Assembly (NCBI GenBank): GCA_011321815.1
Contig: DROS01000096.1
Coordinates: forward strand, 10,750-74,749
Length of the DNA: 64,000 nucleotides
Source: Gammaproteobacteria bacterium
GTDB lineage: Bacteria; Pseudomonadota; Gammaproteobacteria; SZUA-152
Direction: 5' to 3'
Shown: positions 1 to 64,000 of the stretch, one piece after another
Layout: every line of letters begins with the position of its first letter
How positions within the stretch are numbered: position 1 is the first letter of the stretch
Position numbers and translations under genes: made by a program
The notes under the pieces: generated by a model
What the model was told of the DNA's origin: nothing
The model's input: the letters and a program-made list of their open reading frames with translations, nothing else
Database searches by the model: none

Positions 1-906
1 GATTTTGAGGAGGTTGCCTTTTCTCTTAAGCTGGGTGAAGTCAGTGAGCCGGTGTTGACCCCGTTTGGTTATCACATCATTAAAGTGACCGGGATTCGTG
101 AAAAAGAAACAAAACCCTTTGCTGATGTGCGTGATGAAATCCTTGCGCAGTTTCAAAATGACGCAGCGGAACGTGCATACTTTGAGCTGGCGGAAAAATT
201 AACCAATCAGGCTTATGAAATGCCGGATTCACTCAGTGAAACAGCAGATGAATTGGGGCTTGAGCTTAAGCAAAGCCCGTTTTTTGAACGGCGTGGCGGT
301 ACAGGGGTATTCGCCAATCCGCGCGTGGTGGCTGCCGCTTATAGTGATGATGTGTTGAAACAGGGTTTCAACAGTGAGCCTATCGAAATCGATGAGAATC
401 ATGTGCTGGTGTTGCGTTTGCTGGACCACCAAAAAGCAGACCGGCGTCCATTGAGCGAAGTGAAGGCACAGGTTAAACAGTCGCTGATTCAGGAAAAGGC
501 GCGTGAGGCGGTGAAGGCTGCTGGTGAAAAAGCCTTGCAGCAACTGGAGGCTGGGGAATCTGCTGAAACTGTCAGCAAGGCATTGTCTGTGGACTGGAAG
601 GATGTTGGCGCGGTTACACGTGATGTAAAGGAGCATGATGCTCAGGTTGTCAAACAGGCTTTCCGTTTGGCGCGCCCGTCGTCACCCGATAGTCCGCGTT
701 ATAGCGGGGTGGTGTTAAATTCGGGGGATTATGCCGTGATTCAGCTGAACAAAGTGGTTGATGGTGACCCGGCTGCAATGGATGCTGCTGAACGCGAAAC
801 ATTGAAGCGCCGTTTAGCAAGTGAGCAGGGCGCCAATGCGCAATTGCATCTTGTCTCGCAGCTTAAGGCCGGCGCCAAAGTTATTGTGCAAAATGATGAC
901 TTGTAA
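1..906 (+). CDS. ppiD: Periplasmic chaperone / peptidyl-prolyl isomerase PpiD, C-terminal part (5' end lies upstream of the window)
   Basis: The reading frame is open from nucleotide 1. The parvulin-like motif 'FGYHIIKV' is followed by a long acidic/alanine-rich C-terminal domain typical of PpiD. The gene is convergent with fabI. Confidence 0.7.
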   Translation, partial: DFEEVAFSLKLGEVSEPVLTPFGYHIIKVTGIREKETKPFADVRDEILAQFQNDAAERAYFELAEKLTNQAYEMPDSLSETADELGLELKQSPFFERRGGTGVFANPRVVAAAYSDDVLKQGFNSEPIEIDENHVLVLRLLDHQKADRRPLSEVKAQVKQSLIQEKAREAVKAAGEKALQQLEAGESAETVSKALSVDWKDVGAVTRDVKEHDAQVVKQAFRLARPSSPDSPRYSGVVLNSGDYAVIQLNKVVDGDPAAMDAAERETLKRRLASEQGANAQLHLVSQLKAGAKVIVQNDDL

Positions 907-912
907 TAATCA

Positions 913-995
913 CACCTGTAGTTACTGACAGTAACTACAGGTGGATGGCATACCCAAAGGGCAGTCAGGCTTTTGGGTATGCTGCTTCAGTTTTT
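913..995. terminator. Bidirectional terminator region between convergent ppiD and fabI: two stem-loops
   Basis: A perfect 15-bp inverted repeat spans 913-943 (cacctgtagttactg / cagtaactacaggtg). A 10-bp stem spans 949-981 (catacccaaa...tttgggtatg) and is followed by a T-run at 991-995. Confidence 0.5.
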
Positions 996-1788
996 AATTT
1001 GACAGCGCCATGCCGGTGATGTTGTAACCCCCGTCCACGTAAGTAATCTCGCCAGTAATGCCGGAGGCCAGATCAGAACAGAGGAAGGCAGCTGCATTGC
1101 CGACTTCTTCAATGGTTACATTGCGCCGTAGAGGCGTGTTTTGTGCGCTGTAGTTCAGCATGGACTTGAAGTTTTTGATGCCCGCTGCCGCAAGTGTGCG
1201 GATCGGTCCGGCGGAGATGGCGTTGACGCGGATATTCTCAGGCCCCAGGTTGGCGGCCATGTAACGCACGTTGGCTTCCAGGCTGGCTTTAGCCAAGCCC
1301 ATTACATTGTAGTTGGGCAGCACTCGTTCGGCACCCAGATAACTCAACGTTAGCAGAGCAGCATGACGCCCCTGCATCATGTTGCGCGCGCCTTTGGCCA
1401 GTGCGGAAAAACTGTAGGAGCTGATTTCGTGTGCTGTGTTGAAACCCTCGCGCGTGACGCTGTCGAGATATTCGCCTTCCAGTTCTTCACGTGGGGCATA
1501 GGCCACGGAGTGAATCAGGATATCCAGGTGATCCCAGAAATCATCCAGCTTTTCAAAAACGGTGGTAATGTCGTTGTCACTGGCAACATCGCAAGGCAGC
1601 ACGATGTCTGAATCACATTCAGCGGCGAGTTTTTCCACCCGGCCTTGCAGTTTTTCGTTTTGGTAGGTGAAGGCCAGTTCGGCACCCTCGCGACGCATGG
1701 CCTGGGCAATGCCCCAGGCGATGGAACGATTACTGGCGCAGCCGACGATCAGCGCGCGTTTGCCATTCAAAAATCCCATGGTGGACAT
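994..1788 (-). CDS. fabI: Enoyl-[acyl-carrier-protein] reductase (NADH), FabI
   Basis: The 264-aa product has an SDR fold with the N-terminal 'GKRALIVG' motif and FabI-like length, and is conserved end to end (…[10 protein letters not shown]…[12 protein letters not shown]…). Confidence 0.9.
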
Positions 1789-1909
1789 CCTTTTTTGATT
1801 GGTGTTTGTTGTGTGGGGGAGCGCAATAACAAGCTCATATAAATTGCTTCACCCAAGGTTACTGCATTATACGCAATGACACCTGAAAAGTGGTACGTTT
1901 TGTCCGGCT

Positions 1910-2076
1910 CTAGGAGTCTGTCGGACTTAGGGTGAATTTACTGCGAAAAAACCATTTCGGCCCATTTTCCCGATCCTTTTCGTTGAATATGTCCAATATT
2001 CGCCTCAAACGATCAACAAAATGGACTCAAAATGGTTTTCTCTCGCGACGATTCCCTAAGTCCGACAGACTCCTAG
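1910..2076 (+). repeat. MITE-like element, intact copy 1 (167 bp) with 22-bp terminal inverted repeats CTAGGAGTCTGTCGGACTTAGG
   Basis: It has perfect terminal inverted repeats. An approximately 95% identical copy lies inverted at 11036-11202 and degenerate copies lie at 30766-30920 and 33497-33646. It sits in the divergent fabI / ABC-operon promoter region. Confidence 0.65.
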
Positions 2077-2171
2077 TTGATTGATTCTGTGGCCAGATGA
2101 TGGCAGTTTACGCGGTGTGTTTATAAATGGATTGGGAGCAGGATTTGACATTTAAGCTGTGGGAAATCTGA

Positions 2172-4385
2172 ATGGTCTATCGAGACCGGGGTAAGACGAC
2201 ATTCAGCTTGATTTTGTGGGCGGCTTTGTTTGCGGTGCTGTTGCTCGCATTGACGGGCTGTGGTGAGGGCGCCTGGAATAATCCGCATCCTGCGGCGGAA
2301 CGGGACCAAAACACGTTTTATTCTTCCTTCAGTCTGCGCCCCAAGCACCTTGATCCGGCGCAGTCATATAGTTCCAATGAGGTCGTTTTTACCGGCCAGA
2401 TTTACGAGCCGCCTCTGCAATATCACTACCTCAAGCGCCCTTATACGCTGACGCCGTTGACAGCCACTGAGTTGCCCCGTCCGTATTTTGAAAATGCGCA
2501 AGGCCAGCGCCTGCCGGATGATGCGCCACCTGGGCAAATTGCCTTTAGTGTTTATGAAATCCACATTCAGTCTGGCATTCGCTATCAGCCACATCCCGCT
2601 TTTGCGAAAGACGCCAGTGGTCAGCCGCGTTATCTTGGCTTGAATGAGGCTGATTTACGTGAACGCAACCAGCTCAGTGATTTTAGTGATACCGGCACTC
2701 GTGAATTGGTGGCAGCTGATTATGTGTATCAGATCAAGCGCTTGGCCCACCCCAGATTGAACTCTCCCATTTATGGTTTGATGGCGGAATATATTGTTGG
2801 TCTGCGTGATTATGCCAAAACTCTGGGTGAGGCTATGCAAGGCGGGGGCGCCGGACAGGACCGGTATTTTCTCGATTTGCGTAAGTATCCGTTGCCGGGC
2901 GCTGAGGTGGTGGATCGTTATACCTATCGCATCAGGTTGCATGGTGAATATCCGCAATTTGTGTATTGGTTGGCCATGCCATTTTTTGGGCCTATTCCTG
3001 TAGAGGCGGATCAGTTTTATTCCCAGCCGGGCATGAAAGAAAAAAACCTTGTTCTGGACTGGTATCCCGTGGGCACTGGTCCCTATATGCTCACGGTTAA
3101 CAATCCCAATCGCCAAATGGTGATGGAGCGTAACCCTAATTTTCATGGTGAAACCTATCCCACAGAGGGGGAGGAAGGGGATCGTAAAAAAGGCCTGTTG
3201 GCCGATGCCGGTAAGCCCATTCCTTTTATTGACCGTGTGGTGTTCAGTCTCGAAAAAGAAGACATCCCTACCTGGAATAAATTTTTGCAGGGTTATTACG
3301 ATGCTTCGGGTATTACTTCGGACAGTTTTGATCAGGCGATTCAGGTTTCCAGCCAGGGGGAGGTGGGCCTGACGGATACCATGCGTGAAAAAAATATCCA
3401 GCTTTCCACCAGCGTTGCCGCCTCCACCTATTATATGGGTTTTAATATGCGTGATCCGGTGGTGGGTGGTTTGAGTGAGCGTGCGCGCAAATTGCGTCAG
3501 GCTATTTCCATTGCTGTGGATTATGAAGAATTCATTTCCATTTTTCTCAACGGACGCGGTATTCCGGCGCAGGGTCCGTTGCCGCCGGGCATTATCGGTT
3601 ACCAGCCGGGAGAAGCAGGGGTGAACCCGTATGTTTATGAATGGGTTGGTGAAGGTCCGAACGGCAAACTCAAGCGTCGCGCCATCAGTACTGCAAAACA
3701 ATTGCTGGCAGATGCCGGGTACCCGGCAGGCCGTGATGCCAATACCGGCAAGCCGTTGGTTATTCATCTGGATTCCACCGGTGGTGGTCCGGACGACAAA
3801 GCACGCTTCGACTGGCTACGCAAGCAATTTGCAAAGATCGACTTGCAGTTAGACATTCGCTCCACTGACTACAATCGTTTTCAGGAAAAAATGTTGAAAG
3901 GTACTGCGCAGTTGTTTCAATGGGGTTGGAATGCGGATTATCCTGATCCCGAAAATTTTCTTTTTCTGTTGTATGGCCCCAATGCCAAAGCCGGGAAGAA
4001 CGGTGAGAATGCCGCCAATTACGAAAATCCGGAGTTTGATCGACTGTTCGGTAAGATGAAAAGCATGCCCAATGGTCCACAGCGCCTGCAATTGATTCAC
4101 AAAATGGTGGACATCGTGCAACGGGATGCGCCCTGGGTATGGGGGCTGCACCCGAAACGCTTCAGCCTTTATCATGCCTGGCTGAAAAATATCAAACCCA
4201 ATGATATGGCGAATAATACGCTGAAATATAAACGTATTGATCCGCAGTTGCGTGCTGAGCAGCGCCTGAAATGGAACCGGCCGATTGTATGGCCGTTAGT
4301 GCTAACAGCGGTGCTGCTGATTGTCGGATTTATTCCAGCGATGATCATTTATCGTCGCAAGCAGCATTCGCGGGGAGTGCAATAA
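2172..4385 (+). CDS. ABC transporter substrate-binding protein, family 5 (oligopeptide/YejA-like), lipoprotein with an extra C-terminal TM segment
   Basis: The 737-aa product has a lipobox 'LALTGCG' at the N-terminus and a family-5 solute-binding fold over its length. The C-terminus carries a hydrophobic helix (…RPIVWPLVLTAVLLIVGFIPAMIIYRRKQ). It is the first gene of a four-gene ABC operon. Confidence 0.75.
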   Translation: MVYRDRGKTTFSLILWAALFAVLLLALTGCGEGAWNNPHPAAERDQNTFYSSFSLRPKHLDPAQSYSSNEVVFTGQIYEPPLQYHYLKRPYTLTPLTATELPRPYFENAQGQRLPDDAPPGQIAFSVYEIHIQSGIRYQPHPAFAKDASGQPRYLGLNEADLRERNQLSDFSDTGTRELVAADYVYQIKRLAHPRLNSPIYGLMAEYIVGLRDYAKTLGEAMQGGGAGQDRYFLDLRKYPLPGAEVVDRYTYRIRLHGEYPQFVYWLAMPFFGPIPVEADQFYSQPGMKEKNLVLDWYPVGTGPYMLTVNNPNRQMVMERNPNFHGETYPTEGEEGDRKKGLLADAGKPIPFIDRVVFSLEKEDIPTWNKFLQGYYDASGITSDSFDQAIQVSSQGEVGLTDTMREKNIQLSTSVAASTYYMGFNMRDPVVGGLSERARKLRQAISIAVDYEEFISIFLNGRGIPAQGPLPPGIIGYQPGEAGVNPYVYEWVGEGPNGKLKRRAISTAKQLLADAGYPAGRDANTGKPLVIHLDSTGGGPDDKARFDWLRKQFAKIDLQLDIRSTDYNRFQEKMLKGTAQLFQWGWNADYPDPENFLFLLYGPNAKAGKNGENAANYENPEFDRLFGKMKSMPNGPQRLQLIHKMVDIVQRDAPWVWGLHPKRFSLYHAWLKNIKPNDMANNTLKYKRIDPQLRAEQRLKWNRPIVWPLVLTAVLLIVGFIPAMIIYRRKQHSRGVQ

Positions 4386-5363
4386 ATGCTTGCCTATATT
4401 TTACGCCGCACACTGTATGCCATTCCCATTTTGATTGGGGTTAATCTGTTGACGTTCTGGCTGTTTTTTGTGGTTAACAGCCCTGAAGATATGGCACGTA
4501 TGCAGTTGGGTCAAAAACGGGTTACCCCTGAAGCCATTGAGAAATGGAAAAAAGAACGGGGTTATGACAAGCCTTTGCTGTTCAATGCCGAAGCACAGGG
4601 TATGGGCAGTGTGGTTGATACCATTTTTTTTGAAAAATCCGTCCGTTTGTTTGTGTTTGATTTTGGCAGCGCCGATGATGGCCGCGATATTGCGTATGAT
4701 ATTCGTCAGCGCATGGTACCCAGCCTGGCACTGGCCATACCCGTGTTTTTGGTGGGCTTGCTGCTCAATATTACCATTGCCCTGATTATTGCTTTTTTCC
4801 GGGCGACCTATATTGATTACATGGGTGTCATTATCAGCGTTATGCTCATGTCCATTTCTGCCTTGTTTTATATTATTGGCGGACAGTTTCTGGTGAGTAA
4901 AATTTTACATCTGGTGCCTATATCCGGTTATGAAGGTGGATGGTCGGCAATCAAATTTTTGATTTTACCGGTGATTGTTGGCGTGGTGGGGGGGATTGGT
5001 TCCGGTACGCGCTGGTTCCGCACCATTTTTCTGGAAGAAATCAATAAAGATTATGTGCGCACGGCGCGCGCCAAAGGATTGGCCGAGCGTGTCGTGTTAT
5101 TCAAACACGTATTAAAAAATGCAATGATTCCTATTTTAACCGGGGTAGTGGTGACCATTCCGTTATTGTTTATGGGGAGTCTGATTACCGAATCCTTTTT
5201 TGGTATTCCCGGCCTGGGCAGTTACACCATTGACGCAATTCGTGCCCAGGATTTTGCTATCGTACGCGCCATGGTGTTCCTCGGTTCGGTGTTGTATATC
5301 ATTGGCCTGTTATTGACCGACTTGTCTTACACACTGGTTGACCCGAGAGTGCGTTTGTCATGA
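4386..5363 (+). CDS. ABC transporter permease (DppB/YejB-like)
   Basis: The 325-aa polytopic membrane protein starts one nucleotide after the substrate-binding-protein stop and has a BPD_transp_1-like architecture. Confidence 0.85.
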   Translation: MLAYILRRTLYAIPILIGVNLLTFWLFFVVNSPEDMARMQLGQKRVTPEAIEKWKKERGYDKPLLFNAEAQGMGSVVDTIFFEKSVRLFVFDFGSADDGRDIAYDIRQRMVPSLALAIPVFLVGLLLNITIALIIAFFRATYIDYMGVIISVMLMSISALFYIIGGQFLVSKILHLVPISGYEGGWSAIKFLILPVIVGVVGGIGSGTRWFRTIFLEEINKDYVRTARAKGLAERVVLFKHVLKNAMIPILTGVVVTIPLLFMGSLITESFFGIPGLGSYTIDAIRAQDFAIVRAMVFLGSVLYIIGLLLTDLSYTLVDPRVRLS

Positions 5364-6889
5364 GTCACGCACAGGAAAAAAATGCAGTGAAACGACATCC
5401 AGGCTTGATGGTGCTGATCGGTGTAGTGTTTGCAGCAGTAGCAGCGATGTTGGCTGCGCCGGTTAAGCCGGTGATATTGTGGACGGATGCGCTGATTTAT
5501 TTGTTAATCACAACCCTGGTTCTGTTTTTCACTTATGTGCGCAGCAAGGAACATCTGCGCGCACCCTGGCGACAAGTGATGCAACGACCACTGGCAATGG
5601 TGGCGCTGATTGTTTTGTCGGTGTACGTGTTGGTGGGTGTATTGGATTCCATACATTTCCGGAAAGCACTTCCTGCTCCAAAAACATCGGTACAAAATAC
5701 TTTAACTGAAACACATTATTCTGTTGAGGTGCTGAGTGTTCTGGATGTGTTGTTTGGTCCCATTCGTGAGCAGGTTGAGAAAAGTTATTCTGCACCACTG
5801 GCAGTGCAGTTGTTTACCAAGGATATGGTGGAACAGGCAGACGGCAGTACACTGCGCATGTACCCACGTCTGGAATACGGTGGCCGACATCTGGATGATC
5901 CTGCATCACAGCATCAGACTGATATTATGCAGCGTATTGCTCATGCTGCTGTGCAGGCAATTGTTTTGTGGCTGCTCATACTGGTGTTGTGGGTTGCCAC
6001 GCTTTCCTGGAAATACAAAACCGGTTTTGGCCTTCTTTTGCGGCAGATTCTTGCTGGTAAAACGCTGTTACCATGGCGCTCTGTATTTATTACTTTAGGT
6101 GTATTTGTTTTTCTTGCCATGCTTATTGTTGAACTGGGCGTGGCATATCATCTGTTGGGCACTGACAAGGTTGGCAACGATGTTCTGTATTTGAGCATTA
6201 AAAGCATACGTACCGGCTTGGTGATCGGTACATTGACCACGTTGATCATGTTACCTTTTGCGGTATTGCTGGGCATTATGGCCGGGCATTTTCGCGGTTG
6301 GATAGATGATGCCATTCAATACATCTACACTACGCTGAACTCCATTCCCGGTGTGTTGTTGATCGCAGCCGCGATTCTGTCGGTGGATCTTTATATTTCC
6401 AACAACCAGGAGTTTTTTGAAACAGTGGTGGAGCGGGCAGACGTTCGCCTGTTATTTTTGTGCATTATTTTGGGTATTACCAGCTGGACCGGTCTTTGTC
6501 GTCTGTTGCGGGGTGAAACGCTCAAACTGCGCGAACTGGATTATATTCAGGCGGCCACGGCTTTTGGTGCCAGCAATACAAAAATTATCAGCCGGCATAT
6601 TCTGCCGAATGTCATGCATATTGTGCTGATTGCTGTGGTACTGGATTTCAGTGGTCTGGTGCTGGCCGAAGCAGTGTTGTCTTATGTGGGGGTGGGGGTT
6701 GACCCCAGCATGGCCAGTTGGGGCAATATGATCAACAGCGCAAGGCTGGAAATGGCGCGCGAGCCGGTGGTGTGGTGGTCACTGCTGGCAGCATTCTGGT
6801 TTATGTTTTTATTGGTGCTGGCAGCCAATATATTTGCTGATGCTGTGCGGGATGCCTTTGATCCGCGCGTGGGTCGCGGCATCGCTTAG
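5360..6889 (+). CDS. ABC transporter permease (DppC/YejE-like) with a long N-terminal extension
   Basis: The 509-aa polytopic product overlaps the previous gene by an ATGA junction. Its C-terminal half resembles DppC-type permeases. Confidence 0.8.
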   Translation: MSHAQEKNAVKRHPGLMVLIGVVFAAVAAMLAAPVKPVILWTDALIYLLITTLVLFFTYVRSKEHLRAPWRQVMQRPLAMVALIVLSVYVLVGVLDSIHFRKALPAPKTSVQNTLTETHYSVEVLSVLDVLFGPIREQVEKSYSAPLAVQLFTKDMVEQADGSTLRMYPRLEYGGRHLDDPASQHQTDIMQRIAHAAVQAIVLWLLILVLWVATLSWKYKTGFGLLLRQILAGKTLLPWRSVFITLGVFVFLAMLIVELGVAYHLLGTDKVGNDVLYLSIKSIRTGLVIGTLTTLIMLPFAVLLGIMAGHFRGWIDDAIQYIYTTLNSIPGVLLIAAAILSVDLYISNNQEFFETVVERADVRLLFLCIILGITSWTGLCRLLRGETLKLRELDYIQAATAFGASNTKIISRHILPNVMHIVLIAVVLDFSGLVLAEAVLSYVGVGVDPSMASWGNMINSARLEMAREPVVWWSLLAAFWFMFLLVLAANIFADAVRDAFDPRVGRGIA

Positions 6890-6928
6890 TCCAAAAACAC
6901 CATAAAAAATCAATATGAGTAAAACATA

Positions 6929-8950
6929 ATGACAAGTCCTCTGCTGCAAATAGAGTCTCTGCAAACCAGCTTTGCCACGGCGAATGGTATGGTGCGCGCG
7001 GTGGATGGCATCAGCCTGGCAATACAGCGAGGGCAGACATTTGCACTGCTGGGTGAATCCGGTTGTGGAAAATCCATGACTGCGTTATCCACTATGCGTT
7101 TGTTACCTGAACCTGCCGGCCGTATTACCCGGGGCGCCATTCGTCTCAACGGGGATGACTTGTTGCAGTTGCCTGAGGTGGCCATGCGCAACGTACGTGG
7201 AAAACGCATTGCCATGATCTTTCAGGAACCCATGACCAGCCTGAACCCGGTACTGACCATTGGTTTGCAAATTGCCGAAAGCGTTGGCCGGCAAAATACT
7301 GCACAGGCGGTACGTACACGGGTATTGGAATTGCTGGACGCCGTGGGTATTCCTGATCCGGCACAACGTTACCACGAATATCCACATCAACTGTCAGGGG
7401 GGATGAAGCAACGGGTGATGATTGCTATCGCGCTTGCCGGTGAGCCGGATTTGTTGATCGCCGACGAGCCCACCACGGCACTGGACGTCACTATTCAGGC
7501 GCAAGTGCTGGACCTTATGCGCCAACTGCAAAAAGATACCGGTATGGCCATCCTGCTGATTACTCATGATCTTGGCGTGGTATCAGAAATGGCAGACCGC
7601 GTGGCGGTAATGTATGCCGGACAAATTGTGGAAGAGGCGGATCGCTCCGTATTTTTTGCCAACCCTCAACATCCCTATGCAAAAAAACTGTTTGCCTCTT
7701 TGCCGGATATAAAAAAACGGGGTCAACGCCTGGCGGTTATACCGGGGAATGTGCCATCGCTGGCCACGGAGTTCAGCGGCTGCCGTTTTGTGGATCGTTG
7801 CGATGATGCGATTAATATCTGCCACACTCAGCCACCGGCATGGATTGCAGAGACGTCATCAGGGGGCGTGCGTTGCTTTAAGTTTGATGCGGCCCATCAG
7901 CATCAGTTTGCAACAACGGAAAAAGAAAAAACAGCGCCAGGACATGTTGCGGAGCGGTTAACAAAAGATAACAAGGCATTATTGGCTGTCCAGGGGCTTA
8001 AGGTGCATTTCCCTATTCGTAAAGGCTTGTTGCAGCGAGCGGTAAATCATGTCAAGGCAGTGGATGATATTTCTTTGTCTATTCCCGAAAGCCACACTTT
8101 GGCGCTGGTGGGTGAGTCGGGCTGCGGCAAAACCACAGCAGGAAAAAGTATTCTGCAACTGGTGAAGCCTACTGCGGGCAAGGTGCAATTTGCTGATGCG
8201 GAACTTACCGCTTTGTCATCGGCGCAATTACGTCAGCATCGCAGTAATATCCAGATTATTTTTCAAGACCCTTTTTCCTCCATGAATCCGCGCATGATGG
8301 TAACGGATATCATTGAAGAGGGAATGATTACCCAGGGCATAGGTGGTGATGCACGGATGCGCGCCGTACGTGTTGATCAACTGCTGGAACAGGTCGGTTT
8401 GTCAGCGGACACCAAGTATCGTTATCCGCATGAGTTTTCCGGTGGCCAGCGTCAACGTATCTGTATTGCCCGTGCTTTGGCAGTGGAGCCCCGACTGATT
8501 ATTTGTGATGAGCCCACCAGTGCGCTGGATGTTTCTGTACAGGCACAAATTCTCAACTTACTGAAAGACTTGCAAGATGAGCTGGGTCTGGCTTATTTGT
8601 TCATCACTCATGACTTGTCTGTGGTGGAATACCTGGCGCACGAAGTGGCTGTAATGTATCTGGGACGTATCGTGGAACAGGGCAGTGTGCAAGAGGTAAT
8701 GGAAAATCCGCTGCATCCTTATACCAAGGCTTTATTGGCGGCGGTGCCTGTGATTGAAAAATCAACCGGGGGTGTTGAGCGCAGTATTGTCAGTGTTCAG
8801 GGCGAAATGCCATCACCTATCAATCCACCATCGGGTTGTCATTTTCATCCACGTTGTGAGCAGGTTATGCCAGAGTGCAAGATCAATTATCCTGCTGAAC
8901 GTATAAGTGGCAAAACACACATGACGCGGTGTTTCCTTTATAAACAGTGA
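6929..8950 (+). CDS. ABC transporter ATP-binding protein with two fused ATPase domains (YejF/DppDF-like)
   Basis: The 673-aa product has two Walker A motifs (GESGCGKS, GESGCGKT), two LSGGQ-type signatures (LSGGMKQR, FSGGQRQR) and oligopeptide C-terminal extensions. Confidence 0.9.
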   Translation: MTSPLLQIESLQTSFATANGMVRAVDGISLAIQRGQTFALLGESGCGKSMTALSTMRLLPEPAGRITRGAIRLNGDDLLQLPEVAMRNVRGKRIAMIFQEPMTSLNPVLTIGLQIAESVGRQNTAQAVRTRVLELLDAVGIPDPAQRYHEYPHQLSGGMKQRVMIAIALAGEPDLLIADEPTTALDVTIQAQVLDLMRQLQKDTGMAILLITHDLGVVSEMADRVAVMYAGQIVEEADRSVFFANPQHPYAKKLFASLPDIKKRGQRLAVIPGNVPSLATEFSGCRFVDRCDDAINICHTQPPAWIAETSSGGVRCFKFDAAHQHQFATTEKEKTAPGHVAERLTKDNKALLAVQGLKVHFPIRKGLLQRAVNHVKAVDDISLSIPESHTLALVGESGCGKTTAGKSILQLVKPTAGKVQFADAELTALSSAQLRQHRSNIQIIFQDPFSSMNPRMMVTDIIEEGMITQGIGGDARMRAVRVDQLLEQVGLSADTKYRYPHEFSGGQRQRICIARALAVEPRLIICDEPTSALDVSVQAQILNLLKDLQDELGLAYLFITHDLSVVEYLAHEVAVMYLGRIVEQGSVQEVMENPLHPYTKALLAAVPVIEKSTGGVERSIVSVQGEMPSPINPPSGCHFHPRCEQVMPECKINYPAERISGKTHMTRCFLYKQ

Positions 8951-9087
8951 TCAATTCAGGTTTAAATTTGTGGCGCATTGTCAACGTCAGCTGAGAATGG
9001 TAGCGGGGTAGCGCAGGCAGCGCTCAGAAAAGCAACGGTGATGCTATGAATGGAATGCACGCTCCTGACTTGCGGGAGGGATACGAC

Positions 9088-10959
9088 TCAAGACTGCTGA
9101 GTGACATCCACATACAGCGTCAGTCGCTGTCCGGGTTGCAGGTATTTACCTTTTTTCAGCGAATTCCACTGCCGAAGTTTGGCCACGGTAACGCTGAATT
9201 TTTGCGCAATGCGCGCCAGTGAATCACCTTTGCGCACGCGGTAGTGTACTTGCTGATGGGTGACATTGCGAGGCAGTGATACGAACTGTCTGTTGGCGAG
9301 GTTGGGTTTTGGGGTCCAGACCACCAGCTGCTGGCCGGGTTTGAGCGAATCTTTGGGGGACATGCCGTTCCATGCCGTCAGTTGGCTGACGTTGACGTTG
9401 TATTTACGTGAGATATCCCAGAAGGTGTCTCCACGTTTGACAGTATGCTGCAACTTGTAACCGTTACGTTTAGTGCCTTGCAGTGCAGCACGGCGGCGGT
9501 CTTCGCTCAGGTAGTGTTTGAGGTTTTTGGTGGACACAGGGATAATAATGCTTTGTCCTGCGCGTATCCATTTGTCGCGGATGTTGTTGACTTCTTGCAA
9601 CAGTGCCACAGAGGTTTGAAATTTACGTGCGATGTGGCCGAGGGTTTCACCTTCGCGAATACGATGCCGTTCCCAGCGCACACGATCCTTTCTATCAATA
9701 CTGGCCAGCGCTGTACGAAATGTTTCAGCTTTGTGGATGGGCAGTAACAAGGTATGCGGTCCCTTGGGGTCTGTGGCCCAGCGGTTGTAGGCGGGGTTGA
9801 GTTGATACATGGTTTCGATGGGCAGTTCGGCCAGTTCGGCAGCCAGGGCCAGATCAATTTGTGAACCGACGTAGACGTGTTCGAGGTAGGGCTCGTCAGG
9901 AATAGGGGTAAGCGTTATATTGTGGGTTTTGCTGTGCTGAACGATGGCGCTGATGGCCAATAGCTTGGGTACATAACCCTGAGTTTCTTTTGGCAGGTCC
10001 AGTGACCAGAAATCGGTGGGTTTTCCTTTCTTTTTGTTCTTTTTTATGGCCCGCGCCACCCGGCCTTCACCGGAATTGTATGAGGCCAGCGCCAACAGCC
10101 AGTCACCATTAAAACGTTTGTGCAGGTGTTCAAGATAATCCAGTGCCGCTCTGGTGGCTCTGGGTACGTCACGCCGGCCATCGTACCACCAGTTTTGTTT
10201 CAGGCCGTAGCGCTTACCTGTGGCAGGGATGAACTGCCAGATACCGGCGGCCCGGCCGGATGAGTAGGCAAAGGGCTGGAAGGCGCTTTCGACCACGGGC
10301 AGGAGCGCGATTTCCATGGGCATGCCGCGGGCTTCGACTTCCTGCACGATGTCATACAGGAAAGGACGGGCACGTTTTGCCACACGGTCCAGGTAGGGTT
10401 GGTGCTTGGCGTACCAATTGATGTAGGGGCGCACAAGCCGGTGATTCTGGCCGTTTAGCTGGAAGCCGCTGCGCAGGCGGTGCCAAAGGTCTTTGCTTTC
10501 CGGTTGTTTTTCGGGTTGAACGAGTGGAGCGGGCGTATTGTCGTGCTCGGTGTCACGACGTGCCTCCTCGATTGTCCAGGGTTCATCAGTGCTGTTATCT
10601 GTTTCCTGGCTTGCCACCAGCGCCCACCAGGGGGTGGCGGTGTCGGGCACGTAAGGCCGGTGCTGGGGGCGATGCCCGATGGATGCGTCAAAGGTCTCTG
10701 TATTGCCTGCTGGTTGTGCTGCTGTAACAGAGGTTGTACTGATATCGGTGTTGGCAACCATGCCGGTGTGTTCTGTATCGGTAGCGCCGGACCGCCACGT
10801 TTCTGCCAGGCCTGCACACCCGGTTGACAGTAATATAAGCAGCCCGCCGACGAGGCGGATAAAAAGTGCCGGGGATGTGACAGGGCGCAAAAATAAAGAT
10901 GGCATATATTGAGCTTTCTTGGATGGATTTTTAAGGAAATTCGAGAAATGCAGCAACAA
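9088..10959 (-). CDS. mltD: Membrane-bound lytic murein transglycosylase D (SLT domain plus three LysM repeats); the true start is probably the lipoprotein Met near 10908
   Basis: The product has an SLT catalytic region (…ESAFQPFAYSSGRAAGIWQFIPATG…) followed by three LysM modules (…GETLGHIARKF…, …GDTFWDISRKY…, …GDSLARIAQKF…). A lipobox 'LSTGC' follows an internal Met. Confidence 0.85.
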   Translation of the reverse strand: MLLHFSNFLKNPSKKAQYMPSLFLRPVTSPALFIRLVGGLLILLSTGCAGLAETWRSGATDTEHTGMVANTDISTTSVTAAQPAGNTETFDASIGHRPQHRPYVPDTATPWWALVASQETDNSTDEPWTIEEARRDTEHDNTPAPLVQPEKQPESKDLWHRLRSGFQLNGQNHRLVRPYINWYAKHQPYLDRVAKRARPFLYDIVQEVEARGMPMEIALLPVVESAFQPFAYSSGRAAGIWQFIPATGKRYGLKQNWWYDGRRDVPRATRAALDYLEHLHKRFNGDWLLALASYNSGEGRVARAIKKNKKKGKPTDFWSLDLPKETQGYVPKLLAISAIVQHSKTHNITLTPIPDEPYLEHVYVGSQIDLALAAELAELPIETMYQLNPAYNRWATDPKGPHTLLLPIHKAETFRTALASIDRKDRVRWERHRIREGETLGHIARKFQTSVALLQEVNNIRDKWIRAGQSIIIPVSTKNLKHYLSEDRRRAALQGTKRNGYKLQHTVKRGDTFWDISRKYNVNVSQLTAWNGMSPKDSLKPGQQLVVWTPKPNLANRQFVSLPRNVTHQQVHYRVRKGDSLARIAQKFSVTVAKLRQWNSLKKGKYLQPGQRLTLYVDVTQQS

Positions 10960-11035
10960 GCAGTTAGACGATTATGACAGTAAATGCGTTCCACGTCATG
11001 TTGTCGGCCAGAGCTGTACGTTCCTTAGTGGGTGC

Positions 11036-11202
11036 CTAGGAGTCTGTCGGACTTAGGGAATCGTCGCGAGAGAAAACCATTTTGAGTCCGTTTTTTTGAT
11101 CGTTTGAGGCGAATATTGGACATATTCAACGAAAAGGATCGAGAAAATGGGCCGAAATGGTTTTTTCGCAGTAGATTCACTCTAAGTCCGACAGACTCCT
11201 AG
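11036..11202 (-). repeat. MITE-like element, intact copy 2 (167 bp), inverted relative to copy 1
   Basis: It carries the same 22-bp terminal inverted repeats and an internal sequence about 95% identical to the reverse complement of copy 1. Its right inverted repeat overlaps the last codons and stop codon of gloB. Confidence 0.65.
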
Positions 11203-11993
11203 TCCAGGGTGTCTTTCCAGTGACGTACGACGGCAAAGACCTCTGCACCTGTGTGCAATCTGCGACCGGAAAAACCCTCGGCAGCCCGGATGATTCCGGC
11301 CTGTCCACAGCGTAAAAAGGGGTTGGTGGCTTTTTCTTCCCCCAGCAATGAGGGTACGGTGGCATGGCCCTGTCTGCGCTGCTGTTGCACGGTTTGCTGC
11401 CGTGTCTGGAGTGCGGGGTTATCAGGCTCAGCAATGCGGGCAAAGGCCAGATTGTCCTCGGTATATTCGTGGGCACAGTAAACCCTGGTGTCGTCAGGCA
11501 AGGCGGCAATCCGCTCCAGCGAATCGTGCATTTGTGCAGGCGTGCCTTCAAACAGGCGGCCGCAGCCACCGGTAAACAGGGTGTCGCCAACGAAAATCAT
11601 ACCATCCCCGTCAGTGTTGCTGGCCGGGTGGTGGTAGGCAATGTGTCCGGCAGTATGGCCGGGGACGTGCAAAACCTGAAAATCTGCTGACAGTGCTTCG
11701 ATGTGTACATTATCGCCATTGACCAGTGGTTGACTGATGTGAGGAATGGTTTCGCGGGCAGGGCCGTAAACCGGCATAGGCCAGCGGGCCAGAAGGTCTT
11801 CAATACCACCGACATGATCCCAGTGATGGTGGGTAATCAAAATGGCCACGGGTTTCAGTGATTGTGCAGTGATGGCGGCGATAACCGGCGTGGCGTCGCC
11901 GGGATCGACGATGACCACCTGCGGCAGGTCCAGGTGCCGGATCAGCCAGATGTAATTGTCTTCAAAGGCATTGACGGTTTGGACAGTGAGCAT
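11199..11993 (-). CDS. gloB: Hydroxyacylglutathione hydrolase (glyoxalase II)
   Basis: The 264-aa metallo-beta-lactamase-fold protein has the 'THHHWDHVGG' zinc motif and GloB-type length and C-terminal region. Confidence 0.9.
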   Translation of the reverse strand: MLTVQTVNAFEDNYIWLIRHLDLPQVVIVDPGDATPVIAAITAQSLKPVAILITHHHWDHVGGIEDLLARWPMPVYGPARETIPHISQPLVNGDNVHIEALSADFQVLHVPGHTAGHIAYHHPASNTDGDGMIFVGDTLFTGGCGRLFEGTPAQMHDSLERIAALPDDTRVYCAHEYTEDNLAFARIAEPDNPALQTRQQTVQQQRRQGHATVPSLLGEEKATNPFLRCGQAGIIRAAEGFSGRRLHTGAEVFAVVRHWKDTLD

Positions 11994-12158
11994 GCATCAG
12001 CCTCTATGAGCGATATCAGGATGACATTAGTCTACGCGAATTGCCGTGTGCCTGCATTTGAGTTTATTTGTGAAGAATATTCGCTTGAATCTGAGTTAAT
12101 TTGTTTCCTCAAAACCGCATGGTTAAAATCCATCGGTTAGGCTGAAATTGTTTAAGCC

Positions 12159-12611
12159 TTGTGCAGAGAATCGATAAAACAAAATTCTTCCGTCACATCA
12201 CCGAACAACATGTTGATGATGTTGTTTTTTTGTGGTTATTGCGCCCCCCAGGCAATGACACAATCACAACATACATACGCAAGCATAAAAAATTTAGCGT
12301 GGTGGATTAACAATAACGAATATGAATTCATCGGTCTTTATGCCGCCCGTGCCAGACGTATTGCCGCCACCTATGCACGTTTTTATCTGGAAACAGAAGG
12401 CGGCGGTGACACCGATAAACTCGGATGTTACTGCTGGATGGCCTTGGGGGCGCTCATTCCGGTTTCCACAATTTTCCGTGGAAACCCATGCCACTGGTGG
12501 TGTGATGGCAGAACAGGTATCGTTACACCGTACGCTTACCGCTATTTTTTGTGTGACTGGGCTATCGCGGTTAGCCAAAAAATTGACACTTCTAACGATC
12601 CTCAACAGTAA
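12159..12611 (+). CDS. Hypothetical protein (Trp/Cys/Tyr-rich; start uncertain, alternative Met at 12261)
   Basis: This is an ORF only. It sits in a locally AT-rich segment between gloB and the methyltransferase gene and has no motif I can name. Confidence 0.3.
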   Translation: MCRESIKQNSSVTSPNNMLMMLFFCGYCAPQAMTQSQHTYASIKNLAWWINNNEYEFIGLYAARARRIAATYARFYLETEGGGDTDKLGCYCWMALGALIPVSTIFRGNPCHWWCDGRTGIVTPYAYRYFLCDWAIAVSQKIDTSNDPQQ

Positions 12612-12626
12612 CCTTTTGATAAAACA

Positions 12627-13469
12627 GTGTTGTCAGGCCTTAAAAAACGGATCACCCGCTGGACAAAATGTGAACCCTCGCAGGTGACGCGACAGCGTCT
12701 GCGAGCTTGGTTTACCCATTTGCCCGGGCGTTGGTTGCAGGCGGAGGAGCGTGCGCAGTTACGGACGATTTTGCCTACCCTGTTTGGTTACCATCTGCTG
12801 CAACTGGGGGATGTGTATTCCAAGGATTGTCTGACCAGTACACGCATTCCGCATTGCATGGTGCTGGATGAGTGGTTGCAAAACGTGCCACCTGCCGGTG
12901 AGTGTGCACGCAACGAAATTCGCAGCTCGCTGGAATGGCTGCCCATTGCCACAGACTCTCTGGATACCGTGGTCATGCCGCATACGCTGGAATTCACCAA
13001 TGATCCGCACCAGGTTTTGCGTGAGGTGGACCGCGTCCTGATTCCCGAAGGGCATGTGGTGATCCTTGCGTTCAATCCCTGGAGTCTGTGGATGATCTGG
13101 CGCGTAGTCTTGTGCTGGCGTGGCAAGCCACCCTGGTGTGGTCGTTTTATCAGCCTGGCACGGTTGAAAGACTGGTTACAATTGCTGGGCTTCGACATTG
13201 TTGAGGCGCGGCGGTATTTTTTTCGGCCGCCATTGAGCCATAAAGGTTTGATGCGGCGTTTGCGGTTTCTGGATCGCATTGGCCGCCGCTGGGTGCCGTT
13301 TTTTGGTGCGGGCTATGTGGTGGTGGCGCGTAAACGGGTGGCGACGCTGACGCCCATCAAACCACGCTGGCGGCCGACGCGGCGATCCATTGGTTCGGCA
13401 GGGTTGGCGGGTAATTCACGTACATTGGGCAAACAACATGTTGAGAGAGATGACATAAATAATGAGTGA
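12627..13469 (+). CDS. Methyltransferase-like protein (conserved gene upstream of rnhA)
   Basis: Its position in the gloB / methyltransferase / rnhA / dnaQ synteny is known from Pseudomonas and Burkholderia. The 280-aa product overlaps the rnhA start by 8 nt. Confidence 0.55.
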
Positions 13470-13899
13470 GCAAGTGGTGGAGATTTTTAGTGATGGCGCC
13501 TGCCGGGGGAACCCTGGCCCGGGTGGGTGGGGAGTGGTGCTGCGCTTTAATGGTAACGAAAAGGAATTGTATGGTGGCGAAGCGGAAACCACCAATAATC
13601 GTATGGAGTTGATGGCGGCCATTAGTGGTCTGGAAAGCCTGAAAAAACCCTGCAAGGTGGTGCTGATGACAGATTCACAATATGTGATGAAGGGCGCGAC
13701 AGAGTGGATGGCGGGCTGGAAACGTAAAGGCTGGATGACAGCGGCTAAAAAGCCGGTAAAAAATGTGGATTTGTGGCAGCGCCTGGAAAGTGCACTGAAA
13801 CCGCATGACGTGAAGTGGTGTTGGGTGCGTGGTCATACCGGGCACCCTGAAAATGAACGTGCCGATGCGCTGGCGAATCGGGGCGTGGATGAGTTGTAG
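13462..13899 (+). CDS. rnhA: Ribonuclease HI
   Basis: The 145-aa product has the '[23 protein letters not shown]' N-terminus, the catalytic D/E/D residues and a C-terminal …ADALAN… region. Confidence 0.95.
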
Positions 13900-13902
13900 A
13901 TT

Positions 13903-14005
13903 ACTGTTCCGTTTTTTACTGAGGACGTTGTCGTGGCATTAACAAGTGGCGTGTTAAACACTCAGTGATTCTTAAAAGCAGCGTGTTTTAGCGCTTAATT
14001 TACGT
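13903..14005 (+). repeat. REP-like intergenic element, family B copy 1
   Basis: It shares 'gttttttactgagRac' and 'gtgttaaaYac…gtgattYttaaaagcaRcgtg' blocks with 52339-52460. Its 3' end 'ttagcgcttaattta' is the reverse complement of the 5' end of copy 2. Confidence 0.5.
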
Positions 14006-14036
14006 TTTAGTCAAAAAATAAAGAGCATCAAAAACC

Positions 14037-14756
14037 ATGCGTCAAATTGTTCTGGATACAGAAACCACTGGCCTGGAGCCAGCACAAGGTCATCGTATTA
14101 TTGAAATCGGTTGTGTGGAAATCATTGATCGTCGCCTGACCGGCAATCACTATCATCAATATTTACAACCGGACCGTGAAATTGATGAAGGCGCCATCGA
14201 GGTGCATGGAATCAGTAATGAATTTTTGCAGGACAAACCCCGGTTTGCTGATGTGGTTAACGATTTTATGGATTTTGTGCGTGGCGCAGAGCTGGTGATT
14301 CATAACGCACCTTTTGATGTGGGTTTTTTGAATAATGAACTGGCGTTGCTGGACTGGCCGGGTGGAAAGATAGAAACAAATTGTGCGGTGCTGGATACTC
14401 TGGCCCTGGCGCGCAAGATGCATCCGGGACAAAAAAACAATCTGGATGCTTTATGCAAGCGTTACGAAGTGAAAAATTCGCACCGCGAATTACACGGCGC
14501 GTTGTTGGATGCGGAGATCCTTGCCGACGTTTATTTGTTAATGACGGGGGGGCAGACTGATTTATTGCTGGCCGGGCAGGACAATGAGTCGCAATCTACC
14601 GCAGGAGAGATACGCCGATTACCCGATGAGCGTCCGCGCTTGCGTGTGGTGCCGGCCAGCGAGGCAGAAGCAGCAGCGCATGAGGCGCGTTTGCAAGGTA
14701 TCCGTCAGTCAAACGGTGGCGTGTGTGTGTGGCAGCAAATGGAAGAGGAAAGGTAA
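14037..14756 (+). CDS. dnaQ: DNA polymerase III epsilon subunit (3'-5' proofreading exonuclease)
   Basis: The 239-aa product has Exo I 'LDTETTG', Exo II and Exo III 'HGALLDAEIL' motifs. Confidence 0.95.
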   Translation: MRQIVLDTETTGLEPAQGHRIIEIGCVEIIDRRLTGNHYHQYLQPDREIDEGAIEVHGISNEFLQDKPRFADVVNDFMDFVRGAELVIHNAPFDVGFLNNELALLDWPGGKIETNCAVLDTLALARKMHPGQKNNLDALCKRYEVKNSHRELHGALLDAEILADVYLLMTGGQTDLLLAGQDNESQSTAGEIRRLPDERPRLRVVPASEAEAAAHEARLQGIRQSNGGVCVWQQMEEER

Positions 14757-14806
14757 TACCTGTTCCATGTGCGTTTCTTGTTGCGTGCATGCTTTCAGGA
14801 GATGTT

Positions 14807-17161
14807 TTAACCCGTAGCTTTAATATGGCTCCGTCCCCAGCTGGATTCATATATCCATTTTTCAAAATCTGCCGCCGGGCAGGGTCGGCACATATGATAC
14901 CCCTGTCCCAGATTGCAGCCCAGTTCAGCAAGTTTGTCCCAGGCGTCCTGGCTTTCAATACCTTCGGCGACGACTTCCATGCCCATATTATGGGCAAGGT
15001 CGATGGTGGAGCGTACGATCACGGCATCAGATACATCATTCAACATATCAATCACAAAAGATTTGTCGATCTTGATTTCATCGACTGGAAAACGTTTTAA
15101 ATAGGCTAACGAAGAATAGCCGGTTCCAAAATCATCCACAGATAAACGTACGCCCATGGCATTGATCTGGGAAAGTGTGTTCAATGCACGATTGGCATCA
15201 GACATAATGGCGGTTTCAGTCAGTTCCAGCGTTAACCATTGTGGTTCTATGTTTGCAGTGGCAAGGGCATGATGTATTGTGTCGATCAAGTCGATATCAT
15301 TCAGGCTGTAGGCGGAAAGGTTTATTGAAACACCGATGTTAATGTTGTTTTTGTGCCATGCGGCACATTGTGTCAGGGCCTGCTCCAATACCCACTCGGT
15401 TAAAGGCTGTATCAAACCGGTTTGCTCGGCGAGGGGGATGAATTTTTCAGGAGAGATATGTTTGTGTTCATCATGTTCCCAGCGGATCAGCGCTTCTGCA
15501 CCGGTAATATGATTGTGCTGGAGATCAATTTTAGGCTGGTAATACAATTCAATATTTTCGTTTTCAATGGCCTGCCGTAAATCGGATTCCATAGTGAGTT
15601 CAAGCAGGTTTTCGCTGTCCATATTTTTATCATAAAACACATAACCCAGGCCTTTACGCTTGGCGTGGTACATTGCCACATCGGCATGCTGCATGAGCAG
15701 TGTGGCCTTATCGCCATCACGCGGGCAGCGTACCAGCCCGATGCTGATGCCAATGGAAAGGTTACGGCCTTCCACGGTAATGGGCTTGTTGAGTGCATTA
15801 ACAATTTTCTCTGCCACAATGGTGACGCCTTCATCATGACTGATGGTGGGGAGTAATGCTGCAAACTCATCACCACCCAGGCGGGCAACGGTATCCGACT
15901 CACGTAATATCATTTGCAGACGTTCGCCCACGGTTTTTAATAATTGGTCCCCGATGTGATGACCCAGGGTGTCATTGATGTTTTTGAAACGGTTGAGATC
16001 CATCATCATCAGGGCAAACTGGGTTTCATAACGTGGTGTAGTCAGGGTGATTTGTTCAAGCCGGTCATAAAACAGGACGCGATTTGGCATGCCGGTCAGT
16101 GCATCCGTAAAGGCCATATTTTCCAGGGTGCGATACAGGGTGCTAAGTTCACTGCTCATATTATTAAAGTCAGTAGCCAGCTCGACAATTTCCTTGTTGC
16201 CGCTCACTACCACTTTTGTACCCAGCTGGGACTTGTCTTTCTGTACTCGCCGCAAGTGATTGGTCAGGATGTTGAGAGGACTCAATGCTGTGTGCTGTAG
16301 CATGAGCAGTGCGACCAGGGTTGTGCCCAGCATAATGATGGCGGCGATGGAAAAAATAAAATTACGGGTCGTGGAAAGTTGTTTTCGCAGTTTGGCAATG
16401 TTGGATGCAAAGGTTAAGCTGAAAAACTGCTGGTTCTGGGGGGTGCGCAGGTCATACTCTGCCAGCAGGATATTCTTATTGAGTACTTCCGGCCAGTTTG
16501 TGGATTGGTAGTATATGGTTTTATCGGGACCGGCCAACTTTAACGGTGTGCCCAGGTCGCTGTCGGCAGCTGCAAAATCAGGGGTTGGGTCAATGATCAT
16601 CTGCAAATAACCTTTGATTTGCAAACCACCAATGGGAACGATAGTGGTAAGTACAGGCCGCATGCCGATGCGGCAGAGTTCTGAAACTGGTTTCAGGCGT
16701 GCAGTCTTGCTTCGACTGCTGATTTTTTGCAAGAGTTTGGTGCAAATGGGTTTGTTGTTTGGTAATGCCGGCTCACCTTCGTTTGAGATGGCGATGAGAT
16801 TGAATTCGTTATCATAGACGTACATTTTGATGAGCTTGATGCGGCCAAGTGTGACAAAGGCCCGATGAAAATGTTCGTCCAATTGTAAACTGATGCGTGT
16901 GGGGTTTTTGCTGAGAACAGCTTGATGAAAATCAGCGCTGGCTTGTGCATTAAGCCCCATCTTCACGCTGTCTTGTGTCAAGTCTTCAATGATTGCGTGA
17001 ATTTTGAGTTTTGCCAGTGCGATAAAAGACTCACGTTGATTGTCCAGCGCCAGTCTCTGGTAAGCTTCACCCGTAGCGACAGCCAGCATCATACCTAACA
17101 GCCCCATAATCAGGATGATGAATCCCAGGCTGATACGCATGGATGATTGTATTTTGAGCAT
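14807..17161 (-). CDS. Sensor diguanylate cyclase/phosphodiesterase (periplasmic sensor-TM-HAMP-GGDEF-EAL)
   Basis: The 784-aa product has an N-terminal signal/TM segment, a second TM, a GGDEF motif 'RLGGDEFAAL' and an EAL motif 'EALIRW'. Confidence 0.9.
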   Translation of the reverse strand: MLKIQSSMRISLGFIILIMGLLGMMLAVATGEAYQRLALDNQRESFIALAKLKIHAIIEDLTQDSVKMGLNAQASADFHQAVLSKNPTRISLQLDEHFHRAFVTLGRIKLIKMYVYDNEFNLIAISNEGEPALPNNKPICTKLLQKISSRSKTARLKPVSELCRIGMRPVLTTIVPIGGLQIKGYLQMIIDPTPDFAAADSDLGTPLKLAGPDKTIYYQSTNWPEVLNKNILLAEYDLRTPQNQQFFSLTFASNIAKLRKQLSTTRNFIFSIAAIIMLGTTLVALLMLQHTALSPLNILTNHLRRVQKDKSQLGTKVVVSGNKEIVELATDFNNMSSELSTLYRTLENMAFTDALTGMPNRVLFYDRLEQITLTTPRYETQFALMMMDLNRFKNINDTLGHHIGDQLLKTVGERLQMILRESDTVARLGGDEFAALLPTISHDEGVTIVAEKIVNALNKPITVEGRNLSIGISIGLVRCPRDGDKATLLMQHADVAMYHAKRKGLGYVFYDKNMDSENLLELTMESDLRQAIENENIELYYQPKIDLQHNHITGAEALIRWEHDEHKHISPEKFIPLAEQTGLIQPLTEWVLEQALTQCAAWHKNNINIGVSINLSAYSLNDIDLIDTIHHALATANIEPQWLTLELTETAIMSDANRALNTLSQINAMGVRLSVDDFGTGYSSLAYLKRFPVDEIKIDKSFVIDMLNDVSDAVIVRSTIDLAHNMGMEVVAEGIESQDAWDKLAELGCNLGQGYHMCRPCPAADFEKWIYESSWGRSHIKATG

Positions 17162-17197
17162 GATGGTTTTGAAATTTTTCTGGCGGTCTGGTGATTT

Positions 17198-17638
17198 TTA
17201 TTCCTGTAAATAGGGGTAGCCTTTTTTTAACCATTCTTCAAAACCACCACGGAACCAGTAAATATTTGAGTAACCGCAGTCAAGGGCAATTTTTATGGCC
17301 TTGTTGCTGCGGGCACATTTAATCCCATTACAATAGAACAGGCTGGCAGCATCACTTTTATTGACAATTCCGGATAAGGAATCGCAGGTGGTGTGGGTAT
17401 TTGGCAGGCTCACTGAGCCTTCAATAAAACCGAATATGCGATCACCCCGAACACGGGAGTCGATAATGACAAGTTCAGGAATACTTTCCATCAGCGCGAT
17501 AAATTCCTCGGCATTTACGCTGGTAGCGCCATCAATGAATTCCGGTGTGGCGGCTGCCCATGCCCCGGCAGAGGACATGCTGGTTGCAAGAACGGTGCAC
17601 AGCGAAATAACATTTTTTGAGGGGAGGGCATGTAACAT
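17198..17638 (-). CDS. Rhodanese-domain protein with signal peptide (the track's longer ORF extends to 17761)
   Basis: The C-terminal rhodanese active-site region is '…FYCNGIKCARS…'. An internal Met begins a plausible signal peptide (MLHALPSKNVISLCTVLATSMSSAGAWAA). Confidence 0.55.
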   Translation of the reverse strand: MLHALPSKNVISLCTVLATSMSSAGAWAAATPEFIDGATSVNAEEFIALMESIPELVIIDSRVRGDRIFGFIEGSVSLPNTHTTCDSLSGIVNKSDAASLFYCNGIKCARSNKAIKIALDCGYSNIYWFRGGFEEWLKKGYPYLQE

Positions 17639-17800
17639 AGATAGGCTCCTGTTGCCTGTATTGCCCAATGCGGTGGGGGCAAACAGGGCGCTACCGGGAA
17701 TAACGTCAAACAGGAGTAAAACTTTAGAGAACCCGGGGGTATTGGTGGCGGTCCTGGCCAATATGCTTAGGTCAGGACCGGTATGCCCGTCGTGCTTGAA

Positions 17801-18811
17801 TCAGGAGTGCGAATAATAGGCTTTATACCAATCAACAAAATTGGCTATGCCGTTTTCCACGCTGGTGTTGGGTTTGTAGTCAACATCAGCCACCAAGTCT
17901 TCCACATTGGCATAAGTGTCGGGTACATCGCCAGGCTGTAACGGAAGCATGTTCATTTCTGCTTTTTTGCCAAGACAGTCTTCCAGCACTTTGATGTAGT
18001 GCATCAGTTCAACGGGCGCATTGTTGCCGATATTGTAAAGACGGTAAGGTCCCCCGGCTGTGCCAGGGTCGGGTTTGTCGCCGGACCAGTGGGGATTGGG
18101 CCGGGCGGTGTGGTCCAGGGTGCGGATTACCCCTTCGACGATATCATCGACATAAGTGAAATCACGACGATGTTTACCGTAATTAAAGACGTCAATCGGT
18201 TCACCCGCGAGGATTTTTCTGGTGAACAGGAACAATGCCATGTCCGGGCGTCCCCAGGGACCGTAAACGGTGAAGAAGCGTAAGCCGGTGGTGGGCAGGT
18301 CATAGAGGTGACTGTAAGTATGGGCCATCAATTCGTTAGCTTTTTTGGTGGCGGCATACATGCTCAGCGGATGATCCACATTATTGTGGATGGAAAACGG
18401 CATGTTGGTATTGGCGCCATAAACCGAGCTGCTGGAAGCGTACACCAGGTGTTCGACCCCATTGTAACGGCAGCCTTCGAGGATGTTCATGAAGCCCACG
18501 ATGTTGCTTTCCACGTAGGAGTGCGGGTTTTCCAGTGAATAACGGACACCGGCCTGGGCCGCCAGATTGACCACTTTATTGGGTTTGTGTTTGGCGAAGA
18601 GTGCCTCCATGGCGGAGCGGTCTTCGATATTGATGCGTGCCTCGGTAAAGCCGGGGTGGTCTTTGATTTTGGCCAGACGGGCTTCTTTTAATGTGACATC
18701 GTAATAATCATTGAGATTGTCGACGCCAACGACTTCTTCGCCGCGTTCCAGCAGGCGTTCAGCCAAGCGGTTACCAATAAAACCGGCGGTGCCAGTAATG
18801 AGAACTTTCAT
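17801..18811 (-). CDS. NAD-dependent nucleotide-sugar epimerase, UDP-glucuronate 4-epimerase family (CapI/LpsL-like)
   Basis: The 336-aa extended-SDR protein has 'ITGTAGFIG' and a YxxxK catalytic dyad (YAATKKA), and matches the WbnF/Cap1J type over its full length. Confidence 0.85.
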
Positions 18812-18862
18812 GTTTGGACCTTGTTATTGCAAATAAATTTTCAGGTTTGGTTGCGACGGATT

Positions 18863-20140
18863 TTACAATCGGTCATCCACTTTGTCGGCGGGCAAAATAT
18901 GTTTGACGTCGAACAGTACACAGTCATGTTTGCCCAGGGCACGGATTTCATCGGCAGACATGGCTTTAAACTGATCATGGGCCACGGCCAGAATAATGGC
19001 GTCGTATTTTCCCTTCGTCAGTGACGGAATAGGCTGAATGCCATACTCGTGTTCCAGACCATCGGGGTCCACCCAAGGATCGTAAACGTCCACGTTAGCG
19101 TGGTAGGTCTGTAATTCCTCGATGATATCAATGACGCGGGTGTTGCGCAGATCCGGGCAGTTTTCCTTAAAGGTAAAGCCCATTATCAGGATGTTGGCAT
19201 CCACCACATGGATACGATTACGGGTCATGTGTTTTACCACGCGCTCGACAACATGGCTGCCCATGCCGTCGTTAATGCGGCGACCGGCGAGGATCATTTC
19301 TGGCTGGTAGCCGATTTCCTGTGCTTTATGGGTGAGGTAATAAGGATCGACACCGATACAGTGTCCGCCCACCAGTCCGGGCCGGAAGGGGAGGAAATTC
19401 CACTTGGTGCCCGCAGCTTCCAACACCTCAATGGTGTCGATATCCAGTTTGTGAAAGATCAGCGCCAGTTCGTTGACGAGGGCAATATTGACATCCCGTT
19501 GGGTATTTTCAATGACCTTGGCGGCTTCCGCCACTTTAATGGAGCTGGCTTTGTGGGTACCAGCGGTGATGATGCTGGCATATAAGGCGTCCACAAAATC
19601 AGCTGATGCAGGTGTTGATCCGGAAGTGACCTTGAGTATGGTGGTGACCCGGTGTTCTTTGTCGCCGGGGTTGATGCGTTCCGGTGAATAGCCCGCAAAA
19701 AAGTCCTGGTTGAATTTCAGACCGGATTCGGTTTCCAGTATGGGCACACACACCTCTTCGGTGGCGCCAGGGTAAACTGTGGATTCATAGACCACCACAT
19801 CCCCTTTGTTGAGCAGCTTGCCAATGGCGTGGCTGGCGCCAATCAGTGGCGACAGGTCCGGGCGTTTGGCCGAGTCGATGGGCGTGGGAACAGTGACAAT
19901 GTAGACGTTGCAGTCTGCCAGATCGCCCGGGTTGCTTGTGTAAGTGAGCCGGGTGGCAAGCTTAAGCTCATCGGCATCCACTTCCAGAGTGCTGTCCTTG
20001 CCTGCCTGTAACTCGGCCACGCGCGGGGCATTGATATCCAGGCCTTTGGTGGGGTAGTGCTTGCCAAGCTCAACGGCCAGCGGCAAACCAACATAGCCCA
20101 GGCCAATGATGCCAATGCGGGTATCCTTCAAATCAAACAT
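18863..20140 (-). CDS. UDP-N-acetyl-D-hexosamine dehydrogenase (TviB/WbpA/WecC family)
   Basis: The 425-aa product has the '[19 protein letters not shown]' Rossmann motif and the catalytic Cys region 'GGHCIGVDP'. Confidence 0.85.
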
Positions 20141-20362
20141 CTGCTCATCCTTTCTATTATTCTAAATATTAGCTGGTTGATGTACCAGGCAGGCATCGTT
20201 ATTTTAACGTTTGCCCGTCTGTTTTCCGATCTGCTGCGTTGTTGTTTTGGTCACATCGTTCATTATGTTCGCCGGCGCAGCCGCCTTGAACACCGGAAAA
20301 CATCCGGCACAAATTGTATTAAAATAGTTACGCCCACCTGCTTTGTTTTTGCGGAGTACTGT

Positions 20363-21685
20363 CTATGGTCGGCCAATACAGTAATAGTTGAAGCCGTCGG
20401 CACGCAGGCGTGTGGGATCGTACAGATTCCGGCCATCAAAAATAGTGGGTTGGCTGAGCCGGGTTTTGATCTGCTCAAAATCCGGGCTGCGGAAAGTGCT
20501 CCATTCGGTCACCACGGCCAGGGCATCGGCGCCGGCCAGAGCCTCTTCCTGGGAATCCACCAGCGTCAGGTCAGCGCGGTTACCGTAGATGCGTTGTGCT
20601 TCATCCATGGCTTCGGGGTCGTAGGCCTGTACTCTGGCGCCGGCTTCCCATAGAGCCTCCATTAAGGCCCGCGAAGGCGCGGCGCGCATGTCATCCGTAT
20701 TGGGTTTGAAGGCCAGCCCCCAGAGCGCGATGGTTTTGCCTGCCAGGCCGCTTCCGAAATGTTGACTGATTTTGTTGAACATTACCTGTTTCTGACGGAG
20801 ATTCACGGCTTCCACAGCGCTGAGCAACTCGGCTTTGTAGCCGATTTCGTTGGCGGTACGTTCCAGTGCCTGCACGTCTTTTGGAAAACAGGAACCACCG
20901 TAGCCACAGCCGGGGTAAATAAAGTGGTAGCCGATGCGCGGGTCGGAGCCAATGCCCAAACGTACATTTTCAATATCGGCACCCAACAGGTCAGCGAGGT
21001 TGGACAGCTCGTTCATAAAGGTGATTTTGGTGGCCAGCATGGCATTGGCCGCATATTTGGTCAGCTCGGCGGAACGGATGTCCATGCTCACCAAACGATC
21101 ATGATTGCGATTGAAGGGCGCGTAAAGTTCGCGTAGCAATTCGGTGGTGCGTGGGTTGTCGGTACCGATGACGATACGGTCAGGCTTCATGAAGTCGTCC
21201 AGTGCTGCGCCTTCCTTGAGAAACTCAGGGTTGGAAACCACATCGAACTCCACATCGCCGCCACGTTTGCCCAGTGCGGCGTTCACGGTTTCCCTGACCT
21301 TGTCAGCCGTGCCCACAGGCACGGTGGATTTGTCTACAATCACCCGGTATTCCGACATATGTTCGCCGATGCTGTTGGCGACAGCCAGCACATATTGCAG
21401 GTCAGCAGAGCCATCTTCGTCGGGTGGGGTACCCACCGCGATGAACTGGAACAGGCCATGGGCCACACCCTCGGCGGCGTCAGTGGTAAAACGCAAGCGG
21501 CCGGAGGCAGTATTTTTGGCAACCAGGGCATCGAGGCCGGGTTCATAAATGGGGATTTCGCCGCGTAACAGCATATCAATTTTGGCGCGGTCGATATCGA
21601 CGCAGAGTACGTCGTTACCGACTTCCGCCAAACAGGTGCCGGTGACCAGGCCGACGTAGCCTGAACCGTAGATGGTGACTTTCAT
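20363..21685 (-). CDS. ugd: UDP-glucose 6-dehydrogenase
   Basis: The 440-aa product has '[16 protein letters not shown]…' and the catalytic 'GGSCFPKD' motif. Confidence 0.9.
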
Positions 21686-22079
21686 GGACTAATAGGCCCC
21701 CTTGGATTGAATTGTTTTATTGTACAGGCTTGTATAAGCGTGCTTGAGCTTGCAATGGGTAATATTGCCCAAACAAGCAGGTTTTCCCAGGCTATTGGCA
21801 GTTTGGTCATTTTTACCACGAATTTTATATGGGTCCGGCGCATTATACGGTTGTAAATGTTTGAAAAATAGTATTTCCGGAATCATGCCGCCAACGCAAT
21901 ATTGGTGATAATTACTTTCCGCTGGTTAGCGTTGAGGAAAGTCACTAGAATGGCTGCCTTGCGGCATAATTCATTCCAAATATATCAAAATGTATACAAT
22001 GAATTGGTTTTTGGCCGCAATTTTCGTTGTGCGACACATATTTCATCGCAGTCTGACAAAAGAAGGATGTTACCAATAA

Positions 22080-23486
22080 GTGGTCAGAATTTTTCGACAA
22101 TATATTCCTATTCCGTTTCTTATACTTGGGTTGGTGGAATTTTTGCTGTTGGTGTCCTCTGTCTACGCGGGGACGAAGTTATGGACTTTACTTGGTTATT
22201 CAGAAATCACCCCGATGGAGGTTTTACCCGTTTGGGCACGGGCGCTTGTATTTGCTTTAGTCGTCCTGCTGGCCCAGATGTCCATGGGACTGTATCAGCG
22301 GCGTCTCCGTTTTGGTCTGGCGGGTATGATATTGCGCATCGGGATCAGTCTTGCGGTAACCGCCGTTGCCTTGACCCTGTTGTATTACATTGTGCCGGGT
22401 CTGCTTTTAGGCCGGGGTGTGCTGGCGTTCAGCTTTTTGACAGCAGCGCTACTGCTTGTTTTTACCCGGTTTCTGTTTGTTCGTTCCATGAATCAGGACC
22501 AGCTTAAGCGGCGGGTTTTGGTGCTGGGTGCGGGCGAAAATGCGGCACAAATTTCACGACAACTCCGACGCAGGGTGGATCAACAAGGGTTTGTGATTGT
22601 CGGCCATGTTCATGTGCGTGGCGAGCATGATGTGGTGGATGAATCCCTGGTGATCCGGCCGGATGTGACACTGTTGACGTTAACCAAAGAATTGAATGTT
22701 GATGAAATCGTGGTTGCCGTTGGTGAAAGACGACGCAAAAGTTTTCCTGTACATGATTTGCTTGATTGTAAATTAAGCGGCATTAACGTGATCGACCTGC
22801 TTGGTTTTTTTGAACGTGAAACTGGAAAGCTGAAGCTGGATATATTAAATCCCAGTTGGATGATTTTTTCTGACGGTTTTAACCAGAGTAAAAGCCTGAA
22901 TGCACAAAAACGTATTTTCGATATTATCGTGAGTTTGCTGCTTTTAGGGATAGCGTGGCCATTCATGCTGCTGGTGGCCATTGCCATAAAAATGGAAGGC
23001 TGGGGGCGGGGATCTATTTTTTATCGGCAGATACGAGTCGGACAGCATTGGCAGTTATTCAATGTTTATAAATTCAGAAGCATGCGTGAAGACGCGGAAG
23101 AGGGCGGTAAGGCTCAATGGGCAAAGCAGAATGATGACCGGGTTACGCGGGTAGGAAAATTTATCCGCAAAACACGGCTTGATGAGCTGCCGCAAATTTT
23201 TAACGTATTAAAAGGCAATATGAGTTTTGTCGGGCCTCGCCCGGAGCGGCCGGAATTTGTCACGCAATTGTCCGAACAAATCCCTTATTTTGCTGAGCGG
23301 CATCGCGTAAAACCCGGTATAACGGGCTGGGCACAGATTTGTTACCCCTACGGCGCTTCCGAAAAAGACTCACTGGAAAAGCTACAGTTTGACCTGTATT
23401 ACATTAAAAACTACAGCCTGTTTCTGGACCTGGTGATTATTTTGCAAACCGCCCACTCAGTTATTGCCGGGAAAGGAGGAAGGTGA
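22080..23486 (+). CDS. Polyprenyl-phosphate sugar phosphotransferase, EPS/PEP-CTERM-locus priming transferase (EpsB/WbaP-like); GTG start
   Basis: The 468-aa product has an N-terminal multi-TM region and a C-terminal bacterial sugar transferase domain (…FYRQIRVG…KFRSM…DELPQ…FVGPRP…). Confidence 0.85.
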
Positions 23487-23521
23487 ACGCAATGAGCAGA
23501 AAAACTGTGCCGAGGCAATAA

Positions 23522-25663
23522 TTGATGGTAGGGGTGGTAACTTTTGGTTACATAGCAGCGGCATTTGCTTTCCTGATGTTGGCCGTGTTGTTGTCTACGG
23601 CCTGGCGTGGTCGGCAGGAAGGCGGAATGTTGTTGTTGGCATCAGTGTTGAGCGCTGTTTGGGCAGGTGGTGCAGCCTACCAGGCCTCGTTAGGGTATTA
23701 CTCCTCGTTTTACATGCTGATCGCCGAAATATTGCGGGATGCAGGCTGGCTGGGTTTTCTTTTGCTGGTCATGGTCAAAGCCCAGCAGCAAAGTATGGTG
23801 CGATCATTATTGTGGATTGGCGGCACCTTGATCGTGATTGTGGTGCTGGTTTTGGGGTACGTGGTTTTGCACGAGCAGGACATCCCGGTTGGAACGGGCT
23901 TTGACCTGCAAATTTTCCTGTTTTTGATGCTGGCGTTGTCAGGCCTGATATTGGTCGAGCAGATATTCAGAAATACCCCGCTGGAATCGCGTTGGACAAT
24001 CAAATATCTTTGCCTTGGGCTGGGGGGGCTTTTTGTTTATGATTTTTACCTGTATTCAGATGCTTTTTTACTGAAAAACCTTGACGAAGAAATCTGGGGG
24101 GCGAGGGGTTATATCAATGCCATTATTATGCCCCTGATTGCCGTCTCCGCAGCGCGTAATCCACAGTGGTCTCTGGATGTTTTTGTGTCGCGGAGTTTTG
24201 TGTTTCATTCCTCGGCGATGATGATGGGAGGGGTATATCTTCTGGCCATGGCGGCTGGTGGCTATTACATAAGAAATGTGGGCGGTGACTGGAGCAGTCT
24301 CGGTCAGCTTGTATTTTTCTTTGGCGCCCCCCTGCTTTTGTTGATCGTGCTGTTTTCCGGGCATATGCGGGCCCGTTTCCGGGTATTTTTAAATAAACAT
24401 TTTTTTAATTATCGTTATGATTATCGTGAAGAATGGTTGCGATTGATTCAAAGCCTGTCGGAAGCACGGCTTGATTCAAATTTAAAAACAACTGTTGTCA
24501 GCGCCATGGCAAAAATCGTGGAAAGTCCCAGTGGCATGTTATGGTTGCAACATGACCCCGGGGAATATCATCTGGAAACTGGCTGGAACATGCCGGATGA
24601 GGTGTCTTTCCAGCAACGCGACAATGTCTCGTTGCTGGATTTCTTATCAAAAAAAAAATGGGTGATTGACCTTGATGAGCTGGCCACAGAGCTGGAATCA
24701 TATCAAGACCTGATTATACCCCCATGGCTGGCACATTTACCCGATGCATGGCTGGTTGTGCCACTTTTTATGGGCGATGAAGTTTCGTTGTCTACTTCCG
24801 GTGAGGGGGCGCCATCTTCTACGGTGCTGGGGTTTATCATATTGGGACGTCCGCGTGCAAAAATGCAGGTTAACTGGGAAGTGCGTGATTTATTATTGAC
24901 CACCGGACGCCAATGTGCAGGATATTTAGCCCTGTTAAAAGCAAATGAAGATCTTGTGGACGCACGGCAATTTGAAGCCTTTAACCGGCTTTCTGCTTAT
25001 ATTGTGCATGATTTAAAAAATATTGTTGCGCAATTGTCTTTGGTTGTTACCAATGCCAAGCGGCATAGTAACAACCCGGATTTTGTAAATGATGCTTTTG
25101 CCACTGTCGAAAATACGGTGGATAAAATGAACCGTATGCTGTCGCAGTTACGTAAAGGACGCATGGACAGCAGCGATCACTCTCAAATTGAGTTAAATAC
25201 CGTTATTGGTGAAGTTGTAAAAAATCATGCGGGGGAACGGCCTGTTCCTGAGTTTATATCGACTGATGACGATATGGTGATTATTGCCAATGAGGATCGT
25301 TTTTCAGTAGTGATAGGTCATTTGATTCAAAACGCACAAGAGGCCACCCCCGATGACGGGTTTGTACGCCTGAGTGTTTGTCGGGAAGGGGGATACGCAC
25401 TTTTGTTGATAAAAGACAACGGTTGTGGAATGGATAAATCTTTTTTACGTGAACGGTTGTTTCGACCATTTGATACAACAAAAGGAAATGCGGGAATGGG
25501 GATTGGTGTATATGAAAGCCGGGAGTTTATTCATAGCCTTGGAGGGCAACTGGATGTACACAGTACAACAGGGGAAGGAACAACATTTTTTATTCGTTTG
25601 AAGCTTGCAAATAATACCAACAAGGCTTCAAACGGGTTGTCATTTTCAACTGTGGATAATTGA
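23522..25663 (+). CDS. prsK: PEP-CTERM system histidine kinase PrsK
   Basis: The 713-aa product has a roughly 10-TM N-terminal half, an H-box 'IVHDLKN' and a HATPase_c G-box region (…DNGCGMD…GMGIGV…). It lies immediately upstream of and overlaps a sigma-54 activator gene, which is the defining PrsK/PrsR context. Confidence 0.8.
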   Translation: MMVGVVTFGYIAAAFAFLMLAVLLSTAWRGRQEGGMLLLASVLSAVWAGGAAYQASLGYYSSFYMLIAEILRDAGWLGFLLLVMVKAQQQSMVRSLLWIGGTLIVIVVLVLGYVVLHEQDIPVGTGFDLQIFLFLMLALSGLILVEQIFRNTPLESRWTIKYLCLGLGGLFVYDFYLYSDAFLLKNLDEEIWGARGYINAIIMPLIAVSAARNPQWSLDVFVSRSFVFHSSAMMMGGVYLLAMAAGGYYIRNVGGDWSSLGQLVFFFGAPLLLLIVLFSGHMRARFRVFLNKHFFNYRYDYREEWLRLIQSLSEARLDSNLKTTVVSAMAKIVESPSGMLWLQHDPGEYHLETGWNMPDEVSFQQRDNVSLLDFLSKKKWVIDLDELATELESYQDLIIPPWLAHLPDAWLVVPLFMGDEVSLSTSGEGAPSSTVLGFIILGRPRAKMQVNWEVRDLLLTTGRQCAGYLALLKANEDLVDARQFEAFNRLSAYIVHDLKNIVAQLSLVVTNAKRHSNNPDFVNDAFATVENTVDKMNRMLSQLRKGRMDSSDHSQIELNTVIGEVVKNHAGERPVPEFISTDDDMVIIANEDRFSVVIGHLIQNAQEATPDDGFVRLSVCREGGYALLLIKDNGCGMDKSFLRERLFRPFDTTKGNAGMGIGVYESREFIHSLGGQLDVHSTTGEGTTFFIRLKLANNTNKASNGLSFSTVDN

Positions 25664-27024
25664 TTATGGGAAAAACTGAAAAATTACGTCCATTACTCGT
25701 TATTGAAGATGATTCAGGGTTGCAAAATCAGTTGCGTTGGTGTTTTGAAGGCTTTGATGTCACTGTTGCCGGTGACAGACAATCCGCCCTGGAGGCTGTT
25801 GAAACATTAGCACCGGCTGTTGTTACACTGGACCTGGGATTGCCGCCGGACCCGGCCAATGCTTCAGAAGGTCTGGCGACGCTGGAAGCAATATTGAGCA
25901 AGGCGCCGTATACCAAGGTCATTGTGGTGACGGGTAACGATGACCGGGAAAATGCGGTAAGTTCTATTGGTATGGGGGCCTATGATTTTTATCAAAAGCC
26001 CATTGAACCAGAGATTCTTTCGCTGATTATTGAGCGCGCTTACACGCTTTATGAGTTGGAGGCCGAGAACCGGCAACTGCTCCAGCAGCCATCATCTCCA
26101 CTCGATGGTGTTATTGCATCCAGCCCAAAAATGCTGAAGTTGTGTCGCATGATAGAAAAAGTGGCCCCTACGAACGCCACGACCTTGCTGCTTGGCGAAA
26201 GCGGAACAGGAAAAGAGGTTTTAGCAAAGGCTTTGCACCAGCTCAGCGCGCGCGGCGATAAAAAATTTGTTGCCATTAATAGCGCCGCAATTCCGGAAAC
26301 CTTGCTGGAAAGTGAATTGTTTGGTTATGAAAAAGGTGCCTTTACCGGCGCCAATAAAACCACCCCCGGCAAGATTGAACTGGCCGAAGGCGGCACATTT
26401 TTTATTGATGAAGTGGGCGATCTGCCACAATCCTTACAGGCGAAAATGTTGCGGTTTCTCCAGGAGCGTGTGGTGGAACGCCTGGGTGGCAGAAAAGAGA
26501 TTCCGGTTGACGTGCGGGTGATTTGTGCGACACATCAGGACTTGCCAGCGTTAATTGATGCAGGGACATTTCGCGAGGACTTGTATTACCGCATCAGTGA
26601 AATCACTCTGGAAATTCCACCAGTGCGTGAACGCGAAGGAGACGTGCTGTTGTTGGCGCGTGTTTTTCTCAACCGTTTTTCCAAAGAAAACAGGAATGTC
26701 TTTAAGGGGTTTTCGGCATCGGCGGTTTCAGCCATGGAAAAATACCCATGGCCCGGCAATGTGCGCGAACTGGAGAATAAAATCAAACGGGCGGTTATTC
26801 TGGCCGAAGGTTCTTTTATCGAGCCGGACGACCTGGGGTTTGTGGATGACGGTGATGATACTCCTGTTCTTTCCGATTTACGGAAAATCAGGGAACAGGC
26901 CGAACGACAGGCTATGCTGCGAGCCCTGGCCATTGCCAATGACAATGTGACTCAGGCCGCTGTTATGCTGAATGTTACCCGGCCCACGTTTTACGATTTG
27001 ATGAAGAAACACAAAATCAAATAA
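25660..27024 (+). CDS. prsR: PEP-CTERM-box response regulator PrsR (NtrC family sigma-54 activator)
   Basis: The product has a receiver domain (…LLVIEDD…), an AAA+ sigma-54 interaction domain (GESGTGKE, 'ESELFGYEKGAFTGA') and a C-terminal helix-turn-helix. Confidence 0.85.
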   Translation: MIMGKTEKLRPLLVIEDDSGLQNQLRWCFEGFDVTVAGDRQSALEAVETLAPAVVTLDLGLPPDPANASEGLATLEAILSKAPYTKVIVVTGNDDRENAVSSIGMGAYDFYQKPIEPEILSLIIERAYTLYELEAENRQLLQQPSSPLDGVIASSPKMLKLCRMIEKVAPTNATTLLLGESGTGKEVLAKALHQLSARGDKKFVAINSAAIPETLLESELFGYEKGAFTGANKTTPGKIELAEGGTFFIDEVGDLPQSLQAKMLRFLQERVVERLGGRKEIPVDVRVICATHQDLPALIDAGTFREDLYYRISEITLEIPPVREREGDVLLLARVFLNRFSKENRNVFKGFSASAVSAMEKYPWPGNVRELENKIKRAVILAEGSFIEPDDLGFVDDGDDTPVLSDLRKIREQAERQAMLRALAIANDNVTQAAVMLNVTRPTFYDLMKKHKIK

Positions 27025-27109
27025 ATGTGGTGCTATTCTCTTCGGGGATTATGGCATCGAAACCAAAAGTTTTTTGTAGCTACCTCTATACAGGACAGGC
27101 ATTCCAATT

Positions 27110-29899
27110 ATGAAAATAAAATTTCCTTTTAAGGGTCGTAGTATAAAGACATTGAGCCTGGTGTTGGTCATGGCGCTAATGCTTGGTTTTCTTGGTGCTT
27201 GTTCCCAAATGAGCAGTGACGAGTATTTGAACGAGGCCCGGAATAACCTGGAGAAAAATGAATTTCAGACCGCTGTCATTAATCTCAAAAATGCCCTTCA
27301 ACAAGACTCCAAAAATGTCCAGGCGCGTTACCTGTTAGGTAAAACCTACGTCAAACTGGGCAATGGAGCAGGGGCGGAGAAGGAGCTTAAAACGGCCCTG
27401 GCTCTTGGGTTGTCATCGGACCAGCTTGTGGTTCCGCTGGCCAAAGCCTATTTGCTGCAAGGAAAATTTAAACCGTTATTGGAAGAACTGAAGCTGGAAT
27501 CAGGCTTTTCAGATCAGCTTCGCGCGGAAATACTGGTACTAAAGGCGCAGGCTCATGTGGCATTGGGTGATGCAGATGCTGCAAATCGTTTATTGGATCG
27601 TGTGCTTGATGCTGACCCGGAGTCAGCGTCGGCGTTGCTGGTGAAAGCCCGTGTCGCCATTATGCAGAAAGACCTGGTGTCGTCTCAACAGGTCATTGAT
27701 GAACTGATCAGCCGGCAGTCAGGTAATCCGGAAACATGGTTAATTGCAGGCGAGATTGCGCGCCTGAAGGGCGATTTTGCCGCCGCCAGGAAAAATTATG
27801 ACAAGGCGCTGGAACTGGAGCCGACGAATGCACCGGCTTTGCTTGGCAAAGCCGGTGCCGATGTTGCATTGGGTGATTTTCAAGCGGCTTTACAAGGCGC
27901 TGACCAGATACAGCAGCAGCCACTCGGAAGCTATGTGCGGGGAGTGATTCTGTACAAACAGGGACAGATGGAAGCAGCGGAACAGGCCCTGCAAAAAGTC
28001 CTCAAAGTGGCTCCGGGACATTTACCCAGCCAGCAAATACTGGGCAGTATCTATTTTGCCGATGGGCGGTTCGAGCAGGCCAGGATCGCTTTGGAGGCAG
28101 TACTTAATGATTTCCCTAATGATCTTGCTGCACGAAAATTGCTTGCAAGCACCTGGTTGAAGCTGGGGCGTCCGGCGTCAGCCATTCAGATGCTGGAAAA
28201 AATACTCCCGGCCAATGAATCAGACTCTCAACTGCTTGCCTTGTTGGGTGGTGCTTACATGCAAAACAAAGACACTGTCAAAGGGACAGAATATCTTGAA
28301 CGTGCAGTGGCTCAGTCACCGAAAAATGCCTTGATTCAGACCCAGGTGGCATTGGGGCGCTTGGCATCCGGAAAAACCACCAAAGCGGTGGAAGCCTTGG
28401 AAACCGCAGTCCAGCTTGGACAGGATGTGTTTCAGGCAGATGTTTTACTGATACTTACTCACTTACGCAGTGGAGCATTTAACAAGGCGCTCGATAAGGC
28501 CCGACAACTGGCACTAAAGCTCCCGGACAGCGCCGTTCCGGACAATCTTGCAGGGGCGGCATATGCGGGCCTTGGTGATGTGTCTGCGGCACGGGAGAGT
28601 TTTGAGCGGGCATTGAAAATCCAGTCTGATTTTGTGCCTGCAATAATGAATCTGGCAAAGCTGGATCAGGCGGCGGGAGATCTCAAGAGTGCCAAGGCCA
28701 GGTTTGAGCAAATCGTGAAGCAGCACAAAGGGCATGTGAAGGCGATACTGGCGCTGGTGGAAATTGCAGAACAGGAAGGAAATCAAGCCGAAGCGGACAA
28801 ATGGCTCAATCAGGCCTGGGAGCAAAATACGGGTGACCTGCAAGTGGGAAGCCTGCTTGTTCAGTACTGGATGGGGCGTCGTGATTTTGTCAAGGCGTTG
28901 GCCATCGCTGAGGAAATGAAGGCGCAACACCCTGAAGATTTTGTGGCGCTCAGAGCCTACGGTTTGGTACAGCTGGCCGCCGGCCAAAAAAATGATGCAT
29001 TGGATACCCTCAACAGTCTTATAAAGCATTATCCCGATGTTGCAGCAGCACACACTCTGCTTGGCAGGGCCTATCTTGCAACCGGCGATTTCACCCTGGC
29101 AGGACGGCACATCAACAAGGCTTTGGATCTGGATGACAGGCTGGTTTCCGCACAGCAGGCACTGGCCCAGTTAGCGTTTCAGAACGGTGATCAGGACAAG
29201 GCAATGCGCATCGCCAAAAAACTTCAAAAGCAACGGCCGGCCCTGACGGTGGGTTATCAGCTGGAAGGCGACCTTCAAATGCGCAGCAAGCGCTTTTCAA
29301 CCGCCGCAAAGACTTATGCCTCGGGTTTTGCCAAGGCCCCCAGTGGTGTGCTGGCGGTAAAACATTTTCAGGCGGAAAAAGCCTATCAGGGTGAGAAGGC
29401 GGATACAGGCCTGTTGCGGGAATGGCTGAAACAAAACCCGCGTGATGTGGCGGTGCGCATGGTTTTGGCGCAGGCCTATACGGGGGCGGCTAAAAAACAG
29501 CAGGCAATATCCCAATACAAAAAAATCCTGGCGTTAAAGCCAAAAAACATGGCCGCGCTTAACAATCTTGCCTGGCTGTTTTATGAAACAGGTAATAACA
29601 AAGATGCACTGGATTATGGCCAAAAAGCGCATAAACAAGCGCCAGACAATCCGGCAGTAACCGACACCTATGGTTGGTTGTTGCTCCAGAATGGAAAATC
29701 GAAGCAAGGGCTGGAGTACTTGCAAAAGGCCTATAAGGGGGCCCCGGATGTCGCGGAAATTCAGTTTCATTATGCGGTGGCGTTGGAGCGCAATGGGCAA
29801 ACGAAAAAGGCGCGAGAGGCGTTTGCGGCGTTATTGGAGAAACACGGTGATTTTCCCCAAGCGGCAGAAGCCAGGGCGCGCCTGTCGAAGTTACGTTAG
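27110..29899 (+). CDS. prsT: PEP-CTERM system TPR-repeat lipoprotein PrsT
   Basis: The 929-aa product has a lipobox 'LGFLGACS' and TPR repeats throughout. It lies immediately downstream of prsK-prsR. Confidence 0.8.
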   Translation: MKIKFPFKGRSIKTLSLVLVMALMLGFLGACSQMSSDEYLNEARNNLEKNEFQTAVINLKNALQQDSKNVQARYLLGKTYVKLGNGAGAEKELKTALALGLSSDQLVVPLAKAYLLQGKFKPLLEELKLESGFSDQLRAEILVLKAQAHVALGDADAANRLLDRVLDADPESASALLVKARVAIMQKDLVSSQQVIDELISRQSGNPETWLIAGEIARLKGDFAAARKNYDKALELEPTNAPALLGKAGADVALGDFQAALQGADQIQQQPLGSYVRGVILYKQGQMEAAEQALQKVLKVAPGHLPSQQILGSIYFADGRFEQARIALEAVLNDFPNDLAARKLLASTWLKLGRPASAIQMLEKILPANESDSQLLALLGGAYMQNKDTVKGTEYLERAVAQSPKNALIQTQVALGRLASGKTTKAVEALETAVQLGQDVFQADVLLILTHLRSGAFNKALDKARQLALKLPDSAVPDNLAGAAYAGLGDVSAARESFERALKIQSDFVPAIMNLAKLDQAAGDLKSAKARFEQIVKQHKGHVKAILALVEIAEQEGNQAEADKWLNQAWEQNTGDLQVGSLLVQYWMGRRDFVKALAIAEEMKAQHPEDFVALRAYGLVQLAAGQKNDALDTLNSLIKHYPDVAAAHTLLGRAYLATGDFTLAGRHINKALDLDDRLVSAQQALAQLAFQNGDQDKAMRIAKKLQKQRPALTVGYQLEGDLQMRSKRFSTAAKTYASGFAKAPSGVLAVKHFQAEKAYQGEKADTGLLREWLKQNPRDVAVRMVLAQAYTGAAKKQQAISQYKKILALKPKNMAALNNLAWLFYETGNNKDALDYGQKAHKQAPDNPAVTDTYGWLLLQNGKSKQGLEYLQKAYKGAPDVAEIQFHYAVALERNGQTKKAREAFAALLEKHGDFPQAAEARARLSKLR

Positions 29900-30139
29900 C
29901 ACACTGTCGGCCCCTTTTGGGGGAGCCAGTGGGGCTGCCCGCTGATTTTGTCAATGGTCATTATACTCAGAAAAATCTCCACAGAATGCAGGTAGTGGAC
30001 AGTATCTATTTCGCAATTTTTGTGGGATTTCTAGTAGAATGGCGGGATGCGCCAAAGCTGGGTCTGCACTAATTATATTGGCACTGTAAGCATATAATAC
30101 CCCGGTACATTACGGCTTCTTATTTTCAGTGAGATATTT

Positions 30140-30769
30140 ATGAAAAAAACGTACGCGAACTGGTCATTTGTATTTTATCTGGTCATTTTCTTTATCGTTT
30201 TGATAAGCGGATGCGCCTCAAAAAAACAACCGACGCTTGATTCTGCAACATATGCCAGCGGGGCGCCGCTGTACATTATCGGCCCGGGTGATAGCGTAAA
30301 TATATTTGTGTGGGGAAATCGTGAATTATCTTCGTCAGTGCCGGTGCGCCCTGATGGCCGGATAACAACACCCCTGGTTGAAGATGTTGTCGCCAGTGGC
30401 AAAACGCCAACCCAATTAGCCAGGGATATGGAAAAGGAGCTTGCGCGCTACATAAAAAATCCAGTGGTCACTGTTACTGTAACCGGCTTTACCGGCCGCT
30501 ACAGTGAGCAAATTCGGGTGATTGGCGCAGCCGCAAAAGCTCAGTCGTTACCTTATAAAGAACACCTGACACTGCTGGATGTGATGATCACGGTGGGAGG
30601 GCTGGCTGAAATTGCGGCTGGCAACAAGGCCACCATTGTACGTGTGGTGGATGGAGAACAGCGGCAATATAATGTGCGACTGGATGATTTGATTCAGGAA
30701 GGGGATATCACTGCTAATGTCGATATGCTTCCGGGAGATGTATTGATCATTCCTGAAGCGTGGTTTTAG
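30140..30769 (+). CDS. Polysaccharide export outer-membrane lipoprotein (Wza/EpsE family)
   Basis: The 209-aa product has a lipobox 'LISGCAS', a Poly_export motif 'YIIGPGDSVNIFVWGN' and a SLBB-like C-terminus. Confidence 0.85.
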   Translation: MKKTYANWSFVFYLVIFFIVLISGCASKKQPTLDSATYASGAPLYIIGPGDSVNIFVWGNRELSSSVPVRPDGRITTPLVEDVVASGKTPTQLARDMEKELARYIKNPVVTVTVTGFTGRYSEQIRVIGAAAKAQSLPYKEHLTLLDVMITVGGLAEIAAGNKATIVRVVDGEQRQYNVRLDDLIQEGDITANVDMLPGDVLIIPEAWF

Positions 30770-30920
30770 GGTCTGTCAGATTTGGTAAATCTACGGTGAA
30801 AAGTTCATTTTGACCGGTTTTCCCGGTTACGGTGTTGGATATGCGCAATATTATTCCCAAATGACCAGAAAAATGAGCTCAAAACAGCTTTCTCCTGTGC
30901 CGATCATCTAATTATCCGAT
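30766..30920 (+). repeat. Degenerate copy of the 167-bp MITE-like element
   Basis: The left end 'ttagggtctgtcaga' resembles the terminal inverted repeat. The internal block 'ggatatgcgcaatattattcccaaatgaccagaaaaatgagctcaaaacagctttctc' is homologous to the copy 1 core. It overlaps the stop codon of the Wza-like gene. Confidence 0.4.
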
Positions 30921-30968
30921 GGGCTCTGGATTTACGGAATGCAAACGAATTAATCGACAAGGCTATTC

Positions 30969-32543
30969 ATGCAGGAAATTATTCAACTAGTACTTAATTA
31001 TCTTCGTGGGATATGGCGGTTCCGATGGTACGCGATGCTGCTGGCGTGGGTGATACCTATTATCGGTTGGGTTCTCGTTGCCAAAATTCCTGATGAATAC
31101 GAAGCCACTGCCCGAGTGCTTGTGGACACCGATTCTGTTTTGCGTCCGCTGTTGCGCGGGCTTACCGTGGAGACCGACGTTCATCAGCGGCTGGCGATGA
31201 TGACCCGTACTTTGCTGAGCCGGCCTAACCTGGAAAAGGTTGCTCGTGTGACGGATCTTGATCTGAATGCGAAAACACCCGACGAAATGGAGTCATTGCT
31301 GGATGAGTTGACAAAAAAGATTCATATCAGCAGTGCCAGAGGGGCCAATCTTTATACCATTTCATACACCCACTTTGATCCGCAAATGGCAAAGGAAGTC
31401 GTTAAATCACTGTTGGCTATTTTTGTGGAAAGCACCCTGGGTGATACCCGGCAGGATTCTGATGCGGCGCAAAAATTTCTTGTTCAGCAGATAGCGGAAT
31501 ATGAGAAACGGCTTATCGAAGCGGAAAACCGCATCAAGGAATTCAAACAGAAAAATGTTGCACTAATGCCACGGGCTGGCCAGGATTATTTTGAATTGCT
31601 ACAGGATTCCCGCGCACAGTTGGAGCAGGCACGGCTGGAATTGGAGGAAGCACTCAACCGGCGGGATGAACTCAGGCGGCAGCTGGTAGGTGAAGAACCG
31701 GTATTTGGGTTTGGAAACACCAAAAGCGCCAGCCATCCCCTGGATGGGCGCATCGCCAAATTAGAGGAACAGCTGGATGGTTTGTTATTGCAGTTTACTG
31801 ACAAGCACCCTGATGTCATTGCTATTCAGGCAATGTTGGAAAACCTGAAAAACAAACGTGAGCAAGACCAGAAAAGCCCCATGGCGCGCCTTCAGGCCGG
31901 CAGCCAGTCTATGGAGCAAAACCCGGTTTATCAACAAACCAAAATTTCACTTGGGCAAGCTGAAGCGAGTGTGGTTTCTTTACAGACTCGTGTTAAAGAA
32001 TATACCCAACGGATTAATGAGCTGGCCTCGAAAGTTGATACCATTCCGGAAATCGAGGCGGAGTTAAAGAGCCTGAACCGTGACTATGCGCTGAACAAAA
32101 ACAGTTATGACACTCTGATCGCACGTCTTGAATCGGCAAAATTGTCCGAGAAGGCAGAAAGAACAGGGGAAGACGTCAAATTCACAGTTGTTGACCCACC
32201 AAGGGTGCCGTTGACTCCCTCTGCTCCCAACCGTCTGATGTTGGATACCCTGGCCCTGATTGCCGGTTTTGCCAGCGGTGTTGGGCTGGCGTTTCTTTTA
32301 TCGCAGATTCGCCCGGCATTTTATGACCAGCGCACACTGCAAACGTTTGCCGGCGTTCCGGTTTTTGGGGTTGTGAGCCGCTTGTGGACACCTGAATTAC
32401 TGCGGCGCAAACGCCTGGAGTTTGTTGCCTTTGTCAGCGTGGGAGTTGTTTTGTTGTTCGTATACAGTGGCGTAATGCTGCTGCAATACATTGATGTAGC
32501 GCAGATTTCATCGTTGGTAGAGGCCTTGAAGGAAAAAATATGA
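30969..32543 (+). CDS. Polysaccharide chain-length determinant protein (Wzz/EpsF-like, PEP-CTERM locus type)
   Basis: The 524-aa product has an N-terminal TM, a long coiled-coil periplasmic region and a C-terminal TM. Confidence 0.8.
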   Translation: MQEIIQLVLNYLRGIWRFRWYAMLLAWVIPIIGWVLVAKIPDEYEATARVLVDTDSVLRPLLRGLTVETDVHQRLAMMTRTLLSRPNLEKVARVTDLDLNAKTPDEMESLLDELTKKIHISSARGANLYTISYTHFDPQMAKEVVKSLLAIFVESTLGDTRQDSDAAQKFLVQQIAEYEKRLIEAENRIKEFKQKNVALMPRAGQDYFELLQDSRAQLEQARLELEEALNRRDELRRQLVGEEPVFGFGNTKSASHPLDGRIAKLEEQLDGLLLQFTDKHPDVIAIQAMLENLKNKREQDQKSPMARLQAGSQSMEQNPVYQQTKISLGQAEASVVSLQTRVKEYTQRINELASKVDTIPEIEAELKSLNRDYALNKNSYDTLIARLESAKLSEKAERTGEDVKFTVVDPPRVPLTPSAPNRLMLDTLALIAGFASGVGLAFLLSQIRPAFYDQRTLQTFAGVPVFGVVSRLWTPELLRRKRLEFVAFVSVGVVLLFVYSGVMLLQYIDVAQISSLVEALKEKI

Positions 32544-33424
32544 GTTCTATCGAACGTATGGTTGAAAAGCTTAAGTTGTCGACCTCCAATGGAGGTGTGC
32601 AACGTAAAGCAGTGGAACGAAAGCCTGTTGGCAAGACGCCTTCTTCTGCATCGCCCGGCAGGACAGCCAAACAACGTGAAGCAGGTTTTACCCATATCGA
32701 TATGGGTAAGCTGGAAAACTTTGGTTTTTTTGCGCCGCCTCAGGATCGTGCGAAACTGGCGGAGGAATATCGCCGAATCAAGAGACCGTTGCTGAGCAAT
32801 GCTTTCGGTAAAACGGCAGACGCTGTTGAACTGGGAAATGTGATCATGGTTGCCAGCGCCATGTCGGGTGAAGGAAAAACATTTAATACCATAAATCTGG
32901 CCCTGAGCATGGCAAACGAAATGGACATCACCGTGCTGGTGGTGGATCTTGATGTTCTTAATCCGGCGCTTACACGTTTGCTTGAGCTGGACGAAAAACT
33001 GGGGCTTACAGATGTGCTATCGGACCCTGATGTAGAACTTGCGGATGTCATCCTGTCCACTAATGTACCGAAATTAAAGATACTGCCCGCTGGGCGCAGG
33101 CACACTCAAGCAAACGAGTTGTTGGCGAGTGATCAAATGCAGCGAGTAACTCACGAATTGTCAACACGTTACCCCGACAGAATCGTTATTTTTGATGCTC
33201 CCCCCTTGTTGCTGACCAGTGAGGCGAATGTAGTTGCAGGTTTAGTGGGTCAGGTATTGCTTATTGTTGAGGCGGGAGAAACCCCCCAAAATGCGGTCAA
33301 GGAGGCGGTGGCGTTGCTTGACGAACGAAAAGTCATCGGCATTGTGCTGAATAAATACAAAGGCTCCGGTAACGGGCCACAGTACGGTTCTTATTATGCT
33401 GCGTACGGAGAGGAACAAGGTTAG
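32540..33424 (+). CDS. Protein-tyrosine autokinase (BY-kinase, EpsG-like) paired with the Wzz-like protein
   Basis: The 294-aa product has Walker A 'SAMSGEGKT', Walker A' 'VLVVDLD' and Walker B 'IVIFDAPP' motifs. It overlaps the upstream gene by ATGA. Confidence 0.8.
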   Translation: MSSIERMVEKLKLSTSNGGVQRKAVERKPVGKTPSSASPGRTAKQREAGFTHIDMGKLENFGFFAPPQDRAKLAEEYRRIKRPLLSNAFGKTADAVELGNVIMVASAMSGEGKTFNTINLALSMANEMDITVLVVDLDVLNPALTRLLELDEKLGLTDVLSDPDVELADVILSTNVPKLKILPAGRRHTQANELLASDQMQRVTHELSTRYPDRIVIFDAPPLLLTSEANVVAGLVGQVLLIVEAGETPQNAVKEAVALLDERKVIGIVLNKYKGSGNGPQYGSYYAAYGEEQG

Positions 33425-33496
33425 TGCTCTGTCCATACGATAATCACGAAACCCGCAGCGATCACATGGGTCGGGCAATAGTATTTGTTGAACCTG

Positions 33497-33646
33497 GAAT
33501 GAATCTATTGCAAAGAATCCATTTAGGCCCGTTTTTTTCGATCATTTTCGTTAAATATGCGCAATATGTTTCATCTCAAATGATCAAAAAAATGGACGCA
33601 AAATGGCTTTTTCCCGCGACGATTATTTAAGCCTGACAGGCTCCTA
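33497..33646 (+). repeat. Degenerate/truncated copy of the 167-bp MITE-like element (right inverted repeat 'ctgacaggctcctag' retained)
   Basis: An internal sequence about 75-80% identical to the copy 1 core ends in a near-terminal-repeat 'taagcctgacaggctcctag'. The left repeat is lost. Confidence 0.45.
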
Positions 33647-33692
33647 GTTCGTGATATTTCTGGCTTCGCCCCGGACAAATGATGGCTACATG

Positions 33693-35156
33693 CGATTATG
33701 TATCCAGCTTTTGGCTGCCGCCCTGCTGGTTTTGCTATCTGCCCCCGTATTTGCTGCGGAGTGGTCGGTTAAGCCCTCCTTGGAACTCAGGGAAACCTAC
33801 ACTGACAATGTTACCCTTAGCAATCCGGGCGAAGAAGACTATATCACCGAGGTTAACCCAGGGCTGGCAATACGGGCTGAGGGCCCCAGGTTGAATGCTA
33901 ATCTGGGGTATACATTGCAAAATATTTTTTATGCAAAAAACTCAAACCGAAATGCCAAATATCATCAGCTGGGAGCCAATACATCGGCAGAGCTTGTCAA
34001 GGATTTTGCTTTTCTGAACCTGAGGGCCAGTGATTCGCAGCGGGTGATTTCACCTTCCAGGGGGGGGGTGGTGGATAATCTTAATGCCGTCAACCGCACC
34101 AAAATTTCTGCCTTGGCCATTAACCCGTATGTCAAGAAACGCTTCGGAAGGAAAGCAGAAGGTTCAGCCAGCTATTCGTATGAAACTCTGGCCTACAGCG
34201 GTGGAGGAGCGTCGGATGCCAAAATTGAATCCGTAGCTGCCGGACTTCGCAGTGGACCTTCCTTTCAGCGCATGTTCTGGTCGCTGGATTATTCACAAAA
34301 AATAACAGCAAGAGCAGGCGCCAGTGATTACAGTAAGAAATCGGCCACTGGCCAGGCCAGTTATTTAGTCAATCGAAGCCTGGGCATGTTGTTCCGCGCT
34401 GGTGATGAGCGCAATGACCTTGCTTCTTCCCAAGGGCGAAATGGTTCCTATTATGCTGTTGGTGCCAGAATTATGCCGAGCCCCATACTTCAGATTGATT
34501 TGTTGACGGGGAATCGATTGAGCACGGCATCGCTTTCCTGGTCGCCGACGCCCCGAAGTGCGTTGAATCTTGTGTGGCGGGATCAAAAAGTTGGCCTGAA
34601 CACGGGCCGTGTCTGGAAAGGGACCATGTCGTTGGTGAACCGACGAATGGCCTGGAACGCAAGTTACCTTGAAGATACTACTTCGGTGCAGGGTGTGCAG
34701 AGCCTGGGGGGCGGTGGTCAACAGGGCCAGTCAAACAATTTAGCCTCCTCGGCGCTTCCCCTGTCCAACGCATTGTTTGTACGCAAACGCGGACAAACAA
34801 CTTTGGGCTATAAAACCGCCAAAAGTCTCATTAGTGTTAGCGCATACGAAGAACGCAGGTTGTTTGATACCAGCGGTAACCAAACATTACGTGGTGGTAC
34901 AGCTTCCTGGCGCTGGCATTTTGCCAGTCGTACTACCATGTTATTGCGTTTTCAGGGTTTGAACAGCGGGTATTCAGATGACTCTGGTGATCGTCGCAGT
35001 ATCAGGCTTCGCAGTGCGGATCTCAATTTTTCCCGGAAAATGGGGCGCGGGATGGATGGTAGTATCATCGCCAGCAGCAGAACCTGGGAGGGCCTGCTGG
35101 GTGGGCTAAGCCTTAGTGAAAACAGACTCAGTGTCCGTATGAAATGGAGCCTTTGA
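33693..35156 (+). CDS. PEP-CTERM-system-associated outer-membrane beta-barrel protein (EpsL-like); the track ORF starts at 33651
   Basis: The product has a signal peptide 'MRLCIQLLAAALLVLLSAPVFAAEW', an alternating amphipathic pattern and a C-terminal aromatic residue. It sits next to wza/wzz/BY-kinase as in XrtA loci. Confidence 0.6.
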   Translation, partial: RLCIQLLAAALLVLLSAPVFAAEWSVKPSLELRETYTDNVTLSNPGEEDYITEVNPGLAIRAEGPRLNANLGYTLQNIFYAKNSNRNAKYHQLGANTSAELVKDFAFLNLRASDSQRVISPSRGGVVDNLNAVNRTKISALAINPYVKKRFGRKAEGSASYSYETLAYSGGGASDAKIESVAAGLRSGPSFQRMFWSLDYSQKITARAGASDYSKKSATGQASYLVNRSLGMLFRAGDERNDLASSQGRNGSYYAVGARIMPSPILQIDLLTGNRLSTASLSWSPTPRSALNLVWRDQKVGLNTGRVWKGTMSLVNRRMAWNASYLEDTTSVQGVQSLGGGGQQGQSNNLASSALPLSNALFVRKRGQTTLGYKTAKSLISVSAYEERRLFDTSGNQTLRGGTASWRWHFASRTTMLLRFQGLNSGYSDDSGDRRSIRLRSADLNFSRKMGRGMDGSIIASSRTWEGLLGGLSLSENRLSVRMKWSL

Positions 35157-35240
35157 TTTTTGTCTCAGGCCTGTTCACATCCACCAATCCCCCGCTGACA
35201 ATAACCGATATGATAAATCTATAAAAAGGAAACCTCTGTC

Positions 35241-36365
35241 ATGAATACTTCCACGATCATGTGCGTGGTTGGCGCCCGACCCAACTTTATGAAAATTGCG
35301 CCGGTTATGCGGGCATTAAGCGCCTCTGATACCCTGCAACCCTGTCTGGTACACACAGGGCAGCATTATGACGCAGCGATGAAACATGCTTTTTTTGACC
35401 AGCTGGGTATTCCTGAGCCGGATGTGGATCTGGGGGTGGGATCGGGAACACATGCCGTACAAACAGCAGAAATCATGTTGCGCTTTGAGCCTGTGCTGGA
35501 TGAACATAAACCGGCGGCCATTCTGGTGGTGGGTGATGTCAATTCCACGATTGCCTGCTCTCTGGTAGCGGCAAAAAAAGGAATTCCTGTCATCCATGTG
35601 GAAGCGGGTCTGCGCAGCTATGACCGGGAAATGCCTGAAGAAATTAACCGGGTACTCACCGATCAAATTTCCGATTTACTTTTCATTACTGAATCGGATG
35701 CGGTTGCCAATCTCGAACGGGAAGGTATTGACAGCACCCGGGTTCATTTTGTCGGCAACGTGATGATCGATACATTACACCATCAACTGGACAGCGCCAC
35801 CTTACCGGAAAAGACTTTGGCTGATGTCACAAACAGCAAGGCATTATTGGAGAATGGTTACGCCCTGTTGACGTTGCACAGGCCATCCAATGTGGACACT
35901 CCGGATATTCTTGAGCGCCTGTTGAAAACCATGCAAACCATCAGTACTACGCTGCCCATTGTGTTCCCGGTTCATCCCCGCACCAAGGCCTGCATCGAAA
36001 AAGCCGGGTTGGGTGATCTGCTGGACAGTGCTGCAATTACCCGGCTGACCCCGCTGGGTTACAAGGAAATGCTGGGGCTGATGGCCAATGCCCGCATGGT
36101 GTTGACCGATTCCGGCGGCATTCAGGAAGAGACCACCGCGCTGGGTGTGCCTTGTATCACGCTGCGTGAAAACACAGAGCGACCCATTACCGTTGAGCAG
36201 GGAACCAATACCATTGTCGGAACAGATCCGGAAGTAATTCTGGCGGCATTCAATGAAACTGTGGAAAGCGGTGGAAAGGCCGGACAGGTGCCGGACAAGT
36301 GGGATGGTAAAACTGCTCAACGTATTATTGACGTTATCGAAAACTGGCTGGACGTTAAACGATAA
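35241..36365 (+). CDS. wecB: UDP-N-acetylglucosamine 2-epimerase (non-hydrolysing)
   Basis: The 374-aa product has '…GARPNFMKIAPV…HTGQHYD…' and a full-length Epimerase_2 fold. Confidence 0.9.
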   Translation: MNTSTIMCVVGARPNFMKIAPVMRALSASDTLQPCLVHTGQHYDAAMKHAFFDQLGIPEPDVDLGVGSGTHAVQTAEIMLRFEPVLDEHKPAAILVVGDVNSTIACSLVAAKKGIPVIHVEAGLRSYDREMPEEINRVLTDQISDLLFITESDAVANLEREGIDSTRVHFVGNVMIDTLHHQLDSATLPEKTLADVTNSKALLENGYALLTLHRPSNVDTPDILERLLKTMQTISTTLPIVFPVHPRTKACIEKAGLGDLLDSAAITRLTPLGYKEMLGLMANARMVLTDSGGIQEETTALGVPCITLRENTERPITVEQGTNTIVGTDPEVILAAFNETVESGGKAGQVPDKWDGKTAQRIIDVIENWLDVKR

Positions 36366-36392
36366 TTACCATTCATCATCAGAGACGATCCA

Positions 36393-37265
36393 GTGAATCA
36401 GCATACAATTACCAACGCAATGACAGTGGATGTGGAGGATTATTTTCAAGTCTCCGCATTTGAAAAAATTATTCCCCGTAGTGAATGGGACAATATCAAT
36501 GCACGAGTGGAAAAAAATACCGAAAGCGTGCTTGATATGTTTGATGAAGCCGGCGTGAAAGGCACTTTTTTTATGCTGGGCTGGGTGGCAGAGCGTTATC
36601 CGGGGTTAGTGAGCCGTATTGTTGCCGATGGACACGAACTGGCCAGTCATGGTTATTCGCACATACGTGTGGTCAATCAGCAACCACAGGCGTTTTTTGA
36701 CGATATTGTGCGTACCAAGAAGCTACTTGAAGATATGTCCGGTCAGCAAGTATGTGGTTATCGTGCTGCGAGTTATTCCATTGGCGCCAGAAATCTGTGG
36801 GCGTTGGATAAACTGAAAGAAGCGGGTTATATCTACAGTTCCAGTATTTACCCCATCAAACATGATTTATACGGCATGCCGGAGGCTCCGCGTTTTTCGT
36901 TTCGACCTCGTGGCCATGACGGCATCCTCGAAGTTCCCGTGACCACTGTGGAAGTGCTGAATAAAAAGCTTCCCTGTGGTGGCGGTGGTTACTTCCGGCT
37001 TTACCCCTATGCCGTTTCGCGCATGGCCATGCGCAGGGTGAACCGGCATGATGGTCAACCCGGCGTTTTTTATTTTCATCCCTGGGAAATTGATCCGGGA
37101 CAGCCGCGTCAAAAAGATATTAGTGCCAAGACGCGGTTTCGGCATTATTTGAATCTTGGGCGCATGGAAGGGCGCTTAAAAAGATTGCTCAGGGATTTTC
37201 AGTGGGACCGGATGGATAAAGTGTTTCTCGAACAGAATGCTCATTCCGGTAATTTAAAAAAATAA
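36393..37265 (+). CDS. Polysaccharide deacetylase, XrtA/PEP-CTERM-locus subfamily
   Basis: The 290-aa product has 'TVDVEDYFQV…GTFFMLGWVAERYP…LASHGYSH' (NodB-like motifs). Confidence 0.8.
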   Translation: MNQHTITNAMTVDVEDYFQVSAFEKIIPRSEWDNINARVEKNTESVLDMFDEAGVKGTFFMLGWVAERYPGLVSRIVADGHELASHGYSHIRVVNQQPQAFFDDIVRTKKLLEDMSGQQVCGYRAASYSIGARNLWALDKLKEAGYIYSSSIYPIKHDLYGMPEAPRFSFRPRGHDGILEVPVTTVEVLNKKLPCGGGGYFRLYPYAVSRMAMRRVNRHDGQPGVFYFHPWEIDPGQPRQKDISAKTRFRHYLNLGRMEGRLKRLLRDFQWDRMDKVFLEQNAHSGNLKK

Positions 37266-37296
37266 AATCAGATATTGCACAGGAGCAGAACGGGAC

Positions 37297-38364
37297 GTGT
37301 CAGAAACATCAATAGAAATAAAAGAACTGGATAGTCAATCCATGCAGCGCTGGGATGCCTTTGTCGAGGCATGTCCCGAAGCCACATTTTTTCATCGCGC
37401 AGGCTGGAAAAAAGCCATTGAAGCAGGCATGGGGCATCGTGCCCATTTTTTGTATGCAGAGCGCAATGGCGCCATTGAAGGTGTATTGCCATTGGGACAT
37501 GTTAAAAGTTTTTTGTTTGGCAATGCGCTGATGTCTGCACCTTTCTGTGTTTATGGTGGGGTTGCCGCCCATTCGGATGCAGCACGGGTCGCGTTGCATA
37601 AAGCCGCAGAGGAGTTGGCGCGCCGTCTTGGAGTGGATTACCTCGAAATGCGCAATGCACAGTTTGCCCGGATTGAGCCACCGGAATCGCAGTTGCCCAA
37701 TGAAGACTGGCTGGAAAAAGAACTGTATGTAACCTTTCGCAAAGAAATCGACGCCGATGCAGAAAAAAACCTGCTTTCCATTCCCCGCAAACAGCGGGCT
37801 GTTGTGCGCAAAGGGATCAAGGCAGGACTGGTCAGTGAGATAGATACGGACATCCAGCGCTTTTATGACGCGTATGCGCAAAGCGTCAGAAATCTGGGAA
37901 CACCGGTGTTTCCCAAAAAGTTTTTCTCCGTGCTGCGCGATGTATTTGGTGAACATTGTGAAGTGTTAACGGTGGTCAAGGACGGGCGGCTTATCAGTAG
38001 TGTGATGAGTTTTTATTTTCGGGATGAAGTTCTGCCTTACTACGGAGGTGGGACCAGCGAAGCGCGTGCCGTAAAAGGCAATGATTTTATGTATTGGGAA
38101 CTTATGCGTCGGGCGGGTGAGCGCGGTATTCGTGTTTTTGATTACGGCCGCAGCAAAATGGGTACAGGGTCTTACAGCTTCAAGAAAAACTGGGGATTTG
38201 AACCTGAGCCTCTGAAATACGAATACCTGCTGGTAAAAGCGAGCGAGATTCCGGATGTGAATCCACTGAATCCCAAGTACCAGTTGTTTATCAATGCCTG
38301 GAAGCGGTTGCCTTTGCCTGTTTCAAAATTTGTTGGACCGTTTATTTCCCGCAATCTGGGTTAG
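37297..38364 (+). CDS. FemAB-family (GNAT-fold) protein, PEP-CTERM-system-associated; GTG start
   Basis: The 355-aa product follows the deacetylase gene as in described XrtA loci, with '…FFHRAGWKKAIE…' and FemAB-like length. Confidence 0.75.
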   Translation: MSETSIEIKELDSQSMQRWDAFVEACPEATFFHRAGWKKAIEAGMGHRAHFLYAERNGAIEGVLPLGHVKSFLFGNALMSAPFCVYGGVAAHSDAARVALHKAAEELARRLGVDYLEMRNAQFARIEPPESQLPNEDWLEKELYVTFRKEIDADAEKNLLSIPRKQRAVVRKGIKAGLVSEIDTDIQRFYDAYAQSVRNLGTPVFPKKFFSVLRDVFGEHCEVLTVVKDGRLISSVMSFYFRDEVLPYYGGGTSEARAVKGNDFMYWELMRRAGERGIRVFDYGRSKMGTGSYSFKKNWGFEPEPLKYEYLLVKASEIPDVNPLNPKYQLFINAWKRLPLPVSKFVGPFISRNLG

Positions 38365-38469
38365 GTGTTAATAGTTGTTTTGACAGTCCAACCGGTGTTT
38401 GTTTTTTTATCCAATGCCGCAGGGAAAAACAGGAAAATTTTCCCGATAAACGGATATCAGTGAATTCAC

Positions 38470-40926
38470 TTAACCCTTATACGGCCCGGGCCAGCCTTCC
38501 AGCTCAAAGAGCGGCATGACGGCTCGCTCGGGCTGTTCCAGTTCCAGCGCCAACAATGCAGGACCGAGAGCCCCCCAGTAGAGATTCAAACTGTGTTCAT
38601 CCCAGGCAAAAGATTCGACAGTGGAATTAAAGGCGAAGCGTGCCAGTTGTTGGGCCCGGGCTAACCATACTTGATCGCCGGTGTGACGATAGACATGCAG
38701 CAAGGCAAAGGCACGCCCACTGAGGCCACAGCAAAGACGTGGGTGGCGGTCGGCATGCTCCCAGGCAAACCAAGCCGTCTGGATAGCCAGTTCCAGGTAA
38801 CGGGGACTCTGGATCAGTTCGTGAGCCAGACACCACAAATAAAGATACCCAGCACTGCCACTGCACCAGCCAGGGGCATGAGCAGGTGTCTCATTTTGTT
38901 GCCCCATATGCTGAACAGTACCAACCCATGATATACCTCGCCCGTGGAGAACCGCCTTTTCAGCCAGTTGCTCAAGATGTTTTACAAGCGTAACGGAAGG
39001 GGGTGTTTGCAGCAGTTTGTGCGCCAGTAGTTGAGCATAGAGCATACCGGCCCAACCGTGTGCGATACCCAGATGGGGCGTGGTTTGATCATTGCCGACG
39101 TCACCCAGCCCGGCAATGCGTGTGGCGGTATGCCGGGACGTTTCCCGCAGGAACTGTTCCAATGGTTTGACGGACAAGCGTGACGACCAACGCAATACAT
39201 CCAATAATATTGCAGCGCCTACTATCGGGCCGCTATGGCCGAAGGCAAATTCGTTTTGGCTTTTTCCGGCTTGTGCAGCACTCAGAAACTCTTCCACCTG
39301 TTGCGCGGTTGAGGCCATATCACCTCGTGCGTGACTGATCAAAGCGTGCACGCAGTGCAGACCACACCGCCCATGGTGAAGAGAAACATGACGGTAGTTG
39401 ATCTTTTTGTCGCTTACGGCGGGCAGCTCAAACCCCTGACTATCGTCAATTTGTGCAAGTGCCTGGCGGGACCAGAGGTCGGCACCCACAATCAGTTGCG
39501 GAGAATTGCGTATCTGTGCGGCACGGTAGAGAAACCATGCCAACCCGGCTGCACCAGACTGAATGGACAGCGTTGGTGCGGTAGTGAACAGTTCCGCTAA
39601 TGGGCGTGGAGCATCCACCGTGCGTTCCAGAATTGCATCGACCAGGGACAGCATCTTTGCGGCTGGGCGCACCTCGTCAACCTGATTGCGTTGTGTGGGG
39701 GGCTGTGCACGGCGAAAAGCCTCGCTGAACAGTTTAAGCGAAGGAAAGCGGGCCTGCGCCTTTTTGGCCATAGCGCGCTGTAACACGGATTCTATGTCAG
39801 GCCAGCTTTCAAACCCGTGTCGGGCAAAGGGTAAAGGGGGACTTTCAACCACTTCTTTGTACAGTATCCCCGCCTCGGGTACCCCGGCGATGGGGTAGGC
39901 GCCACAGATCAGATAATATACCAATGCGGCCACAGCATACTGTTCACCCGCGTAGCTTGCGGGTGGCGGCGGTTCTCCGTTCAGTAATGCACTTGCCAAT
40001 TCCGGTTCCATAAACCAGGCTAAACCGGCGCGCCGATTATGATCCGTTGCTGTCCCGCTTGTTAGCAAACGCGATAACCCGAAATCGAGCAATGTAATAT
40101 TGTTGTCGGCATCCACCAACAGGTTTTTGGGATGCACATCGGCATGGATGACACCGTGACCATGAAGTTGTGCGTAGGCATCGAGCAGACGGCAACAAAG
40201 CTGGTGTATCCGGGTGCGCCAGGAGGTTGAGGTGGCGAGACGGTGTTCCCAGAAAGGCAGGTTGATTGGCACGCCGGGACACCAGGAGGTAACCAGAAAA
40301 GGGCGTTCACGATATTGCCCCTGTTCGGCCAATTGCGGACTGCCCACCCCATGCAAATGTGTCAGAATAGCAGCCTCATGTTCCAGTGCCCGCGATACTG
40401 ATGAAGCAGTATCGGGACGTGCGATTTTTAACGCAAACAATTGCCCGTTTTTCCCCTGCACTTGATAGACTTCCACGTCCTGTAGCACTTGAATCAAGCG
40501 GCATACCTCATACCCGGCAAGCATTTGCCCATTGGCAAATGACGCATGAATACTTTCCGTTATGGGCGAATCGGCGGGAACCAGAAACTGGGCATTGGAA
40601 AAACGTATTAACGCAGGGAAGACCTGCGCCAGTGTCTCTTCCGGAACAAGGTTATGTTGACGGCTGTAACGTGCAATGGCTTCGGCAAGGGGGGACGGCG
40701 TGCGAAACGTCTGTAGCAAGATGGCAGTGTCTTTATCGACAATGCGCGAAAAAGAGCGCATGCCGGGGCGTGTAACGGCATAATCGTCATCGTTGCAGTC
40801 GAGCATCGCCCGAACATGTTCCGCCAGTTCCTGAACGGGAAACAACAAGACATCAGGCGGTAAAACATACGGTTTCTGCAAAAGTTTGCGGCGTGCTTCG
40901 TCAATCATTTGTGATCCCGTTTTCAT
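38470..40926 (-). CDS. Ser/Thr protein kinase fused to a LanC-like (lanthionine synthetase C-like) cyclase domain, with an unassigned roughly 135-aa N-terminal domain
   Basis: The kinase motifs are 'FALKIARPD' (catalytic Lys), 'HGVIHADVHPKNLLV' (catalytic loop) and 'LLDFGLSR' (DFG). The C-terminal LanC motifs are 'GAAGLAWFLY', 'GIAHGWAGM' and 'WCSGSAGY…CCGLSGRAF'. Confidence 0.8.
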   Translation of the reverse strand: MKTGSQMIDEARRKLLQKPYVLPPDVLLFPVQELAEHVRAMLDCNDDDYAVTRPGMRSFSRIVDKDTAILLQTFRTPSPLAEAIARYSRQHNLVPEETLAQVFPALIRFSNAQFLVPADSPITESIHASFANGQMLAGYEVCRLIQVLQDVEVYQVQGKNGQLFALKIARPDTASSVSRALEHEAAILTHLHGVGSPQLAEQGQYRERPFLVTSWCPGVPINLPFWEHRLATSTSWRTRIHQLCCRLLDAYAQLHGHGVIHADVHPKNLLVDADNNITLLDFGLSRLLTSGTATDHNRRAGLAWFMEPELASALLNGEPPPPASYAGEQYAVAALVYYLICGAYPIAGVPEAGILYKEVVESPPLPFARHGFESWPDIESVLQRAMAKKAQARFPSLKLFSEAFRRAQPPTQRNQVDEVRPAAKMLSLVDAILERTVDAPRPLAELFTTAPTLSIQSGAAGLAWFLYRAAQIRNSPQLIVGADLWSRQALAQIDDSQGFELPAVSDKKINYRHVSLHHGRCGLHCVHALISHARGDMASTAQQVEEFLSAAQAGKSQNEFAFGHSGPIVGAAILLDVLRWSSRLSVKPLEQFLRETSRHTATRIAGLGDVGNDQTTPHLGIAHGWAGMLYAQLLAHKLLQTPPSVTLVKHLEQLAEKAVLHGRGISWVGTVQHMGQQNETPAHAPGWCSGSAGYLYLWCLAHELIQSPRYLELAIQTAWFAWEHADRHPRLCCGLSGRAFALLHVYRHTGDQVWLARAQQLARFAFNSTVESFAWDEHSLNLYWGALGPALLALELEQPERAVMPLFELEGWPGPYKG

Positions 40927-42097
40927 GCCACAACGCAGTGGTGGGCATCCAGTTTTCTACCTGTACGCCATCCAATGCCAGACGCAACAAGGCGAAATCC
41001 CATGGCGCCGGATGGTCATCACTGTCTGCTATTGTTGATTTGGCGCGTAACAGGCTGCGTGCCAGGTGGTTGGTTATCCATAAACGCCAGCTTTCCACAT
41101 CACGCCAGCCAGGAATCAGCTCGCTGTGCGGAGGGTCTATTCCCCAGGACAACAAACCATCGGTGTCCAGTGCTGCTGTAAATGGTACGCCATGGGATGG
41201 GCAGTCCTGCAATATCTTTTTCAGGTGTTTCGCCACCCGCGCCAGGGTGCGGTAATTTTCAAAATACGCCACCAGTTTGTCGGGCCGTAATATTCCAAAC
41301 AGATCCTGTCCCAGCTTGAATGACGGCACACCCATTTCAACAAAACAGCGCGCAATTTTGGGTAACACCTCGCTCAATACCCCGGGGGTCGGACTAATGT
41401 AGAGTTTGCAAGTCAAAGGTTCACTACGATCAAATGCCCCCTGCTGATGGTGCCATGCCAGCCACCCTGGCACGTTATGAAACACAAAGTGCTCATCAAG
41501 CAAACGATGTACTGCGCCACCAGGCTGAAGCCCCAAATGATTCTGTATCGCACGTTGGTCCGAAAGACGGTGAGCCCATGCAGGTGTTACTGGCATGCGG
41601 TGATAGCGATAGAGCCAGCGTGATAACGCCTTAGGGTCATCTATGGGAAGAGTCTGAGCCGCCTGCAAGGCGGCGTGTGAACAGGTTGTCAAAACATCGG
41701 CAGGTTCAGGAATGTTGGGTGTGGCGGCGAGAAGTGCTTTGCAGGCTGCCGGACCACTGAAAAAACGGCCCTCTTCTTCGATTTCCAGAATACCGTCCAG
41801 CACCATGCCCGCAATCCCTGCCTTATTCTGCAGGATGTCTGCGGGTAACGTCGCAGGCTGTCCGAGGCGTTGCAATAACGCAGCACTATTATTATCAACC
41901 GCCAGAATACCCAACGCGGGCTCCTGGTGTGGGACTAACACACCGTACTGACCGGCATCCGCAGCGAGTTCACGAAAGGGGGCCGCAGACACTGGAGGCA
42001 GCTGTTCATAGCCAACTAACCGGAATGCCGGGCTGGCGCGAAACAGGCGGCCTTCCAGGGGTTGAAGCTGAAGCCAGCTATGTTCGCCTGTTAACAT
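40901..42097 (-). CDS. Hypothetical 398-aa protein, middle gene of the kinase-LanC operon
   Basis: This ORF is translationally coupled on both sides: it overlaps the downstream kinase-LanC gene by 26 nt and the upstream 168-aa gene by 7 nt. I can assign no motif by eye. Confidence 0.5.
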   Translation of the reverse strand: MLTGEHSWLQLQPLEGRLFRASPAFRLVGYEQLPPVSAAPFRELAADAGQYGVLVPHQEPALGILAVDNNSAALLQRLGQPATLPADILQNKAGIAGMVLDGILEIEEEGRFFSGPAACKALLAATPNIPEPADVLTTCSHAALQAAQTLPIDDPKALSRWLYRYHRMPVTPAWAHRLSDQRAIQNHLGLQPGGAVHRLLDEHFVFHNVPGWLAWHHQQGAFDRSEPLTCKLYISPTPGVLSEVLPKIARCFVEMGVPSFKLGQDLFGILRPDKLVAYFENYRTLARVAKHLKKILQDCPSHGVPFTAALDTDGLLSWGIDPPHSELIPGWRDVESWRLWITNHLARSLLRAKSTIADSDDHPAPWDFALLRLALDGVQVENWMPTTALWHENGITND

Positions 42098-42597
42098 TCA
42101 CCTTTGGAGGAACGCAATTCTTCCAGTGCCCCTTCAAACATGGGTATCAGTTCCTGTGCATCTGTCTTTGCACGGCGTGCGGCAACCGCTTCGACGCCTT
42201 CAATTCTCGCCACGGCTTCGTTGAGCAGGCCTTTGACATATACAAGGTCATCCAATTGAAAGCCGCCTATGCTGGAGGCAAAGGGAGAAATGTTTTCGTT
42301 AGCCTCACAGGTCGCCATATCCTGGGAACAAAGTGCCAGCAATCCGCCGCCGACTGCCGCGCGCCCGATGTCTGTTGCCACGCGCTCAAGCTGGGCCGGT
42401 TCAAGACGGTTGATCTCTCCTTTATAACTATCCAGAAATTGCAGTTTATAAACATCCCGTGCCACGGCAATCACTGGTGTAAGCGGTGTGGGAAACTCCG
42501 AGGTGTCTGAATCAGGTCCTGGATAAGCGACACTTCCTCCACCCGTTTTGAGTGGCATAAGATTGACCATTAAATCTTTCACTTTATATGTACGCAT
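42091..42597 (-). CDS. Hypothetical 168-aa protein, first gene of the kinase-LanC operon (candidate substrate or accessory protein)
   Basis: It has a good Shine-Dalgarno sequence (GGAGAAAAGCC-ATG). A Ser/Thr/Pro-rich patch 'PGPDSDTSEFPTPLTP' is present and the C-terminus ends '…LRSSKGEC'. Confidence 0.45.
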   Translation of the reverse strand: MRTYKVKDLMVNLMPLKTGGGSVAYPGPDSDTSEFPTPLTPVIAVARDVYKLQFLDSYKGEINRLEPAQLERVATDIGRAAVGGGLLALCSQDMATCEANENISPFASSIGGFQLDDLVYVKGLLNEAVARIEGVEAVAARRAKTDAQELIPMFEGALEELRSSKGEC

Positions 42598-43342
42598 GGC
42601 TTTTCTCCTTTGAGAGACGAAATACGCACCGGCTCCTTGATATTGGATGGTGGTAAAAGTTAATGACTAAATCATTCGTTACATTACCAGTAGCGACGCT
42701 GCCTTCCTTCCAGATTGACGCTTTACGAATGGCAAGCGGAGAGACGGAAAAAAACGGAGCCCTCACTGCAACTATAGACTATATATACCCGTAGCGATTG
42801 AGATTCAGGCCTGATTGCACGCCCTGTTTCCGCCATGGCCGCGTTGTTGTCCTTGTCATAGAATAACGATTACGTGTCATGTCGCCTCGCCATGCAGAAA
42901 ATATGACGCACACTTAAACCGAAACCCCAAACGCCACGAGTATATGGCGCTGTGTCATCAATGTGATAATGACCGGAAATTTCATAAATGTGATTTTTAG
43001 GGTGTAAAAAAACGTGACCGTCCGGTTAAGGAAATCCGGCGATTCTGATGAAATCACGCCTAACAACAAACGTCGTGCCTTGATGACATCAATGCCTGTG
43101 CCAGCAGCAGGTCTTACCCAACCGGGGTGTTCTTTATGTTTAAAAAATGCCAAATTTAAAGGAACAACCTGGGGCGCTTGTCCGTCTACACGGCGTAAGA
43201 GTCTCGGTAGTTACCTCATCAGATAAGAATTTGAGTACCGTGTCGCAAATCAATCGACTGTCAGTCAATATGCCGGGCGCAGGGACGATGATATTTCCCG
43301 GAAGCTGTGTGCTCCCCCGTTTAGTAAGCAGAGGAATGTGTA

Positions 43343-46300
43343 ATGCCATGGATTAAGCCCGTTTTCCCTTCCACTATATGCTGTCCCCGTCGTTTTGTAT
43401 CGGCGTTTTTCTTTTTCGCGGTGTTACTGATTTCAAACCATGCCTTCGCTGTAATTGGTGCGGCGCCAAACACCACCATTCAGAATCTCCCCGCCAACAC
43501 CTGGTACGAGGTTCCGAACAGCGAGATGCGTCAAGTGGAAGCCAAGGGCGCGGATTATCCCGGCATCTGGGGTAACCACCCGGATGATCCCACGCCAAGG
43601 AAGAGCAACTTTCCAAGTGGTCAGGGGGTTTTTCTGTGGAGTGGTGCAGTGTTTGACGACTATCGCAATCGCCTGGTGTTATGGGGTGGTGGGCACAACT
43701 CATACTACGGTAACGAGCTTTATGCCTTTGATCTCACCTCCTTAAACTGGGAACGGGTTACCAACCCCTCGCCGCCCACTTATGATGATATTTGTGTTGC
43801 TGTTTTGTCTGATGGCAACCCCAATAGCCGCCACACTTATTACAATCTGGCCTATATCCCCACCACAGACAAATTTTTTTCCACGCCGGCAGGGACCACA
43901 TCCTGCGAGGCTTCCGGATTGGATTTCAACACCTGGAGCTTTGATTTCGATAGTAAAGACTGGCTCAATCTTGCCCCCGCCACCGAACTTAACGGTAACG
44001 GCAAGGCAGTACAGCCCCCGGGTTGGGCGCCTACGGCGGCGGCTTACAATCCACTGGATAACAAGGTGTACTCTGTTGGCCCCGAGGGGCTGTTTGCCTA
44101 CGATGTGGTTGCCAATCGTTGGGATAAACTGAATTCCTCCGGATTGGGGGGAGACCGCGGTGTGGTGGTGGACGAGAAGCGTGAGCTGCTAGTCGTGGTG
44201 GGGCGTGGTGAGGTGGTGGTCTACGATTTGGCCAATCAGAATTATACCCCCCAATTCTGGGATACCGTGGGTGATGAGGACTATAACCTTAATAATAATT
44301 TCCGCCCGGGTGTGAATTACGATCCGGTGGCGGACCGCATCGTAGTGTGGGATGGGGGAGCCGTGCGTGCGCTCAATATGGATACCCGTCGCTGGGATGA
44401 TCTTGCGGTGGCGCCCCAGGTGCGCCATTTTACGGGCACTTACGGTCGCTTTCGCTATAGCCGACGGGAAAACGCCTATGTGTTGGTCAATGATGCGACA
44501 GAGAATGTACTGATCTACAAGCTGGCAGACCCTGCTGCCTTGCGGGTGGTTCTGGACCCTGTTGATATTGCCGTGGATCAGGGGCAAACCGCAACATTCA
44601 GTGTGTTCGCAATTGGTGATAGTGAGCTTAGCTATCAGTGGCGCAAAAACGGAGGAGTCATTGACGGTGCCACACAGGCAAGTTACACACTCACGGCCTC
44701 CGATATGGCTGACAATGATGCGGAGTTTGATGTCGAAATCACCAATAATGGCAGCAGCCTGATCAGCGCTTCCGCCAGGCTTACGATTGTTCAGGACATT
44801 GATGCCCCGACAGTGGTTTCTGTACTGCCCCTTGGGGCTGACACTGTCCAGGTGGTGTTCAGCGAGCCGGTGGAAACAGCGTCGGCACAAAATGCCAGTC
44901 GTTACAGCCTCGCGCCTTCCGTCACAGTCAATAGTGCTGTGCTGGCGGCCAACACTCGGGTGGTGTTGCTTGATGTCAGTGGCCTCAGTGAGGGCACTGA
45001 ATACACCCTGATCATTGACGACGGTATCAGCGACCGCGCTATTGTGCCCAACGTCATGACAGAAATGACCAATGTCAATTTTGTCTATCGCGCCAATGAA
45101 GGGTTCGAGGGTGGTGATGCCGCAGGTTTTGAGCCCCAAACGCCATCGCGCTGGACGGTGGTACAGGACGGTGGTGATTACGCCTACAGTCTTAATACTT
45201 CAAATTTTGACAGCCCTGGCAATGGCTTGTTGGGTGAATACAGTCTGTTGCCGGGGATCTATGGTGACGTGGTGTTTAGCGTTAATGCCCGGCTGGGTGA
45301 CGAGGTGGCCAGTAATAATTTCGCTGATATGGCGCTGTTGTTTGGTTATCAGGACGCCAATAACTATTACTATCTGCTTCTTAATAATGCAATGTCTGCC
45401 ACGCAATTGTTCAAAGTGGAATCGGGTCGCCGTAGCGAACTGGCCACGGCCACGACGGACTGGTTGAATGACAACCTTTATCACGCCATTGACATTGTGC
45501 GTAGTGGTGATCAAATCCGGGTCACTTTTGATGGCAACATGCTGCTGAGCGCCACGGATGCCACGTTTGCGATGGGTCGTCTGGGCGTTGGCAGCTTCAA
45601 TGATTCCGCCTTTTTTGATGACGTTCGCGTACGTGCGGTACCTGCTGGTGGTGCCACCAATAGCGCGCCCACGGCTGCCAGTGCCAGTATTACAACCAAT
45701 GAAAACACACCGAGCGGAGGTGTATCCGCGCAGGTAACAGACCCGGATGATGGCGCTGATCATGTTATCAGCATTGTTTTACAGCCTTCGAACGGTACTG
45801 CACAGGTGATTAACAACAAGCTGGTTTACACGCCAGGCACAGGATTTGTCGGCAATGACAGCTTCCAGTTCAGCGCCACGGACTCGGGCGGGCTGTCTGT
45901 CACCGGTATTGCCAGCGTTACGGTGTTGGCCGCGGGGGGTGGAAACAATGCACCCACCGCCGCCAGTGCCAGCATCACTACCTACGAAGATACATCGAGC
46001 GAAGGTGTGTCCGCGCAGGTAACAGACCCGGATGATGGCGCCGATCATGTTATCAGCATTGTTTTACAGCCTTCGAACGGCACTGCACAGGTGATTAACA
46101 ACAAGCTGGTTTACACGCCAGATAGCGGTTTTGTCGGTGATGACAACTTCCAGTTCAGTGCCACGGATTCGGGCGGGCTGTCTGTCACCGGTACCGCCAG
46201 CGTCACAGTGTTGGCAGAAGAGCCGTCTGACAATGGCGGCAGTTCCACGGTGGGTGGTGGCAGCGGTGGTGGCGGTGGCAGTTTTGGCGTATTGCTGCTA

Positions 46301-46402
46301 TTGGCCCTGTTGTTCATGAAATACAGTTTTGTCTTTCTTTCTGTTCCGGCACATCGTCAAAATAATCTTGATGCTGTACTGAGGGTTGATCAGTTGTCCT
46401 GA
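43343..46402 (+). CDS. Large secreted multi-domain surface protein (Kelch/beta-propeller-like region, Ig-like domains, concanavalin/LamG-like domain, two tandem cadherin/VCBS-like repeats, Gly-rich linker and a C-terminal hydrophobic anchor)
   Basis: The 1019-aa product has a signal peptide (…FFFAVLLISNHAFAV) and an Ig-like segment '…FSVFAIGDSELSYQWRKNGGVIDGATQASYTLTASD…'. Two 95-aa repeats are present. The C-terminus is 'GGGSGGGGGSFGVLLLLALLFMKY…'. Confidence 0.75.
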   Translation: MPWIKPVFPSTICCPRRFVSAFFFFAVLLISNHAFAVIGAAPNTTIQNLPANTWYEVPNSEMRQVEAKGADYPGIWGNHPDDPTPRKSNFPSGQGVFLWSGAVFDDYRNRLVLWGGGHNSYYGNELYAFDLTSLNWERVTNPSPPTYDDICVAVLSDGNPNSRHTYYNLAYIPTTDKFFSTPAGTTSCEASGLDFNTWSFDFDSKDWLNLAPATELNGNGKAVQPPGWAPTAAAYNPLDNKVYSVGPEGLFAYDVVANRWDKLNSSGLGGDRGVVVDEKRELLVVVGRGEVVVYDLANQNYTPQFWDTVGDEDYNLNNNFRPGVNYDPVADRIVVWDGGAVRALNMDTRRWDDLAVAPQVRHFTGTYGRFRYSRRENAYVLVNDATENVLIYKLADPAALRVVLDPVDIAVDQGQTATFSVFAIGDSELSYQWRKNGGVIDGATQASYTLTASDMADNDAEFDVEITNNGSSLISASARLTIVQDIDAPTVVSVLPLGADTVQVVFSEPVETASAQNASRYSLAPSVTVNSAVLAANTRVVLLDVSGLSEGTEYTLIIDDGISDRAIVPNVMTEMTNVNFVYRANEGFEGGDAAGFEPQTPSRWTVVQDGGDYAYSLNTSNFDSPGNGLLGEYSLLPGIYGDVVFSVNARLGDEVASNNFADMALLFGYQDANNYYYLLLNNAMSATQLFKVESGRRSELATATTDWLNDNLYHAIDIVRSGDQIRVTFDGNMLLSATDATFAMGRLGVGSFNDSAFFDDVRVRAVPAGGATNSAPTAASASITTNENTPSGGVSAQVTDPDDGADHVISIVLQPSNGTAQVINNKLVYTPGTGFVGNDSFQFSATDSGGLSVTGIASVTVLAAGGGNNAPTAASASITTYEDTSSEGVSAQVTDPDDGADHVISIVLQPSNGTAQVINNKLVYTPDSGFVGDDNFQFSATDSGGLSVTGTASVTVLAEEPSDNGGSSTVGGGSGGGGGSFGVLLLLALLFMKYSFVFLSVPAHRQNNLDAVLRVDQLS
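45656..46225 (+). repeat. Two tandem 285-bp near-identical repeats inside the surface-protein gene
   Basis: The anchor 'gccagtgccag' occurs at 45677 and at 45962 (period 285 bp). The encoded repeats '…APTAASASITT…VSAQVTDPDDGADHVISIVLQPSNGTAQVINNKLVYTP…FQFSATDSGGLSVTG…' are more than 90% identical. Confidence 0.8.
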
Positions 46403-46413
46403 ACAAAAGTACA

Positions 46414-46444
46414 CCAGGGGGGGTAGATGAGTCACCCCCCCTGG
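46414..46444 (+). terminator. G/C-rich stem-loop just downstream of the surface-protein stop codon
   Basis: The sequence ccaggggggg-(11 nt)-ccccccctgg forms a 10-bp stem. It is not followed by a clear T-run. Confidence 0.35.
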
Positions 46445-46770
46445 GCACCTCTCTGTCTGACGGCAGGATTCAGATACTCACCTCATAAAATTGCGCGTGT
46501 CCTCGCGTTTCCCTAAAATGCACGGAGTTCCGGGTTTGGTGGTCCAGATAAGTCTGTACGTGGTGCATCTGCGTGCGGCTGAGTGCTGCTGAAGTCTCAA
46601 AGCGTCGCGTTCATGCGCGTATAATCAGTTTACAATTTTTGCGCAGGAAGCGAATACAACATGTCAATAATGTCCTTTCGTGTTACCACGGCGACCGTGA
46701 TTCAGGCCTGGGAAATTTTTCCAGTGCTGTTTTCTGCTCCCGTTTTTGTTGACGGGCGTGGGTGTAGCCA

Positions 46771-48234
46771 ATGATCGGGATGCTTAAAAACACCGTCAAA
46801 CAGGCATTTCTTCGCCGGATTGCGGCCTCTGATCGCAAGGCTTTTGCGCAGCGGGGGCTCGATTTGCATGGTCTTTCACCGTCTCACTGGAATTTGAATA
46901 TCAACGAATCCGGTCACCTGGAGGCGCAGGGTTGCGACCTGGTTTCCCTCGCCAGGCAATATGGCGCACCGCTGTATGTGGTGGATAGGGAGAGGCTGGC
47001 CCGAAATTATCGCGCCTTTTATGATGCGTTTGCCGATCATTATCCCAAGGTTGTGATTGGCACCTCCTACAAAACCAACCCGTTACCGCGGGTAATCAGC
47101 GCGTTGCATGAATGTGGCGCCTGCGCGGAAGTCATTTCCCATTTTGAGCTTTGGCTGGCCCTGAAACTGGGTGTGCCCGGGTCTTCCATTATCGTCAACG
47201 GTCCGGGCAAAACCCGCGAAGGGTTGGAGCTGGCTATTTCCCATCAGGCCAAGATCATCAACATTGATGGCCTGCACGAAATCGAGTGGATTGCGGACTT
47301 GATGAAAAAATATGATCACCGGCAACGGGTTGGTGTGCGGGTGGTGACCTCGGTGGGATGGTCGGCGCAATTCGGGCTGGGCATTGGCAATGGTGATGCG
47401 TTGAAGGCGTTTCAACAATTGCGTGCACGCGAGCAGATTGAACCCTGTGGCATACATGTGCACCTTGGTACCGGGATTCGCAATATCGAAACCTATCTGA
47501 AGGCGATAAAAGAAGTGCTGGAGTTTGCCCGCCTGTTGAAGCGTGATCTCGACATTGATATCCGTTATTTTGATTTTGGCGGTGGCTTTGGTGTGCCCAC
47601 CGTGCGTGAATTTTCGGAGATTGATGTAATGTTGCGGGCCAATAATATGCCCGTACGGCCACTGGACACGGAGGCCTGTCCTGATATCGCAGAATACGGA
47701 AAGGCCATCAGCGCACTGATGAGCCAGTATTACCCGCTCGCTGATCCTGCGGCGCCCACCCTGATATTTGAACCGGGGCGCGCCATTACCAGCAGTGCGC
47801 AGATGCTGTTGCTGGAAGTATTGGCCACCAAAGCGGGCGCCAATGGCGTGACCAATATCATTGCCAACGGCGGGAAAAATATCGCCATGCCAACGGGGTA
47901 CGAGTATCACGAGTTGTTCGTGGCCTCAAAAATGAATGCGCCGCGTAGCGGTCGTTGCAGCGTCTTTGGCCCCTTGTGCCATCCTGGCGATATACTTTTC
48001 AAGTTAAAAAAACTGCCCGATGTCTCCGCAGGCGATATTCTCGCCATCATGGATGCCGGCGCCTATTTTGTGCCGAACCAGATGAATTTTTCCAACCCGA
48101 GACCCCCGGCGGTCATGTTACAAGAGGGCAAGGCGGAGTTGATTCGTGAGCGGGAAAGTTTCGAAAACATCATTTCCCTGGATCAATTACAAGCTGAAAC
48201 CGGTCGCTGCGATTCTGCGGCGGTCAATCAATGA
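46771..48234 (+). CDS. PLP-dependent decarboxylase (Orn/DAP/Arg decarboxylase fold), exosortase A system-associated
   Basis: The 487-aa product has an alanine racemase-like TIM barrel plus a C-terminal beta domain ('…GPLCHPGD…' region). It lies immediately upstream of the GT and xrtA genes. Confidence 0.8.
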   Translation: MIGMLKNTVKQAFLRRIAASDRKAFAQRGLDLHGLSPSHWNLNINESGHLEAQGCDLVSLARQYGAPLYVVDRERLARNYRAFYDAFADHYPKVVIGTSYKTNPLPRVISALHECGACAEVISHFELWLALKLGVPGSSIIVNGPGKTREGLELAISHQAKIINIDGLHEIEWIADLMKKYDHRQRVGVRVVTSVGWSAQFGLGIGNGDALKAFQQLRAREQIEPCGIHVHLGTGIRNIETYLKAIKEVLEFARLLKRDLDIDIRYFDFGGGFGVPTVREFSEIDVMLRANNMPVRPLDTEACPDIAEYGKAISALMSQYYPLADPAAPTLIFEPGRAITSSAQMLLLEVLATKAGANGVTNIIANGGKNIAMPTGYEYHELFVASKMNAPRSGRCSVFGPLCHPGDILFKLKKLPDVSAGDILAIMDAGAYFVPNQMNFSNPRPPAVMLQEGKAELIRERESFENIISLDQLQAETGRCDSAAVNQ

Positions 48235-48252
48235 TCTGCCGGGGCCAGTGAC

Positions 48253-49485
48253 GTGGAAGACCTGCTGTTCCTTACTCACCGTATTCCCTATCCGCCCAAT
48301 AAAGGCGATAAAATTCGCTCGTTTAACCTGCTCAAACAGTTGGTTAAGGATTACCGGGTGCATCTCGGCACATTTATTGATGATCCCGTTGACTGGCAAT
48401 ACGTTGCTGAGCTGGACAGGCTTTGTGAGCAGACCTGCTATGTGGGGCTGAATCCACTTGCTGCCAAACTGCGCAGCACCCGAGGGTTTCTTACGGGCGA
48501 GGCGCTGACGCTGCCTTATTACCGGAATGCGCGCATGCAGAAATGGGTGGATGGCACTCTGCATGAGCATTCCATAAACAGAGTGCTGATTTTTTCTTCA
48601 GCTATGTGTCAATACCTGTTGCATGATAGCGCCAGCCATACTCGCCGCGTGGTTGATTTTGTCGATATTGATTCCGACAAATGGAAACAATACAGCGAAT
48701 CATTAAAGTGGCCCATGAGCTGGGTATACAAGCGCGAAAGCAAAACCCTGCTGGAATTTGAACGCCGTGTGGCCAGACAATTTGATGCATCGATTTTTGT
48801 ATCCCAGGCCGAGTCGGCTATGTTTAAAAAACTGGCGCCGGAAAGCGCCGCCCGGGTGGGTTATATAGAAAATGGTGTTGATGCCGACTATTTTTCTCAA
48901 AGCCAAAACCTGCAAAATCCCTATGCACCGGAGGAAAAGGTACTGGTGTTTACCGGAGCAATGGATTACTGGGCCAATGCCGATGCCGTTGTGTGGTTTG
49001 CGCAAGCAGTGTTTCCGGACATTCTTAAGCAGGTGCCTGAGGCACGGTTTTATATTGTGGGCGGCCGCCCCGGCGAAGCGGTAAAAAAGCTGGATGCGGA
49101 AGCCGGGGTTCATGTAACAGGTTCGGTAAAGGAGATTCGTCCGTATCTGGCGTATGCGCAGGCTGCTGTTGCGCCGTTAAGAATTGCACGAGGTGTGCAA
49201 AACAAGGTGCTGGAGGCAATGGCCATGGAAAAGCCAGTGCTGGCAACCTCGGCGGCATTGGACGGCATTGTGGATTGCGCGGCCTTGGAAACGCTCAGAG
49301 CCGATGATCCCGGTGTAATGGCAAGCAAGGCGGTTGAATTATTGACCACGGATATTGGTGAAGCGCTGGGTAAGGCGGGCCGGACTTGTATTACTGCCCA
49401 TTACGACTGGGCCCGTAATCTCAACCGTATAGAACAGTTGCTGGAAAATACTGATGGCACCGGTCCGGGGATGAAGAACATATGA
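48253..49485 (+). CDS. Glycosyltransferase family 4 (GT1 fold), PEP-CTERM/XrtA system-associated 'stp1' type
   Basis: The N-terminus is 'LLFLTHRIPYPPNKGDKIR' and the product has a C-terminal GT1 domain. It overlaps the xrtA start. Confidence 0.8.
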   Translation: MEDLLFLTHRIPYPPNKGDKIRSFNLLKQLVKDYRVHLGTFIDDPVDWQYVAELDRLCEQTCYVGLNPLAAKLRSTRGFLTGEALTLPYYRNARMQKWVDGTLHEHSINRVLIFSSAMCQYLLHDSASHTRRVVDFVDIDSDKWKQYSESLKWPMSWVYKRESKTLLEFERRVARQFDASIFVSQAESAMFKKLAPESAARVGYIENGVDADYFSQSQNLQNPYAPEEKVLVFTGAMDYWANADAVVWFAQAVFPDILKQVPEARFYIVGGRPGEAVKKLDAEAGVHVTGSVKEIRPYLAYAQAAVAPLRIARGVQNKVLEAMAMEKPVLATSAALDGIVDCAALETLRADDPGVMASKAVELLTTDIGEALGKAGRTCITAHYDWARNLNRIEQLLENTDGTGPGMKNI

Positions 49486-51134
49486 GTGGCACGAATCCAC
49501 TAACGCAGGAAGCCACAGAAAACACTGACGACAAGGGCGTTTTAACGGAAGCACCTGTTATCGACACGAATATCCACCACAAAGATGACCGTTGGCGAAA
49601 TGCCCTGATATCTTTTGGTTTGCTTCTGTCGGTGGCGTTAATCCTGTATTGGGAAACCGCGGCGTCCATCGTCGCAATCTGGATACGTTCGGAAACCTAT
49701 GCCCATGGATTTTTGATACTGCCTATCAGCCTCTACCTTGTGTGGCAACGCCGGAAACAACTGCGTCAAATGGTACCCGCGCCAAATCTGATGGCGTTGC
49801 CAGTATTGGCGGTTTCTCTATTGTTGTGGCTTGCGGCGTGGGTTGCGGAAGTCCAGCTTGTTCAGCAACTGGTTTTTGTCGGTTTTATTCCCATTTTGGT
49901 TGTATTGCTGTTTGGCGCTGCTGTGGCAAAGGCGATGATGTTTCCCCTGGGTTATCTGATTTTTGCGGTGCCTTTTGGTGAGTTTCTGGTTGCCCCGTTA
50001 CAGGATCAGACGGCATGGTTTGCCGTGAAAGCGCTGATGTTGAGTGGCGTGCCTGTTTATTGGGAGGGACTTTATCTTACTATCCCCGGTGGTAATTTTG
50101 TTGTGGCTGAAGGTTGTAGCGGTATTCGCTATCTGATTGCCTCCATTGCGCTCAGCAGTATTTATGCTTATATCACCTATCGCAGTTATTGGAGACGCGC
50201 GGGCTTTATTTTGCTGGGCGTGATTGTGCCCATTGTTGCCAATGGCATACGTGCCTATGGCATTGTGGTGATCGCCTATCTCAGCGATATGCGTATCGCC
50301 ACCGGAGTGGACCATATTCTCTATGGCTGGGTTTTTTTTGGCATTGTCATGCTGTTGCTTTTTTGGTTCGGGTCTCTCTGGCGTGAACCATCCGTTGCTG
50401 ATTCCAGCGCCCTGAAACAACCGCAGGCCGACAATGCCATAACGTCATCAAATGGGCGTCAAATGATTGTTGCTTCGGTTTTTGCCGTTGTTTTTTTCGC
50501 CAGTGGGGCTTATGCCAGCAGCTTGTTGAGTGATTCATCCGCAGTGACAGGGCAGGCGGTTCGTCTTGCGTTGCCAGAATCATCGGGTGCATGGACGGGG
50601 CCGGTAGCCAGTAATGATACGTGGCAACCCCGTTATACCGGTGCAGACAGCACCATTTACCGGCAATATCAGAATCAAACCAAAACGGTTTATTTTTATG
50701 TGGCCTACTACGGGAACCAGGACAATGGCAAGGAATTGGTTGGCTCTCTCAACAGAGTGTATGACCAGGAACAATGGCGTCGTGTGCAGGACAATACTGT
50801 CACCGTAACCATGCCGTCCGGAAAAAATGTTTCTGTGGCAGAAACTGACATTCGTTCTGCGGAAAAACGACGCATCGTCTGGCACTGGTACAACATCAAT
50901 GGCAGTGTTACCGCCAACCGTGTAACCGCTAAGATGCTGGAAGCATGGGAACGCCTGAGAAACCATAAGGTTGATGCGATGCTGGTGGTGGTTGCAAGGG
51001 ACTACATAATCGACCCGCAAGAGGCACGCAATGATTTAAAGGATTTTCTTGAAAATGTGGGGGCCGACATTGCTGTGGTAAACCATAATGGCGGTGTTGC
51101 GAGCGCGAAGATTGCCGGGCCGGATCAGTTATGA
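49482..51134 (+). CDS. xrtA: Exosortase A (XrtA/EpsH) fused to a C-terminal EpsI-family domain
   Basis: The 550-aa product has 8 TM helices, a catalytic Cys motif 'VAEGCSGIRY', a conserved Arg in 'ANGIRAYGIV', and a C-terminal roughly 220-aa soluble EpsI-like domain. Confidence 0.85.
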   Translation: MSGTNPLTQEATENTDDKGVLTEAPVIDTNIHHKDDRWRNALISFGLLLSVALILYWETAASIVAIWIRSETYAHGFLILPISLYLVWQRRKQLRQMVPAPNLMALPVLAVSLLLWLAAWVAEVQLVQQLVFVGFIPILVVLLFGAAVAKAMMFPLGYLIFAVPFGEFLVAPLQDQTAWFAVKALMLSGVPVYWEGLYLTIPGGNFVVAEGCSGIRYLIASIALSSIYAYITYRSYWRRAGFILLGVIVPIVANGIRAYGIVVIAYLSDMRIATGVDHILYGWVFFGIVMLLLFWFGSLWREPSVADSSALKQPQADNAITSSNGRQMIVASVFAVVFFASGAYASSLLSDSSAVTGQAVRLALPESSGAWTGPVASNDTWQPRYTGADSTIYRQYQNQTKTVYFYVAYYGNQDNGKELVGSLNRVYDQEQWRRVQDNTVTVTMPSGKNVSVAETDIRSAEKRRIVWHWYNINGSVTANRVTAKMLEAWERLRNHKVDAMLVVVARDYIIDPQEARNDLKDFLENVGADIAVVNHNGGVASAKIAGPDQL

Positions 51135-52321
51135 CGAAGTCTTTTTCTGTCGATATTGAAAAAATGCAAAATGCTTCGGTCGTTCGGGTTCCCCTTGTGG
51201 CGCATATTATATTTCGTCTGGATGTGGGAGGGTTGGAAAACGGCCTTGTCAATCTGATCAACCAGACCCCCCCGGGTCGTTACCGGCACGCGGTGATTTG
51301 CCTGACCGAATACACGAATTTCAAGCAGCGTATTCTTGATAGTGATGTGCAGTTTTTTGCACTGCACAAGCGTGAAGGCATCGACTACAAAATGTATCTT
51401 GATTTATGGAAGCTGTTACGAAAACTGCGCCCTGATATTGTTCATACCCGCAATCTGGCGGCGATGGAGGGATTGGCGCCTGCTTTGCTGGCGGGTGTGC
51501 GCTGTCGCGTTCATGGGGAACATGGCCGGGAAATGGACCTCAATAGCAGCGAGTGGAAATATGCGTTGTTGCGGCGGTTTTTTCGTCCCCTGGTGCATAA
51601 ATATATCCCGCTTTCCCGGGATCTTGAAACCTGGTTGCGTGATGGCATTGGGGTGCCTGACAAAAAAATGGCGCAGATATATAATGGTGTTTCGCTGGAC
51701 ACGTTTTTTCCCGCGGCTTCTGCGCGGGAAAATCTTCCTCTGGAAAATTTCGCCACCACCGGTTGTCTGGTGATCGGCACAGTTGGGCGATTGGCGGCTA
51801 TCAAAGATCAGGTTACCCTGGCCCGGGCCTTCGTGAAACTACTTGATGTTGTGCCCGACGGACGGAAAAAATTGCGCCTGGTCATCATCGGGGATGGTCC
51901 TTTGAAAAAGGAAGTGTCAGACACCCTGGAAAAAGCCCATGCTGCCGATCTGGCCTGGTTGCCCGGCTCGCTGAATAATATTCCTCAACTCATGCGGTGT
52001 TTTGATGTGTTTGTTTTGCCATCGAAATCGGAGGGTATTTCCAACACGATTCTGGAAGCCATGGCTTCCGGGCTCCCCGTGGTAGCGACCCGTGTCGGTG
52101 GGAATCCTGAACTGGTGGAAGAGGGAATAACAGGAGAACTGGTGCCAGCGGAAAACCCTGCGGCATTGGCAACGGCGTTACAAAGTTATGTGGATAATAA
52201 AACCAAACAACAAAAGCAGGGACGCGCGGGACGAGCGCGTGTGGAGCAACAGTTTTCGATCGAAAACATGGTGAACGAATATCTCACGGTTTATAGCGAC
52301 CTGTTGGCCGCAAAACATTGA
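51131..52321 (+). CDS. Glycosyltransferase family 4 (GT1 fold), PEP-CTERM/XrtA-associated 'stp2' type
   Basis: The 396-aa product has an 'EGISNTILEAMASGLPVVAT' (E-X7-E) motif and overlaps xrtA by ATGA. Confidence 0.85.
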   Translation: MTKSFSVDIEKMQNASVVRVPLVAHIIFRLDVGGLENGLVNLINQTPPGRYRHAVICLTEYTNFKQRILDSDVQFFALHKREGIDYKMYLDLWKLLRKLRPDIVHTRNLAAMEGLAPALLAGVRCRVHGEHGREMDLNSSEWKYALLRRFFRPLVHKYIPLSRDLETWLRDGIGVPDKKMAQIYNGVSLDTFFPAASARENLPLENFATTGCLVIGTVGRLAAIKDQVTLARAFVKLLDVVPDGRKKLRLVIIGDGPLKKEVSDTLEKAHAADLAWLPGSLNNIPQLMRCFDVFVLPSKSEGISNTILEAMASGLPVVATRVGGNPELVEEGITGELVPAENPAALATALQSYVDNKTKQQKQGRAGRARVEQQFSIENMVNEYLTVYSDLLAAKH

Positions 52322-52338
52322 ATGCCATTGTTTAAATG

Positions 52339-52460
52339 TAAATTAAGCGCTAAATCACTTTGTTAGCGTTTTTTACTGAGAACACGGTCATTCCGGCCTC
52401 TGTGTTAAATACCCGGTGATTTTTAAAAGCAACGTGCTTTTGGCGTTTCATTCACATTTA
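52339..52460 (-). repeat. REP-like intergenic element, family B copy 2
   Basis: It shares blocks with 13903-14005 and has a terminal 'taaattaagcgctaa' that is the inverse of the copy 1 end. Confidence 0.5.
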
Positions 52461-52504
52461 AAATAATGTTATTTAAAATAATAAAGGGTTAACGGACAGT
52501 TATT

Positions 52505-54403
52505 GTGTGTGGGCTAACAGGTATTTTTGACACGCGCTCAACGCGCGAAGTGGACCGGGATTTACTGGTTCGCATGAATGAGTCGCTGTTTCATCGCGGG
52601 CCGGATGAAGGGGGCATTCATACGGAGCCGGGTCTGGGTCTGGGGCACCGTCGCCTGTCCATTATTGATCGTTCCGGCGGGCAGCAACCTCTGTTTAATG
52701 AAGATGGGTCAGTGGTTGTGGTGTTTAACGGCGAGATTTATAACTTTGCCGAACTGGCAAAAGCGCTGCGTCAGAAGGGGCATACATTCCGCACACATTC
52801 CGATACCGAAGTGATTGTGCATGCCTGGGAAGAATGGGGCGAAGCATGCGTTGAACACTTTCGTGGCATGTTTGTTTTTGCGATATGGGACAGTAAGCAG
52901 GAACAATTGTTTATTGCGCGAGACCGCTTAGGTATCAAGCCGCTGTATTATTCAATGCTGCCCAATGGGCACTTCATTTTCGGCTCGGAATTGAAAGCGC
53001 TTTTACAGCACCCTGATCTTCCTCGCGCTATTGAACCCACGGCGGTTGAAGATTATTTTGCTTACGGGTATGTGCCGGAACCCAAAACCATACTTTCCCA
53101 CGCGCATAAATTATCACCCGGATACACGTTGTCCGTCACCCGGAATGGGCGTGCGCCCGTTTGCAAACAGTATTGGGACGTGCCCTTCGAGGCATTACCA
53201 AAACATGAAGAAGCGGAATACGCCAAAGAATTGGCCGACCGCATGACCGAGGCGGTGAAGATTCGCATGATCGCCGAGGTACCACTGGGCGCATTTCTTT
53301 CCGGCGGGCTGGATTCCAGCGCGGTGGTGGCGATGATGGCGGGTTTGTCCGATGATCCGGTGAACACCTGTTCAATTTCGTTTGCTGATCCGCGTTATGA
53401 CGAATCCGGTTATGCCAATGAAGTCGCGAAGCAATACAATACGCAACACACCGTCTGGCAAGTGGACAGCGATGATTTTGATCTGATTGACCGTCTGGCA
53501 ATGTTGTATGATGAACCCTACGCAGACAGTTCCGCCATCCCCACCTACCGGGTGTGTGAGCTGGCCAAGAAAAAGGTCACCGTGGCGCTCTCCGGTGATG
53601 GTGGTGATGAAATTCTTGCGGGGTATCGGCGTTATCAATGGTTTATGCGCGAGCAAAATCTCCGTGATGTATTCCCTCAGGGTTTCCGCAATCTGGTGTT
53701 TGGCGGTTTAGGCAAAATTTATCCCAAGGCACTTTGGGCTCCCCGGGTTTTTCGTGCCAAGGCATTGTTTCAGTCGTTGGCAAAAACGCCAGTCGAAAGT
53801 TACTTCGATATTTCCTGCGTGCTGAAAGACTCCCTGCGTCAGCAGCTTTTTTCACCCTCATTCCGATCAGAGCTTCAGGGTTATCATGCACTTGACGTAT
53901 TAAAAGGACACGATAAAAATTCACCCGCGGAGCATCCCTTATCGAGGATGCAATATCTGGATATGAAGACCTATCTTCCCGGTGATATTCTGACCAAGGT
54001 GGATCGCGCCAGCATGGCGCATGCCCTGGAAGTGCGGGTACCATTACTGGACCACAAAGTGGTGGAGTGGACATCGGGTCTGTCACCGGATTTGAAACTG
54101 CGGGGTAGCGACGGAAAATATCTGTTCAAAAAGGCCATGGCATCCCACTTGTCGCAGGATCTCATGTACCGGAAAAAACAGGGGTTTGCCGTGCCTATCG
54201 CACAATGGTTTCGCGGCCCGTTGCGCGAACGGGTGCGGGCGTCCGTGTTGAGTGATTGTCTGCTGGATACCGGCATGTTTGACCGTCGTTTTCTGACGCA
54301 GTTAATTGATGATCATCAATCAGGTTTGCAGGATCACAGTGCGGTTCTGTGGTCGTTGTTTATGTACGAATCATTCCAGCGTCAGGTTTTGGGTGGCCAA
54401 TGA
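52505..54403 (+). CDS. Asparagine synthetase (glutamine-hydrolysing)-family amidotransferase, exosortase A system-associated; GTG start
   Basis: The product has the Ntn 'MCGLTGIF' N-terminus and an 'SGGLDSS' PP-loop, and is 632 aa long. Confidence 0.9.
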   Translation: MCGLTGIFDTRSTREVDRDLLVRMNESLFHRGPDEGGIHTEPGLGLGHRRLSIIDRSGGQQPLFNEDGSVVVVFNGEIYNFAELAKALRQKGHTFRTHSDTEVIVHAWEEWGEACVEHFRGMFVFAIWDSKQEQLFIARDRLGIKPLYYSMLPNGHFIFGSELKALLQHPDLPRAIEPTAVEDYFAYGYVPEPKTILSHAHKLSPGYTLSVTRNGRAPVCKQYWDVPFEALPKHEEAEYAKELADRMTEAVKIRMIAEVPLGAFLSGGLDSSAVVAMMAGLSDDPVNTCSISFADPRYDESGYANEVAKQYNTQHTVWQVDSDDFDLIDRLAMLYDEPYADSSAIPTYRVCELAKKKVTVALSGDGGDEILAGYRRYQWFMREQNLRDVFPQGFRNLVFGGLGKIYPKALWAPRVFRAKALFQSLAKTPVESYFDISCVLKDSLRQQLFSPSFRSELQGYHALDVLKGHDKNSPAEHPLSRMQYLDMKTYLPGDILTKVDRASMAHALEVRVPLLDHKVVEWTSGLSPDLKLRGSDGKYLFKKAMASHLSQDLMYRKKQGFAVPIAQWFRGPLRERVRASVLSDCLLDTGMFDRRFLTQLIDDHQSGLQDHSAVLWSLFMYESFQRQVLGGQ

Positions 54404-55608
54404 AAATATTACACGTACTGGATCATTCCATTCCGCTGCATAGTGGATACACTTTTCGTACAGCGGCGATTCTTCGCCAGCAGCACGCCATGGGTTGGGA
54501 AACATTTCACCTTACCAGTCCAAAACATTATCTGGACGCACCGGCGGAAGAGGATGTCGATGGCTTGCATTTTTATCGCACGCCTCCGGTTTCAGGTTGG
54601 TTGGCCAAATTACCCATTCTTAATCAGTTGGCAATTATTCCGGCGCTCACCTGTCGGCTGGAGAAAGTGTTGGCTGAGGTAAAGCCGGATATCCTGCATG
54701 CACACTCCCCGGCATTAAACGGTATTGCCGCGTTACGGGCGGGGCGTCGTCTGGGTATTCCGGTGGTTTATGAAGTGCGTGCGTTTTGGGAGGATGCCGC
54801 CGTTGATCATGGTACCTCCAGTGAGGGTGGTCTCCGCTATCGTTTGACGCGCGCCATGGAAACCTATGTGTTGCGGCGCGCCGATGCGGTTACGACTATT
54901 TGTGAAGGCTTGAGGGGTGACATCGTCAAGCGGGGTGTTGCGGAAAATCGTATTACGGTTATTCCCAACGCAGTGGATGCAGAAAAATTTGAGGTGGGTG
55001 GTACGGCGGATTCCGCATTGTTGAAGGAACTCGGGCTTGAGGGAAAACAGGTGCTGGGTTTTATCGGTTCTTTTTATGCGTACGAAGGGCTGCCATTATT
55101 GGTGGAGGCCATGCCGGAAATACTGAAAACAAACCCGGATGCACGCCTGCTGCTGGTGGGGGGCGGGCCGCAGGATGAACTGTTGCACAAGCAGGTGAGT
55201 GAACTGGGTCTTGATCAGCAGGTTATCTTCACCGGCCGGGTTCCCCATGAACAGGTGCAACGCTATTACAATCTGGTGGACATTTTTGTTTATCCGCGTC
55301 TTTCCATGCGCCTGACCGATCTGGTTACACCACTGAAGCCGCTGGAGGCGATGGCGCAGGGGCGCATTGTGCTGGCGTCTGATGTGGGCGGGCACAAAGA
55401 GCTGATTATGGACGGTAAAACAGGTTGTCTGTTTCGAGCGGGTGATGCCGGTGCACTTGCCGATGCCGCGATTGACTTGTTCAGTAAACGTGAACAGTGG
55501 GCCGGGCTGCGCAAGGCCGGGCGTGAGTTTGTGGATCAGGAACGAAACTGGCCTGTCAGTGTGGCGCGTTATCGTGATGTTTATGCCATGGCGATGGCGG
55601 GAAAATAA
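54400..55608 (+). CDS. Glycosyltransferase family 4, exosortase A system-associated (start 'MKILHVLDHS'; the track ORF extends to 54349)
   Basis: The start forms an ATGA overlap with the asnB-like stop codon, and the product has a C-terminal GT1 domain. Confidence 0.85.
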   Translation: MKILHVLDHSIPLHSGYTFRTAAILRQQHAMGWETFHLTSPKHYLDAPAEEDVDGLHFYRTPPVSGWLAKLPILNQLAIIPALTCRLEKVLAEVKPDILHAHSPALNGIAALRAGRRLGIPVVYEVRAFWEDAAVDHGTSSEGGLRYRLTRAMETYVLRRADAVTTICEGLRGDIVKRGVAENRITVIPNAVDAEKFEVGGTADSALLKELGLEGKQVLGFIGSFYAYEGLPLLVEAMPEILKTNPDARLLLVGGGPQDELLHKQVSELGLDQQVIFTGRVPHEQVQRYYNLVDIFVYPRLSMRLTDLVTPLKPLEAMAQGRIVLASDVGGHKELIMDGKTGCLFRAGDAGALADAAIDLFSKREQWAGLRKAGREFVDQERNWPVSVARYRDVYAMAMAGK

Positions 55609-55610
55609 CA

Positions 55611-56747
55611 GTGTCTGCACATCACCCGGAAGATAAAAAATGCCACGACATGAATGAATTGAATGTGGTGATGGCTGGTCCTCTACCACCGGCTATTGGC
55701 GGCATGGCAACGGTTATTGGCGATATCAGCCAGTCCAGCCTTGCCGAGCGGGTGGCGCTTGTTCCTTTTAACACGGCCAAACAAACATCGGAAGGGCGGT
55801 CTCTGCTAACAGGAATTGTTGCCCGTGTCAGTTTGTGGCGGCGCTGGGTATCTGCATTGCGCGGCAAAGGACAGTCTGTTGCACACATTCATACCTGTAG
55901 TGGACTGACTTATTTCCTGGATGGGACATTGTTGATTATTGCCCGGTTGTTGGCGAAGCCGGTGGTATTGCATATTCACGGTGCTCGTTTCGACCGGTTT
56001 CTGGACGAACTGTCTGGTCCGATGCTGTTTCTTGCACGCTGGCTGGCACGCCGGGCCAACAGAGTGGTGGTGTTATCGGAAACCTGGCGTGAAACCCTGG
56101 CCCACAGATTGCCTGGCGCACGGTTGAGCGTTATCGCCAACGGTGTTCCTGTTCGTGATGAGGCGGTGGAGGAGGAGGAAGACAGTGCTTCGCAAACTGT
56201 ATCTATCTTGTTTCTTGGCAACCTGTCACAACGCAAAGGTGTGTGGGAATTGATTGATGCCATGCGAACGGTTCCGGCCACAGCCATTCTGGCATTGGTG
56301 GGTGGGGAGGATGATCCAGGCATCTCGGATGCTGCGCAGGTCCGGATTACTGAGTCTGGCATGGCGGACCGTATCAAATTGATCGGGCCAGCCTATGGCG
56401 AGGATAAACACCGGTGGCTGGAAAAGGCCGACATTTTTGTCCTGCCCTCACATGCGGAAGGTCTACCCATTGCCTTGCTTGAGGCCATGGGGGGGGGCAT
56501 ACCGGCGGTGGTGACAGCGGTGGGGGCAATGCCTGCGGTCATCGACGACGGAGTGCAGGGGAAAGTGGTGCAGCCCGGTGATGCCGATGCGTTGTCTGCT
56601 GCATTGACGGAACTGGTTAATGATCCGGTGCTACGGCGCACCATGGGGGAAGCGGCGCGCAAACGTTGTCTTGCCGATTATGGGGTAGAGCGCAGTGCAG
56701 AAAATTATCTGCGTTTGTATGCCGAAATAGTTAGTGTCAATAAATGA
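55611..56747 (+). CDS. Glycosyltransferase family 4 (start uncertain; alternative Met at 55642)
   Basis: The product has 'EGLPIALLEAMGGGIPAVVT' (E-X7-E) and contains a G9 homopolymer at 56489-56497. Confidence 0.8.
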   Translation: MSAHHPEDKKCHDMNELNVVMAGPLPPAIGGMATVIGDISQSSLAERVALVPFNTAKQTSEGRSLLTGIVARVSLWRRWVSALRGKGQSVAHIHTCSGLTYFLDGTLLIIARLLAKPVVLHIHGARFDRFLDELSGPMLFLARWLARRANRVVVLSETWRETLAHRLPGARLSVIANGVPVRDEAVEEEEDSASQTVSILFLGNLSQRKGVWELIDAMRTVPATAILALVGGEDDPGISDAAQVRITESGMADRIKLIGPAYGEDKHRWLEKADIFVLPSHAEGLPIALLEAMGGGIPAVVTAVGAMPAVIDDGVQGKVVQPGDADALSAALTELVNDPVLRRTMGEAARKRCLADYGVERSAENYLRLYAEIVSVNK

Positions 56748-56975
56748 GCACCGTTATTTTAACCTGTTTTTAGCATTGGTATTGTGGTACTGGCAAGCTG
56801 AGTGTTGTTAACGCAGAGGCCGCAGAGACACAGAGGCCGCAGAGGAAACAAAAAAATAAAACTTTGCGGTCATAACAACGAAAAAGAAGGCCGGGGAATA
56901 GATGAAAAATGGTAAAATGCGGCACTTATCTATTTATGTCTTGCGCATTCTGCACGGCGGCAAACTCATACTGAT

Positions 56976-58328
56976 ATGAAAAACCTGTACACCTCATTAA
57001 TATCCGGTGCCGCATTCCCTCTGCATGAAAAACTGAAAGGGCACACCACGGTCAGTGTCAAAAAGGCAATGGAAAACAGTCAGTGGTGGTCTCGTGCACA
57101 ATTGGAAGAATATCGTGTGCGACGATTACGGGAGTTTCTTTCAGCGGTCTATGCCCATGTGCCCTATTACCAATCTTTGTTTGACAGGCTTGGGTTTGCT
57201 GCTTCATCGGTGACGTCGGTTGCTGATCTTCAACAGTTACCCTTTCTGGATAAAAAGATCATCCGCGAAAACCAGCAAGACCTGAAAGCCGATAATGCCA
57301 CACGGCTTTCGCAATTCAACACAGGTGGGTCGTCTGGAGAGCCGTTGGTGTTTTTTATTGGGAACTCCCGTGTGAGTCACGATGTTGCCGCCAAATGGCG
57401 TGCCACTCGTTGGTGGGATGTGGATATTGGCGACAGGGAAATTGTACTTTGGGGGTCGCCGATTGAGCTGGGTGCGCAGGACCGGTTTCGCCTGTTGCGG
57501 GACCGCATGTTCCGCTCAACGTTACTGCCTGCCTTTGAGATGTCTGAAACGCATCTGAATGAATTTATTGCCGCCATTCGTGCCATGCGTCCCCGTATGT
57601 TGTTCGGTTATCCATCGGTGTTGGCACACATTGCCCAACATGCGGAAAACAACGGTTTGCCGTTAGATGATCTTGGTATCAAGGTCGCCTTTGTGACCTC
57701 AGAGCGACTGTATCAGGAACAGCGGGAAAAAATTGAACGCCGTTTTGGTTGCAAGGTCGCCAACGGTTACGGTGGGCGGGATGCTGGTTTCATCGCCCAT
57801 GAGTGCCCTGAAGGGGGAATGCACATCACCGCAGAAGATATCATTGTCGAGATTGTGGACCCGCAAGGCAAGGTCGTGCCGGACGGGGAAAGTGGCGAAG
57901 TGGTTATCACCCATTTGTTCACCGATGATTTTCCCTTTATCCGCTATTGCACCGGCGATGTGGCATCGCTGAGTACAGAAACCTGTGCATGCGGACGCGG
58001 CTTGCCCATGCTCAAGGAAATTCACGGCAGAACCACTGATTTTATTATTGCCGCCGATGGCACGGTGATGCACGGGCTGGCACTGATTTATGTATTACGT
58101 GAAATGGAAGCCATAAGGTCATTTAAAATTATTCAGGAAACCCGGGAATGGACTCGTGTGGAAGTGGTGGGTGATGAACATTTTTCAGAACAGCACGCCA
58201 CGCGCATCATGTCCGGTTTCAAAAAACGTCTTGGTGAGAATGTAACCATTGATGTGGAAAGGGTGGAAAAAATAAAACCGGAGCGTTCAGGGAAGTATCG
58301 TTATGTTATCAGCAAGGTGGTGACATAG
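56976..58328 (+). CDS. Adenylate-forming enzyme, phenylacetate-CoA ligase/CapK family
   Basis: The 450-aa product has an AMP-binding motif 'FNTGGSSGEPLVF' and is PaaK-like over its full length. Confidence 0.8.
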   Translation: MKNLYTSLISGAAFPLHEKLKGHTTVSVKKAMENSQWWSRAQLEEYRVRRLREFLSAVYAHVPYYQSLFDRLGFAASSVTSVADLQQLPFLDKKIIRENQQDLKADNATRLSQFNTGGSSGEPLVFFIGNSRVSHDVAAKWRATRWWDVDIGDREIVLWGSPIELGAQDRFRLLRDRMFRSTLLPAFEMSETHLNEFIAAIRAMRPRMLFGYPSVLAHIAQHAENNGLPLDDLGIKVAFVTSERLYQEQREKIERRFGCKVANGYGGRDAGFIAHECPEGGMHITAEDIIVEIVDPQGKVVPDGESGEVVITHLFTDDFPFIRYCTGDVASLSTETCACGRGLPMLKEIHGRTTDFIIAADGTVMHGLALIYVLREMEAIRSFKIIQETREWTRVEVVGDEHFSEQHATRIMSGFKKRLGENVTIDVERVEKIKPERSGKYRYVISKVVT

Positions 58329-58384
58329 TTTAGTACAGGGCGGTATTTGAAATGAAATACCATTGTTGAGTTGACGAATGGAGC

Positions 58385-60415
58385 ATGAGATTGGGATTTG
58401 GGAAGAGACTGATAGTTGGTGTCACATTGCTGGCAATAGTTACATTAGCCCTGGTTGGTGGATTTGCAGTTGAGCACTATTTATCCAAAGATACTTCACA
58501 GATTGAGGTAACCTGGGAAGGGCCGGTATCAGACGACAATCGTTATGTGTTTTATCCCCGGTATTTGCCAGAAAACTGTGGGAAAACGCTGGCCGCTCTT
58601 GATAAAGGAGAGCTGAAACTGGACAACGCCAGTCCGATGGGAATCGGGCTGAACCCGCAGTGGGATTTGGGCGATGAAGCCTCTGGATATTCCCATTTTT
58701 ATCTTCACTCTTTGCGTTTTATTTCCTGTCTTATCAAAATGGGCGGAGAGGGGGACATTGTTCGTCTGTCTCAGGCTGATACCATTTTGCGCAGTTGGCT
58801 GGCGAGCAACCCAATGGATGCCCCGGCGTCTGATTGGGCGTGGACCGAACATGCTACATCCTGGCGAGCCATCGTGTTTTCCTGGTTTTTGCTGACAGCG
58901 CAGCGAGTGAATTATCTTGATGCGGATAATACTGCGGTGTTTACTTCGGCGATTGCTGAGCATGTGGCGTTTATCCGGCGGCCTTCCATCTATCGGCCTG
59001 ACCATAATCACGGATTGAATAATGCGCTTGCCCTGTTGGCATTGGCCATGATGGAGAATGACCCTCTGGTACAGCGTGAGTTGTTACAGCTGGGGTTTTC
59101 CCGGGCCGAACAGCAAATGGCGGACAATGTTTCTGTGGATGGTATTCATCTTGAACAATCCGGTTTTTACCAGTTTTATACCATTCGTTCATTTCTTGAA
59201 GTGCTTCATGTTGCCCGGAATATTGGCTGGCCGCTGTCTGACCGGTATCAACAAAAACTCGCGAGCATGATTACTGCGGGTGTCTATATGGCGGGGGCAG
59301 ATGGTGAGGTGGACGGTATGCCGTACAGCAAACCAGGGGAAGTGATGACATCACTGTTTGATGTTAATCCCGATCTTGTTCATAACGGGCGTTTGCTTGA
59401 TGCAAAAGGCAATACGCTTGATGATTCCCCGCATAAACGATTGGGCATCTTTGCGGAAGGCGGGTACAGTTTTTTTTCCGCTGAACAAAAAGATGATGTG
59501 GAAATTGTATTTCATACCCGTATCCTGGATGCGCCCCATGCCCAGCGGGATGCGTTGGGCATTACCGTACGTGATGGCGACGGGGTATTAATACCGTTTA
59601 CGTCCACCATGCACACGTCGGAGAATTACCCCCAGTGGAAAAAATATTTTCGGGGTTCGGTTTCTCATAACGGGGTAACCGTAAAGGGGCTGGAGCAAAC
59701 GCCGCTAAATCCCCGCCGTGAAGGTGTGCTGGCTTCACTGACGGATTCCTGGAAGCTGAACGCCATGGTGGAGTCAGCAGGGCTTGCGGACTGGCTTGCG
59801 GAATTTCGCCGGCGACATCAGCTTGACCGGCGTAGTCTTCAGGAGCGCTCAGTACCCGGCGGGGGTGAAGTCCTGAATTCCGGCAGCAAAGGAATTGTTG
59901 ATTATGTTACGGCAAAGCACACAACCTACGAGGGTGTTGAACAGGTAAGAACAGTCGTGAAAGTGGGGGCTCGCCTGCTATTGGTTTGGGATCGCCTTCG
60001 AGGCAGCAAAGCCCATTACTATTCTCAACAGTTTCATTTTTTACCTGACAGTTTGGTTGAGTTGGAAGACAAAACGGGAACCATTGAAAAAAATGGAAAG
60101 GTCATTGCCCGGACGCAACAGCTTGTGCCTGCTGAAGCACAGGTCTGTCGGGGCAAGGAACGCCCAGATCCTTGCGGGTGGTACACCGACACGCCGTCCT
60201 TACCCCGCGCAACACCGGTTTTGATGTATTCCGCTGATGGTGAGCAAGTGGAGTTTTTGTGGATACTGCAATCTGGAGAAGCACCATTGAAAGCATTCCG
60301 GCAAGACGACGGCAATGGTGATGTCCGCAGAATACAGGTTGATGTGAATGGGGCACAATACACGGTAGAATTGACGGATCGGGGAGTGAATGCCGAACTT
60401 GCAGCAGCCTCGTGA
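58385..60415 (+). CDS. Heparinase II/III-like (polysaccharide lyase-like) protein with N-terminal membrane anchor
   Basis: The 676-aa product has an N-terminal TM and central alpha/alpha-toroid-like and C-terminal beta-sandwich-like regions. This is a pattern-based call. Confidence 0.5.
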   Translation: MRLGFGKRLIVGVTLLAIVTLALVGGFAVEHYLSKDTSQIEVTWEGPVSDDNRYVFYPRYLPENCGKTLAALDKGELKLDNASPMGIGLNPQWDLGDEASGYSHFYLHSLRFISCLIKMGGEGDIVRLSQADTILRSWLASNPMDAPASDWAWTEHATSWRAIVFSWFLLTAQRVNYLDADNTAVFTSAIAEHVAFIRRPSIYRPDHNHGLNNALALLALAMMENDPLVQRELLQLGFSRAEQQMADNVSVDGIHLEQSGFYQFYTIRSFLEVLHVARNIGWPLSDRYQQKLASMITAGVYMAGADGEVDGMPYSKPGEVMTSLFDVNPDLVHNGRLLDAKGNTLDDSPHKRLGIFAEGGYSFFSAEQKDDVEIVFHTRILDAPHAQRDALGITVRDGDGVLIPFTSTMHTSENYPQWKKYFRGSVSHNGVTVKGLEQTPLNPRREGVLASLTDSWKLNAMVESAGLADWLAEFRRRHQLDRRSLQERSVPGGGEVLNSGSKGIVDYVTAKHTTYEGVEQVRTVVKVGARLLLVWDRLRGSKAHYYSQQFHFLPDSLVELEDKTGTIEKNGKVIARTQQLVPAEAQVCRGKERPDPCGWYTDTPSLPRATPVLMYSADGEQVEFLWILQSGEAPLKAFRQDDGNGDVRRIQVDVNGAQYTVELTDRGVNAELAAAS

Positions 60416-60427
60416 ATTTGAAGGAAA

Positions 60428-61633
60428 ATGTTACTCTCTGGTATGAAAATGAACAGTACCTCCTCCCCGGCCCAACTGGATATTGTTGCCATGGCCCCCA
60501 ATGCTTGGGATGGGCCGTGGATGAACCGGCAACAGCTGCTTTCAAGGCTGGGAACCCAACATCATATTATTTATACCAATGGCTTGTGGACGGTATGGGA
60601 CAGACATCAGGCGGCGTGGAAAGAGGCCCCTGTCAAAGGTGATTTCTGTACCCAGGATCAGGTGCTGGTGGACCATTCCCCGAAATTTTTGCTGCGCTGG
60701 CCCAGGTTTTCAATACTTGATCATCTGGCAATCCGTATGGCTGTGCGTCGTTGGACACGCGCACGCAACAGAGGGGAAAACACTCCGCGGGTGGCCTATT
60801 TGTTTCATCCGCAGTTTTATCCGTATGTCAAAAAAATCCAACCCGATTTTGTGGTGTACCATGCCTATGACATGCTCAGTCTGACACCTGAATGGAACAG
60901 TGAACTGGATGCACAGCAGCGGGAACTTTTAGCGATGGCTGATCTGGTGGTGGCATCATCGGATGTTATCGCTGAGGCGCTTGCCACAATCAGCGGAAAG
61001 CCTGTTGAGATGCTGCCCAATGGTGCGGATTTTGATGCTTTTTGTGGTGCGGCTACAGGGAACTGCCCCGAACCTGATGACCTTGCAAACATTCCCCATC
61101 CACGGATTGGCTATGTGGGAAACCTTAATCTCAAGGTTGATTTTCCATTGATTGCATCACTTGCAAAGGAGCACCGAGACTGGAATTTTGTATTTGTTGG
61201 CGGCAAAGGGAAGCTTGACGCCCGCACACAAAAAGGGTTTGACCAATGTGTGCAGCTAAAAAACGTCTGTTTTCTCGGCGCCAAAGACTACCGTGAGATA
61301 CCCGCTTATGCGGCCAACATGGATGTCAATCTCATGTGCTATCGGGTGGAGGGGGATGTATGGACACGCGGCATATATCCACTGAAGCTTCATGAATATC
61401 TAGCCACCGGAAAGCCGGTTGTCAGTTCCCAGATTCCCAGTGTTATTCCTTTTGAATCAAATGTCGCCATTGCCCGTACCACAGACCAGTGGCCGGAATT
61501 AATAGAAGCCGCATTGCGGGGCAATGGCGCGGGCAACGCCGGGCAAAGGCGCGCGGTAGCGAAAGAAAACAGTTGGGATGCGAGGGCAGGGCGGCTGAAT
61601 GTCTGTCTGGCAAATATGCTCAATGGCCAATAA
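60428..61633 (+). CDS. Glycosyltransferase-like protein (GT1-type C-terminal domain)
   Basis: '…KLHEYLATGKPVVSS…' resembles a GT1/GT4 C-terminal motif. The N-terminal half is divergent. Confidence 0.5.
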   Translation: MLLSGMKMNSTSSPAQLDIVAMAPNAWDGPWMNRQQLLSRLGTQHHIIYTNGLWTVWDRHQAAWKEAPVKGDFCTQDQVLVDHSPKFLLRWPRFSILDHLAIRMAVRRWTRARNRGENTPRVAYLFHPQFYPYVKKIQPDFVVYHAYDMLSLTPEWNSELDAQQRELLAMADLVVASSDVIAEALATISGKPVEMLPNGADFDAFCGAATGNCPEPDDLANIPHPRIGYVGNLNLKVDFPLIASLAKEHRDWNFVFVGGKGKLDARTQKGFDQCVQLKNVCFLGAKDYREIPAYAANMDVNLMCYRVEGDVWTRGIYPLKLHEYLATGKPVVSSQIPSVIPFESNVAIARTTDQWPELIEAALRGNGAGNAGQRRAVAKENSWDARAGRLNVCLANMLNGQ

Positions 61634-61717
61634 AGCGCATCAATGTTTCGATACCGTGCTTCTGAGCATATAGTCATGCCCACCTACTTAACACCTGTGA
61701 CAGCGAGAGCCTGACAA

Positions 61718-63055
61718 ATGAGAGACGTAGCTGTAACGCTTATCGTTTTTGGTGTACTGCCGTATATCGTGATGCGGCCTCACATTGGTGTATATGCCTG
61801 GTCGTGGATCGGATATATGTCCCCCCACCGGCTGGGGTGGGGGTTTGCCACTAATTTGCCCTTTGCTGCACTGATTGGCGCGGTAACGCTCGCTGCCCTG
61901 TTTTTTTCAAAAGAGCCAAAGCGTATTCCGATGACACCGGTAACCGTTACCCTGATTCTGTTTCTGGTGTGGATGACGATTACAACACTGTTTGCCATCA
62001 GTCCGGATGAGGCGATGGCGAAACTGTCCAAGATTCTCAAGATACAGCTGGTGATTTTTCTCACCCTGATGTTGTTTAACCATCGTGAGCGCATCCAGGG
62101 TCTGGTTTGGGTCATTGTTATTTCACTGGGGTTTTATGGCGTGAAGGGTGGGATTTTCACATTGATAACCGGTGGACAGTTTCACGTCGTGGGGCCACCC
62201 GGCAGCTTTATTGAAGGTAATACTTCGCTGGCACTGGCTCTGGTGATGGTGCTTCCGCTGATGCGTTATCTGCAAATCCAGGCGGATAACAAATGGGTCA
62301 GGAGAGCGTTTGTTGCAGCAATGGGGCTTACCACGTTAGCGATACTGGGCTCCTATTCCCGGGGGGCCTTGCTTGCGCTCATTACCATGGGGGGCTTTAT
62401 GCTGCTCAAAAGCAGGAAGCGGGGATTGCTGATAGTGGCGCTGATTCTGTCCATTCCCGTGGCTGTTGCGTTTATGCCGGACCGTTGGATGGGACGTATG
62501 CAGTCGGTGCAAAATTATGAAGAGGATTCTTCCGCCATGGGGCGTATCACCGCGTGGATGTTTGCCATTGAGATGGCAAAGGGTCGGTTTTCAGGTGGTG
62601 GTTTTGAGTCTTTTACACCAGCCAACTACCACACCTATGCCCCCGACATTGTGGCGGTGCTGATGGAAAAGGCAGATGGGCGCTATCAGGGGGCGCATAG
62701 CAGCTATTTTTCAGTGCTGGGGGAACACGGTTTTATCGGACTGTTTCTTTTTCTGACTTTGGGTTTTTTGTCATGGCGTACGGGGGCCTGGGTAATGAAA
62801 CAGGCTGCGGATTCAGACAGTTTGTTGTGGGCACGGGATCTCGCAGGAATGGTTCAGGTCAGCCTGATAGGCTTTGCCGTGGGCGGAGCATTTCTTTCGC
62901 TGGCCTATTTTGATCTCCTGTATCACTTGATGGCAATATTGGTTTTGCTGAAATTGCAGGTAGCGCAATCCCTTGCTGCGGGAAACACGGACGGACAATC
63001 GCAGTTATCACGGGATAACCCAAAAATGTCCATGCAACGCAGAGGTGGATATTAA
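61718..63055 (+). CDS. O-antigen-ligase-like (Wzy_C) polytopic membrane protein, exosortase A system-associated
   Basis: The 445-aa product has about 10-12 TM helices and a large periplasmic loop, with the N-terminus 'MRDVAVTLIVFGVLPYIVMRPHIGVYAWSWIGYMSP' as in XrtA-locus O-ligase-like proteins. Confidence 0.75.
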   Translation: MRDVAVTLIVFGVLPYIVMRPHIGVYAWSWIGYMSPHRLGWGFATNLPFAALIGAVTLAALFFSKEPKRIPMTPVTVTLILFLVWMTITTLFAISPDEAMAKLSKILKIQLVIFLTLMLFNHRERIQGLVWVIVISLGFYGVKGGIFTLITGGQFHVVGPPGSFIEGNTSLALALVMVLPLMRYLQIQADNKWVRRAFVAAMGLTTLAILGSYSRGALLALITMGGFMLLKSRKRGLLIVALILSIPVAVAFMPDRWMGRMQSVQNYEEDSSAMGRITAWMFAIEMAKGRFSGGGFESFTPANYHTYAPDIVAVLMEKADGRYQGAHSSYFSVLGEHGFIGLFLFLTLGFLSWRTGAWVMKQAADSDSLLWARDLAGMVQVSLIGFAVGGAFLSLAYFDLLYHLMAILVLLKLQVAQSLAAGNTDGQSQLSRDNPKMSMQRRGGY

Positions 63056-63807
63056 TGGCTCACGAAGATTCTTCGAAAAACAGTAATTTTGAACGCAGCT
63101 GGAAAAAGCGCTTTGGCCAATATGCTGATGCACGGGATGACGATGCGGGTATCGCCGGTTGGACTCAGAGCGGACTGGAGACCCGTGTTCGCAATTTTGA
63201 CACTTTATGGGCTCCGTCAACTGAAGCGCATTTGTGGCTTGACGCAGGCTGCGGTGCGGGTACCTATTCCCGGTTTATGGCCGACAAGGGAAAGCAGGTT
63301 GTCGGGCTGGATTATTGTTATCCTGCTGTGAAAAAGGCATTAAACCGCTGCCCCGACAATGTGGTGTGGGGGGTTGCAGATGTCAAACAATTGCCTGTCG
63401 CGGAGGGACGTTTTGACGGTGCAATATGTTTTGGTGTCACTCAGGCATTGTCAACCTCGGACGACGTGTCCCGGGAACTGGCTGTTGCAGTGAAACCTGG
63501 TGGAGAGGTGTGGATTGATGCGTTGAACAGTGCCTGCCTGCCGCATCTTGTGGGTCGTGTGAAGCGAAAGTTTTTGCAACGGGATATGCACTTGCGCTAT
63601 GAATCGCCACGTCAACTCAGTCGCGCAATGGCGGACGCAGGGATTGTAAAATTGAAACGTTACTGGATTCCTATTTTGCCTTACCGGTTTCAACGCCACC
63701 AATGGTTATTTGAAACCAGGGGGGTGCGTTGGTTGTTGCATGCGCTACCGGTACTCGGTGCACTTTTGAGTCACGGGTTCGTGATAAAAGGATACCGAAA
63801 GCAATGA
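63055..63807 (+). CDS. Class I SAM-dependent methyltransferase
   Basis: It has motif I 'LDAGCGAGTYS', is 250 aa long, and overlaps the upstream stop by ATGG coupling. Confidence 0.75.
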   Translation: MAHEDSSKNSNFERSWKKRFGQYADARDDDAGIAGWTQSGLETRVRNFDTLWAPSTEAHLWLDAGCGAGTYSRFMADKGKQVVGLDYCYPAVKKALNRCPDNVVWGVADVKQLPVAEGRFDGAICFGVTQALSTSDDVSRELAVAVKPGGEVWIDALNSACLPHLVGRVKRKFLQRDMHLRYESPRQLSRAMADAGIVKLKRYWIPILPYRFQRHQWLFETRGVRWLLHALPVLGALLSHGFVIKGYRKQ

Positions 63808-63845
63808 ACAGTCATTCCGTTTTTATCACAAAAGGGATGGTTCGA

Positions 63846-64000
63846 TGAGGGCATTGATGCGGACAGCGGGCTCCATTGCTTCTTCAAAGGGCGCCAGCGC
63901 CCGGTTGCTTATTCTGTTTTATCATCGTGTACATCCGGTTGCTGATCCGTTACGCCCAAGCGATGTGGATGCGGAAACGTTCGATTGGCAAATGGAGACT
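63846..64000 (+). CDS. 5' end of an unidentified CDS (continues beyond the window), possibly a polysaccharide deacetylase-like protein
   Basis: The ORF is open to the window end. Its N-terminus '…LLILFYHRV…' resembles the start of NodB-like deacetylases. Confidence 0.3.

Follow-up and report, generated by a model that had tools for sequence, protein, structure and literature searches.

A putative split lanthionine-type system with a large protein substrate in a gammaproteobacterial operon

A 168-aa protein encoded in the window (the whole stretch of 64,000 nucleotides that was analysed) is probably the substrate dedicated to a split lanthionine-type system of three activities, the enzymes of which are encoded by the two genes that follow it. 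The protein is assigned this role because its homologues recur in the conserved order homologue, lyase, kinase-LanC, and because the middle regions of the family are hypervariable and rich in Cys and Thr. A previous sequence-only reading had put it forward as a candidate substrate of the kinase-LanC enzyme, and it is indeed the best candidate, by its gene order in most of 80 related loci from many phyla and by these middle regions. That reading overlooked, however, the 398-aa gene lying between the two.

The operon and its distribution

The three genes form an operon on the minus strand, in the order 168-aa protein, 398-aa lyase-like protein and 818-aa kinase-LanC protein (Table 1). The stop codon of the first overlaps the start of the second (ATGTTAA, 42091-42097), and the second and the kinase-LanC gene share 8-26 nt, according to the start codon chosen. 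A hairpin behind the last gene possibly marks the end of the operon; such consensus scanning is weak evidence, with 15 terminator-like sites in the scanned region versus 6 by chance. A promoter scan yielded nothing beyond the chance level.

Table 1. Features of the operon and of the 168-aa protein (window positions)
Feature	Position	Strand	Remarks
168-aa precursor-like protein gene, HHI94747.1	42091..42597	minus	ATG start; NCBI label 'hypothetical protein'
Shine-Dalgarno sequence AAGGAG	42605..42610	minus	7 nt 5' of the ATG of the 168-aa gene; read from the sequence
398-aa HopA1/LanY-like gene, HHI94746.1	40901..42097	minus	predicted phospho-Ser/Thr lyase; NCBI label 'hypothetical protein'
818-aa Ser/Thr kinase-LanC fusion gene, HHI94745.1	38470..40926	minus	812 aa with a start at 40908
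Terminator-like hairpin and T-run	38430..38445	minus	just 3' of the kinase-LanC stop codon; consensus scan
N-terminal family motif MRTYKVKDLMVNLMP, residues 1-15	42553..42597	minus	consensus MxFKVKDLMINVxP
Module 1 GGGSVAYPGPDSDTSEFPTPLTPVIA, residues 19-44	42466..42543	minus	Cys-less copy of the 'GGG...P.PD...(T/S)P.(T/S)PV' module
Module 2 GGGLLALCSQDMATCEANENISPFA, residues 83-107	42277..42351	minus	invariant C90, T96, C97, S104 and A107
C-terminal helical domain, residues 113-165	42103..42261	minus	consensus L..LK.QL...L..VE......PQT..EV..LE.KL..AL.EL
C-terminal tail RSSKGEC, residues 162-168	42094..42114	minus	Cys codon TGT shares nucleotides with the ATG of the 398-aa gene

The 168-aa open reading frame is a real gene, since it has a strong ribosome-binding site, a start/stop overlap with the next gene, homologues (6 close and 210 representative ones), synteny across phyla and, between strains, no changes other than synonymous ones. 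In a comparison of three diverged strains it differs by 3-4 nucleotides, none of them non-synonymous, as against 13-18 non-synonymous changes in each of the two enzyme genes; the substrate gene is, judging from these exclusively synonymous changes, under purifying selection. The probability that it is a chance reading frame, which nothing but its lack of database annotation would favour, is negligible in view of this evidence.

Members of the lyase family were found in the genomes of 364 species, which belong to at least ten phyla. Of 80 loci retrieved, about 70 have a kinase-LanC homologue of full length (alignment over about residues 16-812) directly 3' of the lyase gene; the others are contig ends. 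A homologue of the 168-aa protein lies directly 5' of the lyase gene, again in about 70 of the 80: about 55 were recognised with a profile of the family and about 16 by the N-terminal motif in shorter reading frames. The neighbourhoods of these loci contain no further conserved gene family, and no conserved protease or transporter/exporter was found around them; S8 peptidases flank only the copy on a Bacillus paramycoides plasmid, where a repeat-rich Cys/Thr protein is encoded 3' of the enzyme instead of 5'. The hosts of the cassette include cultivable strains of Bacillus, Paenibacillus and Cupriavidus; Bacillus pfraonensis and a plasmid of Paenibacillus peoriae HS311 encode Cys-rich members. 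Widespread and unannotated, the cassette has, as far as we could find in the full-text literature outside subscription journals, no earlier description.

The two enzymes

The 818-aa protein consists of a kinase domain (about residues 150-420) and a LanC domain (about residues 453-808), preceded by a part (residues 1-138) that matches no known family. In Pfam it scores 63.8 bits for Pkinase, 35.4 bits for APH and 103.8 bits for LANC_like. The kinase residues K167, H261/D263/N268 (HxDxxxxN) and D281/G283 (DFG) are invariant in 67 homologues, and so are H623, C688 and C732-C733-G734 of the LanC domain (67/67). The zinc site is of the Cys/Cys-Cys type with a ProcM-like 'CCG', the third ligand being Cys and not His. 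The best NCBIfam match is LanL, with 164.5 bits versus a cutoff of 650, and the LanKC model reaches 98.5 bits versus a cutoff of 575. Positions 191-807 of the LanL model align to residues 139-768; as this alignment starts only at profile position 191, the protein is devoid of a lyase domain. Matches in PADLOC (PD-T4-6, mad6 and MkoA) are generic for kinase domains and do not count in favour of a role in defence.

The predicted lyase activity that is absent from the kinase-LanC protein would be provided by the 398-aa gene. Its product is a predicted phospho-Ser/Thr lyase on account of its fold and of the Pfam match of one homologue. The AlphaFold model has a pLDDT of 90.7, and the best 23 matches in a Foldseek search against the PDB are all pSer/pThr lyases or lyase domains, including HopA1 (4RSX/4RSW), LxmY (9DK3_B), ThurKC, CuvL, SalKC, OspF and SpvC; LxmY in the LxmKY complex is matched with E = 9e-7. 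The homologue P0012 is recognised by the Pfam model HopA1 (PF17914) with 25.9 bits versus a threshold of 22.7. The protein of the window itself has no match in Pfam, NCBIfam or PADLOC, and it is only by the fold search that HopA1 and LxmY were reached, not by sequence and profile searches of the family against the PDB sequences. In the family, 28 sequences all share K231, Y233, K261, R271 and Y278, and the spacing of K261-R271-Y278 (10 and 7 residues) is, at the level of sequence, that of K219-R229-Y236 in CaoY. These CaoY residues align with the catalytic residues of SpvC, and K219 and R229 have been probed by mutagenesis (PMC9486802). The kinase, LanC and lyase activities all appear to be preserved.

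The candidate substrate and its possible modification

The sequence features that had drawn attention to the 168-aa protein (the reading frame itself, a Ser/Thr-rich patch, an internal Cys pair and the RSSKGEC tail) are all present. The protein contains only three Cys, and Ser and Thr make up 18 of its 168 residues (10.7%). It has no match in Pfam, NCBIfam, PADLOC or the PDB, and searches of 22 subfamily members against Pfam, and of their alignment profile against the PDB sequences, gave chance-level matches only. Family HMMs applied to the window's reading frames of at least 40 aa match this one alone. A conventional short precursor was sought in the 745-bp upstream spacer, where the listed reading frames are, on inspection, unlike the family.

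Homologues, of about 60-480 aa, begin with an MxFKVKDLMINV motif, continue with a hypervariable middle and end in a C-terminal helix. Their middle regions have medians of 12% Cys and 17% Ser+Thr. The pair C[ST] occurs 261 times in the family, whereas shuffles give 145±9.5, and an offset of +4 from Cys to Ser/Thr has a z of 23; by these counts, the positions of Cys and Ser/Thr are locked in register. Tandem paralogues exist at three loci (L002, L010 and L070), and a gene on a Paenibacillus plasmid consists of three joined motif-core-helix units. The member in the window belongs to a Cys-poor branch, in which P41, C90, T96, C97 and S104 are invariant across 22 relatives. Its size is, as the sequence-only reading had remarked, unusual for a lanthipeptide precursor: a canonical LanA is a peptide of about 30-120 aa in which an N-terminal leader precedes a C-terminal core of Cys and Ser/Thr, whereas here both ends carry conserved elements and enclose the candidate core. 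Of the two explanations offered for this size, protein-level modification is in agreement with the gene order and the family features, which point to a large substrate with chemistry that is itself inferred; a long leader followed by a C-terminal core is not, with a short N-terminal motif and a helical C-terminal domain flanking the variable part.

A conserved N-terminal region, proposed as something to look for in alignments as a possible leader, does exist. Within the N-terminal motif, V6, K7, D8, L9, M10 and N12 are invariant (alignment A1), a motif of this type opens the upstream reading frame in most related loci, and it may serve as a leader-like element for recognition by the enzymes. 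Modules 1 and 2 are suggested to be disordered by AlphaFold (pLDDT below 50). The Ser/Thr/Pro-rich stretch 'PGPDSDTSEFPTPLTP' that had been flagged (residues 26-41, with six Ser/Thr among 16 residues and five Pro) coincides with the conserved '...PTP(L/I)TPV' of module 1. Of 58 relatives, 50 carry one or two copies of this module. Its most conserved site is T40-P41, with P41 invariant and position 40 always Thr or Ser (alignment A3, 22 sequences). The stretch '...LALCSQDMATCEANE...' with C90 and C97 belongs to module 2, where dehydration and thioether formation are proposed to take place; the invariant columns of this module persist across 22 sequences of 29-51% identity, and the motif 'C.{5}TC...(I/L)S' is found in 26 of the 58 relatives. 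The C-terminal domain is predicted to form a helix at residues 115-165. Its HMM matches the upstream reading frame in 56 of 82 loci, and shorter precursors retain just the first helix.

Starting from the gene order, the family membership, the conserved residues, the predicted lyase fold and the catalytic motifs, we infer from sequence the modification itself, the residues used, the ring connectivity, the recognition element and whether the product is cleaved or kept whole. The kinase domain of the 818-aa protein would phosphorylate Ser/Thr in the two disordered modules, most likely T96 and S104 and probably T40, S104 and T40 each being followed by Pro. The stand-alone 398-aa lyase would then eliminate the phosphate to give dehydrobutyrine or dehydroalanine. 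Finally, the zinc LanC domain with its three-Cys site could add C90 and C97, forming one or two (methyl)lanthionine rings within residues 90-104. The enzymes may dock on the short N-terminal motif, on the C-terminal helix or on both. Some observations run contrary to the substrate reading. Module 1 of the window protein has no Cys, so that no internal thioether can form within it; the nearest Cys partners of T96 and S104 precede them in the sequence, so that a ring would run in the rarer direction; and residue 91, the partner of C97 in the usual direction, is Ser or Thr in only about 17 of the 22 sequences (count from the alignment).

A ring at the C-terminus, from S163 or S164 to C168 by way of dehydroalanine, with the remainder as a very long leader, had been envisaged from the RSSKGEC tail, which does exist, and two further relatives (P0002 and P0128) also end in Cys. 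However, no more than 3 of 22 subfamily members have Cys168, just 4 of 58 relatives have Cys among their last three residues, the Ser pair is not conserved, and the wider family ends in a conserved helix free of Cys. A C-terminal Ser/Thr...Cys pattern common to the homologues was looked for and is absent; the invariant Cys, Ser and Thr are the internal C90, T96, C97 and S104, of which the sequence-only reading had noted the two Cys in passing. With Ser and Thr as frequent as they are, the SS-x-x-x-C spacing does not exceed chance: by direct count, any Cys would have Ser or Thr somewhere in the 2-7 residues ahead of it with a probability of about 0.5. In the window, moreover, the Cys codon TGT lies partly within the ATG of the lyase gene. 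This ring is therefore very improbable. The idea that the terminal Cys is merely a consequence of the codon overlap holds for the window but fails at locus L001, which has a 22-nt spacer, and no weight is given to it.

It could also be imagined that the protein is a substrate in which no intramolecular lanthionine is formed, its Ser/Thr-Pro sites being only phosphorylated or dehydrated, or the LanC domain adding a small thiol or the Cys of another protein. Eukaryotic LanCL proteins add glutathione to dehydro-amino acids, and LanCL2 (6wq1) is the nearest PDB match of the LanC domain by sequence search. Such a reading would suit the Cys-less module 1 and the presence of Cys near fewer than half of such modules (30/67), as well as the most conserved hydroxyls, which precede Pro (T40-P41 and S104-P105). 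It seems unlikely, nevertheless, as C90 and C97 are invariant together with T96 and S104, and most family members are extremely rich in Cys, with Cys and Ser/Thr in a strict register that fits intramolecular rings better. Somewhat less likely still is an accessory role as scaffold, adaptor, regulator or immunity factor, with the target of the enzymes encoded elsewhere. The large and partly helical protein with its conserved non-core segments, the lack of a nearby protease or transporter and the Cys/Thr protein behind the enzyme on the Bacillus paramycoides plasmid are in its favour; a hypervariable middle with about 12% Cys, variation in repeat number and joined units would not be expected of an accessory protein, and neither the window's other reading frames of at least 40 aa, by family profile, nor those listed in the spacer, by inspection, resemble the family. 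Also contrary to the main reading, the window subfamily may represent a folded protein, with its Cys, Ser and Thr conserved for structure or metal binding, because non-core segments are conserved (for example G78 in 'DIGRA.VG') and helices are predicted at residues 41-83 in an AlphaFold model of low confidence (pLDDT 46, six sequences). Rather than a peptide, the Cys-poor branch resembles a folded protein in which two loops could be modified.

Relation to known systems and significance

The cassette fits none of the lanthipeptide classes I-VI. It shares with class IV LanL enzymes (VenL, SgbL) a Pkinase-type kinase fused to a zinc LanC domain and, as predicted here, dehydration by phosphorylation and subsequent elimination. 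The catalytic residues of the kinase and the zinc ligands are in place, but the score lies below the LanL cutoff and the fused OspF-type lyase of LanL is replaced by a separate, HopA1-type protein. In addition, the zinc site is Cys/Cys-Cys instead of Cys/Cys-His, and the substrate has 168 aa with both ends conserved, whereas a LanL peptide is a few dozen residues long, its leader at the N-terminus and its core at the C-terminus. A stand-alone HopA1-fold lyase working with a separate kinase polypeptide is reminiscent of class V LanK/LanY (LxmK-LxmY and CaoK-CaoY) and of the thioamitide proteins TvaC/TvaD. There, however, the kinase is a stand-alone APH-type protein (PF01636) without LanC, and the systems occur mainly in actinomycetes and act on short peptides.

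ProcM of class II and its prochlorosins offer another parallel, in the 'CCG' three-Cys zinc motif, which has been linked to substrate promiscuity (PMC13509491, PMC12328550), and in conserved recognition parts around hypervariable, Cys/Thr-rich cores. The LanM dehydratase is, in contrast, a lipid-kinase-like domain with other chemistry, and the precursors of ProcM begin with a long Nif11/NHLP leader and lack a conserved domain at the C-terminus. Class III LanKC and class VI LanKCb share the logic of kinase-based dehydration; class VI enzymes act on miniature peptides in streptococci (PMC12328550). By eye only, the N-terminal 'VKDLM' resembles the hydrophobic ILELQ leader motif of class III, which LabKC needs (PMC8341899). 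Class III cyclase domains lack zinc ligands, whereas the zinc-ligand Cys are invariant here.

On this basis it is possible to speculate, tentatively, about an undescribed lanthionine-type class across many phyla, in which a kinase-LanC enzyme with a three-Cys site and a separate HopA1-type lyase act on protein substrates of about 60-480 aa, with an N-terminal motif and a C-terminal 'follower' around the core. In its most novel form, the product would not be cut and would be kept in the cell as a protein stapled by thioethers or carrying dehydro-amino acids. If the prediction holds, this would be the seventh enzyme architecture in the lanthipeptide family. Its substrates would escape standard genome mining, there being no family model for substrate or lyase; one large precursor survey scored only candidate reading frames of 30-120 aa (PMC7268733). 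Large, two-ended and sometimes concatenated substrates with a Cys-Thr register could reveal new modes of target recognition. An intracellular stapled product, if true, would amount to enzymatic protein-level lanthionine formation in bacteria. Since the Cys-poor branch looks protein-like, the long-standing question of lanthionine and dehydro-amino acids in bacterial proteins becomes testable with three small genes.

Gene reality, gene order and surroundings of the cassette

The 168-aa ORF is a real gene, present in the window exactly as the sequence-only reading had given it, with every quoted string. As read from the sequence, its ATG is preceded at 7 nt by AAGGAG. Three diverged strains differ in it at 3-4 nucleotides, all synonymous, and these differences, small in number, point to strong purifying selection. 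The lyase gene carries 15-16 synonymous and 13-14 non-synonymous differences in the same comparison and the kinase-LanC gene 24-25 and 18. A chance ORF is excluded by the synonymous-only differences together with the homologues, of which there were 6 in a word-indexed protein search and 210 in a profile search against 1.84 billion representatives. Neither the protein nor these homologues match anything in Pfam, NCBIfam, PADLOC or the PDB sequences, and in this Gammaproteobacteria metagenome-assembled genome all three products (HHI94745-HHI94747) are labelled 'hypothetical protein' by NCBI.

Features of the cassette and its surroundings in the window
Feature	Position	Strand	Remarks
168-aa ORF	42091-42597	minus	first gene of compact operon; HHI94747
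398-aa ORF	40901-42097	minus	ATG overlapped by stop of 168-aa ORF; HHI94746
818-aa kinase-LanC ORF	38470-40926	minus	start overlapped by 398-aa ORF; gene callers prefer ATG at 40908 (812 aa); HHI94745
Terminator-like hairpin	38430-38445		after kinase-LanC ORF; weak evidence
1019-aa protein gene	43343-46402	plus	divergent from cassette
XrtA/PEP-CTERM exopolysaccharide locus	35241-38364 and 46771-51134	opposite to cassette	on both sides of cassette

The gene order is conserved far beyond the window. Around lyase homologues, 80 loci were fetched from species genomes of Acidobacteriota, Chloroflexota, Armatimonadota, Gemmatimonadota, Planctomycetota, Eremiobacterota, Myxococcota, Pseudomonadota, Bacillota and Cyanobacteriota. 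The gene after the lyase encodes a full-length kinase-LanC homologue in about 70 of the 80, the remainder being cut by contig ends. When a profile was built from the 168-aa protein with its five nearest relatives, it matched the ORF whose end directly precedes the lyase gene in about 55 loci. An HMM restricted to the C-terminal helix gave matches in 56 of 82, and about 16 of the remaining 26 have shorter ORFs in this upstream position that share the N-terminal motif. The order is also the same in a second metagenomic locus, L001, which has a 50%-identical homologue of the 168-aa protein. No other gene family was found conserved around the cassette in the related loci examined. Four Thermoanaerobaculia loci (L036, L042, L046, L075) have, upstream of both the precursor and the lyase gene, an ORF of 1100-1170 aa that includes a kinase-like region; their contigs stop short of where a downstream kinase-LanC gene could be seen. 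In RefSeq the copies from Bacillus and Paenibacillus carry no other names than 'lanthionine synthetase LanC family protein' and 'hypothetical protein'.

In the window an exosortase A (XrtA)/PEP-CTERM exopolysaccharide locus surrounds the cassette, which looks as if it had been inserted between the locus genes. Among the flanking genes are those for an XrtA-system polysaccharide deacetylase, a FemAB-family XrtA-associated protein, a TIGR03087 glycosyltransferase and exosortase A with EpsI, all above curated cutoffs. Elsewhere, plasmids also carry the cassette. The neighbouring 1019-aa protein has faint Kelch/beta-propeller matches and matches to Big_5, cadherin-like and 'tandem-95' repeats, among them two almost identical repeats of about 95 aa; its length varies by strain (923 versus 1018/1019 aa). 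The same locus was found again in hydrothermal-vent metagenomes. In one such contig, L086, the region of the 1019-aa protein is broken by a 465-aa ORF and the lyase gene is called as pieces of 226 and 190 aa (6501-7710) beside an identical precursor; either the gene is frameshifted or a pseudogene there, or the contig is misassembled.

A predicted lyase and a kinase-LanC fusion

A third gene in the cassette, that of the predicted lyase, went unrecognised in the sequence-only reading. The 398-aa product has no family match in Pfam, NCBIfam or a PDB sequence search, and its own family comprises more than 358 proteins and is present in 364 species genomes. An AlphaFold model from 28 homologues is confident (pLDDT 90.7, pTM 0.89). 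When it was compared with the PDB by Foldseek, each of the top 23 matches was a phospho-Ser/Thr lyase: HopA1 (4RSX, 4RSW), LxmY (9DK3_B) from the lexapeptide dehydratase complex of class V, the lyase domains of three class III enzymes (ThurKC, CuvL and SalKC), and OspF/SpvC. One homologue, P0012, is above the Pfam HopA1 threshold. The class V lyase CaoY uses K219 as base, R229 as phosphate-binding Arg and Tyr Y236, of which K219 and R229 were mutagenised (PMC9486802). The invariant K261, R271 and Y278 of the present family have the same 10- and 7-residue spacing and would correspond to these catalytic residues, as mapped from spacing and not from superposition.

The 818-aa protein combines Pkinase (about 150-420) and LANC_like (453-808) domains by Pfam. 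Its best NCBIfam match is the class IV LanL model, with 164 bits against a cutoff of 650 and aligned only from profile position 191, so that the lyase domain of a true LanL is missing. In 67 full-length homologues the kinase residues K167, H261-x-D263-x4-N268 and D281-F-G283 are invariant, and so, in the LanC domain, are the acid/base residue His623 and the zinc ligands C688 and C732-C733. The second zinc-ligand motif is Cys-Cys-Gly, not the usual Cys-His-Gly, a ProcM-like variant linked to substrate promiscuity (PMC13509491, PMC12328550). The N-terminal 138 or so residues match no known family and are conserved in homologues, whose alignments begin near residue 16. They sit where class III/IV enzymes have the lyase domain, and may be a docking site for either the separate lyase or the substrate. 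With the predicted lyase, a kinase and LanC present, the operon codes for the full set of three activities that lanthionine formation requires.

Architecture of the probable substrate family

All family members share an N-terminal motif (M-x-F-K-V-K-D-L-M-I-N-V-x-P), a hypervariable middle and a C-terminal amphipathic helix with the consensus 'L..LK.QL...L..VE', often extended by '...PQT..EV..LE.KL..AL.EL'. For the middle parts the medians are 12% Cys and 17% Ser+Thr, and 66 cores contain 11% Cys, 11.5% Thr, 6% Ser and 9.5% Pro. In these cores Cys and Ser/Thr stand in strict register: there are 261 Cys-(Ser/Thr) dipeptides versus 145±9.5 in shuffles, with z = 23 for the Cys-to-Ser/Thr offset of +4 and z = 10.7 for the Ser/Thr-to-Cys offset of +2, the z-scores being descriptive only and the counts inflated by internal repeats.

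In the upstream ORFs of the loci L002-L081, Cys and Thr/Ser recur as 'CTxCTx'/'CTxxCT' runs and 'CTPSPP' and 'CPDDT' repeats, and 'PTLCQTPTAC' repeats reach about 390 residues; such strong periodicity would mean a great many small rings in each protein, or another use of Cys, e.g. metal binding. On the Paenibacillus peoriae plasmid NZ_CP011513.1 (L088, 5026-5778), a 250-aa precursor homologue consists of three tandem complete motif-core-helix units ('MFRTVDLAANV', a 'CGITCLASCG' core and helix), and the C-terminal-helix HMM matches it four times, which points to several cores in one precursor, with possible cleavage between the units. Repeat number differs between close relatives and some loci have two tandem paralogues; like the concatenated units, these features look like those of ribosomal peptide precursors, at protein scale. 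On the Bacillus paramycoides conjugative plasmid NZ_CP152428.1 (L089), where an upstream precursor was not found, a gene downstream of kinase-LanC (9781-11568) encodes a 595-aa protein. This protein has about 12 repeats of 'LVCNGGQNAGQGFTANPIATNISAGGQCLPIVSVVTPLTPLISQ' without a significant match to the family HMMs, and its 'TPLTPLI' echoes the 'TPLTPVI' of the window's protein. This cassette is flanked by two large S8 (subtilisin-type) peptidase genes.

The window's member is atypical, belonging to a Cys-poor branch with 2 Cys in a 97-residue middle plus C168. Among the 22 branch members (29-51% identity), P41, G78, C90, T96, C97, S104 and A107 are invariant and position 40 is always Thr or Ser. 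The branch has two module slots. Slot 1 (residues 19-44), 'GGG...P.PD.D...PTP(L/I)TPV', contains PGPDSDTSEFPTPLTP (residues 26-41) and coincides with the Ser/Thr-rich patch noted earlier. Slot 2 (residues 83-107) reads 'ALC(T/S)QDM.TC.AN..ISP.A' in the window version, LALCSQDMATCEANE including C90 and C97; the branch alternative is a Cys-containing copy of the slot 1 module, 'MPDPNCGGTS.ETIPTPITPVV'. In a low-confidence AlphaFold model from six sequences both modules are disordered (pLDDT below 50) and residues 115-165 form one long helix.

Proposed modification and relation to known classes

The 168-aa protein is very likely a substrate of the kinase-LanC enzyme, as the sequence-only reading proposed, via conserved internal sites and not the C-terminal tail. 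The thioether ring placed in the terminal RSSKGEC is unsupported, since a C-terminal Cys occurs in only 3 of 22 branch members and 4 of 58 relatives, 'SS' is not conserved, and at 10.7% Ser+Thr in this protein a Ser/Thr is expected 2-7 residues before any given Cys about half the time; a conserved C-terminal Ser/Thr...Cys pattern was not found in homologues.

By analogy with the experimentally established chemistry of classes III, IV and V (PMC10604976, PMC9486802), the kinase domain would phosphorylate T96, S104 and perhaps T40, the HopA1-like lyase would eliminate the phosphate to give Dhb or Dha, and the LanC domain would add C90 and C97. Candidate ring pairs, with no preference among them, are C90-T96 with C97-S104, S91-C97, or C90-S104. 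The substrate probably docks through its N-terminal motif, the helix that follows the core, or both; hydrophobic helical motifs act in docking in class III leaders (PMC8341899), a likeness judged by eye only. The chemistry of the cassette as a whole is a prediction. The substrate may instead be only phosphorylated or dehydrated, or given an external thiol, above all at the Cys-less module 1. An accessory role for the 168-aa protein does not sit easily with how variable and Cys/Thr-rich the cores of its homologues are. As no linked protease or exporter was found conserved around related loci, and no signal peptide is visible by eye, the product may stay in the cell as a modified protein, or enzymes encoded elsewhere may process it.

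The cassette resembles class IV in its Pkinase fused to a zinc LanC, but lacks the fused lyase and scores under the LanL cutoff. With class V it shares a separate HopA1-type lyase, whereas its kinase is not APH-type and LanC is present. In its CCG zinc site and hypervariable substrates it resembles ProcM, and its precursor is not a short leader-core peptide. No prior description was found in the literature open to full-text search, and an earlier one may exist in subscription-only papers; the cassette does not figure among the six lanthipeptide classes that reviews of 2025-2026 recognise (PMC12328550, PMC13509491). The lanthionine activities are split in this operon as in none of classes I-VI, and the cassette is rated as known chemistry in a new enzyme architecture with a new type of substrate.
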